DNA of 64,000 nt from Heterodontus francisci (lineage: Eukaryota), in assembly GCF_036365525.1 (NCBI RefSeq), contig NC_090418.1, forward strand, positions 7,356,304-7,420,303, in the 5' to 3' direction. Shown here one piece after another: positions 1 to 64,000 of this stretch. The notes beneath the pieces were generated by a model. That model saw only the letters and a list, made by a program, of their open reading frames with translations, made no database searches and was not told the origin of the DNA. Numbering within the stretch: position 1 is the first letter of the stretch; each line of letters opens with the position of its first letter. A program made the position numbers and the translations under genes.

Positions 1-2378
1 CACTGACAATCACACTGGCAATCACACTGACCATCGCACTGTCCATCGCACAGATCATCATACTGACCATCACACTGACCAACACCCTGACTGTCACACT
101 GACCATCACTGACCATTACACTGACCATCGCTGACCATCACACTGCCCATCACCCTGACCGTCACCCTGACTATCACACTGACCATCACTGACCATCGCC
201 CTGACCGTCACTGACGATCACACTGACGATCACACTGACCGTCACATTGACCATCACACTGACCGTCACACTGACCATCACACTGACCGTCACATTGACC
301 ATCACACTGACCGTCACACTGACCATCACACTGACCATCACTGACGATCACACTGACCGTAACTCTGACCATCACATTGACCATCACACTGACTGTCACA
401 CTGTCCGTCACATTGACCATCACACTGACCATCACCCTGACCGTCACCCTGACCATCACTGACGATCATCCTGACCATCACATTGACCATCACACTGACT
501 GTCACACTGACCGTCACATTGACCATCACACTGACCATCACCCTGACCATCACTGACGATCATCATGACCATCACACTGACCGTCACATTGACCATCACA
601 CTGACCATCACCCTGATCATCACTGACGATCATCCTGACCATCACACTGACCGTAACTCTGACCATCACATTGACCATCACACTGACTGTCACACTGGCC
701 GTTACATTGACCATCACACTGACCATCACCCTGACCGTCACCCTGACCATCACACTGACCATCACTGACCATCGCCCTGACCGTCACTGACGATCACACT
801 GACGATCACACTGACCGTCACATTGACCATCACACTGACCATCACCCTGATCATCACTGACGATCATCCTGACCATCACACTGACCGTAACTCTGACCAT
901 CACATTGACCATCACACTGACTGTCACACTGGCCGTTACATTGACCATCACACTGACCATCACCCTGACCGTCACCCTGACCATCACACTGACCATCACT
1001 GACCATCGCCCTGACCGTCACTGACGATCACACTGACGATCACACTGACCGTCACATTGACCATCACACTGACCATCACACTGACCATCACACTGACCAT
1101 CACTGACAATCACACTGACCGTCACACTGACCATCACACTGACCATCACTGACCATCACACTGACCGTCACACTGACCATCACTGACAATCACACTGACC
1201 ATCACACTGACCGTCACACTGACCATCACTGACAATCACACTGACCATCACACTGACCATCACACTGACCATCATCCTGACCATCACACTGACAATCACA
1301 CTGACCTTCACACTGACCATCACTGACAATCACACTGACCGTCACACTGACCATCACACTGACCATCACACTGACCGTCACACTGACCATCACTGACCAT
1401 CTCCCTGACTGTCACCCTGACCATCACACTGACCATCACACTGACCATCACTGACTATCTCCCTGACTGTCACCCTGACCATCACACTGACCATCACCTT
1501 GACCATCACACTGACCATCACACTGACCGTCACACTGACCATCACTGACAATCACACTGACCGTCACACTGACCATCACACTGACCATCACTGACAATCA
1601 CATTGACCATCACACTGACCATCACACTGACCATCACCCTGACCGTCAGACTGACCATCACACTGACCGTCACACTGACCATCACTGACAATCACACTGA
1701 CCATCACACTGACCATCACTGACAATCACATTGACCATCACACTGACCATCACCCTGACCATCACCCTGACCATCACACTGACCTCCACCCTGACCATCA
1801 CCTTGACCATCACACTGACCATCACTGACCATCTCCCTGACTGTCACCCTGACCATCACACTGACCATCATCCTGACCATCACACTGACCGTCACACTGA
1901 CCATCACACTGACCATCACTGACAATCACACTGACCGTCACACTGATCATCACTGACAATCACACTGACCGTCACACTGACCATCACCCTGACCGTCACA
2001 CTGACCATCACTGACCATCTCCCTGACTGTCACATTGACCATCACACTGACCATCATCCTGACCATCACACTGACCGTCACACTGACCATCACACTGACC
2101 ATCACTGACAATCACACTGACCGTCACACTGATCATCACACTGGCCACCACCCTGACCATCACCTTGACCATCACAGTGACCGTCACCCTGACCGTCACC
2201 CCGACCGTCACACTGACCATCACTGACCATCACACTGACCATCACACTGACCATTGCACTGACCATTACCCTGACCATCACACTGACCATCACACTGACC
2301 ATTGCACTGACCATTACCCTGACCGTCGCACTGACCATCGCACTGACTATCACCCTGACCGCCACACTGTCCATCACT
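1..2378. repeat. Minisatellite of 10/12-bp units (CACTGACCAT / CACACTGACCAT variants), truncated by window start
   Basis: Continuous tandem CACTGACCAT(CA) variants; the ORFs here (DGQC/TLTI repeats) are translations of the repeat. Confidence 0.95.
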
Positions 2379-2677
2379 CTGATCTTTGCTGTCTCTCACT
2401 CTGACCCTCAGAGTTAGGAGAACACAGTCGGTGTCCATGAAGCCTCCACTCTGTGTTAGTGGTGAAGGGTGTGTGCACCGAGGTGGCAGGCACTATATTC
2501 TCGAATGTACTTGAAATAAAGTTGGCAATGACACTAAGTCTCCTCGTTTCTTGCTCCTGTGTTTCGGTCTCTCCTTTCACATTCTGCTCATCCACTCCCA
2601 GTCGATAAGCCGGTAGGTGCCTTGCTTATTAATTAGACATTTCAGGAAAGGGTCTGAGACCTCAGGCTACACCAAAA

Positions 2678-2938
2678 CCCAGATCTCAGGCTCGGCCCAG
2701 CCCTCAGGCTGACCAAGGCCCAGATCTCAGGCTCGGCCCAGCCCTCAGGCTGACCAAGGCCCAGATCTCAGGCTCGGCCCAGTCCTCAGGCTGACCAAGG
2801 CCCAGATCTCAGGCTCAGCCCAGCCCTCAGGCTGACCAAGACCCAGATCTCAGGCTCGGCCCAGCCCTCAGGCTGACCAAGGCCCAGATCTCAGGCTCGG
2901 CCCAGCCCTCAGGCTAACCAAGGCCCAGATCTCAGGCT
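2678..2938. repeat. 41-bp tandem repeat, about 6.5 copies
   Basis: Unit CCCAGATCTCAGGCTCGGCCCAGCCCTCAGGCTGACCAAGG recurs at 2678, 2719, 2760 and onward. Confidence 0.95.
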
Positions 2939-3289
2939 ACATCCAAAGGCCCATTGTCAGAGTCAACGGAGCCTTCGAGACCAAATGTGCCCGCCAATGA
3001 AGATGACCTTCACTGCGGTGTCCATTTTTTGCCTCCCAGTGTTGTGCATGGCACAGGCCGCACTGAGCTGTACACAACAGGAGGTCCCAGGTTAATTTGC
3101 TGCCCTGACAACAACGTTGAGCAGATAGCCAGTCCTCCTGCAGCCGCATCCATTTGATTGAGGTGAGGATGGGAAGGTGGAGGGAGAGAACACTGGGAGA
3201 TAAACAAATGCATTGAGCTCTATTTCACATTCCACTTGACTAATCCAGTGCTCTCCTGGCCAGCTTCCCATCATCTGCTCCCTGTAATC

Positions 3290-3750
3290 TTGAGCTCATT
3301 TAAAACTCTGCTGCCTGTGTCCTAACTCACACCAATTCCTGTTCAACCATCACCCTCTGCACTGACCTACACTGGCTCCCAGTCCCCCAGTCCATCAATG
3401 CCTTGCTTTTAAAACTCTCAACCTTGTTTTCAAATCCCTCCCATGGCGTCGCCCCTCCCTACCTCTGTAACCTTCCCCGAGCCTCCGAGATCTCTGAGCT
3501 CCTCCAATTCCAGCCTCTTGAGCATCCCTGATTTCCATCACCCCACCATTAGTGGCCGTACTTTCAGCTGTCTGGGCCCTAAGCTCTGGAATTCCCTCCC
3601 TAAACCTCTCTGCCTCTGTAAGATGCTCCTTAAAACTGACCTCTTTGACCGAGCTGTCCCTAATTTCTCCTTACGTGGCTCGGTCTCAAATTTTTGTTTG
3701 TGAAGCACCTCGGGACATTTAGGGTGCTATAGAAATGTAGATTGCTGTCG
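3290..3750 (+). mobile_element. L2-type LINE 3' fragment / SINE tail
   Basis: Degenerate 'IGGRAFSCLGPKLWNSLP' motif; related copies at 16360-16815, 26290-26750 and 41312-41540 (minus). Confidence 0.7.
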
Positions 3751-3834
3751 TTGTCATTCACTGTAAAAGTTATCTTCAGGAACCAGCTGAGATTATTGCC
3801 AGTTGCAAACTTTCAGGTTTCGGAGATGCCTTAT

Positions 3835-6800
3835 TATAGAATCATAGAAAGTTTAAGGCACAGAAAGAGGCCACTTCGTCCATTGTGTCTGTGCCGGCTG
3901 AAAAACGATCCTCCCGTTCTAATCCCGCCTTCCAACATTTGGTCCCTAGCCCTGCAGTTTACGGCACTTGAGGTGCATATCCAGACTCCTTTTGAATGAG
4001 TTGAGGATCTCTGTGTCAACTGTCCCTTTCAAGCAGTGAGTTACAGACCATCACACCCTCTGGGTTGAAAGGTTTTTCCTCATCTCCCCTCTAATTTTTC
4101 TACCAATCACTTTAAATCTATGCCCCCTTGTCATTGACCTCTCTGCTAAGGTGAATAGACCCTTCACCTTCACCTCCACTCTATCCAGGCCCATCACAAA
4201 TTTGTACATTTCAATCCGATCTCCCCTCAGCCTTCTCTGTTCCAAGGAGAACAACCCCAGCCTATCCAATCTTTCCCTATAGCTGCATTTTTCCAGTCCT
4301 GGCAACATCCTTGTAAATCTCCTCTGTACCCTCTCTAGTGCAATTACATCCTTTCTGTAATGAGGTGACCGGAACTGCACACAGTACTCAGGTTGTGGCC
4401 TAACCAATGAGTTGTACAGTTCCAGCATAACCTCCCTGCTCTTGTATTCTATACCTCAGCTAATAAAGGAAAGGATTCCATATGCCTTCTTAACCACTTT
4501 ATCGAACTGTCCTGCTACCTTCAGGGATCTGTGGACATTCACTCCAAGATCCCTCACTTCCTCTACACCTCTCAGTATTTTCCCATTAATCGTGTATTCC
4601 TTTGCCTTGTTTGACCTCCCCAAATGCATCACCTCACACTTCTCCAGGTTGAATTTCCATTTGCGACTTTTCTGCCCATCTGACCAGACCATCAATATCT
4701 TCCTGCAGCCTACAGCTATCCTCCTCACTATCTACTACACGGCCAATCTTTGTGTCGTCTGCAAACCTCTTGATCATGCCCCCTACATTTACATCCAAAT
4801 CGTTAATATACACCAAATAAAGCAGGGGACCCAATACTGAGCCCTGTGGAATGCCTCTGGAAACAGTCCTCCAGTCGCTAAAACTGCTGTCATCAATTAC
4901 CCTTTGTTTCCTGCCACTGAGCCAATTTTGTATCCACCTTGCCGCATTTGCCCGGATCCCATGAGATTTAATTTTTTTAACCAGTCTGCCATGTGGGACC
5001 TTGTCAAAAGCCTTGCTAAAATCCATGTAGACTACATCAACTACTCTACCCTCATCTATCTTCCATGTTACTTCTTCAAAAAATTTGATCAAGTTGGTCA
5101 AACAAGATCTTCCCTTAACAAATCCATGCTGACTATCCTTGATTAACCTGTGCCTTTCTGAGTGACACTTTATCCTGTCTTTCAGAATAGATTCCAATAA
5201 TTTGCCCACTACTGAGGTTAGACTGACTGGCCTGTAATTATTCGGTCTATCCTTTGCTCCCTTTTAAAACAGAGGTACAACGTTAGCAATTCTCCAATTC
5301 TCCGGCACTACACCTGTATCCAGTGAGGATTGGAAAATGATGGCCAGACACTCTGCTATTTCATCTCTTGCTTCTTTTAATAGCCTAGGATACATTTCAT
5401 CCGGCCCTGGTGATTTATCAACTTTCAAGGATGCTAATCCCATTAATGCTTCCTCTCTCCCTATGTTTATCACATCCAATACTTCACACTCTTCCTCCTT
5501 CTACAATATCTGCATCATCCCCCTCTTTTGTGAAGACAGATGCAAAGTATTCATTCAGAACCATACCAATATCTTCCGCTTCTACACATAGGTTACCTTT
5601 TTGGTCTTTTATGGGCGCTACTCTCTCCTTAGTTATCCTCTTACTCTTAATGTATTGTTAAAACATCTTTGGGTTCACCTTGATTTTGCTTGCCAATACT
5701 CTTTCATGCCCTCTCTTTGCTTTCCTAATTTCCTTTTTGATTTCACCCCCTCCACTTTCTACACTCCTCTCGGCTTTCTGTAGCATTGAGTTCTCGGTGT
5801 CGGACAAAAGCTTTCCTTTTCTGCCTTATCTTACCCTGTAGGCTCCTTGACATCCAGGGGCTCTAGGTTTGGCCACCTCACCCTTTTTCTTTGTGGGAAC
5901 ATGTTTACCCTGAACCCCTTGAATCTCCCCTTTGAATGCCTCCCACTGTTCTGACACTGATTTACCTTCAAGTAGCTGTTTCCAGTCCACTTCCGCTAAA
6001 TCACTCCTCAGTCTAGTAAAATTGGCCTTGCCCCAATTGAGAACTCTAACTCCTGTTCTGTCTCTGTCCTTTTCCATAATAATATTAAAACTGACTGAAT
6101 TATGACCACTTCCACCAAAATCCTCTCCCACTGCCACTCCTTTCACAAGCCCATCTTCATTTACTAAACCCACGTCTAAAACTGCGCTCTCTCTTGTTGG
6201 ACTTGCTACACACTGGGCAAAAAAGTTCTCCTGAATGCACCTCAAGAATTCTGCTCACTCAATTCCTTTCACACTAAAACTATCCCAGTTAATATTGGGG
6301 AAATTAAAATCCCGTACTATTACTTCCCTATTGTTCTTGCACTTCTCAGAGATTTGCCTACACATCTGCTCTTCTATCTCCCTCTGACTGCTTGGGAGTC
6401 TATAGTACACTCCCAGCAGTGTGAATGCCCCTTTTTTTGGTCCTTAGCTCAATCCATATGGCCTCATTGATGAACCTTCCAACATATCATCCCTCCTCAC
6501 AGCTGTAACAGTTTTCTTGACCAAAATTGCCACTCCTCCTCCTTTCTTATCCCCCTCCCTATCGCAACTGAAAACCCTGTAACCAGGAATGTTGAGCTGC
6601 CATTCCTATCCTTCCATAAGCCATGTTTCTGTAATAACTATGATATCATACTGCCACGTGTCTATCTGTGCCCTCAGCTCATCTGCTTTATTGCATTGAA
6701 ATAGATACCCTTGAGCACTGCCAAACTCTTATTTTATTTTCTAACCCTTGTTTCCTCTGTCTTCCAGACTGATCCATTAATTTTCCGCCTTCCATTTTAA

Positions 6801-7720
6801 TTTCTGATTTTGTCCCAGCTGAGTCTATCCTCAGGTCCCCATCCCCCTGCCCTCCCCAACAGCACTAGCAAAACGTCCCGCAAGGAACTCAGTCCCGGCT
6901 CTGTTCAGGTGCAACCCGTCCGGCCTTTACAGGTCCCATCTCCCCCAGCGCCGGTCCCAATGTCCCAGGAATCTGAAGCCCTCCCTCCTGCACCATCTTT
7001 CCAGCCACGCATTCATCTGTCTTATCCTTCTATTTCTATACTCATCTGTGTGCGGCACTGGGAGTAATCCGGAGATTACTACTTTTGAGGTCCCGCTCGC
7101 TAATCTCTTACCTAGCTCAGTAAACTCTTTCCGCAAGACCACATCCCTCTTTCTACCTATATCGTTGGTTCCAATGTGGACCATGACTGCTGGTTGTTCA
7201 CCCTTCCCCTTCAGGATGCTCTGCAGCCACTCAGTGACATCCTTAACTCTGGCACAAGGGAGGCAACACACCTTCCTCGATTCACATCTGTGGCCACAGA
7301 AACACCTGTCTGTTCCCCTGACTATTGAATCACCTATCACTATGGCTCTTGCTGCCTTCCCTCTACCTCACTGTGTAACTGAGCCACCCGTGATGCCATG
7401 GACTTGGCTCTGGCTGCACTCCCCAAGTGAAGCATCACTTTCTTCAGTATTCAGAACTGAATACCTGTTGGAGATTAAGATGCACTCAGGGGTCTCCTGC
7501 ACTACCTGCCTGATTCTTTTTGACTGCCTGGTGCTCACCCAGTCCCTCTCACCCTGCATACTCTTAAACTGTGGGGTGACCACATCTATAAACGTGCTAT
7601 CCACGTAGCTCTTATCTTCATGATGCGCCGCAGCGTCGCCAGCTGCTGCTCAAGTTCCAAAACCAAAAGCTGAAGCTGCTTCAATTGATGACACTTTCTG
7701 CACAAATAGTTGTCCAGGAT
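3835..7720 (-). mobile_element. Near full-length, degraded CR1 LINE (ORF1 esterase + ORF2 endonuclease/RT)
   Basis: ORF1 fragments LCRKC..LELEQQL and IGDSIVRG..VHIGTND (SGNH-like); ORF2 QHGFVKGRSCLTNL, PQGSVLGP, FADDTK; 3' ATAGAATC tail near 3835; many stops and frameshifts. Confidence 0.93.
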
Positions 7721-7722
7721 AC

Positions 7723-7990
7723 AGGAGCAGAGCGAGGCCATTCGGCCCATCGAGCCTGCTCCACCATTCAATGACATCATGGCCGATGTATTTGTGTCTC
7801 GAATTCCACACTCCCATCTACCCCCGACAACCTTTGATTTTCTTGCCTAACAAGAATATATCTACCTCTGCCTTAAAAATATTCAATGACCCCGCCTCCA
7901 CCACCTTCTGAAGCAGAGAGTTCCAAAGTTGCACAACCCTCAGAGAAAACATTTCTCCTCATCTCGGTCTTAAATGTCCGACCCCTTATT
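7723..7990 (-). mobile_element. CR1 3' fragment
   Basis: GGCCATTCGGCCCATCGAGCCTGCTCC CR1 3'-UTR signature. Confidence 0.75.
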
Positions 7991-10900
7991 TATCAAAGTA
8001 ATTCATGACAACGCCACTTCATCGGACACGTCATCAGGATGCGCCGCGGTGCGCACATGCGCAGACGGTCTCATGCCCCCTGCGCATGCGCTGCGGTCCG
8101 ACCTGCCAGGACCGTTGTGTGCATGCGCAGTTGACGTCATCGCGTTATTTCGTCTTCCTCGCCGACGCGCCAGTTTGGCCTCTGCGCATGCGTCAAAGCT
8201 TCGGCGCGACTTTTTGAAAGTGGAAGGAGGGGAGGTTTCGTCGGGCATTTTCTCGCATTTTATCTGAATTATTTATTCGTTTTGGAGACTTGCTTCATTT
8301 TTATTTGACACAGGAGATTGTTCCAAGGTAAGCTGCTCTGCCTTTGTGAGTTGCTCTGAAAACATTTCCATTGTCTGGGCCACCGCCTGTAGCAGGATGA
8401 AGGCACAGTGACTGTGATTTCTGGCGCCAAACAGTACACACTGCAGGTACATGACGGCCAGGCTACCTGCAGCTGCATCTTCTCCATTCAGACTTTGTTG
8501 CCCTGCAAACATGCTGTTGTTGTGCAGAGGCATCTGGGTCTGCCTTTGGACAGGCTCGCCCCCAATTGTCGCTGGCGTGCATCTTAGACACCAACGACGA
8601 CAGGCATGGCTGCTGCCATTGTGATTACAGAGGAACAGCCAAGGCCCCTCAGCCACAATGAAAAATACCGCTTGCTTTCAGATCAATTGTACCAGCTACA
8701 ACAGGCCGTTCTGCAGAGTGGAACGGCAGCATTCATGAGGAGACTGGACTGGCTGCGGCAACAGACTCTCCGCTGGCAGCAAGGACTGGCTGATGAGATG
8801 GAGCCATTTACTATGCCCAACAATTGCCCGGAAGCACCTTCGGATGGAGGTGGCCGCGCGCTGGACATCAGTCACGTGTCACAAACCATGGATCCTGAGC
8901 GTCTCACACCCTGGCCTAATGATCTGATGGACCATACATATGCCTGCCTGTTCAAATCTCCACTTCCCCGACCTGCGGTACCCTCTCCTTGCTGCTCAGT
9001 TACACAGTCACCTGCTCCTACACCCATCAGAGCAGTGCTCATGGGCACACAGTTACCTGCTCCTACACCCATCAGGGCAGTGCTCATGGACACACAGCCA
9101 CCTGTTTCCCCATCCGACGTTGAAACAACCATGCAGCCTTGTGAGACTCCGCAATTGCCAGTTGCTGCCTGTCAAGCAGAGAGGGCGTCCAAAGGGGTCA
9201 AGCACTTGGGGAACATTCAGCAAGAAGAGACTGAGCACTAAAAGAAACAAGCATGCCGTGTCCAGTGGTAGCAGAAATGTGAATGCTCTTGCTGTGAACA
9301 CAACTGGTGATAGTAGTAGGCAGGATTAAATGGGAATGGATGGAAAGACGCACGAGTAACATAACCACTAGCAGGGAACTGCTGGGCTAAATGGCCAGCT
9401 TTATGTTCATAGCCCAAAAGAAATGTGCTTCTTTTCCAGCACCCTCACATCATTCATGTTTTCCCTGAGAGCAGCAATGAACCATCACGAGATAGGGGCA
9501 GTAACATCATCCTGCCTCCTACAGCTGAGGTGGGTACTAAGTGATTCATTGGCGGTGTTATCAGTACATGCCTTTACCGCAGAACACAAAGCATGCTCAA
9601 CAGTAATTTCATTGGAGGGAGGGAAGCTCTGACACTGATGTTCTTTCCTTATTTTCTTTCATGTAAAATGTGCCCTTGAGAAAACAATCCTTGACACTTA
9701 AGGACGGCATTCAAGCAAAGGAGGCAGTGCAGGAGAGGACGCAAGGATGTGCTGAATCCTGCATCTGAGGTGGGTAATAAGTGCTTCATTGGCGACGTTA
9801 TCAATTGGTGCCTTCACTGCAGAACTTAATAAGGTGTGCACAACAGTAATTTCAGTGGATGGAGGGAGGCAAGCTCTGACTCTGATTTGCTTTATTTCTT
9901 TTCATGTAAAACATGCCGTCGAGAAAACAATCCTCGAGACTTACGGTCAGCATTCAAGCAACGAAGGCAACTGGATCATGCTGCGGAGCTGGTCACGATG
10001 TGGAAAGGAACATTGCATTTATGGATGAATTGGGAATGCACATTGGGATGCGCTTGGGGAACATTCACCAAGAATAGACTGAGCTCAGACTCTTGTGACT
10101 TTGCCTTCTTCACATGGACATTACAGTAGTGGAATAGAGAGCCAAGCGTTCATTCACCACAAGGCTCTCCAGGAACAATCTCTTTAGCTGTGCATAGCAG
10201 AGACTCGGCCTGTCTGTCTAACGGGAATGCTGGACACAACACTCATGTATCCATGCACAGCAGTTCCGCGGATACTTAATGAACTTAATAAAACTTTTCA
10301 ATAATCAAACCCAGAATTGTTGAGGTTTTGTTTTGCATGCTATTTCCCCGACTTTGCAACTGCACTTCAGATATTCAACTATGGTGGAGGGGTGGAGGTA
10401 GGGGTGGGTGAAGAGGGGGAGGGGTGGGGAGAGCGGGGAGGGGTGGGTGAAGAGGGGGAGGGGTGGGGAGAGCAGGGAGGGGTGGGGAGAGGGAGCATGC
10501 AAAATGCAGGGACCAAACAGTTGCAATGCCTGAAGTACTGTGGAGAAGTAGACAAAGCAACTGGGTTGGGCATCCGCAGCTGGAGGGAACGGCTGAATGG
10601 AGAGGGCCGGAAGCGAGAGGCCGTAGAGAGCCACGGGGAGCGAGCGTGCGAAGACCTTGGTGTCACCGGGTCCAGGGACTGGCCGGTAAGTCTTTTGCTG
10701 TTGTGTTTATGGCGCATGCACAGAAAAAGGCACTCCTCTTCCGTTCCGCTGCTCCCCCCCCAAACTCTCTCCCCTTCCTCCCTCTCCCCCCAGCTCTCTC
10801 CCTCCCCCCTTCCTTACCCCTCCCTCTTTCTCTCCCCCCCTCTTTCTCTCCCCCTCTCCCTCTTTCTCTCCCTCTCCCTCTTTCTCCCCCCCTCCCTCTC

Positions 10901-11257
10901 CCTCCCCCCCTCCCTCTCCCTCCTCCCTCTCCCCCCTCCCTCTCCCTTCCCCCCCCTCGCCCCCCGGCACCGCTACCGCTGTTCTCCCCGGCCCCCGCGC
11001 TGCTGTCCCCGGCCCCCGCGCTGATCTCCCCGGCCCCCGCGCTGCTTTCCCCGGACCCACTCCACTCTCTCACTCCGGCCATTGTATTCTGCCACGTGTT
11101 TGTCAGGTTTCATCTCTGTGATTCTTTGAGCAGCGCCATCTTTAGTCCTGGCAGCTGCGAGAGTCGCAGGCTGTGACGTTTTCGTGGCACATGCTGTATT
11201 TGCGCATGTGCCAAAACAGCGCCACCTACCGATCGCGTTGTCAACAATTGCGGTCTA
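7991..11257 (+). mobile_element. Internally deleted MULE/Mutator-like DNA transposon carrying SWIM zinc finger and ZSWIM-type C-terminus
   Basis: Frame of ORF 8606-9241 extends upstream through a TAG to TCSCIFSIQTLLPCKH (SWIM CxC..CxH, 8468-8512), then LSHNEKYR..G..F.RRL..L...W..G; imperfect inverted ends (TGACAACGC 8006 / GCGTTGTCA 11235; GCACATGCGCA; CTGCCAGGAC); no DDE core seen; boundaries approximate. Confidence 0.6.
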
Positions 11258-11564
11258 CAAAGATAGCTCCAAGAATGTGCGTGAATTGCCCAGGTTACTC
11301 AACCCAATTTAAACTATTATCAAATCATGTTTGAGCAAAGTCTGGGTGCATACAGAGAGAGACTAGGTGGAGACAGATAGGGTTTGGGCTGAAACGGGCA
11401 GAGACTGGGCAAAGACAGGCAGGTGGACACTCAGAGGGACTGGGTGGGATATTAAAGCATGTGGAAGGGGCAGGAGAGAGAGATTCGACTGGGTCGTTCA
11501 CATGGAGGGAAACAGCAGCACAGACTTGATGGCACAAATAGCCTGACTCTGTACTCAGCCATTA

Positions 11565-11920
11565 GGGGAGATGGTGGTGTAGTGGTAATATCACTGCATT
11601 AGTAATTTAAAGGTCAATGTCCTGGGGACAGAGGTTCAAATCCCACCACATATAGGTGCAATTTAATTAATTAATTAATTTTTAAAACAGTCTGGAATTG
11701 AAAGCTACTTCCAGAAATGATGCCATTGATTGTCATATATGCCCTTTAGGGAAGGAAATCTGCTGTTCTTACCTGGTTTGGCCTTCAAGTGACTGCAGAC
11801 AATGTCGTTGACTCTTAACCGCCCTTTGATAGCAAGCCGTTCCTTGTCAAGGGCAATTAGGGATGGGCAACAAATGTTGGCCTTGCCAGCGATGCCCACA
11901 TCCCATGAAAGAATAAAAGA
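11565..11920 (+). mobile_element. tRNA-derived SINE
   Basis: A/B-box-like head (TGGTGTAGTGG ... GGTTCAAATCCC); related copy at 27190-27570. Confidence 0.7.
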
Positions 11921-12849
11921 ATCCATGAAGGATATCTATCTGAAACGTGGACATGCTCTATTCTCATCCAATGCTGACTCATTTACCACATATTTTCATA
12001 GGCGTTAGTTTCGATCTTGCCTTCTGTGGATGGCTTCTTCCTTCAAAGTTCAAAGGTCATGGGTTTAACTCCCACTCCAGATACTTGAACCTGGAATCCA
12101 GATAGACTCTTCGATGCAGCAGAGAGAGGCCGCTTTGCATGACATTTCTAACAAGTATCCCAGCCGCCGTCGTCCCCCCCCCTCCACCCCCCTTCACAGG
12201 TACCTGTTAAGGATGCCACAGAACTAGCATAAGAAGACTGGGAGTTCTCCTGATATCCTGGCTGTTTCAGTCCTGTTTGCGGGAGCTTGCTGTGCATGAA
12301 TTGGCTGCTGTGTTTTCCGACATTACGTCAGTGACTACACTTCAGAAGCACTTCATTGGCTCTAAATTATTTTGGGATCTGCGAAGGTTGTGAAAGGTGC
12401 TATGGAAATGCAGTCCCGACCTGCTTACAAAAGGAGGGGTTGCTTCGGAAAAAGAGCACGTCTAGATCGAGAAAGTGGGAGACGGAGAGTAAAGAAGGGG
12501 AAAAAAAACAGCTGAAAACTCATTGAATCAGAAGGGGAAGTAGTCGGGATGTGGATGTTGTTGGCGACGCTGGTATTTATTGCCCGCCCCTTGTTGCCCC
12601 GTGAGAAGGTGTTGATGAACCGCTGCAGTCTGTTTTGTGAAGGTGCTCCCACAGTGTGGTTGAGGGGTGGGAGACTTCCAGGATATAGGGCTAGCAACAG
12701 TGATGGTACAGCAGATATATGCCCAAGATGTGCGACTTGGAAGAGAAATTTGAGGCGGTGCTCTTCCTATGATGCTTTGGCTCTTGTCCTGCTTGAGGGT
12801 AGAGCTCATAGGGGAGGGAGGTGCTATCTAAGTAGCTCTTGCTGAGTTA

Positions 12850-15800
12850 CATGAAACATAGAAAATAGGGGCAGGAGTAGGCCATTCGGCCCTTCGAGCC
12901 TGCTCCGCCATTCATTATGACACAGGCGACACAGTGGCGCAGTGGTTAGCACCGCAGCCTCACAGCTCCAGCGACCCGGGTTCAATTCCGGGTACTACCT
13001 GTGTGGAGTTTGCAAGTTCTCCCTGTGTCTGCGTGGGTTTCCTCCGGGTGCTCCGGTTTCCTCCCACATGCCAAAGACCTGCTGGTTGATAGGTAAACTG
13101 GCCATTAACAATTGCCCCTAGTATAGGTAGATGGTAGGGAAATATAGGGACAGGTGGGGATGTGGTAGGAATATGGAATTAGTGTAGGATTAGTATAAAT
13201 GGGTGGTTGATGGTCGGCACAGACTCGGTGGGCCGAAGGGCCTGTTTCAGTGCTGTATCTCTAAACTAAAACTAAACTAAACTATGATCATGGCTGATCA
13301 TCCAACTCAGTAACCTGTTCCCGCTTTCGCCCCATACCCTTTGATCCCTTTAGACCCAAGAGCTATATCTAACTCCTTCTTGAAAACGTATAATGTTTTG
13401 GTCTCAACTGCTTTCTGTGGTACTGAATTCCACAGGCTCACCACTCTCTGGGCGAAGAAATTTCCCCTCATCTCAGTCCTGAAAGGTTTACCCCGTATCC
13501 TTAGACTATGACCCCTGGTTCTGGACTCACCCATTATCGGGAGCATCCTTCCTGCATCTAAACTGTCAAGGCCTGTTAGAATTTTATAGCTTTCTATGAG
13601 ATCCCTCCCTCACTCTTCTGAACTCCAGCGAATATAATCCTAACCAACTCAATCTCTCCTCATACGCCAGTCCTGCCAGGAATCAGTCTGGTAAACCTTC
13701 GCTGCAGTCCATCTCCTTATCATCCTTCCTCAGATAAGGAGACCAAAACTGCACACAATATTCCAGGTGTGGCCTCACCAAGGCCCTGTATAATTGTAGC
13801 AAGACATCCCTGCTCCTGTACTCGAATCCTCTCGCTATGAAGGCCAACATACCATTTGCCTTTTTTACCGCCTGTTGTACCTGCATTCTTACCTTCAGCG
13901 ACTGGTGTACGAGAACACCCAAGTCTCGCTGCATATTCCCCTCTCTCAGCTTATAGCTATTCAGATAATAATCTGCCTTCCTGTTTTTGCCACCAAAGTG
14001 GATAACCTCACATTTATCCACATTATACTGCATCTGCCATGCATTAGCCCACTCACTCAACTTGTCCAAATCACCCTGAAGCCTCTCTGCATCCTCCTCA
14101 CAACTCACCCTCCCACCAGTTTTGTGTCATCTGTAAATTTGGAGATATTACATTTAGTTCCCTCATCTAAATCATTAATATATATTGTGAATAGCTGGGA
14201 TCCTAGCACCGATCCCTGCAGTACCCCACTAGTCACTGCCTGCCATTCGAAAAAAAAACATTTATCCATACTCATTGTTTCCTGTCCGCCAACCAATTTT
14301 CTATCCATCGTTATACAGTACCCCCAATCCCATGCGCTTTAATTTTACATGCTAATCTCTTATGTGGGACTTTGTCGAAAGTCTAAATAAACCACATCCA
14401 CTGGCTCCCCCTCATCAACTCTACTAGTTACATCCTCAAAGAATTCTAATAGATTTGTCAAGCATGATTTCCCTTTCATAAATCCATGCTGACTCTGTCC
14501 GATTCTACCACTGTTCTCCAAGTGCTCTGCTATAAAATCTTTGATAATGGACTCTAGAATTTTCCCCACTACCGACGTCAGGCTGACTGGTCTATAATTC
14601 CCTGCTTTCTCTCTACCTCCCTTTTTAAATAGTGGGGTTACATTAGCTACCCTCCAATCTGTAGAAACTGTTCCAGAGTTTATAGAATCTTGGAAGATGA
14701 CCACCAATGCATCCACTATTTCTAGGGCCACTTCCTTAAGTACTCTGGGATGCATACTATCAGGCCCTGAGGATTTATCGCCTTCAATCCCATCAATTTC
14801 CCCTACACCATTTCTCTACTAATACTGATTTCTTTCAGTTCCTCCCTCTCACTAAGCCCTGTGTTCCACAGCATTTCTGGGATGATATTTGTGTCCTCCT
14901 TTGTGAAGACAAAGTAGGCATTTAGTTGGTCAGCCATTTCTTTATTCCTCACAATAAATTCCCCTGTTTCTGACTGTAAGGGACCTACATTTGTCTTCAC
15001 CAATCTTTTTCTCTTCACATACCTATAGAAACTTTTACAGACAGTTTTTATGTTCCCCGCAAGCTTGCTCTCGTACTCTATTTTCCCCTTCTTAATCAAT
15101 CCCTTGGTCTTCCTTTGCTGAATTCTAAACTGCTCCCAATCCTCAGTTCCGTTGTTTTTCCTGGCAAATTTGTATGCCTCTTCCTTGGATCTAATGCTAT
15201 CTCTACTTTCCCTTGTAAGCCATGGTTTGACTACCTTTCCCGTTTTACTTTTACGCCAGACAGGGGTAAACAATTATTGCAGTTCATCCATGCGCTCTTT
15301 AAATGTTTGCCATTGCCTATCCACCGTCATCCCTTTAAGTAACGTTTCCCAATCCGTCATGGCCAACTCGTGCCTCATACCTTGATAGTTTCCTTTACTA
15401 AGTTTCAGGACCCTTGTCTCAAAATCAACTACGTCACTCTCCATCTTGATGAAGAATTCTATCATATTATGGTCACTCATCCCCAAGGGGGCTCGCACAA
15501 CTAGATTGTCAATTATTCCTCTCTCATTACACAATACCCAGTCTAGGATGGCCTGTTCTCTAGTTGGTTCCTCAACACATTGGTCCAGAAAACCATCCCG
15601 TATACACTCCAAGAATTCCTCCTCTACGGTATTGTGACTAATTTGATTTGCCCAATCTATATGCAGATAAAAGTCACCCATAATTACAGATGTTCCTTTA
15701 TCGCATGCGTCTCTAATTTCCTGTTTAATACCTTTCCCAACATCACCACTACAGTTTGGGGGTCTATATACAACCCCCACTAACATTTTTTGCCCCTTAG

Positions 15801-16295
15801 TGTTTCTCAGCTCTACCCAAACAGATTCCACATCGTCAGAGCCAATATCTTTCCTCACTATTGCGTTAATTTCCTCTTTAACCAGCAATGTAACTCCACC
15901 GCCTTTTGCTTTTTGTCTGTCCTTCCTAAATACTGAATATCCCTGGATGTTCATTTCACATCCCTGGTCACCCTTGCAGCCATGTCTCCATAATCCTGAC
16001 TATATCAGACCCGTTTACATCTATTTGTACGATTAATTCATCCACTTTATTGTGAATGCTCTGCGCGTTAAGGCACAAAGTCTTAAGGCTTGTCTTTTTA
16101 ACATTACTTGTCCCCTTCCCACTATGATTCACTGTGGTCTGTTTGATTCTGGCCCTTGATTTCTCTGTCTATCACTTTTCTTATTCCCCTTACTGTCTTT
16201 TGTTCTTGTCTTTGATCCTCCCCTCCTCTGACTCCTTGCAAAGGTTCCCATCCCCCTGCCATTTTAGTTTAAACCCTCCCCAACCACTCTAGAAA
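12850..16295 (-). mobile_element. CR1 LINE ORF2 (endonuclease + RT), degraded, interrupted by a SINE
   Basis: VGVVYRPP, SDHNMIEF, NYRPVSLTS, QHGFMKGKSCLTNL, FTDDTK, RPHLEYCVQFWSP fragments. Confidence 0.93.
12924..13282 (+). mobile_element. HE1-type SINE nested in CR1
   Basis: tRNA-like head GGCGCAGTGGTTAGC...GGGTTCAATTCC, CR1-derived 3' end, (CTAAA)n tail, apparent TSD TATGA. Confidence 0.85.
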
Positions 16296-16879
16296 ATGCA
16301 ACAGGGTGTGCAACACACCCTTAAAGATGGCATCATCCTAACGTCTGATGACCTGTGTCCTAAGTTGCACCAAGTGCCGATCACTCATCACTTACTGTGC
16401 TCGCTGACCTACACTGGCTCCCAGTTGAGCCACATCTTAAATTTAAAAATTCTCATGCTGATGTTCAAATCCCTCCATGCCTTCTCCCCTCCCTATCTCT
16501 GTAACCTCCTCCAGCTCCACAACCCTCCGAGATCTCTGCGCTCCTCCAATTCTGGCCTCTTGCACATCCCCGATTTTAATTGCTGCACGGTTGGCTGTCG
16601 TGCTTTGAGTTTCCTGGGCACCAAGCTCTGGGATTCTCTCCCTGGCCCTCTCCACCTCTCACTTCTCCTTTAAGATGCTGCTCTTTGAACAATTTTTGGT
16701 CGTGTCTCCTGTAAGACTTATATGGTAAGGTGTACAATTTTGTTGATAATTGCTCCTGTAAAGCACTTTGGAATGTTTTATGAAGATAAAGGCACTACAT
16801 AAATGCAATGTGTTGTGGTACATACAGCAGCCTCAGTGCGCTGCCCCAGGAAACCTCCCGACACCAGATGTGTGATGAG

Positions 16880-17005
16880 TATTTTAAGGAAGTAAATGTG
16901 GTTTACAACTGCCACTGCAGGAGCAGTTATATTGTGGTCAGATGTGGACAGGGAAACATAAAGAATTCTCACCCAAGTAAAGGCAACATAAATCATCCTT
17001 TGTCC
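16880..17005 (+). promoter_or_regulatory. Putative lymphoid-type promoter of gene 3
   Basis: AGGAAGT (ETS), TGTGGTTT and TGTGGTC (RUNX), CAGATG (E-box) and CATAAA motifs within 130 bp upstream of the ATG at 17006. Confidence 0.4.
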
Positions 17006-17069
17006 ATGATGCTGAAAGCCCTCAATCCTCTCTGTACCTGGACATGCTGCATTGCTCTACTTGCTACAG
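17006..17069 (+). CDS. Gene 3 exon 1: signal peptide MMLKALNPLCTWTCCIALLAT(G)
   Basis: ATG, hydrophobic leader and phase-1 donor CAG|GTAAGG. Confidence 0.55.
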
Positions 17070-17269
17070 GTAAGGTGGGTTCGGCCGTGATCCCTACTGC
17101 TATGTAATTGTCTCCATTTGCACCGTCTAGAGAGCCAGCTTGCTAACAGCGGTGATTCAAGATTCAGGAGATTAACTCAGGAGAGTTTAGAAACCTTCCT
17201 GGTGATCAGAATAGTCTATAGGGATGTGGGTCTCAAAGGGGCACAGTGATCGTCAGAAACTGGTGGGGA

Positions 17270-17490
17270 GTGAGCACAGAGAAGGGAGCAAGAGAGAGAG
17301 ATAGGGGAAGAGAATGAGAGGGAAAGAGAGAGGAGGGAGGAAAGGAAAGAAGGGAGAGAGAGAAAGAGGGAGAGAGGACAAGAGAGAAAGACAGCGAAAG
17401 AGAAAGTGAAGAAAACGACAGAGAAGAGAGAAACAGACCAATTGGGAACAATACAAAAAGTGAAAAGCGAGAGAGAGACACACACACAAG
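17270..17490. repeat. GA-rich low-complexity tract
   Basis: Purine-rich simple sequence. Confidence 0.85.
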
Positions 17491-17950
17491 CGAAAGAGTA
17501 AGTTCCCTCAATGACAGCACAGAGAACAGTTTGTTATCTTTACGGCTGTCACTGAGTTGCTTGGTAGAATAGAACAGAGCTTCCATTTGGAGAACGGCTG
17601 GGTAGCAACCTATGGCAGGAATGCACTTGGCCTGACTTACAGTCTGGGCTGAGTATTTCCAACTCTTGAATAGGTTCTTGTTAACACTTAGTAATTACTG
17701 GGCAAGGAGCAAGCCACTTCTGTGGTAGTGTTCCTATCTCTGCGTCAAAAAGCAACAAGTTCGAGCCCTACTCCAGACACTCCTAGAAGGTGAAGACTAG
17801 AATAGAGTCCCTGAAACTCAATATCCAATGAAGGAGGGATAAGGGTTCGGCTACTGTCCCACCCACTCCCCGACATCTGCATCACATGTGGGATTTCCAG
17901 CTGGAAGCGACAGTATACAGCGACAATGTCGCCCACATTTCTGTCTCCAC

Positions 17951-18844
17951 TGTTATGACCAGGTGAGAAGGGGTCTAGGGGTTCCCTCTCAGCCTTTGCC
18001 TGGTTTAACCGTAACAGGGTTTAATTTCAAAACACCGTGCTTTTAGCTCTCCCCTCGGTGAATCCCTGTTCACTGCTCGAATTGTAAGGCAAAGAAATTA
18101 AACAGGTTTCCTTAAATTTAAACAAGAAAGATAGAGGTTTATTAATCTTAAACTCTAATCTGGTTAATGACTACGAATATGCGAAGCAACCACACTAGCA
18201 TGCATGCGGGATAAACACACACGCAGATCGAGACAGAAAAAGTCGAAGGAATAAAGAGGAAAGGTTTGAGGCAATATTTGGTAGTTACAGTTCTTTAAGT
18301 TCAATGTGAAGTTTTGGTTGCCAGTAAGTCTTGCAATTCGTTGGGGTCCAGTTCACGCTTCAACTTGTTCTGATGTCGGAGTCTTTTCTATCTTGAGGTT
18401 TACGTGTCTTCCGTGGGTTGGGGAGAAAGCGGGAGAGAGAGCCAGCCAGGCGAGAGATATTCTTGTTCCAGCTTCAATTGCACACTGCCTTCTGAATTCA
18501 AACTGTCCTGTGGCTAGTTCAAAAAACCTGGACCAGGCAGTTAGTCATATGACCAGCTGGTTTAACCAGTCCTGGCTCTGTGGATTGTATCATCTTAGCA
18601 GGGCCTGGAATGCGCTTCCTTACACCTTCAACGTCTGGTGATCAAAATCCATTTGGGTTAATGGGAGCAGGGAATAATCCTTTGTCTCCACAAGCAGCGT
18701 CTCTTATTATGCAAATGTCCTTCCAGCCCAGTGTCTGGTGATCTTCAAACAAGTCATTACTTCACTCCAGCAACAGTTTAAAATCAATGTTCACATTACA
18801 AAATTAATATGCCTCAATCTTGGCAGGTGGGGGTCTGCATGACA
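17951..18844 (-). mobile_element. Probable solo LTR (about 0.9 kb)
   Basis: Begins TGTTATG and ends CATGACA (TG...CA with short inverted termini); AATAAA on the minus strand near 18138; TSD not clean. Confidence 0.55.
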
Positions 18845-18899
18845 CTCCCAATGCCTCACCTTCCATCTCCTCTAATTTTCTCCTCCAATCACTGATGCA

Positions 18900-19360
18900 G
18901 TTTAGCCAGGGTGGTTCAGTTGGTAACATTCTTGTTTCTGAGTCACAAGGTTCTGGATTCAGGTCCAATGCTAGAACTTAAACACAAAAATCAAGACTGA
19001 CACTGCAGTGCATTACTGCATTGTCAGTGTTGCTGTATTTTGGATGAGATTTTAAACTGAGGCCCCGTCTGCCCTCTCAGGTGGACATAAAAGATCCCAT
19101 GGCTACTTTTTCGAAGAAGAGTAGGGGAGTTCTCCCCGGTGTCCTGGGGCCAATATTTACCCCTCAATCAACATCACAGAAACAGATTACCTGTTCATTA
19201 TCACATTGCAGTTTGTGGGAGCTTGCTGTGTGCAAATTAGCTACCGGGTTTCCTACATTGCAACGGTGATGACCCTTCAAAAATATTTCATTGGCTGTAA
19301 AGCTCTTTGAGATGTCCGGTGTTCATGAAAGGCACTATATAAATGCAAGTCTTTCTTTCT
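18900..19360 (+). mobile_element. Deu-domain/SacSINE-type SINE
   Basis: tRNA-like head, central GTTTGTGGGAGCTTGCTGTG segment, L2-type tail ...TATATAAATGCAAGTCTTTCTTT; related copies at 12050-12415, 30240-30510, 34130-34430, 47100-47340 (-) and 56860-57146 (-). Confidence 0.75.
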
Positions 19361-19579
19361 TTAGTTTCTGGTAGGCTATGGAGATTCCACCTTCTACACC
19401 CCTCCCTTCACACTTCCAAGTTGACTGTCCCCAATCAGTTCATGTCCTTCTCGGATTCATTCATTTTATTTGCAATGAAGATCTCGAGTAATTTCCCTGT
19501 TGCTGACGTTATGTGGACCAGTCGATAACTGCCTGGTCGAATAGAACTGTAAACTATTCCACGGCGTTGGGAGTGCATC

Positions 19580-20100
19580 TGCATCTGTGTGCATGCAACC
19601 TTATTCGAATGAGTGCATCTGTTTAGTGTGTGTTCGTGTATTTGTAAAGGTGCATGGATGCAGATTTCTATATGTGTGCGTGCATGTGTGTGTTTGTGTG
19701 TCTGTGATGGTGTGTGTGTTGTCTATGTGTTTATCTCTGCATGTGCGTGTGTGTAGTTGTGTCTCTGTGTATGTCTGTCATGTGTCTGTGTGTCTTTGTG
19801 TGTGTTTGTGTGTCTCCTGCTGTGTGCATGAGTGCATGTGTCTGTCTGTAACTGTCTATGTGTGTGTCTGTGTGTTTATGTCTGTGTGTGTGTATTTGTC
19901 TATATGTGTGCGCGTATGTGTTTATGTGTGTGCGCACATGTATGTGTGTGTCTCTCTCTCTGTATGTGTGGGCGTATGTGTGTGTAAGTGTCTGTGCATC
20001 TGTATGTGTGAATGTGTCTGGATGTGATTGTGTGTGTATATGTGTGTCTGTGCGTGTGTCTATGTGTGTGTGTGTGTCTAAATTTCTTTCTGTGTGTTTT
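19580..20100. repeat. Degenerate (TG)n microsatellite
   Basis: TG-rich simple repeat; the Cys/Val ORFs are artefacts. Confidence 0.9.
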
Positions 20101-20908
20101 CCAATGATCTAGATACAGAAAACATGCTGCTCAGACATTTCAATGAAGAATATATACTTTCCTCTTCAAAGAAACCTCATCGAATCAGATCACCATCACT
20201 GAGAGACTAGGTGGAGCCGAAACTCTGTCATTAATCTATCCTCCCAACTACTATCTCTCTTTTCACTTTCACCCCATCCATCTGTCCACTCCCTCTCTCT
20301 CTATCTCCCCCTCCTCTGTCTCTATATATCAGTCTCTCCACCACCTCTTCACTCTCATACTGCTTGCTCAGTATCTAGTCCTAAATGAGCCACCATTTCC
20401 TTCAGCTTAGCACTGGGCAGATTGAAGGCCTCATTCCGAAACTGTTCCCTTGCCAGAGACTCCAGCCCACTTCCCAGCCCCTTTCTCAGGCTGTTCACAA
20501 CCTTCAACTATTTATCCAGTTCCCTTTTAAAAAGTTATTACTGAATCTGCTTCCACCGCCCTTTCAGGCAGCGCGTTCCAGATCACAACAACTTGCTGCG
20601 TTAAAAAGAAATTCTCCCAATCTCCCCCACCACCGCCCCCCCCTCTCTGGCTCTATTGCCAATTATCTTAAATCTGTGTCTTTCTGGTTACCGACCCTCC
20701 TGCTACTGGAAACAGTTTCTCCCTGTCAGCTCTACCAAAACCCTTCATAATTTGGAACACCTCTATTAAATCTCCCCCTGACCGTCTCTGCTTCAGTTAC
20801 TGGCTTCACGCACAGTGCAGTTCGGGTTGTGAGTGGAAGGAAGTGGGTGTGTTACTATATGGAGTGTCAAGGCATCATTGCCCATCTAACATTGTATTTT
20901 GTTTCCAG

Positions 20909-21036
20909 GAGGTGGGCCCAGTGTTGCATCTCCAATGAGAGTGCTCCACCTATCATTACACTTTATAACCCTGCTTCTGTTTGTCGTGATCACATCTTTC
21001 CTGATCACTTCCTGGAAGAGAAAAAAAATCAAGTGA
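20909..21036 (+). CDS. Gene 3 last exon: TM and short tail GGGPSVASPMRVLHLSLHFITLLLFVVITSFLITSWKRKKIK*
   Basis: CTAAC branch point (20886), pyrimidine tract and CAG acceptor, phase 1 matching the leader; about 22-aa hydrophobic stretch, basic stop-transfer, TGA; AATAAA at 21338. Confidence 0.6.
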
Positions 21037-21437
21037 CAAAGCATCGCCTTCAGAGCGTGTGAATCTTGCTGGAGAGTTGGTATGTTGGACATCCAGGGGA
21101 GTTAAGGGTTAATAATCGTGTCTGGAAGCCACCAACTTCCCAAGATGAACCGGACGGCTTTGAAGTGCCAGGTAGTGGCCTTACTTGTCTTCTGCTTACG
21201 TGTCTGACTGTTATATTCAAGAAGTGCGAGGGAATATGTGACAGTAATGACACCAACCATGAGAGATTAAGGTCTAATCTTAGTATCTAAGCGTAGGTAG
21301 AGGGAACCATTAACTATAATATAGAAAGATAAGGGTTAATAAAGCCTGTTCTACAAAGATTTCAAGAACAGTTATGTCAAGATGTCTTGTTTGAGGGATG
21401 TAGCGCTGGGTTATTTATTTGAATGGTCAGTCCTCAA

Positions 21438-22695
21438 TGTCATGTCTTACTAACTTAATTGAATTCTTTGAGGAAGTAACAAGGAGGATTGATGAGGGTA
21501 GGGCAGTGGATGTGGTCTACATGGATTTTAGTAAGGAATTTGACAAGGTCCCACATGGCAGACTGGTCAGTAAAATGAAAGCCCATGAGATACAGGGGGC
21601 TGTGGCAGGTTGGATCCAGAATTGGCTCAGGGCCAGGAAACAAAGGGTAGCAGTTGACGGATGTTTTTGTGAATGGATAGCGGTTTCCAGTGGTGTTCCA
21701 CAGGGCTCAGTGTTGGCTCCCTTGCTCTTTGTGGTATATATTAATGATTTGGACTTAAATGTGGGAGGCATGATTGGGAAATTTGTAGATGGCACAAAAA
21801 TTGGACGGGTAGTTGATAGAGAAAAGGATAGCCGTGGACTCCAGAATGATATCAATGGTTTGGTTGAGTGTGTGGAAAAGTGGCAAATGGAATTCAATCC
21901 GGAGAAGTGTGAGGTAATGCACTTGGGAAGGGCAAATAAAGCGAGGGAATACACAATAAACGGGAGGATATTGATAGGGGTAGACCTTGGAGTGCATGTC
22001 CACAGGTCCCGGAAGGTGGCAGTACAGGTAGATAAAGTGGTGAAGAAGGTAGATGGAATGCTTTCCTTTATTGGCCGAGGTATAGAATACAAAAGCAGGT
22101 ATGTGATGCTGGAACTGTATAAAATGCTGGTTAGGCCACAGTTGGAGTATTGCGTACAGTTCTGGTCACCATATTACAGAAAGGACATAATTGCTCTGGA
22201 GAGAGTACAGAGGAGATTTATAAGAATGTTGCCAAAGCTTGAAAGTTGCAGATACGAGGAAAGATTGGATAGGCTGGGATTGTTTTCCTTAGAACAGAGG
22301 AGGCTGAGGGGTGACTTAATAGAGGTGTACAAAATTATAAGGGGCCTAGACAGAGTAGACAGGAAGAACCGGTTTCCCCTAGCGGAGAGGTCAATTACCA
22401 GGGGACACAGATTTAAGGTGATTGGTAGAAGGATTAGAGGGGACATGAGGAAAAACTTTTTCACACAGAGGGTGGTGGGTGCCTGGAATTCACTGCCAGG
22501 AATGGTGGTGGAGGCGGAAACCCTCAATTCTTTTCAAAGGTACTTGGACATGCACCTGAAGTGCTGTAACCGGCAAGGCTATGGACCAGGTGCTGGAAGG
22601 TGGAATTAAATCGGGCGGCTAGTTTTCGGCTGGCACAGACTCGACGGGCTAAGTGGCCTCCTTCTGTGCTGTAATTTTTCTGTGGCTCTATGGTT
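21438..22695 (+). mobile_element. 5'-truncated CR1 LINE RT and 3' end
   Basis: 396-aa ORF with SCLTNL, PQGSVLAP, mutated FADD (FVDG), RPQLEYCVQFWSP. Confidence 0.93.
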
Positions 22696-22849
22696 CAAAG
22701 GATTTAGCAATCGATACATCGTGAGGTCTTATCTATGACATGTTCCTTTGATATATGATATATAAGGGAGCATGGTTTTCAAAAGTTCTTTGGTGGGCTC
22801 AAGAGGGAGATAAACAAAACGACACTCTGTACATACTGCTCGTGATACA

Positions 22850-23750
22850 ACGGCAGGTGGTATTGTAAGCAGTGTAGATGGAAGCATAACATTACAAAGA
22901 GATAGTGATAGATTGAGTAAATAGGCAAAACGGTGGCAAATGGATTTCAATGTGGGCAAATGTGAGGCGTGACTTTGGACCTAAAAAGGATAGAACAGGG
23001 CACTTTCTAAATGGTGAAAAGCTAGAAACAGGGGAGGTCTAAAGAGAACTGGGGTTGGTGGGGGGGGCGGGGGGGGTCCAGATACACAGATCATAAAAAT
23101 GTCATGAACAGAGACTGAAAATAATCAAAAAGGCTAGTGGAACGCTGACCTTAATATCTCAAGGACTAGAATACAAGAGATTGGAAGTTATGCTTCAGAT
23201 ATACAAAACCCTGGTTAGATCACACCTGGAGTTACCGAGAGCAGTTCTGGGTACCACACCTCAGGAAGGATATATTGGCCTCGGAGGGAGCGCAGTGTAG
23301 GGTTACCAGGATGATACCTGGACTCCAGGGGTTAAGCTATAAGGAACAATTACACAAACTAGGGTTGTATTCCCTGGAATTGATGTAGATTTCACGTTAT
23401 TACAGAAACGGATAGGGTAGATAGAGAGAAAACTATTCCCGCTGGTTGGGGGAGTCTAGGACGAGGGGGCACAGTCTAAAAATTAGAGCCAGACCTTTCA
23501 GGAGTGAAATTAGGAAACACTTCTACACACAAAGGGTGATAGAAGTTTGGAACTCTCTTCCACAAATGGCAAATGATGCTGGATCAATTGTTAATTTTAA
23601 ATCTGAGATTGATAGATTTTTGTTAATCAAAGGTGTTAAGGGATATGGGACAAAGGTGGGTATCTGGAGTTAGGTCACAGATCAGCCATGATCTCATTGA
23701 ATGACGGAACAGGCTCGAGGGGCTGAATGGCCTCATCCTGTTCCTATGTT
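22850..23750 (+). mobile_element. Degraded CR1 3' fragment
   Basis: ESRTRGHSLKIR..FYTQRVIEVWNSLP. Confidence 0.85.
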
Positions 23751-23959
23751 GGGTTGATCTGGGTATCTATAAAGTCTATTTCATGTTCTTCACCATCGAG
23801 TGTCTCGTGCTTACTCGAAAAATCTTATTGCCAACCAGAGGATGAGAGGTTGGCTGACCGCTGAGTGTTAACAATGATAAGTATGAGTGCAAGTGTAAAA
23901 CAGTGAGTTTAGATGTAGTGAATGTCAGTGTCAGAGTGAGTGTGAGCAGGAGCCCATGT

Positions 23960-24130
23960 GTCTAAGTGTCCGGCAGCTTAATCCAGGATTTCTTGAGTGG
24001 CCTTGGGCACATTCCAACAGTTGTTGGGAAAGAAAACCTCCCTCCGTGCGCTGACCTCCTCCACCAGGACGTCCTGGGAAGCCCCTGGCAGCAGTCCTGT
24101 GTCCTGCCATTGCCAACAGAATTGAGTCCA
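23960..24130 (-). mobile_element. Possible Harbinger-type Myb/SANT ORF remnant
   Basis: Frameshifted MAGHRTAARGF / DVLVEEVSARREVFFP resembles the N-terminus of Harbinger Myb/SANT (NAIF1-like) proteins. Confidence 0.35.
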
Positions 24131-25884
24131 CTCTGCTTCAGCGAAACTTGATCGCAGGGAGCGTGACCTCGGGTGAAGAGGCGCGCCTCGGTCTGAACAG
24201 GCCGCTGGACATCGCGCTGGGAAAGCTGCCACGTGACCCCGTCTCCCTCCAAACCCCGGACAGCCGGTCCCCGTCAACCAGATCGAAATGAGGCCCGGGA
24301 GTTAAAACCCCTCCGGGCCTCGCCCGGGAGACATCACGAGGGCTTCCGATTCTCCCTGCCCGGCCCACTCTGATTCGCACCGGGAATTAAGATTGAGGGA
24401 GGTGAGGGAGGAAGAGTGCGCCAGGGTGGAATGGGAGCATCACTGAGAGGGCTGGTGAGTGAGCAGATGTGACTGTGAGCATGCGCAGGAGGGACTTTGA
24501 CAAGATGCCATTACAGGAGACCACTGAAGTAGGTTAAAGGGATCGTCACTGAGGGGAGAGAAGTTAATTGGACGAAAGGCTGGTTCAAAAGGAAGGAGCA
24601 GAGAGTTGGTGTTGAGAGGAGTTTCTCAGAATGGGTTGGAGTTGTTAACAGCGTCCCACAGGTTTCCGTTCTGGCACCATGTCTATTCGTGGTGAGAATT
24701 AAGACTATGGTGGTCTTCCCCAGGACTGTACGACTGAGAACCACACGGGGCAGCAGCCACTGACTGGACCATAAGTGTGTTCGGCATTTTATTGGCTTTT
24801 CAACCTTTTTGTTTCATTAATCAAACGGATTTCAGTTCAACAGATCACAGAGACCAGGAACCCTTGCACCCAGGAATTAAGGAACAATGACGGTGAAAAA
24901 GACAACAAAGAGATGAATCTAAACCCTGTGGCTTGGCCAGCCGAGGGACGATGGGGGAGAGGAGGGGGACGGGTGGCAGCGAAGGGCGGGGGGCTGTGCC
25001 GACAATTCAGCCGGTTTGTGGGCAGGGAGTGACTGAATCGCTCCCGTCTGGGAGTGTCCAAGTTTCTACCTGCGTTAGCTCCCCTCAGTCCGACTACCAG
25101 AAGTGTCACAGTTGTCCTTTGTCCTGGCCCATATCGCAGAGAGCCAGCACAGACACGACAGGCCGAACGGCCTCCTTCTGCACTGTAAACATTCTGCGAT
25201 TCTATATTTATCCCTCAACCATCCTGGATTCCCCAGGTCCTGCAACGCCAGGTTAACGACTGAGAATAAGAGCCCTGGGAGGTTCGATGATACACAAACT
25301 GTCTCTCTGCATGGTGTATTTCACTTCGATGCTTTGGCCTGGTTGGGATCTTGGCTCATGATTTTAACAAAAACTGGCTTTGAAAGACTTTGTGCTTTTA
25401 TTATCGAAATTAACCACCGTGTAAGGTTATAAATCACGTTACAGCCTGACTAATCTGTATCTTAACTCCAGCGACCAGTCTTGGTTTCATAAACCTTAAT
25501 TCACCTTCCTAACTAAAAAGTTAGCAATGGATTGGTGAGACCAATAGCATAGCCGCATTTAAGAGGAAGCTGGATAAACACTTGAGGGAGAAAGTTATAG
25601 AGTGGTATGCTGATGGGGTGAGTTGAAGAGGGGTGCAATTAGGCTCATGTGGAGCATAAACACCAGCACGGAGATGAAGGGCCGAATGGCCTGTTTCTGC
25701 TGTGTCAACTCGATGTAGTTCTATGTAATAACCACCCACCTAATCTCCTTCCTCAGCTCCTGTCAACTGTACCCTATCACGGACTGATTTCATTTCCTGA
25801 GGCCCTTCCCAAAAGATGGAACCTTTTTGTTTCATGGCTGACCTACCTTCCATCTTTCACCCTCCTTAGTTTCCCTTCGAACAA

Positions 25885-26270
25885 AAGAGTTTGAGGGGGA
25901 ATTTGATAGAGGTGTACCAGATTATGACAGGCTTGGATAAGTTAGACAAGGAAAAACTGCACCCATTAACTAATGGTACAAGGGCGAGGGGACATAGATT
26001 GAAAGTTTTGGGCAAAAGATGTAGGGGGGAATGTGAGGAAGCACTTTCTTACACAGTGGGTGGTAATGACCTGGAACTCACTGCCCATGAGGATGGTGAA
26101 AGCGGAGATGATCAATGACTTCAAGAGGAAGTTGAATGACCACCTGAGAGAAATAGACTTGCAGAGCTACGGAGATCAAGTGCAGGAGTGGGATTGACTG
26201 CACAGCGCCGTGGAGAGCCGGCAGGGACTCGATGGGCCGAACGGCCTCCTTCTGTGTCGTAATTGACTCC
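25885..26270 (+). mobile_element. CR1 3' fragment
   Basis: LRGNLIEVYQIMTGLD..RGHRLKV; another CR1 3' end at 25525-25730. Confidence 0.85.
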
Positions 26271-27857
26271 ATAACTTTGTAAACGTGAGCTCATACAAAC
26301 CCCTGCTGCCCCATGTGCTAACCCTCACCAAGTTCCGTTCACCCTGTGCTCGCCGACCCACGTTGGCTCCCGGTTAAGCAACACCTCCATTTTCTCATCC
26401 TGGTTTTCAAATCCCTCTTGGTCTTGGCCCCTCCCCATCTCTGCAACCCTCCTCCAGCCCCACAAACCTCCTCCAATTCTGGCCTCTTGAGCATCCCCCC
26501 GATTTCCATCGCTCCACCATTGGTGGCTGTGCCTTCAGCTGCCTGGGGCCCCAAGCTCTGGAATTCCCTCCCTAAACCTCTCCGCCCCTCTCCCCTCCTC
26601 CTTTAAGGCGCTCCTTAAAATCACTTTGAATCAAGCTTTTAGTCGCCTGTCCTAATGTCCCCTCATGTGACTTGGCGTCAAATTTTGTTTTATAACAGCA
26701 CCGTGAAGCTATGTCCAAAGGTTCTATATAAATGCAAGTTGTCATCAAAAGTTGCTCTAACTCCCTGAGATCAGCAGTTCCCAGTGTGGGGTAAGTTAGA
26801 GTCATGGAGTCAGTATGGCACACTTAGAGGCCATTCAGCCCATGCATGCCAGCTCTCTGTAGAGCAATCCAATCAGTCCCATTCCCCCCGCTCTATCCCC
26901 TTAGCCCTGCACGTTTATTTCCCTCACGTGCCCATCCAATTTCCTTTTGAAATCATCAATCGCCTCCGCTTCCACCACCCTCGTAGGCAGCGAGTTCCAG
27001 GTCATTACCACTCACTGTGTAAAAAAGTTCTTCCTCACATCCCCCCCTCATCTCTTGCCCAAAACCTTAAATCTGTGTCCCCTGGTCCTTGCACCATTAA
27101 GTATTGGGAACAGCTTTTCTTTACCAACCATTCTAACTTGTTGGTTTCTGGATTCTCAGTAAGTTGCAGTACTCATTACACACAAGCAGTGATAGTGGTG
27201 TAGTACTAATATCACTGAGTTCATAACCTTAAGGCCCAGGCTTGGGACCTGGGTTCAAATCCCACCATGGTTGAAAGTGGAGTTTAAATTCATCTTTTTG
27301 ATTAAAAATCTGGAATTAAAAGCAAGTCTCAGTACTGGTGCCACAAAACTGTCATAAAAACCCATCTGGTTCACTAATGTCCTTAAGGGAAGGAAATCTG
27401 CTGTCCTGACCTGGTCTGGCCTACATGTGACTCCAGATCCTCAGCGATATGGTTGACTCTTAACTGCCCCCTGAAATGCCCCTAGCAAGCCACTCAGTTG
27501 CCAAGGGCAATTAGGGGTGGGCAACAAATGCTGGCCTCGCCAGTGACGCCCACATCCCAAGGATGAATCGAAAAGATCTGAGAGCACCAGAGGAAGGGTG
27601 TTTTTATCTGGCCTTCTTTCACTCATGCTTGCCCTTATCTATTCGACCCCCAAGGCTCAGCTGAAGAAAACACCACTTATGTACAACATAACCTGGCAGA
27701 TCAGGCCTTATTTTGTGGTAATCTGGCATGATATGGCAAAAGGGAGAGGGGGAGGGGGAAGAAAGGGGGAGGGGCAGTGTCCACTTTCCCCCCCACTCCC
27801 CCCGTCAGGCAAAACCTGCGCGATAACGTGTTCTGTGCCAAGTGAATAAGTGTGAAA

Positions 27858-27863
27858 TTTATT
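27858..27863 (-). terminator. Candidate polyadenylation signal of gene 1
   Basis: AATAAA on the minus strand about 690 nt downstream of the stop at 28552. Confidence 0.35.
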
Positions 27864-28551
27864 TTTCAGGATTTCTTGTGTGCCGGGGCTGCTCCCACAT
27901 GGAAGCCTGGAGATTAGCTAACGCTCTGAGATATCCTCGCCCAATTAACTTCAACAAAAAAAAAAATTGCCTGTGCACATAGCGCAACGGGGAGGCTTCG
28001 CTTGGTGCTTGGGTTGTCAACTCGGTCGGGAAGCCTGGCTGTCGCGCCCTGCGTGGCTGTTGTCATATAGTCTGCACTGATATTCTTGTGGAGGAAGTCT
28101 GAGATGGTAAAAGCTCTGGCTTTCTGGGCACCACGTTAAACCGAGACACTGAGCCCATCCGTTATCTATTTGGGGACTGTTTGGAAGAGAATCACGGAAA
28201 CACAGAACGTTTAGAGCGGAGCAGGAGGCCATTCGGCCCATCGTGTCCTTACTGGCTGTCTGCAAAGAACAACTCAGCTAGTCCCGCTCCCCCAGTTTTT
28301 CCCTGAAGCCCTGCAGCTGTTTCCTCTTCAGATAATTAGCCGATTCCCAGCGGCGGAGATGCCCCACTATCCCTGCTGATGTTCCTCGTTTCCGAACAAC
28401 GCCGCCAAAAGAAAATTATCCGGTCCATTTTAATCCCAATTTTCTGCTTGGTGGGGTCTTGCTGTATGCAAAATTGGCTGCCTGTGTTTGGCAGGGTGAC
28501 GTTCTTCATTGCAAAGCGTTTCAAAATGAATTGAGGCTGCATTGAACAAAC

Positions 28552-28911
28552 TCAGGGTGTTTGTCTTTCTTTGCAGTTGGCACTGGAAACTATTTCCCCA
28601 CCTTTTCCTTGCTCGGAACTTTCAGATTGGGCACGGTCCTTAATGTCATCCAGCGGGAGGCTCGCTCCTAAAAACTGGAGCCGAACTTCAGTTTGTTCCT
28701 CCTTTTGTTTCCCGAAGCGAATTTGCGTGTACAAACTTTGATCGCACTCTGATTCGAGGCAAGAGATTTCTGAGTAGACCTGACTTCTGCATTCTGCTGG
28801 GGGTTGAGCTGGCGCCAGTCTCTCCACTGGCACTGTGATCTCATTGTACAACACCATACCTGACCACATCGCCTCCTCGTTGGCGGCTTGGCATCTGTTC
28901 ACCCTGAGGAA
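28552..28911 (-). CDS. Gene 1 (CD28-family-like receptor) last exon: cytoplasmic tail with VLYNEI, QVYSEI, SLYTQI
   Basis: Phase-0 acceptor ...TTTAAC...CTCAG|TTC CTC AGG GTG; open 119 codons to TGA; three YxxI motifs. Confidence 0.75.
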   Translation of the reverse strand, partial: FLRVNRCQAANEEAMWSGMVLYNEITVPVERLAPAQPPAECRSQVYSEISCLESECDQSLYTQIRFGKQKEEQTEVRLQFLGASLPLDDIKDRAQSESSEQGKGGEIVSSANCKERQTP

Positions 28912-29199
28912 CTGAGCAGATCACGCAGATGTTAAATGGTCAATCGCGCCCCGAGGTCTGAGCGGGGTAGTCCAATCACGCAGCAGGAGAGCGCTAACAC
29001 TTGGCATTGGCACAAAGAATTGGCTGGTGAGCAAATCACTGCCAGTTTTGAGGCATTGGAAATGTCCATGAACAGGATGGCACAACACCCAATGTGTTAA
29101 TTCAAACCGTCACCTACCCGCTGATATAATAGATTGATGGGGCACCTACCTTGAGTTGTTACAGTCCCTCTGTCCCTTTCTCTCTGTCTGCCTACCTAT

Positions 29200-29580
29200 A
29201 CCTGTCCTGGGAGTGTTTACTCTGTATCTAACCCCCTTTTTTTTCCTTTTTTTTTGCTGCAATCAACACTCAGCACCTCCAATCAAGCAGCAGCTAACCC
29301 CATGCTGTACCTACCCTGGGAGTGTAGAGGGAGCTTTACTCTGTATCTAACCCTGTTTTTTTTTCTACAGAAATAAACAAAACTCAAATTAAAATGCCAT
29401 TCTCGGCGTAGACAATGCACTCCAGTTCCTGCGGTGCCCACCGGTCACGGAAGGCCTCAAGTGTACCGGCTGACACCGCATGCTCCTTCTCCAGGGACGC
29501 CCGGGCGCGAACGTAACCGCTGAAGAGGGGAGTATCTAACCCTGTGCTGTACCTGCCCTGGGAGTGTTTGATGGTGACGG
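29200..29580. repeat. Degenerate units of 70-bp satellite (ACTCTGTATCTAACCC...) containing retroinsertions
   Basis: Same unit as 30886-31157 and 61285-61545. Confidence 0.8.
29356..29531 (-). mobile_element. Tx1-clade LINE 3' end with 13-bp TSD
   Basis: Translates PLFSGYVRARASLEKEHAVSAGTLEAFRDRWAPQELECIVYAENGILI*; poly(A) tail; flanked by GTATCTAACCCTG at 29343-29355 and 29532-29544. Confidence 0.75.
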
Positions 29581-29697
29581 TGAAAATTGGGCCAGAACGT
29601 GGGGGTGAGATTGATCAGAACTGGACACGTTTCTCAAGGCAAAAAAGCCCTTCATTTGTTCCTGAATCATCCTCTGTAAGTTATAAGACACACTTGC

Positions 29698-29762
29698 CTT
29701 GTCCGATGGTAGGGCATAATCCTCGGCTTCTCGTCCAGCTTCCTGTGATTCTGCTCTGAATA
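29698..29762 (-). CDS. Gene 1 cytoplasmic exon (V)FRAESQEAGREAEDYALPSDK
   Basis: Acceptor TTTCTTGCAG| (phase 1); donor AAG|GCAAGT (GC-AG, phase 0), in frame with the last exon. Confidence 0.6.
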
Positions 29763-30735
29763 CTGCAAGAAATGCCCAAACGTCAGATAAAGAGGAATGA
29801 ACAGAAGGGAGCAGGAAACAGCCCTGAAAACAAAAGTCCCGCACGAATTGAACCTCTCCCAAATCTTCCCAAACTCAGTGAAAGGCTGGAAAGAAGGGGA
29901 GGCAATAAATCAGAAAGCATAGCCTTGGCGATAATGGAACAAGAGGAGGCCATTCAGCCCTTGAAACCTGTTCTATCATTCAATTAGATCACAGCTGATC
30001 TGTAGATGCCTTAAAAAGCCCAGTTACGAGGAAGTGCAGACAGTGACCATTGAAATGTTGAGATGGACAAGTATTTGCCAGAGCACAGATCTGCACTGTT
30101 GCATTGCTGAGATGCCAGTCCCCTGGGGTCTGGGGTCAAAATTAGCGACAACGCTTGGCGTGAGGTCAGGACCTGGCTGAAGCACGGCAGAACGTTAGCT
30201 GTATCATGAGGGGGGGGTAGCTCTCGTGCCCCTCCAAGTCAGAATGTTGAGGTGTGCCGTCCCAGTTGGTGGGGGGGCTCACGATCACAATCTCGGCTGA
30301 TAGGCCAGTGCAGTGCCATACTGCCGGAGGTGCCGTCTTTCGGGTGAGACGTTAAATCGAACCCTCTGGGATGGAGGTCAAAGACCTCATGGCTGCTGCT
30401 TCAAAGCAAACTGGGGGCTGTTCTCCCCGATGCCCGGGCCAACGTTCCAACCGGTACCCCCAAAAGCAGATTGGCTGATCACTGACTCTTTGTGGGATCT
30501 TGCTGTGCTGATTCTTTGCAGCAGGAAGACACGCATCAGATTGGGCAGAGAACGGGTCCAAGCTGAGATCTCCAGCTGAAAACTTTGGACCAATCGTGTG
30601 AAACGGAAGTTTTTGAGCTGGCCACCCATGATACATCACACCCGATTTTCCCACGTGGCACTGCCCCATGGGACACCCAAAGTCAAAACAGAGCCCAAGT
30701 ACACAGAACCGCCAGGACACACAGGCTGGACTCAC

Positions 30736-30810
30736 CAATGATCGATCTCGCCAACCACTGCCCCATCAGGGAGCAATGCAGTATTCTCAATCTGCCCCCG
30801 CCCAGGACGG
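30736..30810 (-). CDS. Gene 1 optional cytoplasmic exon AVLGGGRLRILHCSLMGQWLARSII
   Basis: Strong donor TTG|GTGAGT; phase 1-1; two in-frame acceptors (30810 or 30849). Confidence 0.4.
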
Positions 30811-30885
30811 CTATTGTGGAACATGAGAAATGCCACAGGGTGTGATCTTCTAGGGTTGGAAAAGAGCCACATAACCGGGCATTAA

Positions 30886-31157
30886 CTCTGTGTCTAACCC
30901 TGTCCTGTATCTGTCCTGGGAGTGTTTGATGGGGGACAGTGTAGAGGGAGCTTTACTCTGTATCTAACCCCGTGCTGTACCTGTCCTGGGAGTGTTTGAT
31001 GGGGGACAGTGTAGAGGGAGCTTTACTCTGTATCTAACCCCGTGCTGTACCTGTCCTGGGAGTGTTTGATGGGGGACAGTGTAGAGGGAGCTTTACTCTG
31101 TATCTAACCCCGTGCTGTACCTGTCCTGAGAGTGTCTGATGGGGACAGTGTAGAGAA
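30886..31157. repeat. 70-bp tandem satellite, about 4 copies
   Basis: TTTACTCTG recurs at 30952, 31022 and 31092. Confidence 0.92.
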
Positions 31158-31368
31158 TTACGTTATCTCATCAATGGACAGTCTCAGGAGCTAGAACTTT
31201 TTTTTCTCATTTCTTTCCCATGGGTCCTGAGGTCAATTGCCAAACAATGGCTGAAGTGAGAGAAATCGACTGAGCCCAGACCAGGAATGGGCAGTGCACA
31301 TTCACATTCTCCTTTGTGTCTTTATAATGTGACACTTGTACAATCATTTATTAACAGGTTATACGCAC

Positions 31369-31491
31369 CAGTCAGTCTGCTGCCTTTAACCAGGAGGCAT
31401 ATTATACACAACACGCACAGGAGGATCCCAGGGACCAACAGAGCCGGCAGCGGCCAATACAGATTCCTATAAAGATCAGGTGATCTTTCAT
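31369..31491 (-). CDS. Gene 1 transmembrane exon DERSPDLYRNLYWPLPALLVPGILLCVLCIICLLVKGSRLT
   Basis: Acceptor CTCTTTTTCAG|, donor CTG|GTGCGT, 123 nt, phase 1-1; uncharged hydrophobic segment. Confidence 0.85.
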
Positions 31492-31624
31492 CTGAAAAAG
31501 AGGAAGAATCATTACGTCAAATTCACTTCACTGAGAAATGTTTCACTGTCCCTTGTGCTTCAACCACCGTCCTGAATTGTCTAATCCAACTGGAATTTTC
31601 AATCTGTAGATCATGCCCACGGCT

Positions 31625-33987
31625 GTTACAAAAATTTCTAAATTCACTTGTAACAGCCCTTCAAAACACTCCCACAGGGGATGCTGAGACCAAGTGGGCC
31701 CACATCAGAGACGCCATCTATGACTCAGCAATGACCACCTATGGCAAACGTGCGAAGAGAAATGCAGACTGGTTTCAATCTCATAATGAAGAGCTGGAAC
31801 CTGTCATAGCTGCTAAGCGCATTGCACTGTTGAACTACAAGAAAGCCCCCAGCGATTTAACATCCGCAGCACTTAAAGCAGCCAGAAGTACTGCACAAAG
31901 AACAGCTAGGCGTTGCGCAAACGACTACTGGCAACACCTATGCAGTCATATTCAGCTGGCCTCAGACACCGGAAACATCAGAGGAATGTATGATGGCATG
32001 AAGAGAGCTCTTGGACCAACCATCAAGAAGATCGCACCCCTCAAATCTAAATCGGGGGACATAATCACTGACCAACGCAAACAAATGGACCGCTGGGTTG
32101 AGCACTACCTAGAACTGTACTCCAGGGAGAATGCTGTCACTGAGACTGCCCTCAATGCAGCCCAGCCTCTACCAGTCATGGATGAGCTGGACGTACAGCC
32201 AACCAAATCGGAACTCAGTGATGCCATTGATTCTCTAGCCAGCGGAAAAGCCCCTGGGAAGGACAGCATTACCCCTGAAATAATCAAGAGTGCCAAGCCT
32301 GCTATACTCTCAGCACTACATGAACTGCTATGCCTGTGCTGGGACGAGGGAGCAGTACCCCAGGACATGCGCGATGCCAATATCATCACCCTCTATAAAA
32401 ACAAAGGTGACCGCGGTGACTGCAACAACTACCGTGGAATCTCCCTGCTCAGCATAGTGGGGAAAGTCTTTGCTCGAGTCGCTCTGAACAGGCTCCAGAA
32501 GCTGGCCGAGCGCGTCTACCCTGAGGCACAGTGTGGCTTTCGTGCAGAGAGATCGACCATTGACATGCTGTTCTCCCTTCGTCAGATACAGGAGAAATGC
32601 CGTGAACAACAGATGCCCCTCTACATTGCTTTCATTGATCTCACCAAAGCCTTTGACCTCGTCAGCAGACGTGGTCTCTTCAGACTACTAGAAAAGATTG
32701 GATGTCCACCAAAGCTACTAAGTATCATCACCTCATTCCATGACAATATGAAAGGCACAATTCAACATGGTGGCTCCTCATCAGAGCCCTTTCCTATCCT
32801 GAGTGGTGTGAAACAGGGCTGTGTTCTCGCACCCACACTTTTTGGGATTTTCTTCTCCCTGCTGCTTTCACATGCGTTCAAATCCTCTGAAGAAGGAATT
32901 TTCCTCCACACAAGATCAGGGGGCAGGTTGTTCAACCTTGCCCGTCTAAGAGCGAAGTCCAAAGTACGGAAAGTACGGAACTCCTCTTTGCTGACGATGC
33001 TGCTTTAACATCTCACACTGAAGAGTGCCTGCAGAGTCTCATCGGCAGGTTTGCGGCTGCCTGCAATGAATTTGGCCTAACCATCAGCCTCAAGAAAACG
33101 AACATCATGGGGCAGGACGTCAGAAATGCTCCATCCATCAATATTGGCGACCACACTCTGGAAGTGGTTCAAGAGTTCACCTACCTAGGCTCAACTATCA
33201 CCAGTAACCTGTCTCTAGATGCAGAAATCAACAAGCGCATGGGTAAGGCTTCCACTGCTATGTCCAGACTGGCCAAGAGAGTGTGGGAAAATGGCGCACT
33301 GACACGGAACACAAAAGTCCGAGTGTATCAGGCCTGTGTCCTCAGTACCTTGCTCTACGGCAGCAAGGCCTGGACAACGTATGCCAGCCAAGAGCGACGT
33401 CTCAATTCATTCCATCTTCGCTGCCTCCGGAGAATACTTGGCATCAGGTGGCAGGACTATATCTCCAACACAGAAGTCCTTGAAGCGGCCAACACCCCCA
33501 GCTTATACACACTACTGAGTCAGCGGCGCTTGAGATGGCTAGGCCATGTGAGCCGCATGGAAGATGGCAGGATCCCCAAAGACACATTGTACAGCGAGCT
33601 CGCCACTGGTATCAGACCCACCGGCCGTCCATGTCTCCGTTATAAAGACGTCTGCAAACGCGACATGAAATCGTGTGACATTGATCACAAGTCGTGGGAG
33701 TCAGTTGCCAGCATTTGCCAGAGCTGGCGGGCATCCATAAAGACAGGGCTAAATTGTGGCGAGTCGAAGAGACTTAGTAGTTGGCAGGAAAAAAGACAGA
33801 GGCGCAAGGGGAGAGCCAACTGTGCAACAGCCCCGACAAACAAATTTCTCTGCAGCACCTGTGGAAGAGCCTGTCACTCCAGAATTGGCCTTTATAGCCA
33901 CTCCAGGCGCTGCTTCACAAACCAGTGACCACCTCCAGGCGCGTATCCATTGTCTCTCGAGATAAGGAGGCCCAAAAGAAAAGAAGA
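31625..33987 (+). mobile_element. 5'-truncated RTE-clade LINE in intron 2 of gene 1 (antisense)
   Basis: NYRGISLLS, QCGFRAERS, FIDLTKAFD, GVKQGCVLAP, LLFADD, C-terminal CxxC..HxxxC finger; one evident frameshift near 32970; (AAAG)-rich tail. Confidence 0.93.
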
Positions 33988-34734
33988 GATCATGTTGAAG
34001 GACGAGGGGGGAAAGGAAAGCCTGTCACACTTCCTGTTTGTGCCACATCCCCTCAAGTCCCCCCCCCCCCCCCCCCCCACCGTCCTCCATCATGGCCTTC
34101 AGCTGTGGCCCAGTGGATAGCTCGCCAAACTCGAACGCAAAATCCAGTCTGACGCTCCCAGTGCAGTACCGAGGGAGTGCTGCACTGTCAGCCGTGCTGT
34201 CTTTCAGAACAGACTTTAAACGAGGCTCTCCCTGGTGTCCTAGGCTGACACCTCTCCCTCAACCAACATCAGTGCAAACATGTCGCCTGGTCATTTACCT
34301 CACTGCTGTTTGTGGGATCTTGCTGTGCGAGCATTGGCTGCTGTATCTACTACAGTTCAAATGAAGAGTTTTCATTGGCTGTACAGGGGCTATGGGACAT
34401 CGCGAGGTGGTAAATGATGCTTTATTGACTCACGGAATGGTTACCACTCAGAGGGCGGCCTGTCAGGGCTGTGCTGGCTCTCTGTAAGAGCAACTCAGCT
34501 AAATTGAATTGCATAGCGCAGAAGGAGGCCATTTGGCCCCTCTTTCCCCATATCCCTCCCCTTCAAGCATTTACCCATTTCCCCCTTGACAGCCGCAACT
34601 GAATCCTTTCCCTCCGCCCTATCAGGCAGTGCCTTCCAAATCCAGACCGCTCAGCCTCCTTCCAGATTCCCTTCTGTCCTGTCTTTCTTCCCCAACTCTT
34701 GTTTGTTTATAAAATTACGGAGCAGCAGGATTAC

Positions 34735-35100
34735 CTGGTGTGACGATCATAAGGATTGTTCCATTACCCTTTCCGTGTTTGATTGGAGTTGGTCTTTCTA
34801 CCTGCAGGTGACAGTAATAAGTCCCATTGTCCCCTAGCTGAATACTCCTGATGTGTAACGTAGAGTGTTGAGATTCCCAATTGACACGGATGCTAAATCT
34901 GCCATCTGCACCATCTGAATTATAATGTTTTGAATTGTTGATGCTACGGGTACAGAGTGTGGCATTTCCCTTTACCCATTCGAGGAAAGCATCTGTTATG
35001 TTGCCTGAGGCATTGAAACTACAGGTTGCAGTCACATTTTCCCCGAGCCTGACGTTGAGATATGAGGGTGATTGTGAAACCAAGATTTTCATCTGTGCAC
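34735..35100 (-). CDS. Gene 1 Ig V-set exon (CD28/TMIGD2/NKp30-like, germline VJ-type)
   Basis: Acceptor GCTTTTCAG|, donor CAG|GTAATC, 366 nt, phase 1-1; VSQSP, B-strand Cys, LEW, RF, DNGTYYC, VERPTP loop, GKGNGT G-strand; 7 N-glycosylation sequons. Confidence 0.92.
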
Positions 35101-35129
35101 CTGAAAAGCAAATCCAAAATTTACGGCAC

Positions 35130-35600
35130 AGAAGGAGACCAATCTGCCCTTCAATCAACGAAAAGAGCCGTCCGGCCTATTCCCACTTACCAGCTCTCGG
35201 TCCGTAGCCTTGTAGCTTACTGCATTCTAAGTATTGTTTAAGTGCGATGAGGGTTTCTGCCTCTACCATCCTCTCAGGCAATGAATTTCAGATCTCCACC
35301 ACCCTCAAAAGTTTCCCCTCAATTTCCCTCTAAATTCTCTCCCAATTACATTGAATCGATGCCCTCTGGTTTATTTGACCTCACGACTAAGGGAAATGGA
35401 TCTTTCCGATCCACTCTCTCTCGGCCCCTCATAATTTAATACACCTCAATTAAATCTCCCCTCAGCCTCCTCCATGCTAAAGAAAACAACTCCAGCCTAT
35501 CCAATCTTTCCTCGTGACTAAAATTCTCCAGTCCTGATAACATCCTGATAAAGTTCCTCTGTACCCTCTCCAGTGCAATCACAACCTTCCTGTAATGCCA
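35130..35600 (-). mobile_element. Degraded CR1 3' fragment
   Basis: Similar to 3835-4400. Confidence 0.75.
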
Positions 35601-36084
35601 GCTGGTGAGATTGTTGCCGATTCCGATCTCACGCTGTTGAGAACAGTGGATAGATTTTCAACCTGGCACCTGGGGCATCGAAACTGCCTTGTGCATGAGC
35701 AGCTAGTTGTGGGAAAGGTCAAGGGTGATAGAGTACAAACAGGAAGAAGCAATCCTCTACGCAGAGAGCCTTGGTCAGACCCCATCTCGACTAACTACAT
35801 CCAGTTCTGAGCTCTGCACTTGGATGTTGTAATCAGCAAAAGCCTTGTAGAAAGCTGCCCACAAACATCTAGTGATCTCTGCAGTGTGGTTTTCCCCTTT
35901 ACCAATGGCGCTTTAAGTCTGGCGCCAAGTCAGGAGACTGCGTTGGCGTGCAGCAGCAGTGCTGCCAGCAAGCAGGGTAAGCCACACAAATGCCAGGCAG
36001 CGACCATCTCCAACAAACGAGACTTGAACCATCTCCCCTTGACATTCAATGGCATTACCATCACTGAATTGCCCACGATCATTA

Positions 36085-36820
36085 TAAAATTAAGGACACA
36101 ATTCTAAAGGGGGTGCAGGAGCAGAGGGACCTGGGTTTATATGTGAATAAGTCATTGAAGGTGGCAGGACAGGTTGAGAGAGCGGTTAATAAATCATACA
36201 GTATCCTGGGCTTTATTAATAGGGGCACAGAGTACAAGAGCAAGGAAGTTACGTTGAACTTGTATAAGACACTAGTTTGGCCTCAGCTGGAGTATTGCAT
36301 CCATTTCTGGGCGCCGTTCTTTAGGAAAGACGTGAGGGCATTGGAGAAGCTACAGAAAATATTCATGAGAATGGTTCCAGGGATGAAGAATTTCAGTTAT
36401 GAAGATAGATTGGAGAAGTTAGGACTGTTTTCCTTGGAGAAGAGAAGGCTGAGAGGTGATTTGATCGAGATATTCAAATCATGAGGGGTCTGGACAGAGT
36501 AGATAGGGAGAAACTGTTACCACCCGTGAAAGGATTGAGAACGATGGGGCACAGATTTAAAGTAATGGGTAAGAGAAGCAAAAGTGACATGAGGAAAAAC
36601 TTTTTCACACAGCAAGTGGTTAAGGTGTGGAAAGCGTTGTCTGAGAGTGCGGTGGAGGCAGGTTCAACTGAAGCATTTAAAAGGGAATTAGACTGTTTCC
36701 TGGAAAGGAAGAATGTGCAGGGTTACGGGGAAAAGGCACTAGGCGAATTGTTCATTTGGGGAGCCGGTGCAGATACGATGGGCTGAATGGCATCCTTATG
36801 CACTGAAACAATTCTGTGAT
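36085..36820 (+). mobile_element. CR1 3' fragment nested in an older LINE fragment (35985-36080 and 36820-37110)
   Basis: QEQRDLG..PQLEYC..; host LINE reads KCQAATISNKR ... AGQRLGILRR..YKAQARSVMEYS. Confidence 0.85.
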
Positions 36821-37629
36821 CAACATCCATTGACCAGAAAATTAACAGGACCAGCCATGTAAATACAGTGGCTACGAGAGCAGGTCAGAGGCTTGGAATC
36901 CTGCGGCGTGTAACCCACCTCCTGACTCCCCAAAGCCTGTCCACCATCTACAAGGCACAAGCCAGGAGTGTGATGGAATACTCTCCACTTGCCTGGATGG
37001 GTGCAGCTCCAACAACACTCAAGATGCTTGACACGTCCAGGACAAAGCAGCCTGCTTGATTGACACCCCACCCACCACCTTAAACATTCACGCCCTCCAC
37101 CACTGGCACACAGCGTGCTCGCTGGCCTACATTGGCTCCCGGTAAAGCAACAGCACACGGGGGATCTGCTCCAACATAGGTAAAATACTGGCGCTGTTAC
37201 AAAATAGCCCAAAGAGGGGTGTTAATTGTACATATTCGCTGCCCCCGTCGAGGGTTGACCCTCATCCCAACTCCCTCCAACCCCAGGAAAGTCCCCGAGA
37301 GGTGCGAACGAGTCAGGGAGCTGTCCCAAGGCAGCTTCCCCACCACCCCCCACCTTATTTTCCCCACTCCGCTGCCAGGAAAAGACAGCCCCTTGTGTTT
37401 CAGGAATATTTCAAACCCCAAACGATCCCCGACATCCTCAAACTTCAACAGAACAACTGAGGCAGCTTTCAACAACGCCTGTGACACCCTGGTTAGAAAG
37501 GAAATGCTTTGTAGACAAATACTGCTTGAAGCATAGTCACTGTTGCAACGTAGGAAACACTGGCAGCCACTTTGTGCATCGCAAGATCCCATAATCAGCA
37601 ACATGGTAACAGCCAGGTAATCTCTTCTT

Positions 37630-39950
37630 TAGGAGCAGAAATAGGCCATTCGGCCCCTCAAGCCAGCCCCGCCATTCAATAAGATCATGGCTGATCTGCC
37701 CTAGACCTCAACTCCTCTTTCGTGCCAGCTCCTCATTGCCCTCAACTCCCCAACATTTCAAAAATCTATCTACCTCCTCTTTAAATACATTCAGTGATCT
37801 AGCCTCCACAACTCTCTGGGGTAGAGAATTCCACTACCCTCTGAGAGAAGAGGTTCCCTCGCATCTCAGTTTTAAACGAGTGTCCCCTTATTCTGTAACT
37901 ATGTCCCTTAGTTCGAGATTCCCCCACTTGTGGAAACATCTTCTCAACATCTACCCTGTCAAGCCCCCTCAGAATCTTGTACGTTTCAATAAGATCACCC
38001 CTCATTCTTCTAAACTCTAATGAATAAAGGCCTAACCTGTTTAGCCGTTCTTGATAAGTCAACCTCTTCATCCCAGGAATCAGCCGAGTGAATCTCTTTT
38101 GAACTGCCTCCAATGCTAATATATCCTTTCTTAAATACGGGGACCAAAACTGTACACAGTACTCCAGGTGCGGCCTCACCAACACCCTGTACAGTTTTAA
38201 CAAGACTTCCCTATTTTTAAACTCCAACCCACTCGTAATAAAGGCCAAAATTCCATTTACCTTCTTAATTACTTGCTGCACCTGCATGCTAACTTTTTGT
38301 GTTTCATGCACAAGAAAACCCAGATCCCTCTGTGCTGCACTTTTTTGAAATCTCTCTCCATTTAAATAATAGTCTGCCTTTTGATTCTTCCTATCGAAGT
38401 GCATGACTTCACACCTTCCTACATTAAACTCCATCTGCCAAGTTTTTTCCCACTCACTCAACCTATCTATATCCCCTTGCAGATTCCTTATATCCTCATC
38501 ACAACATACACACCCACCTATTATTGTTTCAGCAGCAAATTTGGATATATCACACTCTGCCCCCTCCTCCAAGTCATTAATATAGGTAGTAAGTAATTGA
38601 GGCCCTAGGACTGATCCTTGTGGCACTCAACTAGTTATGTCTTTCCAACCTGAAAAAGACCCAGTAATCCCGACTCTCTGTCTTCTGTGAGTTAACCAAT
38701 CCTTAATCCACGCTAATACATTACTCCCAATACAGTGAGCTCCTATCTTGTGCAATAATCTTTTATGTGGCACCTTATCGAATGCCTTCTGGAAATCCAA
38801 ATACACTACATCTACCGGTTCCCCTTTATCAGCTCTGCTTGTTATATCCTCAAAGAACTCTAGTAAATTTGTCAAACACGATTTCTCTTTCACAAAACCA
38901 TGTTGACTCTGTTTGATTGCGTTAAGCTTTTCTAAATGTCCTGCTATTTCTTCCTTAATAATGGACTCTAGCATTTTCCCAATAACCGATGTTAGGCTGA
39001 CTGGCCTATAGTTTCCTGCTTTTTGTCTCCCACCCTTCTTGAACAGGGGCATTACATTAGCGGTTTTCCAATCCGCTGGGATCCTCCTGCAATCCAGTGA
39101 GCTCTGGAATATTTCAACCAATGTCTCCGCTATCTCTGCAGCCACTTCCTTTAAAACCCTTGGATGTAGGCCATCAGCTCCTGGCGACTTGTCTGCATTT
39201 AGTCCCATTAGTTTGTCAAATACTTTGTCCCTCGTGATAAATACTGTGACAAGATCTTTCCTCCCATTAGCTCCTTGCTTATCTGATATCTGTGGGATGT
39301 TTATAGTGTCCTCCACCATGAAGACTAATGTAAAATATTGGTTTACATTATCTGAATTCCCCTGTTCCCCGTTCTCAATTCTCCAGTCGCATCCTCCAAG
39401 GGTCCCACGCTCACTTTAGCTACTCTCTTTCTTTTTATATACCTGTCGAACCTCTTGCTGTTGTTTTTTATATTTCTTGCCAGTTTACTTTCATACTCAA
39501 TTTTCTCCCTCCTTATTAACGTTTTAGTCATCTGTTGCTGGTTCCTAAAAAAATTCCCAATCCACTAGCTTTCGCTGTTTCGTATGCCTTAGTTTTTGAT
39601 TGGATACTCTCCTTAACAGCCTTTGTTAACCATGGGTGGTTCATCCTTCTCATCGAGTCCTTCTTTTTGATAAATCTTTGCGTTATGAAATATCTGCTTA
39701 AGTGTCTGCCACTGCTCATCCACTGACCTCATTCTATTTTCCCAGCCCGCTTTCGACAACTCTTTCTTCATCCCTCTGTAATTGCCCTTGTTTAAGTTGA
39801 GGACACTGGTTTGAGACCCGAGTTGCTCGCCCTCAAACTCAATTTGAAATTCTACCATGTTGTGATCGCTACTCCCTAGAGGATCCTTAACTACAATATC
39901 TCTTCTTAATCCTACCTCATTACACATTACTAGATCTAAAATAGCCTGCA
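37630..39950 (-). mobile_element. CR1 LINE ORF2 fragment in intron 1 of gene 1
   Basis: SDHNMVEF, NYRPVSLTS, QHGFVKEKSCLTNL, PQGSVLGP, RPHLEYCVQFWSP. Confidence 0.93.
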
Positions 39951-40055
39951 GTTGGTGAATTAAAGCAAAAACTGTCTCGTCTTACAGATCGGGACGAGTG
40001 AGACTGGTGAGGGGGTTGAAAGCAGTGGATCGAGAATCTCAGATTGCGTTCCTAC

Positions 40056-40122
40056 CTTGAAAATTGAGGCAAAAGCAGGTGAACAGGGCGCTGAACGTGT
40101 TCAGGGTGGCTGCACTCCTCAT
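40056..40122 (-). CDS. Gene 1 exon 1: signal peptide MRSAATLNTFSALFTCFCLNFQ(G)
   Basis: GAAATG start, hydrophobic leader and phase-1 donor AAG|GTAGGA matching the V exon. Confidence 0.75.
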
Positions 40123-40174
40123 TTCTCCCGGGCTACAGCAAAGGGCTAGCTTGCGTTTGATCTACAGTCTCCTC

Positions 40175-40350
40175 TTTGTTTTCCTGTCATTTGATCACAG
40201 TGCTCCCCTGGTCGAAACGTTTCTTTATAAGCCCTGGCTGTGTCCTCCGTCACACACCGCCTGACAGGATGTTTGTGGTTCGTTGAACTGAGAATTTCTT
40301 CGCTGCAAAGTGGTAGGTTCTCAGGCATGATATTGGAACAGCTGTGGTCA
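40175..40350 (-). promoter_or_regulatory. Putative promoter of gene 1
   Basis: TATAAAG (minus, about 40223-40229), ETS-like CAGGAA/CAGGAT, RUNX TGTGGTT 40274-40280, overlapping CAGCTG/TGTGGT 40339-40348. Confidence 0.5.
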
Positions 40351-40469
40351 AACATTTATACTGAGGCGCCAACAATCTGAAGGCAGGGGCAGAGAGTGCA
40401 GGTGTTAAGGCTGTTCTCAAGCTAAGAGCCCTGGGTTCACAAATAACAAGGGGTCGCTGCGGCCTCATG

Positions 40470-40905
40470 AAAGTGCGCCGAGTGTTACTGGCACAGAAAC
40501 AGGCCATTCGGCCCATCTGCTCCGTGCTGGTGTTTATGCTGCACACGAGCCTCTTCATTTCACCCCATCACCGCATCCTTCTATCCCTTTCCCCCCCCCC
40601 CCCCATGTGTTTATCCAGCTTCCCCTCAAATGTATCTACTCTATTCACCTCAATCACTCCCTGTGGGAGCGAGTTCCACATTCTCACCACTCTCTGGGTA
40701 AAGAGGTTTCTCCTGAATTCCCCATTGGATTTATTAGTTGCTGTCTTATATTGATGGTCCCCTAGTTCTGGTCTCCCCCCACAAGTGGAAACATCTTCTC
40801 TACGTCTACCCGATCGAAACCCCTCCATAAATTCAGGTCACCACCCCCCCCCCCCCCACCCCACCCCACCCCACCTCACCCCCTCAACCTTCTCCTTTCT
40901 AGAGA
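40470..40905 (-). mobile_element. CR1 3' fragment
   Basis: FRRNLFTQRVVRMWNSLP. Confidence 0.85.
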
Positions 40906-41063
40906 AATGATTCAAACATCAGCAATTTACTTTAATCTAGCACCTTTAACATATTCAAACCTCGCAAGTCACATCATTGGAGCAACTATCAAACAAAATT
41001 TGACACTAAGCTACATAAGGAAGTATCAGGGCCAAAAGCTTGGTCAAAGTGGTAGGTTTAAAG

Positions 41064-41311
41064 TGTTAGGGTCTGCAGTTCTGTTAATCTATGATAAATA
41101 CCTGGTAGTTCAAGGTAATAGGGTGAATAGGTGTTGGGTGTTAATTAATTAATTGTATTCAAATGTGTATATATAAAGAGGAGCCAGCCAGCACTGCCTG
41201 TAGGTTGTTAGGAGTGGGGAAGTAAGCTCTGTGACAAGCAATAAATAGTCTCTGCCTAAGCTTCTTAGTCTCAGTGTCGTCTTCGCAAACAGGCTTGGAA
41301 GTTCTCCAACA
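41064..41311 (+). mobile_element. Short solo LTR (about 250 bp) inserted in an L2/SINE fragment
   Basis: TGTT...AACA termini, internal TATATAAA and AATAAA, near-TSD TAAAG/TTAAG, host sequence resumes on both sides. Confidence 0.6.
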
Positions 41312-42077
41312 TTAAGGAGTGTCGTAAGGAGGGGAGAGAGGCAGAGAGATTTAGGGAGGGAATTCCAGAGCTTAGGACCCAGGCAGCTGAAGGCACGGCC
41401 ACCAATGGTGGAGCGATGGAAATCGGGGGCGCGCAAGAGACTAGAATTGGAGGTGTACGGAGATCTGGGAGGGCTGTAGGAGGTAGAGAGGGGACGAGTC
41501 CATGGAGGGATTAGAAAATAAGGGTGAGAATTTTAACATTGAGGCCTGTGATATTGTACTGAATGAAATTATTTAATTTACACTGGGGTTTAATTGCTTT
41601 TATTAAGTTCATTCATGGGATGTGGGCGGCGCTGGCTAGGCCAGCATTTATTGCCCATCATTAATTGCCCTTGAGAAGGTGGCGGTGAGCTGCCTTCTTG
41701 AACCGCTGCAGTCCGTGTGGTGTCGGTATACCCACAGTGCTGGTAGGGAGGGAATGGGTTTGGTTCAAGTTTCCTCGGAATCGAATTGCTTGGCGTCAAA
41801 TTTAATTTGATGGTCGCTCTTGTGAAACGCCTCATGACGTTTTATTATATTAATGCACATTCTTGCTGCCATGTCCTTTATAGTGTCCCAACTCGGAAGG
41901 CCTGGACAGATGAATCTATCCTTCCGTTTCACACACTTGTCGACGTGGGTTTCACCTCCGGCAAAAGTGCTGGTGAGAGCCCCGCATCACCTCCTCAGGG
42001 AAAGGCCCACCGCATTATGTGCCAATTAGGCACTTAAGTGGACAGCTGTGGGTCTTTTGTGGGATCAAGGACCCCAG

Positions 42078-42548
42078 TTTGTTTTTTATTTCAAAAATAT
42101 ACTTTATTCATAAAAATTTGGAAAAAATACATGACAAAACAGTTCCAAACAGCACCAAGTGAAAAAATACAAACAGAGCAAAGGAGGTCAGTTTCCTTCA
42201 ATACAGGAGTGAGTTGCCTCACAACCCTTCCATTATATTTTTCATGCCATGTACATTTTACAGCACACGAAAATTTTCCCGATACAGTTCGAGGGGTTTT
42301 CCATGGATCCAGCCCCTCAGTTCAGCTTGGTGGTGTGGGGTGGGGGGGGTACCTTACACAGTGGTCTTTCCCCATTGAGCCTTTGCTGCGGCTGCCCCAA
42401 GCTTTAGTGCGTCCCTCAGCACGTAGTCCTGGACGTTGGAGTGTGCCAGTCTGCAACACTCAGTGGTGGACAACTCTTTGCGTTGGAAGACCAGCAGGTT
42501 TCGGGCAGACCAAAGGACGTCTTTCACCAAATTGATCAAGGACCCCAC
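42078..42548 (-). mobile_element. Tx1/L1-type LINE 3' end
   Basis: INLVKDVLWSARNLLVFQ..VQDYVLRDALKLGAAAAKAQWGKTTV*; AATAAA and A-rich tail on the minus strand. Confidence 0.75.
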
Positions 42549-43059
42549 TGACAGAGGTCACGCCCTCTGAGAGCTGAGAGGCAGTAGCTGCTGCTGGTAC
42601 TGGACCCACCGGAGGCCAGGGACCCTGGGCACATCTAGGTCAGGATGGGAGGGGGTCTCACAAGCTGGGGGCATGGGGGATGGGGCTGTATGGGGTGTTA
42701 GCAGCAGTTACAGGGGGTGGCACTCAGCAGGCACCGCCCCCCACCCCCTTCCCGATGCCGGGTCCCTCAATTAGGCACTAAATGCCTTTTAACAAGCCCC
42801 TCCCACCCACCACGCCCCCGCCATCATGGGTTTGTTTGTTGGGCATTAATTGCCCACTTAAGGGCCTCAATTGGCAGTGGGGCAGGAAGGACGTCCGCAG
42901 GCTTCCCCTGTGGAGACGGGAAGGTGGCGGGTCCCTTCATCGCCATCGTCCCACCTTATTTAATGCTCTCCCTACCTCCAAACCCGCCATGGGGGAAAGC
43001 ATAAAATACCTCCCCCCACCTCCCCCCCCCCATGTGACAGCCCCAGAAAACACACAAAG

Positions 43060-43400
43060 CAGGTAGAGTGAAGAGGGAGAGGGTGATGCCAAGGTTGTCC
43101 ATTGTAGGAGGGCAGAAGGGAAGACAGAGGAAGAGAGGAAATACTGAAGGATGGAGGGAGGGCAGAGGGAGGGAAGGCTATGGGAGGAAGGGAGGGAAGA
43201 CAGAGCGGGGGAAGACGGAGGGAAAGAAGACAGGGGAGGAAGGAAAGACTGAGGGAGAGAGAGAATACAGAAGGAGGGAGGGAAGACAGAGGGAGGGCTG
43301 AAGGAGGAAAGACTGAGGGAGACAGGGAAGACTGAGAGAGGGAGGGAAGACTGAGAGAGGGAGGGAAGACTGAGGGAGGGAGGGAGGGAAGAGGGAGCTT
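43060..43400. repeat. GA-rich low-complexity tract
   Basis: GGAGGGAAGAC-type repeats. Confidence 0.85.
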
Positions 43401-43734
43401 CACAGTTTAGAGAATGAGTAACAATAAATGGTCCAATCACTGGATTTCAACACACGAAGGAAGCTGGGGCCGGGGAGAAAGGTAAGTAAATCAGGGGAGG
43501 GATGGAGCTCAGAGGGACTGAGAGAGAGAGTGAGAGAGAGAGAGAAAGAGAGAAGGGAACAATCAAAGGAACCAACATAGAGGTGCGCGAGGAAAGATGA
43601 AAAGAAACCGCCACAAGAAAAATGGGGGTCATACATTTTGAGTTCATAAAGTGACAAGGAGAAAGAGTGGAGTCAGCAATTGGGCTCCAAATATTGCAGG
43701 TCCAGTTCTCTGAGCTGTTGTAAAGTAGGAAACA

Positions 43735-46700
43735 AGAACAAAGAACAGTACAGCACAAGAACAGGCCATTCGGCCCTCCAAGCCTGCGCCGATCTTGATG
43801 CCTGTCTAAACTAAAACCTTCTGCACTTCCGGGGACCGTATCCCTCTATTCCCATCCTATTCATGTATTTGTCAAGATGCCTCTTAAACGTCATTATCGT
43901 ACCTGCTTCCACCACCTCCCCCGGCAGCAAGTTCCAGTCACTCACCACACTCTATGTAAAGAACTTGCCTCGCACATCCCCTCTACATTTTGCCCCTCGC
44001 CCTTAAACCTATGTTCCCTAGTAACTGACTCTTCCACCCTGGGAATAAGCTTCTGACTATCCACTCTGTCCATGCCGCTCATAACTTTGTAAACCTCTAT
44101 CATGTCGCCCCTCCACCTCCGTCGTTCCAGTGAAAACAATCCGAGTTTATCCAACCTCTCCTCAAAGCTAACACCCTCCAGACCAGGCAACATCCTGGTA
44201 AACCTCTTCTGTACTCTCTCCAAAGCCTCCACATCCTTCTGATAGTGTGGCGACCAGAATTGTACACAATATTCCAAGCGTGGCCTAAGGTTCTGTACAG
44301 TTGCAGCATGACTTGCCAATTTTTATACTCTATGCCCCGACTGATGAAGGCAAGCATGCCTTTGGGCGGCACAGTGGCGCAGTGGTTAGCACCGCAGCCT
44401 CACAGCTCCAGAGACCCGGGTTCGATTCTGGGTACTGCCTGTGCGGAGTTTGCAAGTTCTCCCTATGACCGCGTGGGTTTTCGCCGGGTGCTCTGGTTTC
44501 CTCCCACAGCTAAAGACTTGCAGGTGATAGGTAAATTGGCTGTTGTAAATTGCCCCTAGTGTAGGTAGGTGGTAGGGAATATGGGATTGCTGTAGGGTTA
44601 GTATAAATGGATGGTTGTTGGTCGGTACAGACTCGGTGGGCCGAAGGGCCTGTTTCAGTGCTGTATCACTAAATAAATAAAAATAAATGCCGTATGCCTT
44701 CTTGACTACCTTATCCACCTGCATTGCCACTTTCAGTGATCTGTGGACCTGTACGCCCAGATCTCTCTGCCTGTCGATACTCCTAAGGGTTCTGCCATTT
44801 ACTGTATACTTCCCACCTGTATTGGACCTTCCAAAATGCATTACCAAAATCATCTCCATCTGCCATTTCTCCAACCGATCTGTATCCTCTGACAATCCTC
44901 ATCAATATCCGCAACTCCACCAACCTTTGTGTCATCCGCAAACTTACTAATCAGACCAGCTACATTTTCCTCCAAATCATTTATATATACTACAAACAGC
45001 AAAGGTCTCAGCACTGATCCCTGTGGAACACCAGTAGTCACATCCCTCCATTCAGAAAAACACCCATCCACTGATACCCTCTGTCTTCTGTGACTGAGCC
45101 AGTTCTGTATCCATCTTGCCAGCTCACCTCTGATCCCATGTGACTTCACCTTTTGTACCAGTCTGCCATGAGGGACCTTGTCAAAGGCTTTACTGAAGTC
45201 CATGGAGACAACATCCACTGCCCTTCCTTTATCAATCATCTTCGTCACTTCCTGAAAAAACTCGATCAAGTTAGTGAGACACGACCTCCCCTTCACAAAA
45301 CCATGCTGCCTCTTGCTAATAAGTTCCTTTGCTTCCAAATGGGAATAAATCCTGTCAGAAGAATCCTCTCTAATAATTTCCCTACCACTTACATAAGGCT
45401 CACCGGCCTATAATTTCCTGGATTATCCTTGCTACCCTTCTTAAACAAAGGAACAACATTGGCTATTCTCTAGTCCTCTGGGACCTCACCTCTAGCCAAT
45501 GAGGATACAAAGATTTCTGTCAAGGCCCCAGCAATTTCCTCCCTTGCCTCCCTCAGTATTCTGGGGTAGATCCCATCAGGCCCTGGGGACTTATCTACCT
45601 TTCTGCTTTGTAAGACACCCAACACCTCCTCCTTTTTGATAATGAGATGACTGAGACTATCTACACTCCCTTCCCTAGGCTCATCATCCACCAAATCCTT
45701 CTCTTGGGTGAATACTGATGCAAAGTACTCATTTAGTACCTCACCCATTTCCTCTGGCTCCACGCATAGATTCCCTCCTCTGTCCTTGAGTGGGCCAACC
45801 CTTTCCCTGGCTACCCTCTTGCTCTTTATATACGTATAAAAAGCCCTGGGATTCTCCTTAATCCTGTTTGCCAATGACTCTTCATGACCCATTTTAGCCC
45901 TCCTGACTCCTTGCTTAAGTTCTTTCCTACTTTCTTTATATTCCTCAAGGGCTTCGTCTGTTCCCAGCCTTCTAGCCCTTATGAATGCTTCCTTTTTCTT
46001 TTTGACTAGGCTCACAATATCCCTCGTTATCCAAGGTTCCCGAAACTTGCCAAACTTATCCTTCATCCTCACAGGAAAATGTCGGTCCTGGATTCTAATC
46101 AACTGATGTTTGAAGGACTCCCACATGTCAGATGTTGATTTACCCTCAAACAGCCGCCCCCAATTTAAATTCTTCAGTTCCTGCCTAATATTGTTATAAC
46201 TAGCCTTCCCCCAATTTAGCATCTACACCCGAGGACTACTCTTATCCTTATCCACAAGTACCTTAAAACTTACAGAATTATGGTCACAGTTCCCGAAATG
46301 CTCCCCTATTGAAACTTCGAACACCTGGCCGGGCTCATTCCCCAATACCAGGTCCAGTACGGCCCCTTCCCTAGTTGGACTATCTACATATTGTTTCAAG
46401 AAGCCCTCCTGGATGCTCCTTACAAATTCTGCCCCATCCAAGCCCCTAGCACTAAGTGAGTCCCAGTCAATATAGGGGAAGTTAAAATCACCCACCACTA
46501 CAACCCTGTTACCTTTACGTCTTTCCAAAATCTGTCTACATATCTGCTCCTCTACCTCCCACTGGCTGTTGGGAGGCCTGTAGTAAACCTCCAACATCGT
46601 GACTGCACCCTTCCTATTCCTGTGCTCCACCCATATTGCCTCGCTGCATGACCTCTCCGAGGTGTCCTCCCGCAGTACAGCTGTGATATTCTCCTTAACC

Positions 46701-47070
46701 AGTAATGCAACACTCGCACCCCTTTTACATCCCCGTCTATCCCGCCCGAAGCTTCTAAATCCCGGAATGTTTAGCTGCCAATCCTATCCTTCCCTCAACC
46801 AAGTCTCTGTAATAGCAACAACATCATAGTTCCGAGTACTAATCCGAGCTCTAAGATCATCTGCCTTACCTGTTATACTTCTCGCATTGAAACAAATGCA
46901 CTTCAGTCCACCAGTCCCGCTGTGCTCCGCAACATCTCCCTGCCTGCTCTTCCTCTTAGTCTTACTGGCCTTATTCGCTAGTTCCCCCTCAGTTATTTCA
47001 CCTGCTGACCTACTGCTCTGGTTACCACCCCCTGCCACACTAGTTTAAACCCTCCCGAGTGATGCTAGCA
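43735..47070 (-). mobile_element. CR1 LINE (whole ORF2 region), degraded, with nested SINE
   Basis: CFNARSI, AITETWL, YYRPP, GDFN, QHGFVKGRSCLTNL, FADDTK. Confidence 0.93.
44364..44686 (+). mobile_element. HE1-type SINE nested in CR1
   Basis: Same family as 12924-13282; (TAAA)n tail; TSD ATGCC. Confidence 0.85.
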
Positions 47071-48486
47071 AACCTCGCAGCCGGGACACTTGTGCTCCCC
47101 AATCTGCGCACAGCAAGCTCCCACAAACAACAACATGATAAATAGCCAGATATTCTGTTTTCTTTAATATTTATTGTGTATATGGCATTGATGAAAGGAT
47201 AGATATCAGCCCCAGAACATCAGGGAGAACTCCTCTGCTCTTCTTCGAATCGAAGCCGTGGGATTGTTTACTTCCACCCGAGAGGGCAGACGGGGGATTG
47301 GTCTAACGTCTCATCTGAGAGTGCAGCATTCCCTCGCTGATCGCAGCAAGCCACAGGCGGGATTCCAGGAACAACCATACCCCTCGGGACGCCAAAGCAC
47401 AGCTGAAAGAAGCAGTCGAAATTGACGGTAATCGTCAATTACAGCGAAGTGACCTCTTACCAGTTGGCGCCAAGCAAGACCTTGAGATAATGGAGGCAAT
47501 GGTTTCCTTCATCACTCTGTTACTGCAGCCCCTCTGGCCTGCTTTGGGAGCCCAGGCCGTGATTCAGTCTTGGACCTCCAGTCGATCCCACAACCGCCGG
47601 TTGTCAGCCACGTACCCCTTGCACTGATCCCATGCCCCTCCGCCATGTCACACTGAGGCCTGGGGAGAGTGAGAACTCCAAACGTAGAGGGATCACACTC
47701 TTAGGCACACCCCCTCCCCCACCCGTGGCCCCATTTGGTGCAGGCAGAGCAGTCAACATGGAGGAGGTTTGAAGGCCTGCTTGCAAGACGCACCCAACGC
47801 CTGACAAAATGGCCTGGTGAACTGGAACGTCCCAAGGGACAGTTCATCAAATATGTCCAGGAAATTGTGGTTTATCATAGAAACAGGAGACATAGACAAG
47901 CTGGGCTGAATAGTGTGTTCCTCTGCTGGAAATGCAATGCCATGGAAACAGACCATTCGGCCCAACCGGTTCATGCTAGTGTTTATGCTCCACACAAGCC
48001 TCCTCCCGCCCCTCCTAAACTCACCCTATTAATCTATCCCTTCCCTCTTGTGTACCGACCTAACATCCCTTCAATGCAAGCTTCCGGTTGCATCTGTTCC
48101 CCCAAACTCCTTGGGCCTATGGGGTTAGGGGTAGGGTAGGAATCCAGCAGACTTGCCAGATCTAATCAGCATCCAGTGGCTCCTGTGGGAAACTACAGCA
48201 GTGAAGATTCAGAGAGGATAGGCTGGGCTATGATGCGTCTGCTGGTTGAAGAGCCCAGTGGGAGTCTGGCCTCACTCATCTAAAAATGGACACTCAAGCA
48301 AAGTGGGAGAAGATTCCCGACGCTCATGTCATTGGACTGTGCCACCAGGAGGCAGCAGAGTCTAACTGGACCCTACCTCATCAATTACAACCAAGCAATA
48401 TGGTTAGACCACGCTTGGAGCACTGTGCACAGTTCCTGTATCCATAATCACACTTGGAGAACTGTGCACAATTACAGTCTCCACAT

Positions 48487-49656
48487 GACAGGAAACAGAG
48501 AGTAGTGGTTAATGGATGTTCTTCGGGCTGGAGGAAGGTTTGTAGTGGAGCTCCCCAATGGTCAGTGTTGGGACCCTTGCTTTTCCTGATATATATTAAT
48601 GACCTAGACCTTGGTGTACAGGGTACAATTTCAAAAGTTGCAGATGATATGAAACTTGGAACAATTGTGAGCTATGAGGAGGATAGTGTGTAACTTCAAA
48701 AGGGCATCGACAAGCTGGTGAAATGGGCAGACAGGTAGCAGATGAAGTTCAATGCAGAGAAGTGCAAAGTGATTCATTTTGGTAGGAAGAACATTGAGAG
48801 ACAAGATAAAATAAAGGGTACAATTCTAAAGGGGGTGCAGGAGCAGAGGGACCTAGGCGTATATGTGCATAAGTCATTGAAAGTGGCAGGACAGGTTGAG
48901 AGAGTGGTTAATAAAGCCTACAGTATCCTGGGCTTTATTAATAGGGACATAGAGTACAAGAGCAAGGAAGTTATATTGAACTTGTATAAGACACGAGTTC
49001 GGCCTCAGCTGGAGTATTGCGTCCAGTTCTGGGCACTGCACTTTAGGAAAGACGTGAAGGCGTAGGAGAGAGTACAGAAAAGATTCACGAGAATGGTTCC
49101 AGGGATGAGGAATTTCAGTTATGAGGATAGATTGGAGAAGTTGGAACTGTTTTCCTTGGAGAAGGGAAGGATGAGGTGATTTAATGGAGGTGTTCAAAAT
49201 CATGAGGGGTCTGGACAGAGTAGCTCGGGAAAAACCGAAAGGTCTGAGAACGAGAGGGCACAGATTTAAAGTGATTGACAAATGAAGATAAAACACACGA
49301 GGAAAATCTTTTTCATGTAGCGAGTGGTTAGGATCTGGAATGCACTGCCTGAGAGTGTGGCGGAGACAGGTTCAATCAAGGCTTTATAAAGGGAATTAGA
49401 CTGTTATCCGAAAAGGAAGAATGTACAGGGTTACGGGGCGAAGGCAGGTGAATGGCACTAGGTGAATATTCGGAGAGCTAGTGCGTGGTTAAAGATCTAC
49501 GTTTTTCTCACATGGAACGAGACTCCCAGTCCTTCGATATATTTGCATAAGTAGATGTGAAACGCATTTCACACCTTGAAGGTGGTGCATCGCTTAAAGC
49601 TAAGCTGACTGGAAGATGGGTTTGATACAGAGCTCTGGTTAAAATAACAATGGGCC
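48487..49656 (+). repeat. About 1.17-kb direct duplicate (CR1 RT/3' end plus 160-bp insert) of 54430-55599
   Basis: Near-identical sequence at offset 5943, with shared stop codons. Confidence 0.9.
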
Positions 49657-49693
49657 AAGTGGCCTCCTTCTGTGCTGTAACAAATATGTAACA

Positions 49694-52600
49694 CCGTGCA
49701 CTGTTCCGGTCTCCATAACACACTTGGAGCACCGTGCACAGTTCCAGTCTCCATATCACACTTGGAGCACCGTGCACAGTTCCAGTCTTCATATCACACT
49801 TGGAGCACTGTGCACAGTTCCAGTCTCCATATCACACTTGGAGCACCATGCACAGTTCCAGTCTCCATATCACACTTGGAGCACCATGCACAGCTCCAGT
49901 CTCCATATCACACTTGGAGCACCGTGCACAGTTCCGGACTCCATAATACACTTGGAGCACCATGCACAGTTCCAGTCTCCATAACACACTTGGAGCACCA
50001 TGCACAGTTCCAGTCTCCATATCACACTTGGAGCACCGTGCACTGTTCCGGTCTCCATAACACACTTGGAGCACCGTGCACAGTTCCAGTCTTCATATCA
50101 CACTTGGAGCACCATGCACAGTTCCAGTCTCCATATCACACTTGGAGCACCGTGCACTGTTCCGGTCTCCATAACACACTTGGAGCACCGTGCACAGTTC
50201 CAGTCTCCATATCACACTTGGAGCACCGTGCACAGTTCCAGTCTTCATATCACACTTGGAGCACTGTGCACAGTTCCAGTCTCCATATCACACTTGGAGC
50301 ACCATGCACAGTTCCAGTCTCCATATCACACTTGGAGCACCATGCACAGCTCCAGTCTCCATATCACACTTGGAGCACCGTGCACAGTTCCGGACTCCAT
50401 AATACACTTGGAGCACCATGCACAGTTCCAGTCTCCATAACACACTTGGAGCACCATGCACAGTTCCAGTCTCCATATCACACTTGGAGCACCGTGCACT
50501 GTTCCGGTCTCCATAACACACTTGGAGCACCGTGCACAGTTCCAGTCTTCATATCACACTTGGAGCACCATGCACAGTTCCAGTCTCCATATCACACTTG
50601 GAGCACCGTGCACTGTTCCGGTCTCCATAACACACTTGGAGCACCGTGCACAGTTCCAGTCTCCATATCACACTTGGAGCACCGTGCACTGTTCCGGTCT
50701 CCATAACACACTTGGAGCACCGTGCACAGTTCCAGTCTTCATATCACACTTGGAGCACCGTGTACAGTTCCGGTCTCCATATCACACTTGGAGCACCATG
50801 CACAGCTCCAGTCTCCATATCACACTTGGAGCACCGTGCACTGTTCCGGTCTCCATATCACACTTGGAGCACCATGCACAGTTCCAGTCTCCATATCACA
50901 CTTGGAGCACCATGCACAGCTCCAGTCTCCATATCACACTTGGAGCACCGTGCACAGTTCCGGACTCCATAATACACTTGGAGCACCATGCACAGTTCCA
51001 GTCTCCATATCACACTTGGAGCACCGTGCACAGTTCCAGTCTCCATATCATACTTGGAGCACCATGTACAGTTCCAGTCTCCATATCATACTTGGAGCAC
51101 CATGCACAGTTCCAGTCTCCATATCACACTTGGAGCACCATGCACAGTTCCAGTCTCCATATCACACTTGGAGCACCATGCACAGCTCCAGTCTCCATAT
51201 CACACTTGGAGCACCGTGCACAGTTCCGGACTCCATAATACACTTGGAGCACCATGCACAGTTCCAGTCTCCATATCACACTTGGAGCACCGTGCACAGT
51301 TCCAGTCTCCATATCATACTTGGAGCACCATGTACAGTTCCAGTCTCCATATCATACTTGGAGCACCGTGCACAGTTCCGGACTCCATAATACACTTTGA
51401 GCACCGTGCACAGTTCCAGTCTCCATATCACACTTGGAGCACCATGCACAGTTCCAGTCTCCATATCACACTTGGAGCACCGTGCACTGTTCCGGTCTCC
51501 ATAACACACTTGGAGCACCATGCACAGTTCCAGTCTCCATATCACACTTGGAGCACTGTGCACAGTTCCAGTCTCCATATCATACTTGGAGCACCATGCA
51601 CAGTTCCAGTCTCCATATCACACTTGGAGCACCATGCACAGCTCCAGTCTCCATATCACACTTGGAGCACCATGCACAGTTCCAGTCTCCATATCACACT
51701 TGGAGCACCATGCACAGCTCCAGTCTCCATATCACACTTGGAGCACCGTGCACAGTTCCGGACTCCATAATACACTTGGAGCACCATGCACAGTTCCAGT
51801 CTCCATATCACACTTGGAGCACCGTGCACAGTTCCAGTCTCCATATCATACTTGGAGCACCATGTACAGTTCCAGTCTCCATATCACACTTGGAGCACCG
51901 TGCACAGTTCCGGTCTCCATATCACACTTGGAGCACTGTGCACAGTTCCAGTCTCCATATCACACTTGGAGCACTGTGCACAGTTCCGGTCTCCATATCA
52001 CACTTGGAGCACCGTGCACAGTTCCGGTCTCCATATCACATTTGGAGCACTGTGCACAGTTCCAGTCTCCATATCACACTTGGAGCACTGTGCACAGTTC
52101 CGGTCTCCATATCACACTTGGAGCACCGTGCACAGTTCCAGTTTCCATATCACACTTGGAGCACCGTGCACAGTTCCAGTTTCCATATCACACTTGGAGC
52201 ACCGTGCACAGTTCCAGTTTCCATATCACACTTGGAGCACCGTGCACAGTTCCAGTCTCTATATCACACTTGGAGCACCGTGCACAGTTCCAGTCTCCAT
52301 ATCACACTTTGAGCACCGTGCACAGTTCCCTTCTCCATATCACACTTGGAGCACCGTGCACAGTTCCAGTTTCCATATCACACTTGGAGCACCGTGCACA
52401 GTTCCAGTCTCTATATCACACTTGGAGCACCGTGCACAGTTCCAGTCTCCATATCACACTTTGAGCACCGTGCACAGTTCCCTTCTCCATATCACACTTG
52501 GAGCACCGTGCACAGTTCCAGTTTCCATATCACACTTTGAGCACCGTGCACAGTTCCCTTCTCCATATCACACTTGGAGCACTGTGCACAGTTCCAGTCT

Positions 52601-54075
52601 CCATATCACACTTGGAGCACTGTGCACAGTTCCAGTCTCCATATCACACTTGGAGCACCGTGCACAGTTCCAGTCTCCATATCACACTTGGAGCACCGTG
52701 CACAGTTCCAGTCTCCATATCACACTTGGAGCACTGTGCACAGTTCCAGTCTCCATATCACACTTGGAGCACTGTGCACAGTTCCAGTCTCCATAACACA
52801 CTTGGAGCACCGTGCACAGTTCCCTTCTCCATATCACACTTGGAGCACCGTGCATAGTTCCAGTCTCCATATCACACTTGGAGCACCGTGCACAGTTCCC
52901 TTCTCCATATCACACTTGGAGCACTGTGCACAGTTCCAGTCTCCATATCACACTTGGAGCACCATGCACAGTTCCAGTCTCCATATCACACTTGGAGCAC
53001 TGTGCACAGTTCCGGACTCCATATCACACTTGGAGCACCATGCACAGTTCCAGTCTCCATATCACACTTGGAGCACCATGCACAGTTCCGATCTCCATAT
53101 CACACTTGGAGCACCGTGCACAGTTCCAGTCTCCATATCACACTTGGAGCACCGTGCACAGTTCCGATCTCCATATCACACTTGGAGCACTGTGTACAGT
53201 TCCGATCTCCATATCACATTTGGAGCACCGTGCACAGTTCCGGTCTCCATATCACACTTGGAGCACCGTGCACAGTTCCAGTTTCCATATCACACTTGGA
53301 GCACCGTGCACAGTTCCGATCTCCATATCACACTTGGAGCACCGTGCACAGTTCATGTCTCCATATCATACTTGGAGCACTGTGTACAGTTCCGATCTCC
53401 ATATCACATTTGGAGCACCGTGCACAGTTCCGGTCTCCATATCACACTTGGAGCACCGTGCACAGTTCCGGACTCCATATCACACTTGGAGCACTGTGTA
53501 CAGTTCCGATCTCCATATCACATTTGGAGCACCGTGCACAGTTCCGGACTCCATATCACACTTGGAGCACCGTGCACAGTTCCGATCTCCATATCACATT
53601 TGGAGCACCGTGCACAGTTCCGGTCTCCATATCACACTTGGAGCACCGTGCACAGTTCCGGACTCCATATCACACTTGGAGCACTGTGTACAGTTCCGAT
53701 CTCCATATCACATTTGGAGCACCGTGCACAGTTCCGGACTCCATATCACACTTGGAGCACCGTGCACAGTTCCGATCTCCATATCACACTTGGAGCACCG
53801 TGCACAGTTCCGGACTCCATATCACACTTGGAGTACTGTGTACAGTTCCAGTCTCCATATCACACTTGGAGCACCGTGCACAGTTCCAGTCTCCATATCA
53901 CACTTGGAGCACCGTGCACAGTTCCAGTCTCCATATCACACTTGGAGCACTGTGTACAGTTCCAGTCTCCATATCACACTTGGAGCACCGTGCACCCGGA
54001 CTCCACATCACACTTGGAGCACTGTGCACAGTTCCGATCTCCTATCACACTTGGAGCACCGTGCACAGTTCTGGT
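49694..54075. repeat. 38-bp minisatellite, about 115 copies, derived from CR1 ORF2
   Basis: Unit CACACTTGGAGCACCGTGCACAGTTCCAGTCTCCATAT; higher-order 456-bp and 266-bp periodicities visible in ORF offsets. Confidence 0.95.
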
Positions 54076-54179
54076 CCCAATATTACCATTGGAATGCTGT
54101 GCACTGGATAAGGTGATTCACAAGGATGATACCAGAACTGAGCGGTTCTAGAAACAATAATTCGGTACCAAATCAGTAG

Positions 54180-55620
54180 TCACATGGGCAAACGCAGGTT
54201 AATTCACAAAAGCCAGCACGGTTTTGTTCATAGAAAATCGTGTTTAACTAACATGCTGGAGTTTATTGAAGAGGTAACAGAGAGGGTTGATGAGGGCAAT
54301 GCTGTTGTTGCGGTGTACATCAACTTTCAAATGTTGTTTGATGCAATGTGGCACAACAGACTTGTGAGCAAAGTTATAGCTCATGAAAGAAAAGGGATGG
54401 TAGCAACAAGGATACGAAATTGGCTGAGTGACAGGAAACAGAGAGTAGTGGTTAATGGATGTTCTTCGGGCTGGAGGAAGGTTTGTAGTGGAGTTCCCCA
54501 ATGGTCAGTGTTGGGACCCTTGCTTTTCCTGATATATATTAATGACCTAGACCTTGGTGTACAGGGTACAATTTCAAAAGTTGCAGATGATATGAAACTT
54601 GGAAGAATTGTGAACTGTGAGGAGGATAGTGTGTAACTTCAAAGGGGCATAGACAAGCTGGTGAAATGGGCAGACAGGTGGCAGATGAAGTTCAATTCAG
54701 AGAAATGCAAAGTGATTCATTTTGGTAGGAAGAACATGGAGAGACAATATAAAATAAAGGGTACAATTCTAAAGGGGGTGCAGGAGCAGAGGGACCTAGA
54801 TGTATATGTGCATAAGTCATTGAAAGTGGCAGGACAGGTTGAGAGAGTGGTTAATTAAGCCTACAGTATCCTGGGCTTTATTAATAGGGGCATAGAGTAC
54901 AAGAGCAAGGAAGTTATATTGAACTTGTATAAGACACGAGTTCGGCCTCAGCTGGAGTATTGCGTCCAGTTCTGGGCACTGCACTTTAGGAAAGACGTGA
55001 AGGCGTAGGAGAGAGTACAGAAAAGATTCACGAGAATGGTTCCAGGGATGAGGAATTTCAGTTATGAGGATAGATTGGAGAAGTTGGAACTGTTTTCCTT
55101 GGAGAAGGGAAGGATGAGGTGATTTAATGGAGGTGTTCAAAATCATGAGGGGTCTGGACAGAGTAGCTCGGGAAAAACCGAAAGGTCTGAGAACGAGAGG
55201 GCACAGATTTAAAGTGATTGACAAAAGAAGATAAAACACACAAGGAAAATCTTTTTCATGTAGCGAGTGGTTAGGATCTGGAATGCACTGCCTGAGAGTG
55301 TGGCGGAGACAGGTTCAATCAAGGCTTTATAAAGGGAATTAGACTGTTATCCGAAAAGGAAGAATGTACAGGGTTATGGGGCGAAGGCGGGTGAATGGCA
55401 CTAGGTGAATATTCGGAGAGCTAGTGCGTGGTTAAAGATCTACGTTTTTCTCATATGGAACGAGACTCCCCGTCCTTCGATATATTTGCATAAGTAGATG
55501 TGAAACGCATTTCACACCTTGAAGGTGGTGCATCGCTTAAAGCTAAGCTGACTGGAAGATGGGTTTGATGCAGAGCTCTGGTTAAAATTACAATGGGCCG
55601 TAACAATTCTGTGATTCTGT
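54180..55620 (+). mobile_element. CR1 RT and 3' end, degraded
   Basis: SQHGFVHRKSCLTN, PQWSVLGP, VADDMK; further CR1 3' ends at 55620-56070 and 56590-56860. Confidence 0.9.
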
Positions 55621-57146
55621 AAGATCTATCAGGAAAGATTGAACAGACTTAGCCTCTGTTCTCTAGAAAAGAGAAGCCTGGCTTGTGACCTGTTCGATGT
55701 CTTTAAGTTTCTGAACGGGTTTAATGGGATTAACGTAGGGAAGATGTTTCCCCTTGTGGCCGAGACCAGAACTCGGGGGCCATAAATATAAGACAGTCCC
55801 TAATAAAGTCAATAGGGGAATTCAGGAGAAACCTCTTTCCCCAGAGAGTGGTGAGAATGTGGAACTCGCTCCCACAGGGAGTGGCTAAGGCGAATTGTAT
55901 TGATACATTTAAGGGGGAAGATGGATAAACACATGAGGGAGAAAGGAATAAAAGGAGATGCTGATAGGGTGAGATGAAGTAGGGGTGGGAGGAGGTTCAT
56001 GTGGAGCATTAACACCAGCACGGAGAAGGTGGGCCGAATGGCCTGTTACTGTGCTGAAGCTTCTACGTAATGTAGAATTCTGCACATTCTAACAGAAGTG
56101 AGCGGCTCTGACCATTTTAACCAGAGCTCTGTATCAAACCCAACTTCCAGTCAGCTTAGCTTTAAGCGATGCACCACATTCAAGGTGTGAAATGCGTTTC
56201 ACACCTGCTTAGGCAAATGTATCGAAGGAACAGGAGGTTTAATTGCACTCTCGTTCCATATGAGAAAAACGTAGATCTTTAACCACGCTTTATGTGGAAG
56301 CTGTTACCAAGAAGAAGCAGATCAGTAATCGTACACCGCAGAACTGTACAAATTACTAAAACTTCCAGTAATACTGGTCGAAGTGGGCGCTAGTGTTTCA
56401 TTTGATAATTACAGCCTTAACCACAGCCTGCAATTGCCATTAGTCACTGCTACAGGACAGAATTGGGACTCAATGAGTGGAGTATTAGAAAACAAAGAGA
56501 AAAAAAAAACACTTACATTTGTATAGCACCTCTGCCAACCTCAGCATGCTTGACGACCAACATAGCACTTTCGGAAGTGTTGTCACTGTTAACCATTTAG
56601 GACTGAGATGAGAAGTTACTTTGCTCAACGGGTTGCGAATCTTTGGAATTCTCTACCCCCAGAGGGTTGTGGATGCTCAGTCCTTGAGTATATTCAAGAC
56701 TGCTAGAGATCGATGTTTGGGCACTGAGGAGAATCGAGGGGATATGGCGGGCGAGCGGGCGGGAAAGTGGCTGAATATCAGCCATGATTATATTAAATGG
56801 CGGAGCAGGCTCGATGGGCCGTATGGTCTACTCCTGCGCCTATTTCTTGTGGTCTTCTAATGTAGGAAACGGAATGGCCAATTTGCACACAGCAAGCTCC
56901 CACAAACAGCGATGTGATAATGACCAGATAATCTGTCTTTGTGATCTTGGTCGAGGTAGAAATATTGGCCCCAGGACACTGGTGCAGAGCTCACCCCTGC
57001 TCTCCTTTGAGACTTTTATACCTACCCAAACAGGGCACTGTTTAACGTCTCATTCGGAAGTCGGCACCTCCGACCACGCGGCACTCCCTCAGTACTGCAC
57101 AGGGAGGGTCAGCCTGGATTGTGGCACTGCAGTTTCTGGAGTGGGA

Positions 57147-57308
57147 NNNNNNNNNNNNNNNNNNNNNNNNNNNNNNNNNNNNNNNNNNNNNNNNNNNNNN
57201 NNNNNNNNNNNNNNNNNNNNNNNNNNNNNNNNNNNNNNNNNNNNNNNNNNNNNNNNNNNNNNNNNNNNNNNNNNNNNNNNNNNNNNNNNNNNNNNNNNNN
57301 NNNNNNNN
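57147..57308. other. Assembly gap
   Basis: Run of N. Confidence 0.99.
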
Positions 57309-57422
57309 AGTCCCCACAGAGCACAGCGATTGGGATTCTGACGACGACGAGGCAGTTTCCACTTCATGAAGCTCTGTGAGAATTGATGAAACTCATGTGA
57401 GGAACATGAAATGATAATTTTC

Positions 57423-57428
57423 TTTATT
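57423..57428 (-). terminator. Candidate polyadenylation signal of gene 2
   Basis: AATAAA on the minus strand about 130 nt after the stop at 57556. Confidence 0.5.
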
Positions 57429-57555
57429 CCCAATAAGGGATGGAAAGGACATAAGAAATAGGGGCAGGACGAGGCCATTCAACAAGAGCACAGTTGATCT
57501 TCTACCTCATTTCTCGTCTTTGCTGAGTTTTCCTGGAGCTTGGCGTTCCCACTCT

Positions 57556-57644
57556 TCACAGGATAGTCGCGATGGTGAGGAGGAGCATGGTTACAAAGTA
57601 TTGACAGTACCTTCCAAGTGTGCATTCAGCACCGCTGGTTGCCC
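57556..57644 (-). CDS. Gene 2 last exon: GPI-signal-like C-terminus GATSGAECTLGRYCQYFVTMLLLTIATIL*
   Basis: Acceptor CCTTTGCTCGACAG|, phase 1; small-residue cluster (S-G-A), spacer, hydrophobic end, stop, no cytoplasmic tail. Confidence 0.75.
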
Positions 57645-58921
57645 CTGTCGAGCAAAGGTAAGCACAAGGCATTAAAGCACAAATTGGATCGACCCACAAT
57701 CATTTCAAGTATTGCATTACCTTGTGCCAAGTATCTATGTTGCAAACCCAATGCCGTTGGTTTTAGTCGGCATCCCAGGGTCCTCCTCTCATGCTTTCCC
57801 CGCAAGACCCCCAGACTATCTCCCACTCCCACCCCTGCCTCCCCCTGTCGCCACACCTTTCCGCTCAGTCCGACTGCCCCTGCACCCTTTCTCCATTCCA
57901 TTCTCCCCAAATCTCCCACCCACACCCTGCCAAGACCCCACTGAAGCATGGCTCGGGAATAGGGGATTCAGAAATCGCAGTGGTGGGCTGGAAATGAGGC
58001 CTTGGAGAGTTGGGGTGATGGGGGGGGGGAACAATCCATGGGGAAACGGCACGGAGGGACTGGAATTGAGTGGGACGGTTTATGGCGGGGCCGCGGGGGG
58101 AATGGGAGGGGGTGGCGCCAGGACGGGCACAAATGCTCCTTCTGATCCCGCAAAGTTTTAATTCCCGCCTTTTTCAGAGCTGCCCTCCGGTGGTTGCTTT
58201 GAGGCCTGCTAGTGAGGCCCAGGTCTATGCCAGTGTACCAACTGGTGGTGCTCTGGCACTCACTGCACTGTCCTGCAGCCACCCTGGTGCCTGGGAAACA
58301 GCGGGGGGGATGGAAAGGCGAGAAGACTCCCTCACTGTTCCCTGACTACGTTCCCACCCAAAAACAAGGGATGTCAATCAGACCAACCATGTGGCCTCAA
58401 AATAGGGGCCTCACCATCCCATTAGCAACAGACTATGTGGTGGCGGCCATCTTGAAAAGGGCCTTCAGCCTGGGCTGTCCAGAGTGCCTGTCTGATTCAG
58501 GCAATAGGCCCTGGAAATTGGGTCCTTAAGATGTAACTGGAACCTCCTGATTGCCATTTTAAGTAGAAATTAATCTGATACCTGCACTGTGCAAGCCATG
58601 ACCAGTTCTGCAGGCAACGGATGACAAGCGACGCCAGGCCCCTCCGCAATTGCGCCCACCACACTCCTCCCCCACCCCCACCCCCCCCCACCCCCACCCC
58701 ACGCCCCACAATCGAATTGGTTGCTTTTCAGTTCCAGCCCAGTTTCTCGGCTCGCCGGTCAAAAGTCGAATGAGGCCAGCCCCTCAAAATGGTGGAGGCC
58801 GGGGCCTCAAAATGGCTGCCGGGAATAGGCCTTAAAGTCAAAACCAGCTCTGTGTGTTGATTTTTGAGGAGCGCGTTGAATTGTCAAGGATAAATCGAAG
58901 AGGGACTCAAATCAGATTTAC

Positions 58922-59248
58922 CTGCGACCATGAAGCTCACGCATCCCTTCAGTCGTGTGGTGTGGTCTCCAAGGCAACATTCGTAGGGGCCTACTTGGGT
59001 GGCGTTGGGGCCTGGCACCCATCGGGTGACGGTCCCATTGGCAACTCTCGGTATGACTGTGCAATTCTCAGCCCGGAGTTCTTCTGTCAGCTCCCCTTTG
59101 CTCTGTGCAGGGAGGTAGTCAGATGAACCACGCCTACAGCTACAAGACGTTGGGTTGAAGCACTTTGGGTTAAAGTTCCATTGGAGATTCAGTTCTTCCC
59201 CTGCCTTCGCCGTTACCTGCGAGGGCGTTGCCCGGACGACATCTGCAC
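58922..59248 (-). CDS. Gene 2 exon: atypical Cys-rich Ig-like domain 2
   Basis: Acceptor CCCCGTTTCTAG|, donor CAG|GTAAAT, 327 nt, phase 1-1, open; VTAKAGEELNLQW and GPYEC; 7 Cys. Confidence 0.8.
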
Positions 59249-59824
59249 CTAGAAACGGGGGAAAACGACAGGGCATCATGGGCAGGTAGGCTCGGTGCAT
59301 CTGAAGGCAGTGCTAATAATCGGAGGCCATTCAGCCCCTCTGTGCCGGGTCTGTTAAAGAGCAGTCCAGTTAGTCCCACACCCCCACTCTCCTTATCCCT
59401 GCAAATTTTTATTTTTCCCATCAAATATTTATCCAATCCCCTTTTGAAAGCCCCGATTGAACCTGCCTCCAGCACACTCACAGGCAGCGCATTCCAGAGC
59501 CTAACTACTCGCTACACAAAGACATTTTTCCTCATGTCCCCCTCTGATTCTTTTACCTTAAATCGGTGCCCTCTGGTTATCGACGCTTCAGCCACTGAAA
59601 ACAGCTCCTCTCGGTCCACCCTGTCAAAACCCTTCAAGATTTTGAAGGCCACGATCAAACCTGCCCTTCACTTTCTAAGGAAAAGATCCCAGTTTTCCAA
59701 GCCTCTGCACGTCACTGAAATCTTTCACCTAGAAAGGCTTTGCGCTGCAGGCGAGCTCCGCGCTATGCCCCTTTAAGCGTCGGCATGGTAACAACATGTC
59801 CTGTGACCTTTTAAATCCCCTTAC

Positions 59825-60181
59825 CTTGATTGACTTCCAGCGATACCTCAGAGCAAATTTGACTTTTCAAGCTGGGGTTTAAACGAATATAACAGACGTA
59901 TGTCCCACTGTCTGTTGTCGTGACATCCTTGAGAGTGAGACTGGGATTTTTCTTCTTATGCCACTCTGGCTGCAGTCCAGTCCTGTGATGGTAGAGGATG
60001 TTCTGGTTGCTGCCGATGGCTTCTCCTGGGTGTTCAAAGACCACCAAGTCATCACCTGCGATTTTTTTCTGCCAGGTGACTCTTGGCTGCTTATCTTCAC
60101 CAGTAAATTGACAGGGAAGAACAACAGTGTCCCCACATACAGCCTGCGTCACGGAGTGGGTCTTGCGACACACAGACTGAC
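59825..60181 (-). CDS. Gene 2 Ig V-set exon, B7/butyrophilin-family-like
   Basis: Acceptor TTCCGTAG|, donor AAG|GTAAGG, 357 nt, phase 1-1; GDTVVLPC, WQK..LVV, QNILYHHRT, NPSLTLKDV..DSGTYVC. Confidence 0.92.
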
Positions 60182-60289
60182 CTACGGAATGAATGCACTC
60201 GGGTCAATACATACCCTCAGCCATGATCCTCTTGTCACAGACCCGAATGCCAGACAGTACAATGCACCACACCATTAACATACCGTTTG

Positions 60290-60515
60290 CTCCATGACCT
60301 TCTGGTCAGTTATTCTCCGTGACCTTGTCCTATCAACACCTTCTCTTTTGTTATTACTTGCCCCACCCCCGCTTTACTTGCTTAAAACCTTTTACATTTC
60401 TAATATCTGCCAGTTCTGATGAAGGGTCACTGAGCTGAAACGTTAACTCTGCTTCTCTCTCCACAGATGCTGCCAGAACTGCTGAGAACTTCCAGCATTT
60501 CTTTTTTTTATTTTA
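60290..60515 (+). mobile_element. Penelope-like element terminal (pLTR) fragment with minimal hammerhead ribozyme motif
   Basis: AGTT-CTGATGA-AGGGTCACTGAGCT-GAAAC-GTTA-ACT at 60412-60448. Confidence 0.65.
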
Positions 60516-60656
60516 GTACAATGCAAAAACTAGGTTCTGGAACATTAAAGCTAAACACCTTTAAACAGTCAGTGCCCTCGCCATTAAGTCAGGGTTTTGA
60601 GGGTGCGAGCCCCATCTTCGGAGACTTGAGCAGATAATACAGAGCAACTTTCCCAG

Positions 60657-61200
60657 TTCAGTACTGAGGGAGTGCTGCACTGTCAGAGGGTCAGTACTGA
60701 GGGAGTGCTGCACTGTCAGAGGGTCAGTACTGAGGGAGTGCTGCACTGTCAGAGGGCAGTACTGAGGGAGTGCTACACTGTCAGAGGGTCAGTACTGAGG
60801 GAGTGCTACAATGTCGGAGGGGCAGTACTGAAAGGCTGCTGCACTGTCGGAGGGTCAGTACTGAGGGTGTGCTGCAAATTTTGGAGGGTTGTACTGAGGG
60901 AGCATCGTAATGAGATCGCGCTGCACTGTCGGAGAGTCAGTACAGAGGGAGCGCTGCACTGTCGGAGAGTCAGTACAGAGGGAGCGCTGCACTGGCGGAG
61001 AGTCAGTACAGAGGGAGCGCTGCACTGTCGGAGAGTCAGTACAGAGGGAGCGCTGCACTGTCGGAGAGTCAGTACAGAGGGAGCGCTGCACTGTTGGAGA
61101 GTCAGTAGAGAGGGAGTGCTGCACTGTTGGAGAGTCAGTACAGAGGGAGCGCTGCACTGTTGGAGAGTCAGTAGAGAGGGAGTGCTGCACTGTTGGAGTT
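60657..61200. repeat. About 33-bp tandem repeat expanded inside a SINE
   Basis: Unit AGTACTGAGGGAGTGCTGCACTGTCAGAGGGTC; single-copy form occurs in SINEs at 34164 and 57060-57100. Confidence 0.9.
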
Positions 61201-61284
61201 GCCACCTTCTGAATGAGATATAAACACACGCCACCTGCTGGGGTGGATGCAAGAGATCCCCTCGCCATTAGTTCATAGGGAGAG

Positions 61285-61545
61285 ATTTACTCTGTATCTA
61301 ACCCTGTTTTTTATAGAATATCAGATACCCGGGAGTGAGTTACAGGCTGGAATATAGTTGAGTGATTTGGGAGTGTTCAATGGGGACAGTGTAGAGAGAG
61401 CTTTACTCTGTATCTAACCCCCGTGCTGTACCTGTCCTGGGAGTGTTTGATGGAGACAGTGTAGAGGGAGCTTTACTCTGTATCTAACCCCCGTGCTGTA
61501 CCTGTCTTGGGAGTGTTTGATGGAGACAGTGTAGAGGGAGCTTTG
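61285..61545. repeat. 70-bp satellite units
   Basis: Same unit as 30886-31157. Confidence 0.88.
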
Positions 61546-61607
61546 TTGAACAGAACCTTTAGTAACTATTTAAAGTGAAGACATTCTCCATATAGACCGC
61601 ATCTTAC

Positions 61608-61677
61608 CAACACACAACTGAGGCATCCAAAGCAGCAGCAGCAGAAACTGATAGTAGATCCCTGACGAGTAGCTCAT
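61608..61677 (-). CDS. Gene 2 signal-peptide exon MSYSSGIYYQFLLLLLWMPQLCV(G)
   Basis: Hydrophobic leader, phase-1 donor TTG|GTAAGA; upstream acceptor TGTTTCAG| at 61696 implies a 5'-UTR exon. Confidence 0.85.
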
Positions 61678-62789
61678 GGAGTGAAATATTCTGGACCTGA
61701 AACAAGACAGCATTTGACAACCTGTACTATCTGCGCTCTCCGCACTCCCACATGAATCGAAGGTGGAACCGGACCCTGCTCTGCTTGTCTCCTGTTCTAT
61801 CTCCATATTGGACTCCGGCATTCACACTCAAGACTCAACACATGACAGTAGACATTGAATGAGTTTAAATTGAGCCAAAGGCAGAGAGATAATTAACAAA
61901 TATGAATTGGGATGATGCAATCGTGAAATGCAAACAGCCAATAATCCAGCCCTTCCAGTCCATGTGCACCCTACTCTATCCCGGACTTTATGCTAACGGC
62001 CTGCTGGGGTATAAATCCGAAAACTGACCCAGGCCCAACCCGGCCACAGCCAACCCGAACCCGACCCGGGCATGAGTCCTTTAATTTTTTTTTGTTATTG
62101 TGCCCTACCTTATCCAAATGGTAATACTTGTGATCCTCTTCATCCCGTTCCGGTAGCAGGCTATTCCTGCAGATGGAGTTGTGGGGAATCATGGGTGAAC
62201 CTGATCCCGTGAGTTCCCAGAGGCAGTACCATCCAGCCCGACCCGATCCGAGCCCGAATGCTGGTCTCGGAATATAGACCCGACCTTACCCGAGCCCGAC
62301 ACATGTAGTCGAGTTCGGGTTGGGTAGCTAGGCTTTACTCTATCCACCCGTTTAATCTCCTTCTACAGCCCCTGCGTGCTGCACTCTATCCCGGACTCCA
62401 CCCACCTAATCTAATCTCCTTCCACAGCCCCTGAACACTCTACCCTATCATTGAATCTTTTGCACCCATTTAGCCCGCTGAGACAAAGGGGCCTCAAATG
62501 GATATCCCCCGAAATCAGGCGTGGGGATAGCCCTGCTCCGGCTGCAGCAGGGGCTAAAACGTCTGGTGCCAATGCTTGAAGGCCTGCAGGAAGGGGCAGG
62601 AACGGCACGAGAGGGCAGAGAGTCAGTGCCCGCCTTTTTGGATGCACGTTGGAGTCATGGTGTCGGAGGCTGACTGGAGTAGAGAGCTTCTCTTCCATCA
62701 GGGAGCTAGGAGGGCTTCCAAAAAGATACAGCAAAGACAGTGCGAACAACAGCTTGGCGGTAAAGTCACTGGGCCAGTCATCCAAAAGC

Positions 62790-64000
62790 CCACCTCTCTG
62801 TGCCCCTCACTCACTCTAACCTGCCCCCCTCTGAACTTACCGCACTCCAGTCTCTCAAGTCTAACCCCAACATTGTGATCAAGCCTGCAGACAAGGGTGG
62901 TGCTGTCGTTGTCTGCAGTGCCAACTCTCAGACACTTCTTCCTACCACCCCCTGGACCATGACCCCACCACCGAACGTCAAGCTACTGTCCACAGGACTG
63001 TCACTGACCTCATCTCCTCCGGACATCTTCCCTTTACAGCTTCCAACCTCATAGTCCCACAACCCCGGACAGCCCGCTTCTACCTCCTTCCCAAAATCCA
63101 CAAACAGGACTGTCCCGGCAGAGCCATTGTGTCAGCCTGCTCCTGCCCCACTGAACCTATTTCTTCCTATCTTGACTCTATCTTTTCTCCGCTGGTCCAG
63201 TCTCTTCCCACCTACATCTGTGACTCTTCTGACGCCCTGCGTAATTTTAACAATTCTCAGTCTCCTGGCCCCAACCGCCTCCTCTTCACTATGGACGTCC
63301 AATCTCTCTGCACCTCCATCTCCCACCAGGACTGTTTGAGGGCTCTCCACTCCTTCCTTGAACAGAGGCCCAACCAGTCCCCATTCACCACCACCCTCCT
63401 CCGCCTGGCTGAACTTGTTCTCACATTGAACAACTTCTCCTTCAACTCCACTCACTTCCTGCAAGTAAAAGGTGTTGCTATGGGTACCCGCATGGGTCCT
63501 AGTTATGATGGTCTTTTTGTGGGATATGTCGAGCATTCTTTGTTCCAGTCCTGCTTAGGGCCCCTCCCCCACCTCTTTTTCCAGTACATTGATGACTGTA
63601 TCGGTGCTGTTTCCTGCTCCTGCCCCGAACTGGAAAACTTTATCAACTTTGCTTCTAATTTCCACTCTTCTCTCACCTTTACATGGTCCATCTCCGACAC
63701 TTCCCTTCCCTTCCTCGACTTCTCTGTCTCCATCTCTGGGGATAGGCTGTCTACTAATATTCATTATAAGCCCACCGACTCTCACAGCTACCTCGACTAC
63801 ACTTCTTCACACCCTACCTCCTGTAAGGACTTCATTCCATTCTCCCAGTTTCTCTGTCTCTGACACGTCTGCTCTGATGATGCTACCTTCCATGACAGCG
63901 CTTCTATATGTCTTCCATTTTCCTCAACCGAGGATTCCCCCTCACTGTGGTTGACAGGGCCCTCAACCGTGTCCGGCCCATTTCCCGCACCTCTACCCTC
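62790..64000 (+). mobile_element. Penelope-like element reverse transcriptase, degraded, truncated by window end
   Basis: IKPADKGGAVV, FYLLPKIHK, TMDVQSL, GVAMGTRMGP, QYIDD, LPFLD, YKPTDSHSYL. Confidence 0.9.

What the first reader, a model, noticed from the sequence alone, without database searches (positions are those of the whole stretch)
28552..40122. CD28-type V domain coupled to a PD-1/Siglec-style triple-tyrosine tail
The V exon has a Pro-rich CDR3-like loop (VERPTP, compare MYPPPY of CD28/CTLA4) and a germline J-like G strand (GKGNGT). It also has an unpaired third Cys in C' and 7 N-glycan sequons. The TM has no charged residue (unlike NKp30) and three Cys. The tail carries VLYNEI and SLYTQI (ITIM consensus S/I/V/L-x-Y-x-x-I), QVYSEI (ITIM/ITSM-like) and EDYALP, and no YMNM/YVKM motif. 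I do not recognise this combination among human CD28-family members, so it may be a lineage-specific or ancestral inhibitory member.
Basis: partly seen in the sequence, partly recalled or inferred. Interest (0 to 1): 0.78.

Follow-up and report, generated by a model that had tools for sequence, protein, structure and literature searches.

The report
Shark CTLA-4-like receptor with ITIM tail
This is a real, transcribed horn-shark gene, listed in the public annotation only as "uncharacterized", for a one-domain surface receptor whose binding loop resembles CTLA-4/CD28 and whose tail carries inhibitory tyrosine motifs that its only detectable relative, in whale shark, lacks.

Summary
Window 28552-40122 (minus strand) is a five-exon gene. 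Its exon translations equal RefSeq XP_067879962.1, an "uncharacterized protein" of horn shark, 326 aa. Spliced contigs from four runs of one sample join the TM exon, exon 4 and the last exon. The tail is therefore read in the frame holding VLYNEI, QVYSEI and SLYTQI.

As a whole, the V domain is closest to TCR V-alpha and Ig kappa V. Its F-G segment, however, ranks CTLA-4 and then CD28 first among solved chains, with PxP and GxGNGT at CTLA-4 spacing (E only 0.02-0.1).

The only detectable relative is a whale-shark uncharacterized protein (41% identity). It keeps the loop but has no ITIM. The tail exon has no true relative among 1.84 billion representatives.

Best reading: a fast-evolving, CD28/CTLA-4-like inhibitory receptor. 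It is a new member of a known kind and is not shown to be ancestral. Synteny, structure and other shark genomes could not be tested.

The scan noted this stretch once more (s1-872188) and similar ITIM receptors elsewhere in this genome.

The parts
40056..40122 (-). Leader exon, coding part. ATG at 40122; 22 codons plus 1 base; donor GT.
   Evidence: translation equals P0001 residues 1-22. The split codon GGT gives G23.
34735..35100 (-). V exon, phase 1-1. It encodes a 121-residue VJ-type IgV domain, P0001 residues 24-144.
   Evidence: Pfam V-set, E 3.6e-14; 7 sequons; Cys 49, 72 and 119; the best solved relatives are Ig kappa V and TCR V-alpha.
34757..34819 (-). F strand, FG loop and start of the G strand (YYC...ERPTP...GKGNGT). 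PxP sits at Cys+7 to Cys+9 and is followed by GxGNGT.
   Evidence: gapless alignment to the CTLA-4 chains' ...C-x6-PPP-x3-GxGNGT..., best E 0.018; conserved in whale shark as IERPIP...GQGNGT.
31369..31491 (-). Exon for the stalk, the transmembrane span (residues 157-179, uncharged, Cys 170/173/176) and the KGSRLT stop-transfer.
   Evidence: the joint 29762/31369 is seen in contigs of 3 of 4 runs.
29698..29762 (-). Cytoplasmic exon 4 (65 nt), holding EDYALP at 29707-29724. Its donor is GC (AAG|GCAAGT).
   Evidence: the joint 28911/29698 is seen in 4 of 4 runs, and the skipped ends CT..GC on the + strand equal GC..AG on the - strand. One search agrees.
28552..28911 (-). Coding part of the last exon (119 codons plus stop TGA). 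VLYNEI lies at 28837-28854, QVYSEI at 28765-28782 and SLYTQI at 28720-28737.
   Evidence: 100% match to P0001 residues 208-326.
27600..28551 (-). 3' untranslated region. It runs beyond 27600, the edge of the stretch I laid.
   Evidence: contigs are continuous from 28911 down to 27600. X2 record 7 has 95 more letters beyond that edge.

Best explanation
Shown:
- This is an intact, spliced, transcribed horn-shark gene (RefSeq XP_067879962.1, 'uncharacterized').
- It encodes a type I membrane protein: a leader, one heavily N-glycosylated VJ-type IgV domain, a short Cys-free stalk, an uncharged transmembrane span and a 147-residue tail.

Inferred:
- The V domain belongs to the CD28/CTLA-4 branch of one-V receptors. 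Its ligand-binding FG loop and G strand have the CTLA-4 layout, with PxP at Cys+7 to +9 followed by GxGNGT.
- It probably binds a B7-type ligand. The B7-like gene about 17 kb upstream on the same strand is one candidate.
- After ligand binding, Src-family kinases would phosphorylate Y229 and Y268 (canonical ITIMs) and Y253 (ITIM-like). Y229 and Y253 lie 24 residues apart.
- SH2-domain phosphatases (SHP-1, SHP-2 or SHP-2L, all reported in sharks) would dock there and damp activating signals.
- So it would inhibit by PD-1-style tail signalling rather than only by CTLA-4-style ligand competition.
- The gene evolves fast. Only a whale-shark relative is detectable, and that relative lacks the tail motifs.
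- The inhibitory tail therefore looks lineage-specific, not ancestral.
For: - Gene and frame: exon translations equal P0001. Spliced joints 28911/29698 appear in 4 of 4 runs and 29762/31369 in 3 of 4 runs. Depth is zero in the unique intron bins 30012-30279, 30548-30815 and 31218-31351 in all runs.
- Domain: Pfam V-set, E 3.6e-14.
- CTLA-4-type F-G segment: 19 of 36 PDB hits are CTLA-4 or CTLA-4-like and hold the first 18 places, CD28 gives 3 more, and NKp30 gives none. The whale-shark segment repeats this with 19 of 22.
- The motif description P-[P/L]-P followed by GxG for shark CD28/CTLA4-related genes, and E-I-P(-P-P) at the same spacing for CD28H, comes from Quiniou 2024 (sections 14-16).
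- Atlas look-alikes of the whole protein are PDCD1 (0.96), CTLA-4-like (0.96), PD-1 (0.96) and CD28 (0.95). The structure rows are led by 'CTLA-4-like' at TM 0.84.
- Whale-shark P0004 has a second V-domain Cys pair (74, 85). From recall, this is a CD28/CTLA-4/CD28H trait.
- Tail: 2 canonical ITIMs plus a third YxxI. Three YxxI occurred in 20 of 200000 shuffles.
- Sharks have SHP-1, SHP-2 and SHP-2L with conserved ITIM/ITSM-binding sites (abstract of Kondo 2025, PMC12151841, seen).
- The neighbouring B7-like V exon best matches CD276 at 5e-11, then butyrophilins and VTCN1.
Against: - Over the whole V domain, TCR V-alpha (2e-10) and Ig kappa V rank first, and no CD28-family chain is in the best 60.
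- The CTLA-4 E-values are only 0.018-0.25. The many CTLA-4 rows are near-identical chains, so they amount to one hit. The two shark queries are orthologous, so they are not independent.
- The loop is P-T-P (P-I-P in whale shark), not P-[P/L]-P. There is no stalk Cys, no YxxxxT in the TM span and no YxxM or YxNx tail motif.
- The ITIMs are absent from the only relative.
- The tail exon has no true relative among 1.84 billion representatives, so conservation gives no support for function.
- Synteny is untested.
- There is no binding or signalling data.
- Expression rests on contigs from one sample whose RNA nature is the tool's guess. I infer RNA from the splicing and the empty introns.
Confidence: 0.6

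Rival explanations
1. It is an inhibitory member of the expanded shark NKp30 (NCR3) family of VJ-type one-V receptors, not a CD28-family gene. The CTLA-4-like loop would then be shared VJ ancestry or convergence.
For: - It has a VJ-type V domain with a near-complete J motif.
- A B7-like gene is its neighbour. From recall, NKp30 and B7H6 are linked in frogs (Flajnik 2012, not held).
- From recall, human NKp30 shares short motifs with this domain around the B-strand Cys and in the G strand.
- Earlier notes of this scan describe many NKp30-like genes with ITIM tails in this genome (unchecked leads).
- Quiniou 2024 itself links the GxG of CD28-family members to VJ domains such as NKp30.
Against: - No NKp30 chain appears among the 36, 22 or 29 hits at E<=10 for the F-G and B-C segments.
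- None appears among the best 60 for the whole domain.
- No NKp30-named cluster is shown by the Atlas.
- The Cys in C' and PxP at Cys+7 to +9 are not NKp30 traits (recall).
- The TM span is uncharged.
- The paper that defines the shark family (Kinlein 2021) was not held, so its criteria could not be applied.
Confidence: 0.2
2. It is a lineage-specific one-V IgSF receptor derived from an antigen-receptor-like V gene, with no special kinship to CD28 or NKp30. On this view the loop resemblance is chance or convergence.
For: - The best whole-domain relatives are TCR V-alpha and Ig kappa V.
- The CTLA-4 E-values are not significant on their own.
- The word search found only 2 of 1131 candidates at E<=0.001, the protein itself and the whale-shark protein.
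- The tail is unrelated to anything else.
Against: - The gapless 32-residue match puts Cys, PxP, GxGNGT and the closing V..P at CTLA-4 positions in both sharks.
- CTLA-4 outranks tens of thousands of antibody chains for that segment.
- The Atlas features point the same way.
Confidence: 0.15
3. It is a decaying or functionless gene copy, transcribed but not used, whose tyrosine motifs are chance.
For: - The tail is not conserved in whale shark.
- Cys72 is unpaired where whale shark has a pair.
- The last intron has a non-canonical GC donor.
Against: - All five exons are open and the transcript is correctly spliced with a long 3' UTR.
- Three YxxI among 4 Tyr occurred in 20 of 200000 shuffles.
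- GC-AG introns are a normal minority class (established knowledge).
Confidence: 0.05

Closest known systems
CTLA-4 (and CD28)
   Same: - One IgV domain, then TM span and tail.
- The F strand, FG loop and G strand align without gaps over 32 residues. Cys, a Pro-x-Pro at the place of the PPP of MYPPPY, GxGNGT and the end of the domain all sit at the same positions.
- The whale-shark relative has a second Cys pair in the V domain. That this is a CD28-family trait is recalled.
   Different: - The loop is ERPTP, not MYPPPY.
- There is no stalk Cys for a covalent dimer, no YxxxxT in the TM span and no YVKM or YMNM.
- The tail is long and carries ITIMs.
- Whole-domain similarity to solved CTLA-4 or CD28 chains is below the best 60 hits.
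PD-1
   Same: - Five-exon layout, one V domain and an uncharged TM span.
- The tail has two or more tyrosine motifs, with Y229 and Y253 spaced 24 residues apart (PD-1 Y223-Y248).
- The third motif, SLYTQIRF, shares Y, I and F with the PD-1 consensus (T/V)EYATIx(F/Y).
- The Atlas puts PD-1 clusters among the nearest.
   Different: - The PD-1 CDR3 has no conserved Pro, while this gene has PxP.
- PD-1-typical residues are missing: Y after the C-strand Trp, and the sequon 7 residues before the F-strand Cys. This gene has W-V and a sequon 5 residues before.
- The motifs (I/V)(D/E)YG(E/V)L(D/E)F and TxYxx(V/I) are not met.
- Shark PD-1 is found as a plain BLASTP top hit of PD-1, which is unlike this isolated gene.
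CD28H-like genes CD28HL2 and CD28HL3 (Quiniou et al. 2024)
   Same: - The layout YxC-polar-xxx-E-x-P-x-P has the same spacing as E-I-P-[P/A/L/V]-[P/F/L] of CD28HL2.
- CD28HL2 is reported only in sharks among cartilaginous fish and has no conserved tail motif, as seen here.
- CD28HL3 pairs a Pro at Cys+7 with an ITIM/ITSM tail.
   Different: - This gene has Arg where those families have Ile or an aliphatic residue.
- It has no YxNx near the C terminus and no VTYxxV.
- CD28HL3 was not detected in cartilaginous fish.
- Synteny is untested (slbp/tacc3/tmem129 for CD28HL2; prkab1b/pla2g1b/tmem233 for CD28HL3).
- The accession lists are in supplements I could not see.
Shark NKp30 (NCR3) family
   Same: - A non-rearranging VJ-type single-exon V domain.
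- Activating and inhibitory forms occur in sharks (recalled from Kinlein 2021; earlier scan notes).
- A B7-like gene lies nearby.
   Different: - No NKp30 chain reached any of my PDB lists.
- This gene has a Cys in C' and a PxP loop.
- The family's own criteria could not be read.

Membership tests
CD28 family (criteria of Quiniou et al. 2024, Methods) | IgV - TM - cytoplasmic domain structure with a single V domain | tested here: met
   Pfam V-set is the only domain type found. The TM span is residues 157-179 and the tail is 147 residues long. tblastn found no second V exon of this type in the window.
CD28 family (criteria of Quiniou et al. 2024) | Conserved motif in the CDR3 neighbourhood: P-[P/L]-P or PPP at Cys+7 to +9 followed by GxG, or E-I-P for the CD28H group | tested here: inconclusive
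   Spacing and the GxG are met, and the loop reads E-R-P-T-P (whale shark E-R-P-I-P). The middle residue and the Ile do not fit the printed motifs. CTLA-4 is the best solved match for the segment, but at E 0.018-0.1.
CD28 family (criteria of Quiniou et al. 2024) | Conserved cytoplasmic tyrosine motif of a named member (YxxM, YxNx, EYEDM, Y[E/D]SF, or ITIM/ITSM) | tested here: not met
   The tail tyrosines are DYAL, LYNE, VYSE and LYTQ. None is YxxM, YxNx, YEDM or Y[E/D]SF. Two ITIMs are present, but they are absent from the whale-shark relative, so they are not conserved.
CD28 family (criteria of Quiniou et al. 2024) | Location beside conserved synteny markers | not testable with these tools
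No earlier scan note mentions TACC3 or SLBP.
CD28 / CTLA-4 proper | YxxxxT dimerisation motif in the TM span (Quiniou 2024) and a stalk Cys for a covalent dimer (recalled) | tested here: not met
   There is no Cys between residues 120 and 169, and neither Tyr near the TM span (Y152, Y156) has Thr at +5.
PD-1 | PD-1-typical ectodomain residues and the tail motifs (I/V)(D/E)YG(E/V)L(D/E)F and (T/V)EYATIx(F/Y) (Kondo 2025); CDR3 without conserved Pro | tested here: not met
   The C-strand reads W64-V65, not W-Y. The sequon lies 5, not 7, residues before the F-strand Cys. VLYNEITV and SLYTQIRF match the two motifs at 3 of 8 positions each. PxP is present in the CDR3.
CD28HL3 | YxCxxxxx[I,A,V,L]P plus [I,V]xYxxL (X)n VTYxxV | tested here: not met
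   This gene has Arg at the aliphatic position, VLYNEI with Ile for Leu, and no VTYxxV. The family is reported as not detected in cartilaginous fish.
NKp30 / NCR3 | Closest similarity to NKp30 V domains; charged TM residue in the activating forms (recalled); MHC linkage (recalled) | tested here: not met
   No NKp30 chain appears. The TM span is uncharged. MHC linkage is not testable here, and the defining shark paper was not held.
ITIM-bearing inhibitory receptors (functional class) | At least one (S/I/V/L)xYxx(I/V/L) in the cytoplasmic tail of a membrane receptor without a charged TM residue | tested here: met
   VLYNEI and SLYTQI fit, and QVYSEI fits only at Y and +3. The frame is proven by spliced contigs. 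Phosphatase binding was not tested.

The most novel reading that the evidence does not exclude
The gene is a so far unlisted member of the CD28 family. It could be a tenth member, or the cartilaginous-fish counterpart of CD28HL3, which Quiniou et al. 2024 could not find. It would combine a CTLA-4-type ligand-binding loop with PD-1-type ITIM signalling. It would also sit beside the gene for its own B7-like ligand, as a linked receptor-ligand checkpoint pair of the kind proposed for the early evolution of co-stimulation.
Probability: 0.2. Interest if true: 0.65.

Novelty: new member of a known kind. Interest (0 to 1): 0.4.

Why it matters
The CD28 family was recently extended to nine members across jawed vertebrates. 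In that work the shark CD28/CTLA-4-like genes could not be matched to CD28, CTLA-4 or ICOS, and the ITIM-bearing CD28HL3 was not detected in cartilaginous fish (PMC11599192).

A transcribed shark gene that joins a CTLA-4-type loop to ITIMs shows that loop type and signalling type were recombined freely in this family. Its tail differs completely between two shark orders. It gives a concrete candidate for testing three things:
- whether sharks run a CTLA-4-like receptor through phosphatase recruitment;
- whether the neighbouring B7-like gene is its ligand;
- how fast checkpoint tails turn over.

If it proves to be only one more lineage-specific one-V receptor, it is routine annotation.

Tried and rejected
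1. Alternative tail frame (GEQMPS...VVQ*) and my own first guesses for the exon 4 donor (GT at 29694, 29692 or 29690) and acceptor (28903). All were rejected by the joints.

2. Word searches with single exons. The last-exon ORF and the V exon both gave nothing. The tool only sees proteins of 0.55-1.75 times the query length, so these blanks say little.

3. Relatives of the tail. The big search gave 3 hits. P0002 (3093 aa, snakehead fish) and P0003 (6495 aa) are long repetitive proteins. Their scores are sums of about 40 repeats of 0-4.6 bits each, so I rejected them as spurious.

4. Homology of the last exon with the whale-shark C-terminus. The best local score was 25, reached by 2092 of 5000 shuffles. 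No homology is shown.

5. Paralogous exons in the window. tblastn with the 5 exon translations found only the exons themselves.

6. NKp30 reading. This was my first guess. No tool result supported it, so I kept it as a rival only.

7. PD-1 and CD28HL3 readings. The motif tests were not met (see the membership table).

8. PDB searches with the C'-D segment gave 0 hits. The B-C segment gave 29 hits, all antibody chains. Neither was informative.

9. Pfam at E<=10 on P0001 and P0004 gave only general Ig families and no V-set_2.

10. Papers.
- Kinlein 2021, Flajnik 2012 and Ohta & Flajnik 2015 were not held. What I say of them is recalled.
- Searches for the accessions and for shark CD28-family ITIM receptors found no description of this gene.
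- The supplements of PMC11599192, which hold its accession lists and alignments, are closed. They may list this gene or its orthologues under CD28HL2 or another name.

Full report
WHAT IS THERE. The finding lies on the minus strand. Reading the sequence gave five exons:
- leader, 40122-40056;
- V exon, 35100-34735;
- stalk/TM exon, 31491-31369;
- a 65-nt cytoplasmic exon, 29762-29698;
- a last exon from 28911, with stop at 28554-28552.

A script checked each exon translation separately against database protein P0001. All five are found in order, at residues 1-22, 24-144, 146-185, 187-207 and 208-326. The three split codons give the residues between them. The introns are 4955, 3243, 1606 and 786 nt long, with ends GT-AG, GT-AG, GT-AG and GC-AG. 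I did not build or search a joined model of my own. The full-length sequence I used later is the one the database returned.

IS IT TRANSCRIBED, AND IN WHICH FRAME. One search for sequencing runs with 28400-31600 listed four runs of one sample and one study, kept as contigs and labelled 'RNA?' as a guess. Laid on 27600-31600, they show the following:
- The joint 28911/29698 appears in 4 of 4 runs. The skipped ends CT..GC on the + strand equal GC..AG on the gene's strand.
- The joint 29762/31369 appears in 3 of 4 runs (GT..AG).
- Depth is zero in all four runs in the unique intron bins 30012-30279, 30548-30815 and 31218-31351. The exons and the stretch 27600-28911 are covered at 3-35.

That pattern is RNA, not genomic DNA. 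The junction reads ...SDK|FLRVNRC..., which puts the three YxxI motifs in frame.

The longest contig (X2, 2039 letters) has 441 more letters upstream of the TM exon. That length fits the V exon (366) plus about 78 letters of the leader exon. I could not lay that part, so the leader-V-TM joints rest on canonical splice sites and on the RefSeq model.

The contigs differ from the window at 28380 (3 runs) and at 31461-31462 (2 runs). The second difference changes Leu155 to Trp in the stalk and is probably an allele.

- There are seven sequons, all in the V exon.
- V-domain Cys are at 49, 72 and 119.
- The TM span 157-179 has no charged residue and has Cys 170, 173 and 176.
- The tail tyrosines are Y201 (EDYALP), Y229 (VLYNEI), Y253 (QVYSEI) and Y268 (SLYTQI). 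There is no YxxM.
- Two motifs fit the ITIM rule. QVYSEI does not, because of Gln at -2.
- Three YxxI among four tyrosines arose in 20 of 200000 shuffles of the 147-residue tail. Two or more canonical ITIMs arose in 1779 of 200000.

WHO ELSE HAS IT.
- The big search with the 119-residue last exon against 1.84 billion representatives gave three hits at E<=0.001.
- One is P0001 itself (100%). It is XP_067879962.1, 'uncharacterized protein [Heterodontus francisci]', on a 19.48-Mb contig.
- The other two are giant repetitive proteins whose scores are sums of about 40 repeats of at most 4.6 bits. I count them as spurious.
- The word search with P0001 scored 1131 candidates and kept 2: P0001 and P0004. 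P0004 is a 266-residue 'uncharacterized protein LOC125487770' of whale shark, 41% identical over 242 residues.
- Identity by region: V domain 54 of 121, stalk/TM 17 of 41, exon 4 10 of 22, last exon 12 of 119.
- The whale-shark protein has no ITIM. Its tail tyrosines are in SVYIRS and NNYVPV, and it has Cys for the Tyr of EDYALP.
- Its C-terminal part is no more like the horn-shark last exon than shuffles are (2092 of 5000).
- Earlier word searches with single exons were blank, for reasons of length.

WHICH KIND OF V DOMAIN.
- Pfam gives only general families, with V-set at 3.6e-14.
- Against solved structures, the whole domain and the two-shark profile are closest to Ig kappa V and TCR V-alpha (best single-domain E about 1e-10 to 2e-10). 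No CD28-family or NKp30 chain is in the best 60. It is therefore an antigen-receptor-like VJ domain, with a near-complete J motif.
- The part that makes the ligand-binding face in CD28-family receptors tells more. With the 33-residue F-G segment, 36 chains pass E<=10. Of these, 19 are CTLA-4 or an unnamed chain with the same loop and hold the first 18 places, 3 are CD28 and 14 are antibody chains.
- That alignment is gapless over 32 residues. Cys, P-x-P (on the PPP of the CTLA-4 loop), GxGNGT and the last V..P coincide.
- The whale-shark segment gives 19 of 22.
- These E-values (0.018-0.25) are weak and the CTLA-4 rows are near-identical, so this is one suggestive hit seen in two orthologues.
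- The B-C segment finds only antibodies (29 of 29) and the C'-D segment finds nothing.
- The Atlas, which gives leads only, puts PD-1, CTLA-4-like and CD28 clusters nearest by features (0.92-0.97) and 'CTLA-4-like' first by structure.
- The whale-shark V domain has a second Cys pair (74, 85) where horn shark has only Cys72. From recall, a second disulfide in this place is typical of CTLA-4, CD28 and CD28H.

COMPARISON WITH PRINT. I read Quiniou et al. 2024 (PMC11599192: outline, sections 3, 4, 14, 15, 16, 21, 22 and 23, and passages).
- It defines nine CD28-family members by domain structure, motifs near CDR3 and in the tail, and synteny.
- Shark CD28/CTLA4-related genes have P-[P/L]-P followed by GxG.
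- CD28H has E-I-P (E-I-P-P-P in cartilaginous fish).
- CD28HL2 has E-I-P-[P/A/L/V]-[P/F/L]. Among cartilaginous fish it occurs only in sharks, and it has no conserved tail motif.
- CD28HL3 joins a Pro at the same place to an ITIM/ITSM tail but was not detected in cartilaginous fish.
- The present gene has E-R-P-T-P plus GxG at the same spacing, which fits none of the printed motifs to the letter. Its tail fits none of the named tail motifs. Synteny could not be tested.

I also read Kondo et al. 2025 (PMC12151841: outline with abstract, and sections 9-11).
- It gives PD-1-specific residues and tail consensus, which this gene does not meet.
- Its abstract reports that sharks have SHP-2 and a SHP-2-like gene and analyses the binding of PD-1 to SHP-2, so the presumed effectors exist.

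Kinlein 2021 on shark NCR3 genes, Flajnik 2012 and Ohta & Flajnik 2015 were not held. The NKp30 rival therefore rests on recall and on unchecked scan notes. No paper in the library holds the two accessions. The CD28HL names occur in one paper only.

SURROUNDINGS.
- No second exon of this gene's type lies in the window.
- About 17 kb upstream on the same strand is a B7-like V exon (59811-60173). Its best solved relatives are CD276 (5e-11), butyrophilins and VTCN1.
- Scan notes, which I did not check, place a three-V inhibitory receptor gene just before the window start and a true CD28H-like V domain (IEIPPP) on another piece of the genome.

HOW IT MOST LIKELY WORKS.
- Shown: it is an expressed type I membrane protein with one glycosylated V domain, an uncharged anchor and two canonical ITIMs plus one ITIM-like motif.
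- Inferred: it binds a B7-type ligand through a CTLA-4-like face. Its tail tyrosines are then phosphorylated and recruit SH2 phosphatases. The Y229-Y253 spacing of 24 residues resembles PD-1's 25. The result would be inhibition.
- The absence of the motifs in whale shark argues that this signalling mode is a lineage-specific acquisition or was lost there.

VERDICT. This is a new, unnamed member of a known kind, the one-V co-inhibitory receptors of the CD28 family in the broad sense. It is already present in RefSeq and is not shown to be ancestral. The scan noted the same stretch in another finding (s1-872188, report withheld) and many similar ITIM receptors elsewhere in this genome.

Noticed in passing
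window 59811-60173 (-): A B7-family V exon lies about 17 kb upstream of the receptor gene on the same strand. Its best solved relatives are CD276 (5e-11), butyrophilin 3A and VTCN1. It is a possible linked ligand gene.
   Followed up: partly
window 28912-29697 (-): The last intron of the receptor gene is a GC-AG intron with donor AAG|GCAAGT. It is used in 4 of 4 runs.
   Followed up: yes
window 31461-31462: Contigs of runs X2 and X3 read two adjacent other letters here, changing Leu155 to Trp in the stalk. The X1 contig ends exactly at 31460, as at a heterozygous site.
   Followed up: partly
window 29208-29609 and 30816-31217: Two intron stretches collect summed contig depths of 10^4 to nearly 10^6, with many joints to each other. 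This is the mark of a highly repeated, transcribed short element.
   Followed up: no
window 49696-54151 (+): A long tandem array gives many overlapping open frames built from one repeated unit (HITLGAPCTVPVSISHLEH...).
   Followed up: no
window 31731-33928 (+) and 37799-39319 (-): Long open frames of 425, 273, 275 and 230 codons lie inside introns 2 and 1. By eye they look like reverse-transcriptase parts of retrotransposons. I ran no family scan on them.
   Followed up: no
P0004 (whale shark) residues 74 and 85; window 34952-34954 (Cys72 codon): The whale-shark relative has a second Cys pair in the V domain where the horn-shark protein keeps only one Cys. Horn-shark Cys72 is therefore probably free or makes an interchain bond.
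   Followed up: partly
window 57147-57308: A run of 162 N lies between the receptor gene and the B7-like gene. I left it untouched.
   Followed up: no

What the first reader, a model, noticed from the sequence alone, without database searches (positions are those of the whole stretch)
57556..61677. B7-like protein predicted to be GPI-anchored
After two Ig exons the only compatible exon I found encodes GATSGA, a spacer, FVTMLLLTIATIL and a stop, followed by AATAAA. This is the layout of a GPI signal with no cytoplasmic tail. Most B7 members are type-I TM proteins; B7-H4 is the short-tailed exception. Domain 1 has three extra Cys (VCRK, VCGD, ICSE), suggesting additional or intermolecular disulfides.
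Basis: partly seen in the sequence, partly recalled or inferred. Interest (0 to 1): 0.7.

Follow-up and report, generated by a model that had tools for sequence, protein, structure and literature searches.

The report
Shark lipid-anchored B7-like ligand beside receptor
This spliced shark gene encodes a surface protein with two antibody-like domains and no cytoplasmic tail; it is likely held on the cell by a GPI lipid anchor and is predicted to bind the likely inhibitory immune receptor encoded next door, which would make the two a linked ligand-receptor pair of the B7/CD28 type.

Summary
Four phase-1 exons give a 280-aa protein identical to a RefSeq model. The exon 3-4 junction is spliced in 6 of 6 runs laid. 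All 7 shark and ray orthologues end in a tail-less hydrophobic stretch, 5 with an SGA omega motif, so a GPI anchor is likely (about 0.75; no PI-PLC test). Against: a close relative reads 14 polar residues past the stop. The extra cysteines are likely intramolecular: C28/C133 are kept or lost together, and C39 goes with domain-2 C172. Domain 2 has lost its B-strand Cys and gained a C-strand Cys, as in CD4 domain 2. It is not B7-H4 and fails two B7 criteria; it belongs to an unnamed extra-disulfide IgV group whose amphibian and coelacanth relatives are transmembrane. Its V domain is predicted to bind the adjacent two-ITIM VJ receptor (0.80 against control 0.01; may reflect likeness to CD28/B7). 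The scan had no note on this gene but noted a similar pair on other DNA (e1-9856228).

The parts
61608..61677 (-). Exon 1 (coding part): ATG and signal peptide, residues 1-23, phase-1 donor
   Evidence: joint to exon 2 in X1 and X7; best 11-mer hydropathy 1.96
59825..60181 (-). Exon 2: B7/butyrophilin-type IgV domain (residues 24-142), canonical C47-C120 plus C28, C39, C133
   Evidence: Pfam V-set E 1.5e-11; PDB hits CD276, BTN3, B7-H4; pLDDT mostly 83-95 over residues 31-140, one block 68
60168..60170 (-). C28, likely bonded to C133 (59853-59855)
   Evidence: both present in 20 of 23 aligned V domains, both absent in 3 (one Hypanus gene), never one alone
60135..60137 (-). C39, likely bonded to domain-2 C172 (59160-59162): interdomain clamp
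   Evidence: both present in all 13 two-domain genes; C39 absent in 6 of 6 single-V rows
58922..59248 (-). Exon 3: divergent second Ig domain (residues 143-251); B-strand Cys replaced by W166, C-strand Trp replaced by Cys (C180 or C178), CC at 233-234, C245; 3 N-glycosylation sequons
   Evidence: beta-sandwich model at pLDDT about 40-67
57556..57644 (-). Exon 4: predicted GPI signal (omega likely S255 at 57634-57636, spacer, hydrophobic end) and TGA stop at 57556-57558
   Evidence: joint from exon 3 in 6 of 6 runs laid; rule and conservation
57423..57428 (-). AATAAA poly(A) signal
   Evidence: matching contigs end at 57430-57491 and no run laid covers 57310-57376 (weak hint only)
34735..35100 (-). 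Neighbour gene: VJ-type IgV exon (PTPI FG loop, GxG J motif), predicted binding partner
   Evidence: Pfam V-set E 6.9e-14
31369..31491 (-). Neighbour gene: transmembrane exon without a charged residue in the hydrophobic span
   Evidence: my exon model; splicing not tested
29698..29762 (-). Neighbour gene: short cytoplasmic exon (GC donor in my model)
28552..28911 (-). Neighbour gene: last exon with two ITIM-consensus motifs (VLYNEI, SLYTQI)

Best explanation
The gene is spliced into a 280-residue, tail-less protein with a B7-type V domain and a divergent second Ig domain that is likely GPI-anchored, likely locked by internal disulfides, and predicted to act as a cell-surface ligand for a CD28/NKp30-type VJ receptor, most likely the two-ITIM receptor encoded 24 kb downstream. 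Shown: exon structure, splicing, conservation across sharks and rays, the neighbouring receptor exons. Inferred: the signal peptide takes it into the ER; the GPI transamidase cuts after S255 and swaps the last 25 residues for the glycolipid (about 0.75); disulfides 47-120, 28-133, 39-172 (between domains), 234-245, 180(or 178)-233 and 178(or 180)-205 use all 12 ectodomain cysteines, giving a rigid monomer (about 0.8 for the first three, 0.5 for the rest); the GFCC' face of the V domain receives the receptor's proline FG loop as in CTLA-4/B7, so a cell bearing it would damp the receptor-bearing leukocyte, with no signal back into the ligand cell (about 0.6 for a receptor of this family, 0.4 for this neighbour).
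For: Gene model equals RefSeq P0001. Last-exon joint in 6 of 6 runs laid, no other joint listed. 7 of 7 elasmobranch two-domain orthologues and 3 of 3 shark single-V relatives pass a home-made GPI rule; 0 of 11 other family rows and 3 of 135 unrelated hits do. SGA stands at 255-257 in 5 of 7, matching the omega+2 preference for Ala/Gly (PMC2119539 abstract). The best 19-mer hydropathy is 1.28 against 2.46-3.29 for six transmembrane relatives. Cysteine co-variation. Complex model: score 0.80, best of 3 controls 0.01, runs agree in at least 86% of contacts, partner pLDDT at least 81; the mark was reached by 51 of 78 solved and 2 of 108 mismatched pairs, and by 39 of 65 solved and 2 of 126 unrelated eukaryote pairs. 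Three of the four family genes on contig C48 lie 25-34 kb from a VJ exon on the same strand, and a Heptranchias read-through model joins the orthologue to what appears to be the same downstream gene.
Against: No GPI predictor or PI-PLC test was run; the rule is my own and passes 488 of 5000 shuffles. In organism B (one sample, three runs, depth 9-18) the stop is a Cys codon and 14 mostly polar residues follow; that reading fails the rule and has a 19-mer of 2.08. Pristis has Met at the aligned omega+2 and needs another site. RefSeq X1 has no signal peptide. The complex pass may come from likeness to solved CD28/B7 pairs: close cousins of true partners passed 10 of 12 times and blind neighbours 7 of 44, and five other VJ exons lie on the contig. 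The 17 predicted interface positions are no more conserved than the rest of D1 (0.46 vs 0.42, p 0.35). Domain 2 is modelled at low confidence and no coordinates were available to measure S-S distances.
Confidence: 0.5

Rival explanations
1. The C-terminal stretch is an uncleaved short membrane anchor, as B7-H4 is often drawn: a type-I protein with a zero-to-14-residue tail. It would still be a non-signalling ligand.
For: 17 uncharged residues follow R263. Organism B has a 20-residue hydrophobic span and a short basic tail. Amphibian and coelacanth relatives are transmembrane. B7-H4 is only partly PI-PLC sensitive (PMC3817299 passage).
Against: Hydropathy is low for a TM (1.28). The small-residue motif 25 residues from the end is better conserved (0.71, 0.71, 0.48) than its neighbours at 259-260 (0.14). 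No orthologue among 7 has a basic stop-transfer tail.
Confidence: 0.2
2. It is GPI-anchored but serves as an epithelial adhesion molecule or shed pathogen decoy, like GPI-linked CEACAM5/6, and its place beside the VJ receptor is only the result of local clustering of immune Ig genes.
For: GPI CEACAMs arose by stop codons in TM exons and were proposed as decoys (PMC2832619 passages); the family here also has TM and tail-less members. Orthologues are only 36-49% identical. 17 non-synonymous against 11 synonymous codon changes separate organisms A and B among the differences listed, four of them at 122-128.
Against: Single copy per species among the hits, not an expanding cluster. Q61, L69, V70, R123 and S130 on the binding face are invariant in 7 of 7. 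Non-synonymous changes are not enriched in the predicted interface (3 of 10, p 0.16). The complex model passed.
Confidence: 0.25
3. The main product in some tissues is a read-through fusion of exons 1-3 with the downstream receptor's V, TM and ITIM exons, giving a three-domain inhibitory receptor; the GPI form is only one isoform.
For: All exons are phase 1 and on the same strand. A Heptranchias model (P0152) does read through into the next gene.
Against: That model is out of frame in the V exon. The only joint from exon 3 listed in four runs goes to exon 4, and no loose end was shown at 58921 (18 loose-end rows not displayed). All RefSeq accessions listed for this cluster end in exon 4.
Confidence: 0.05

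Closest known systems
B7 family ligands (CD276/B7-H3, ICOSL, PD-L1) and butyrophilins
   Same: B7-type IgV on one exon followed by a second Ig; best PDB sequence hit CD276; top fold match ICOS-L, Z 15.4, rmsd 8.1, 183 aligned, with Siglec-1, PD-L1 and VSIG4 within 1 Z unit; predicted use of the GFCC' face for a proline FG loop.
   Different: No TM or tail; domain 2 matches no C1 or CD80-type C2 profile; three extra D1 cysteines that the genome's B7-like V exons lack.
B7-H4 / VTCN1
   Same: Two Ig domains, hydrophobic end with almost no tail, reported partial PI-PLC sensitivity (PMC3817299 passage).
   Different: A separate V exon on contig C10 has B7-H4 as best PDB hit (E 4.9e-15); the query scores E 1.3e-4 against it and does not group with it.
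CD4 domain 2 cross-strand disulfide
   Same: PMC4354306 (section 12 part 1 and passages) describes B-F disulfide, then loss of the B cysteine, then gain of a C-strand cysteine. The same three states appear here: B-F in Heptranchias, amphibians and coelacanth; B lost in two rays; C-strand Cys in four sharks.
   Different: Not a CD4 relative: V domain on a single exon, no cytoplasmic Cx(C/H) motif. The bond here is inferred from alignment only, and redox activity is untested.
GPI-anchored CEACAM5-8; CD48/CD58 (the latter recalled)
   Same: Ig family with both TM and GPI members; GPI forms made by a stop in or near the hydrophobic exon (PMC2832619 passages). CD48 and CD58 are two-domain GPI ligands linked to their receptors (recalled).
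   Different: V domain is B7-like in sequence, not CEA- or CD2-like.
CD28H/TMIGD2, CD28HL1-3 and NKp30-type VJ receptors (for the neighbour)
   Same: Joined VJ domain with GxG and a proline CDR3 loop; CD28HL3 carries ITIM/ITSM (PMC11599192 parts 2-3 of 6).
   Different: The neighbour has ERPTPI, not EIP(PP); its flanking genes are not those given for any CD28H or CD28HL locus; CD28HL3 was not found in Chondrichthyes in that paper.

Membership tests
B7 family | N-terminal IgV closest to B7/butyrophilin V domains | tested here: met
   CD276, BTN3 and B7-H4 among top PDB hits; profile hit CD276 E 3e-38
B7 family | Membrane-proximal IgC with canonical B-F disulfide and C1/CD80-type C2 profile (feature recalled) | tested here: not met
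   W166 replaces the B cysteine; no C1-set or C2-set_2 match for the query's D2 or for 10 of 10 relatives scanned
B7 family | Type-I transmembrane segment and cytoplasmic tail | tested here: not met
   Stop directly after the hydrophobic stretch; relatives in amphibians and coelacanth do have one
B7 family | V domain nests among canonical B7 genes in a tree | tested here: inconclusive
   Mixture-model tree unresolved at depth; LG+G4 tree puts 14 B7-like and fish rows on one starred branch (96/85) apart from the query; no human B7 rows were available
B7 family | Binds a CD28-family receptor | tested here: inconclusive
   Model only: 0.80 against best control 0.01, may pass by likeness
B7-H4 / VTCN1 orthologues | Best reciprocal match to B7-H4 in the genome | tested here: not met
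   L011 on C10 matches B7-H4 far better
GPI-anchored proteins | N-terminal signal peptide | tested here: met
   Hydrophobic core in isoform X2 (1.96); absent in X1 (0.35); exon 1-2 joint in X1 and X7
GPI-anchored proteins | Small omega and omega+2 residues, polar spacer, terminal hydrophobic stretch, no tail | tested here: met
   Home-made rule: S255, A253 or A251 pass; 7 of 7 orthologues pass; organism B reading fails
GPI-anchored proteins | Cleavage of the propeptide and PI-PLC release | not testable with these tools
   Needs expression in cells
CD4 / LAG-3 | D1 split by an intron; TM with Cx(C/H) or FPAL(D/E) tail | tested here: not met
   Single V exon, no tail; features from PMC4354306 and PMC10768021

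The most novel reading that the evidence does not exclude
An undescribed ancient lineage of B7-like checkpoint ligands, marked by an A-G disulfide and an interdomain disulfide, sits in repeated cassettes with its own germline VJ receptors beside C1r/C1s-like and SPSB genes. It is GPI-anchored in sharks and rays, transmembrane in coelacanth and amphibians, has no amniote member among the hits named here, switches anchor type by a single stop-codon change between close shark relatives, and has independently evolved a CD4-like cross-strand disulfide that could act as a redox switch.
Probability: 0.3. Interest if true: 0.72.

Novelty: new variant of a known kind. Interest (0 to 1): 0.5.

Why it matters
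Shark CD28-like and NKp30-like receptors are mostly orphans. This locus names a concrete candidate ligand, a predicted interface and a testable anchor for one of them. If linked ligand-receptor cassettes hold, they give a model for how B7/CD28-type co-signalling arose next to non-rearranging VJ genes. The natural stop-codon difference between two close sharks is a ready-made test of GPI versus transmembrane anchoring, and the second domain offers an independent replay of the cysteine series described for CD4 domain 2. If the binding fails, it is one more tail-less Ig protein of modest interest.

Tried and rejected
Intermolecular disulfide from the extra D1 cysteines: rejected, since each has a co-varying partner. 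B7-H4 orthology: rejected. CD4/LAG-3 kinship, considered because of the D2 cysteine pattern and the C1r/C1s-like and SPSB neighbours: rejected on exon structure; the synteny itself is not established, as TPI lies on contig C111 and the only MLF hits on C11. Hidden TM exon near or in the masked stretch: a scan of acceptors downstream of exon 3 gave hydrophobic frames that read as antisense repeat-derived frames, apart from the neighbour's TM exon (judged by eye); the masked letters could not be read, but they lie beyond the poly(A) signal. Single-sequence fold was useless (pLDDT 41). Word-index searches found only the protein itself or caecilian relatives. ESM Atlas gave only generic Ig clusters. 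Foldseek did not discriminate among two-Ig proteins. Monophyly of the 20-row family was not shown (4% and 0% of bootstrap trees; AU p 0.267, not rejected; four rows were dropped and three added for the second tree). Interface conservation and interface-biased change were not significant. No D2 or last exon was found for the paralogue at C48:6.24 Mb. Pfam scans covered 418 flanking or window ORFs of 62 aa or more out of 940 unmasked ORFs, so short exons of neighbours may be missed. Paper searches found no description of this gene; the 2012 B7-evolution paper (Xenopus B7HXen genes, recalled) was not held, and no supplements were read, so an earlier mention there cannot be excluded.
Full report
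1. Observation. The region holds a minus-strand gene of four coding exons, 61677-61608, 60181-59825, 59248-58922 and 57644-57556, all joined in phase 1, giving 280 residues and a stop, with AATAAA at 57428. The product is identical to P0001, which its source names an uncharacterized Heterodontus francisci protein, isoform X2. Isoform X1 has a different, non-hydrophobic N-terminus from an exon about 4 kb beyond the window's end and the same C-terminus. The V exon is single-copy at DNA level in G000.

2. Splicing. Seven runs hold the stretch, none on record as RNA; six were laid. All six have a contig that skips 57644-58921 with GT-AG ends, which is what a spliced transcript gives. They come from two samples: organism A, which matches the window, and organism B, about 95% identical in the exons. 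Over 57310-59290 this was the only joint listed; 18 loose-end rows were not displayed. The exon 1-2 joint appears in X1 and X7, and single contigs of X5-X7 run through exons 2, 3 and 4.

3. Orthologues. A full HMMER search gave full-length matches in five other elasmobranchs and a fragment from a sixth, whose cluster holds a full-length member: Heptranchias, Cetorhinus, Stegostoma, Pristis, Hypanus and Scyliorhinus, 36-49% identical. All end in a hydrophobic stretch with at most five further residues. Positions 255-257 read SGA in 5 of 7. A rule of my own (small omega and omega+2 after PMC2119539, abstract only; polar spacer; hydrophobic end) passes 7 of 7 of these, 3 of 3 shark single-V relatives, 0 of 11 other family rows, 3 of 135 unrelated hits and 488 of 5000 shuffles of the query's tail. 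The query's best 19-mer hydropathy is 1.28; six transmembrane relatives from salamanders, caecilians and coelacanth score 2.46-3.29 and have tails of 27-77 residues. I put GPI anchoring at about 0.75.

4. The result against. In organism B the stop codon is a Cys codon and the frame runs 14 more, mostly polar residues to a new stop. That reading fails the rule and has a 19-mer of 2.08. It rests on one sample at low depth, though three runs agree. By parsimony it is derived, since the other six species stop near the window's position. It shows that one codon separates a GPI-type end from a short-tailed anchor, the reverse of the route described for primate CEACAMs (PMC2832619 passages).

5. Cysteines. 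The mature ectodomain (25-255) has 12. In the 24-row alignment C28 and C133 are both present in 20 of 23 V domains and both absent in the 3 Hypanus isoforms. C39 and C172 are both present in all 13 two-domain genes; C39 is absent from 6 of 6 single-V rows, the only unpaired case being a domain-skipping caecilian isoform. These patterns point to an intradomain 28-133 bond and an interdomain 39-172 bond. In domain 2, Heptranchias, five amphibians and coelacanth keep B-strand Cys, C-strand Trp and F-strand Cys; the two rays lack the B Cys at 166 (Pristis has one at 165); four sharks lack it and have Cys in place of the Trp, three of them with Trp moved to 166. The two alignments differ on whether C180 or C178 holds that place. 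This is the series reported for CD4 domain 2, whose C-F cross-strand bond is redox-active (PMC4354306, section 12 part 1 and passages). Here it is inference: the model has D1 mostly at pLDDT 83-95 but D2 at about 40-67, and gave no coordinates. All 12 cysteines can pair internally, so no intermolecular bond is needed.

6. Family. The V domain is closest to CD276, butyrophilins and B7-H4 among solved structures; the fold search ranks ICOS-L first, within 1 Z unit of Siglec-1, VSIG4 and PD-L1. Domain 2 matches no C1 or CD80-type profile in the query or in 10 relatives. The genome has separate B7-H4-like and CD276-like V exons on other contigs, without the extra cysteines. The seven two-domain elasmobranch proteins form a supported clade in both trees (96/95 and 97/94); one tree separates the canonical B7-like rows from the extra-cysteine group on a starred branch, the other is unresolved, and monophyly of the group is neither shown nor rejected. 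It works like a B7 ligand; membership is not established.

7. Neighbourhood. Contig C48 has four V exons with the 28/133 pair, at 6.24, 7.27, 7.42 (query) and 7.44 Mb. The last exons found for the 7.27 and 7.44 Mb genes are short and hydrophobic. Six VJ-type exons and four Siglec/PILR-like V exons lie among them (the PILR label is recalled). Three of the four family genes lie 25-34 kb from a same-strand VJ exon. The window's VJ gene, in my exon model, has an uncharged TM and two ITIM-consensus motifs. Flanks hold two C1r/C1s-like genes, a BIR gene, an SPSB gene and DAGAT genes; C1R/C1S and SPSB2 lie at human 12p13 (recalled), but this synteny was not confirmed. PMC11599192 (parts 2-3 of 6 and passages) lists no CD28-family locus with these neighbours.

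8. Partner. Folding the query's V domain with the neighbour's VJ domain scored 0.80, 0.76 and 0.80 against a best control of 0.01; runs agreed in at least 86% of contacts, partner pLDDT at least 81; my alignments were not used. The mark was reached by 51 of 78 solved and 2 of 108 mismatched pairs, and among eukaryotes by 39 of 65 and 2 of 126. The receptor's PTPI loop lies on residues 59, 61, 68-70, 121 and 129-130 of the query, the CTLA-4/B7 geometry (recalled), so the pass may be from memory; close cousins passed 10 of 12 times and blind neighbours 7 of 44. Five interface residues are invariant in 7 orthologues, but the interface as a whole is not more conserved than chance (p 0.35).

9. Novelty and verdict. 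Five paper searches found no description; the 2012 B7 paper was not held and supplements were not read. PMC12227049 (abstract, passages), PMC12151841 (passages) and PMC10768021 (passages, section 10 part 1) did not mention it in what I saw. The scan had no note on this place or sequence but one on a similar GPI-IgV/VJ pair elsewhere in the genome, which I did not check. Verdict: a real, conserved, likely GPI-anchored B7-like protein of an unnamed group, with a plausible linked inhibitory receptor. New variant of a known kind; interest 0.5.

Noticed in passing
window 28552-35100 (-): VJ-type IgV receptor gene with uncharged TM and two ITIM-consensus motifs; no convincing leader exon found.
   Followed up: partly
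window 57516-57558, runs X5-X7: Organism B lacks the stop codon and reads 14 residues further.
   Followed up: partly
L016:4403-5481 (+) and L044/L045 (C48:7264468-7275385, -): Two single-V paralogues with the 28/133 cysteine pair and short hydrophobic last exons, each with a Heptranchias counterpart.
   Followed up: partly
L054 (C48:6239906-6240316) and L077:971-1459: Fourth paralogue, grouping with the amphibian TM proteins in the first tree, 31 kb from another VJ exon; its 3' exons were not found.
   Followed up: partly
L052:4999-9215 (+): Three tandem, closely related VJ exons about 2 kb apart with an extra cysteine pair; one multi-domain receptor or three genes.
   Followed up: no
L018-L020 (C48:7463249-7488703, +): Four Siglec/PILR-like V exons; two have Ser in place of the Tyr before the F-strand Cys and one frame stops early.
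   Followed up: no
L036-L038 and L015:4226-6944: Two tandem C1r/C1s-like genes with single-exon protease domains, and an SPRY plus SOCS-box gene lying between the query and its head-to-head paralogue.
   Followed up: partly
L014:4183-4329 (-): Alternative first coding exon of RefSeq isoform X1, without a signal peptide.
   Followed up: no
window 49500-54050 and 60650-61200: Long arrays of short tandem repeats; most other long ORFs of the window look like LINE or Penelope-type retroelement remains (labels recalled).
   Followed up: no
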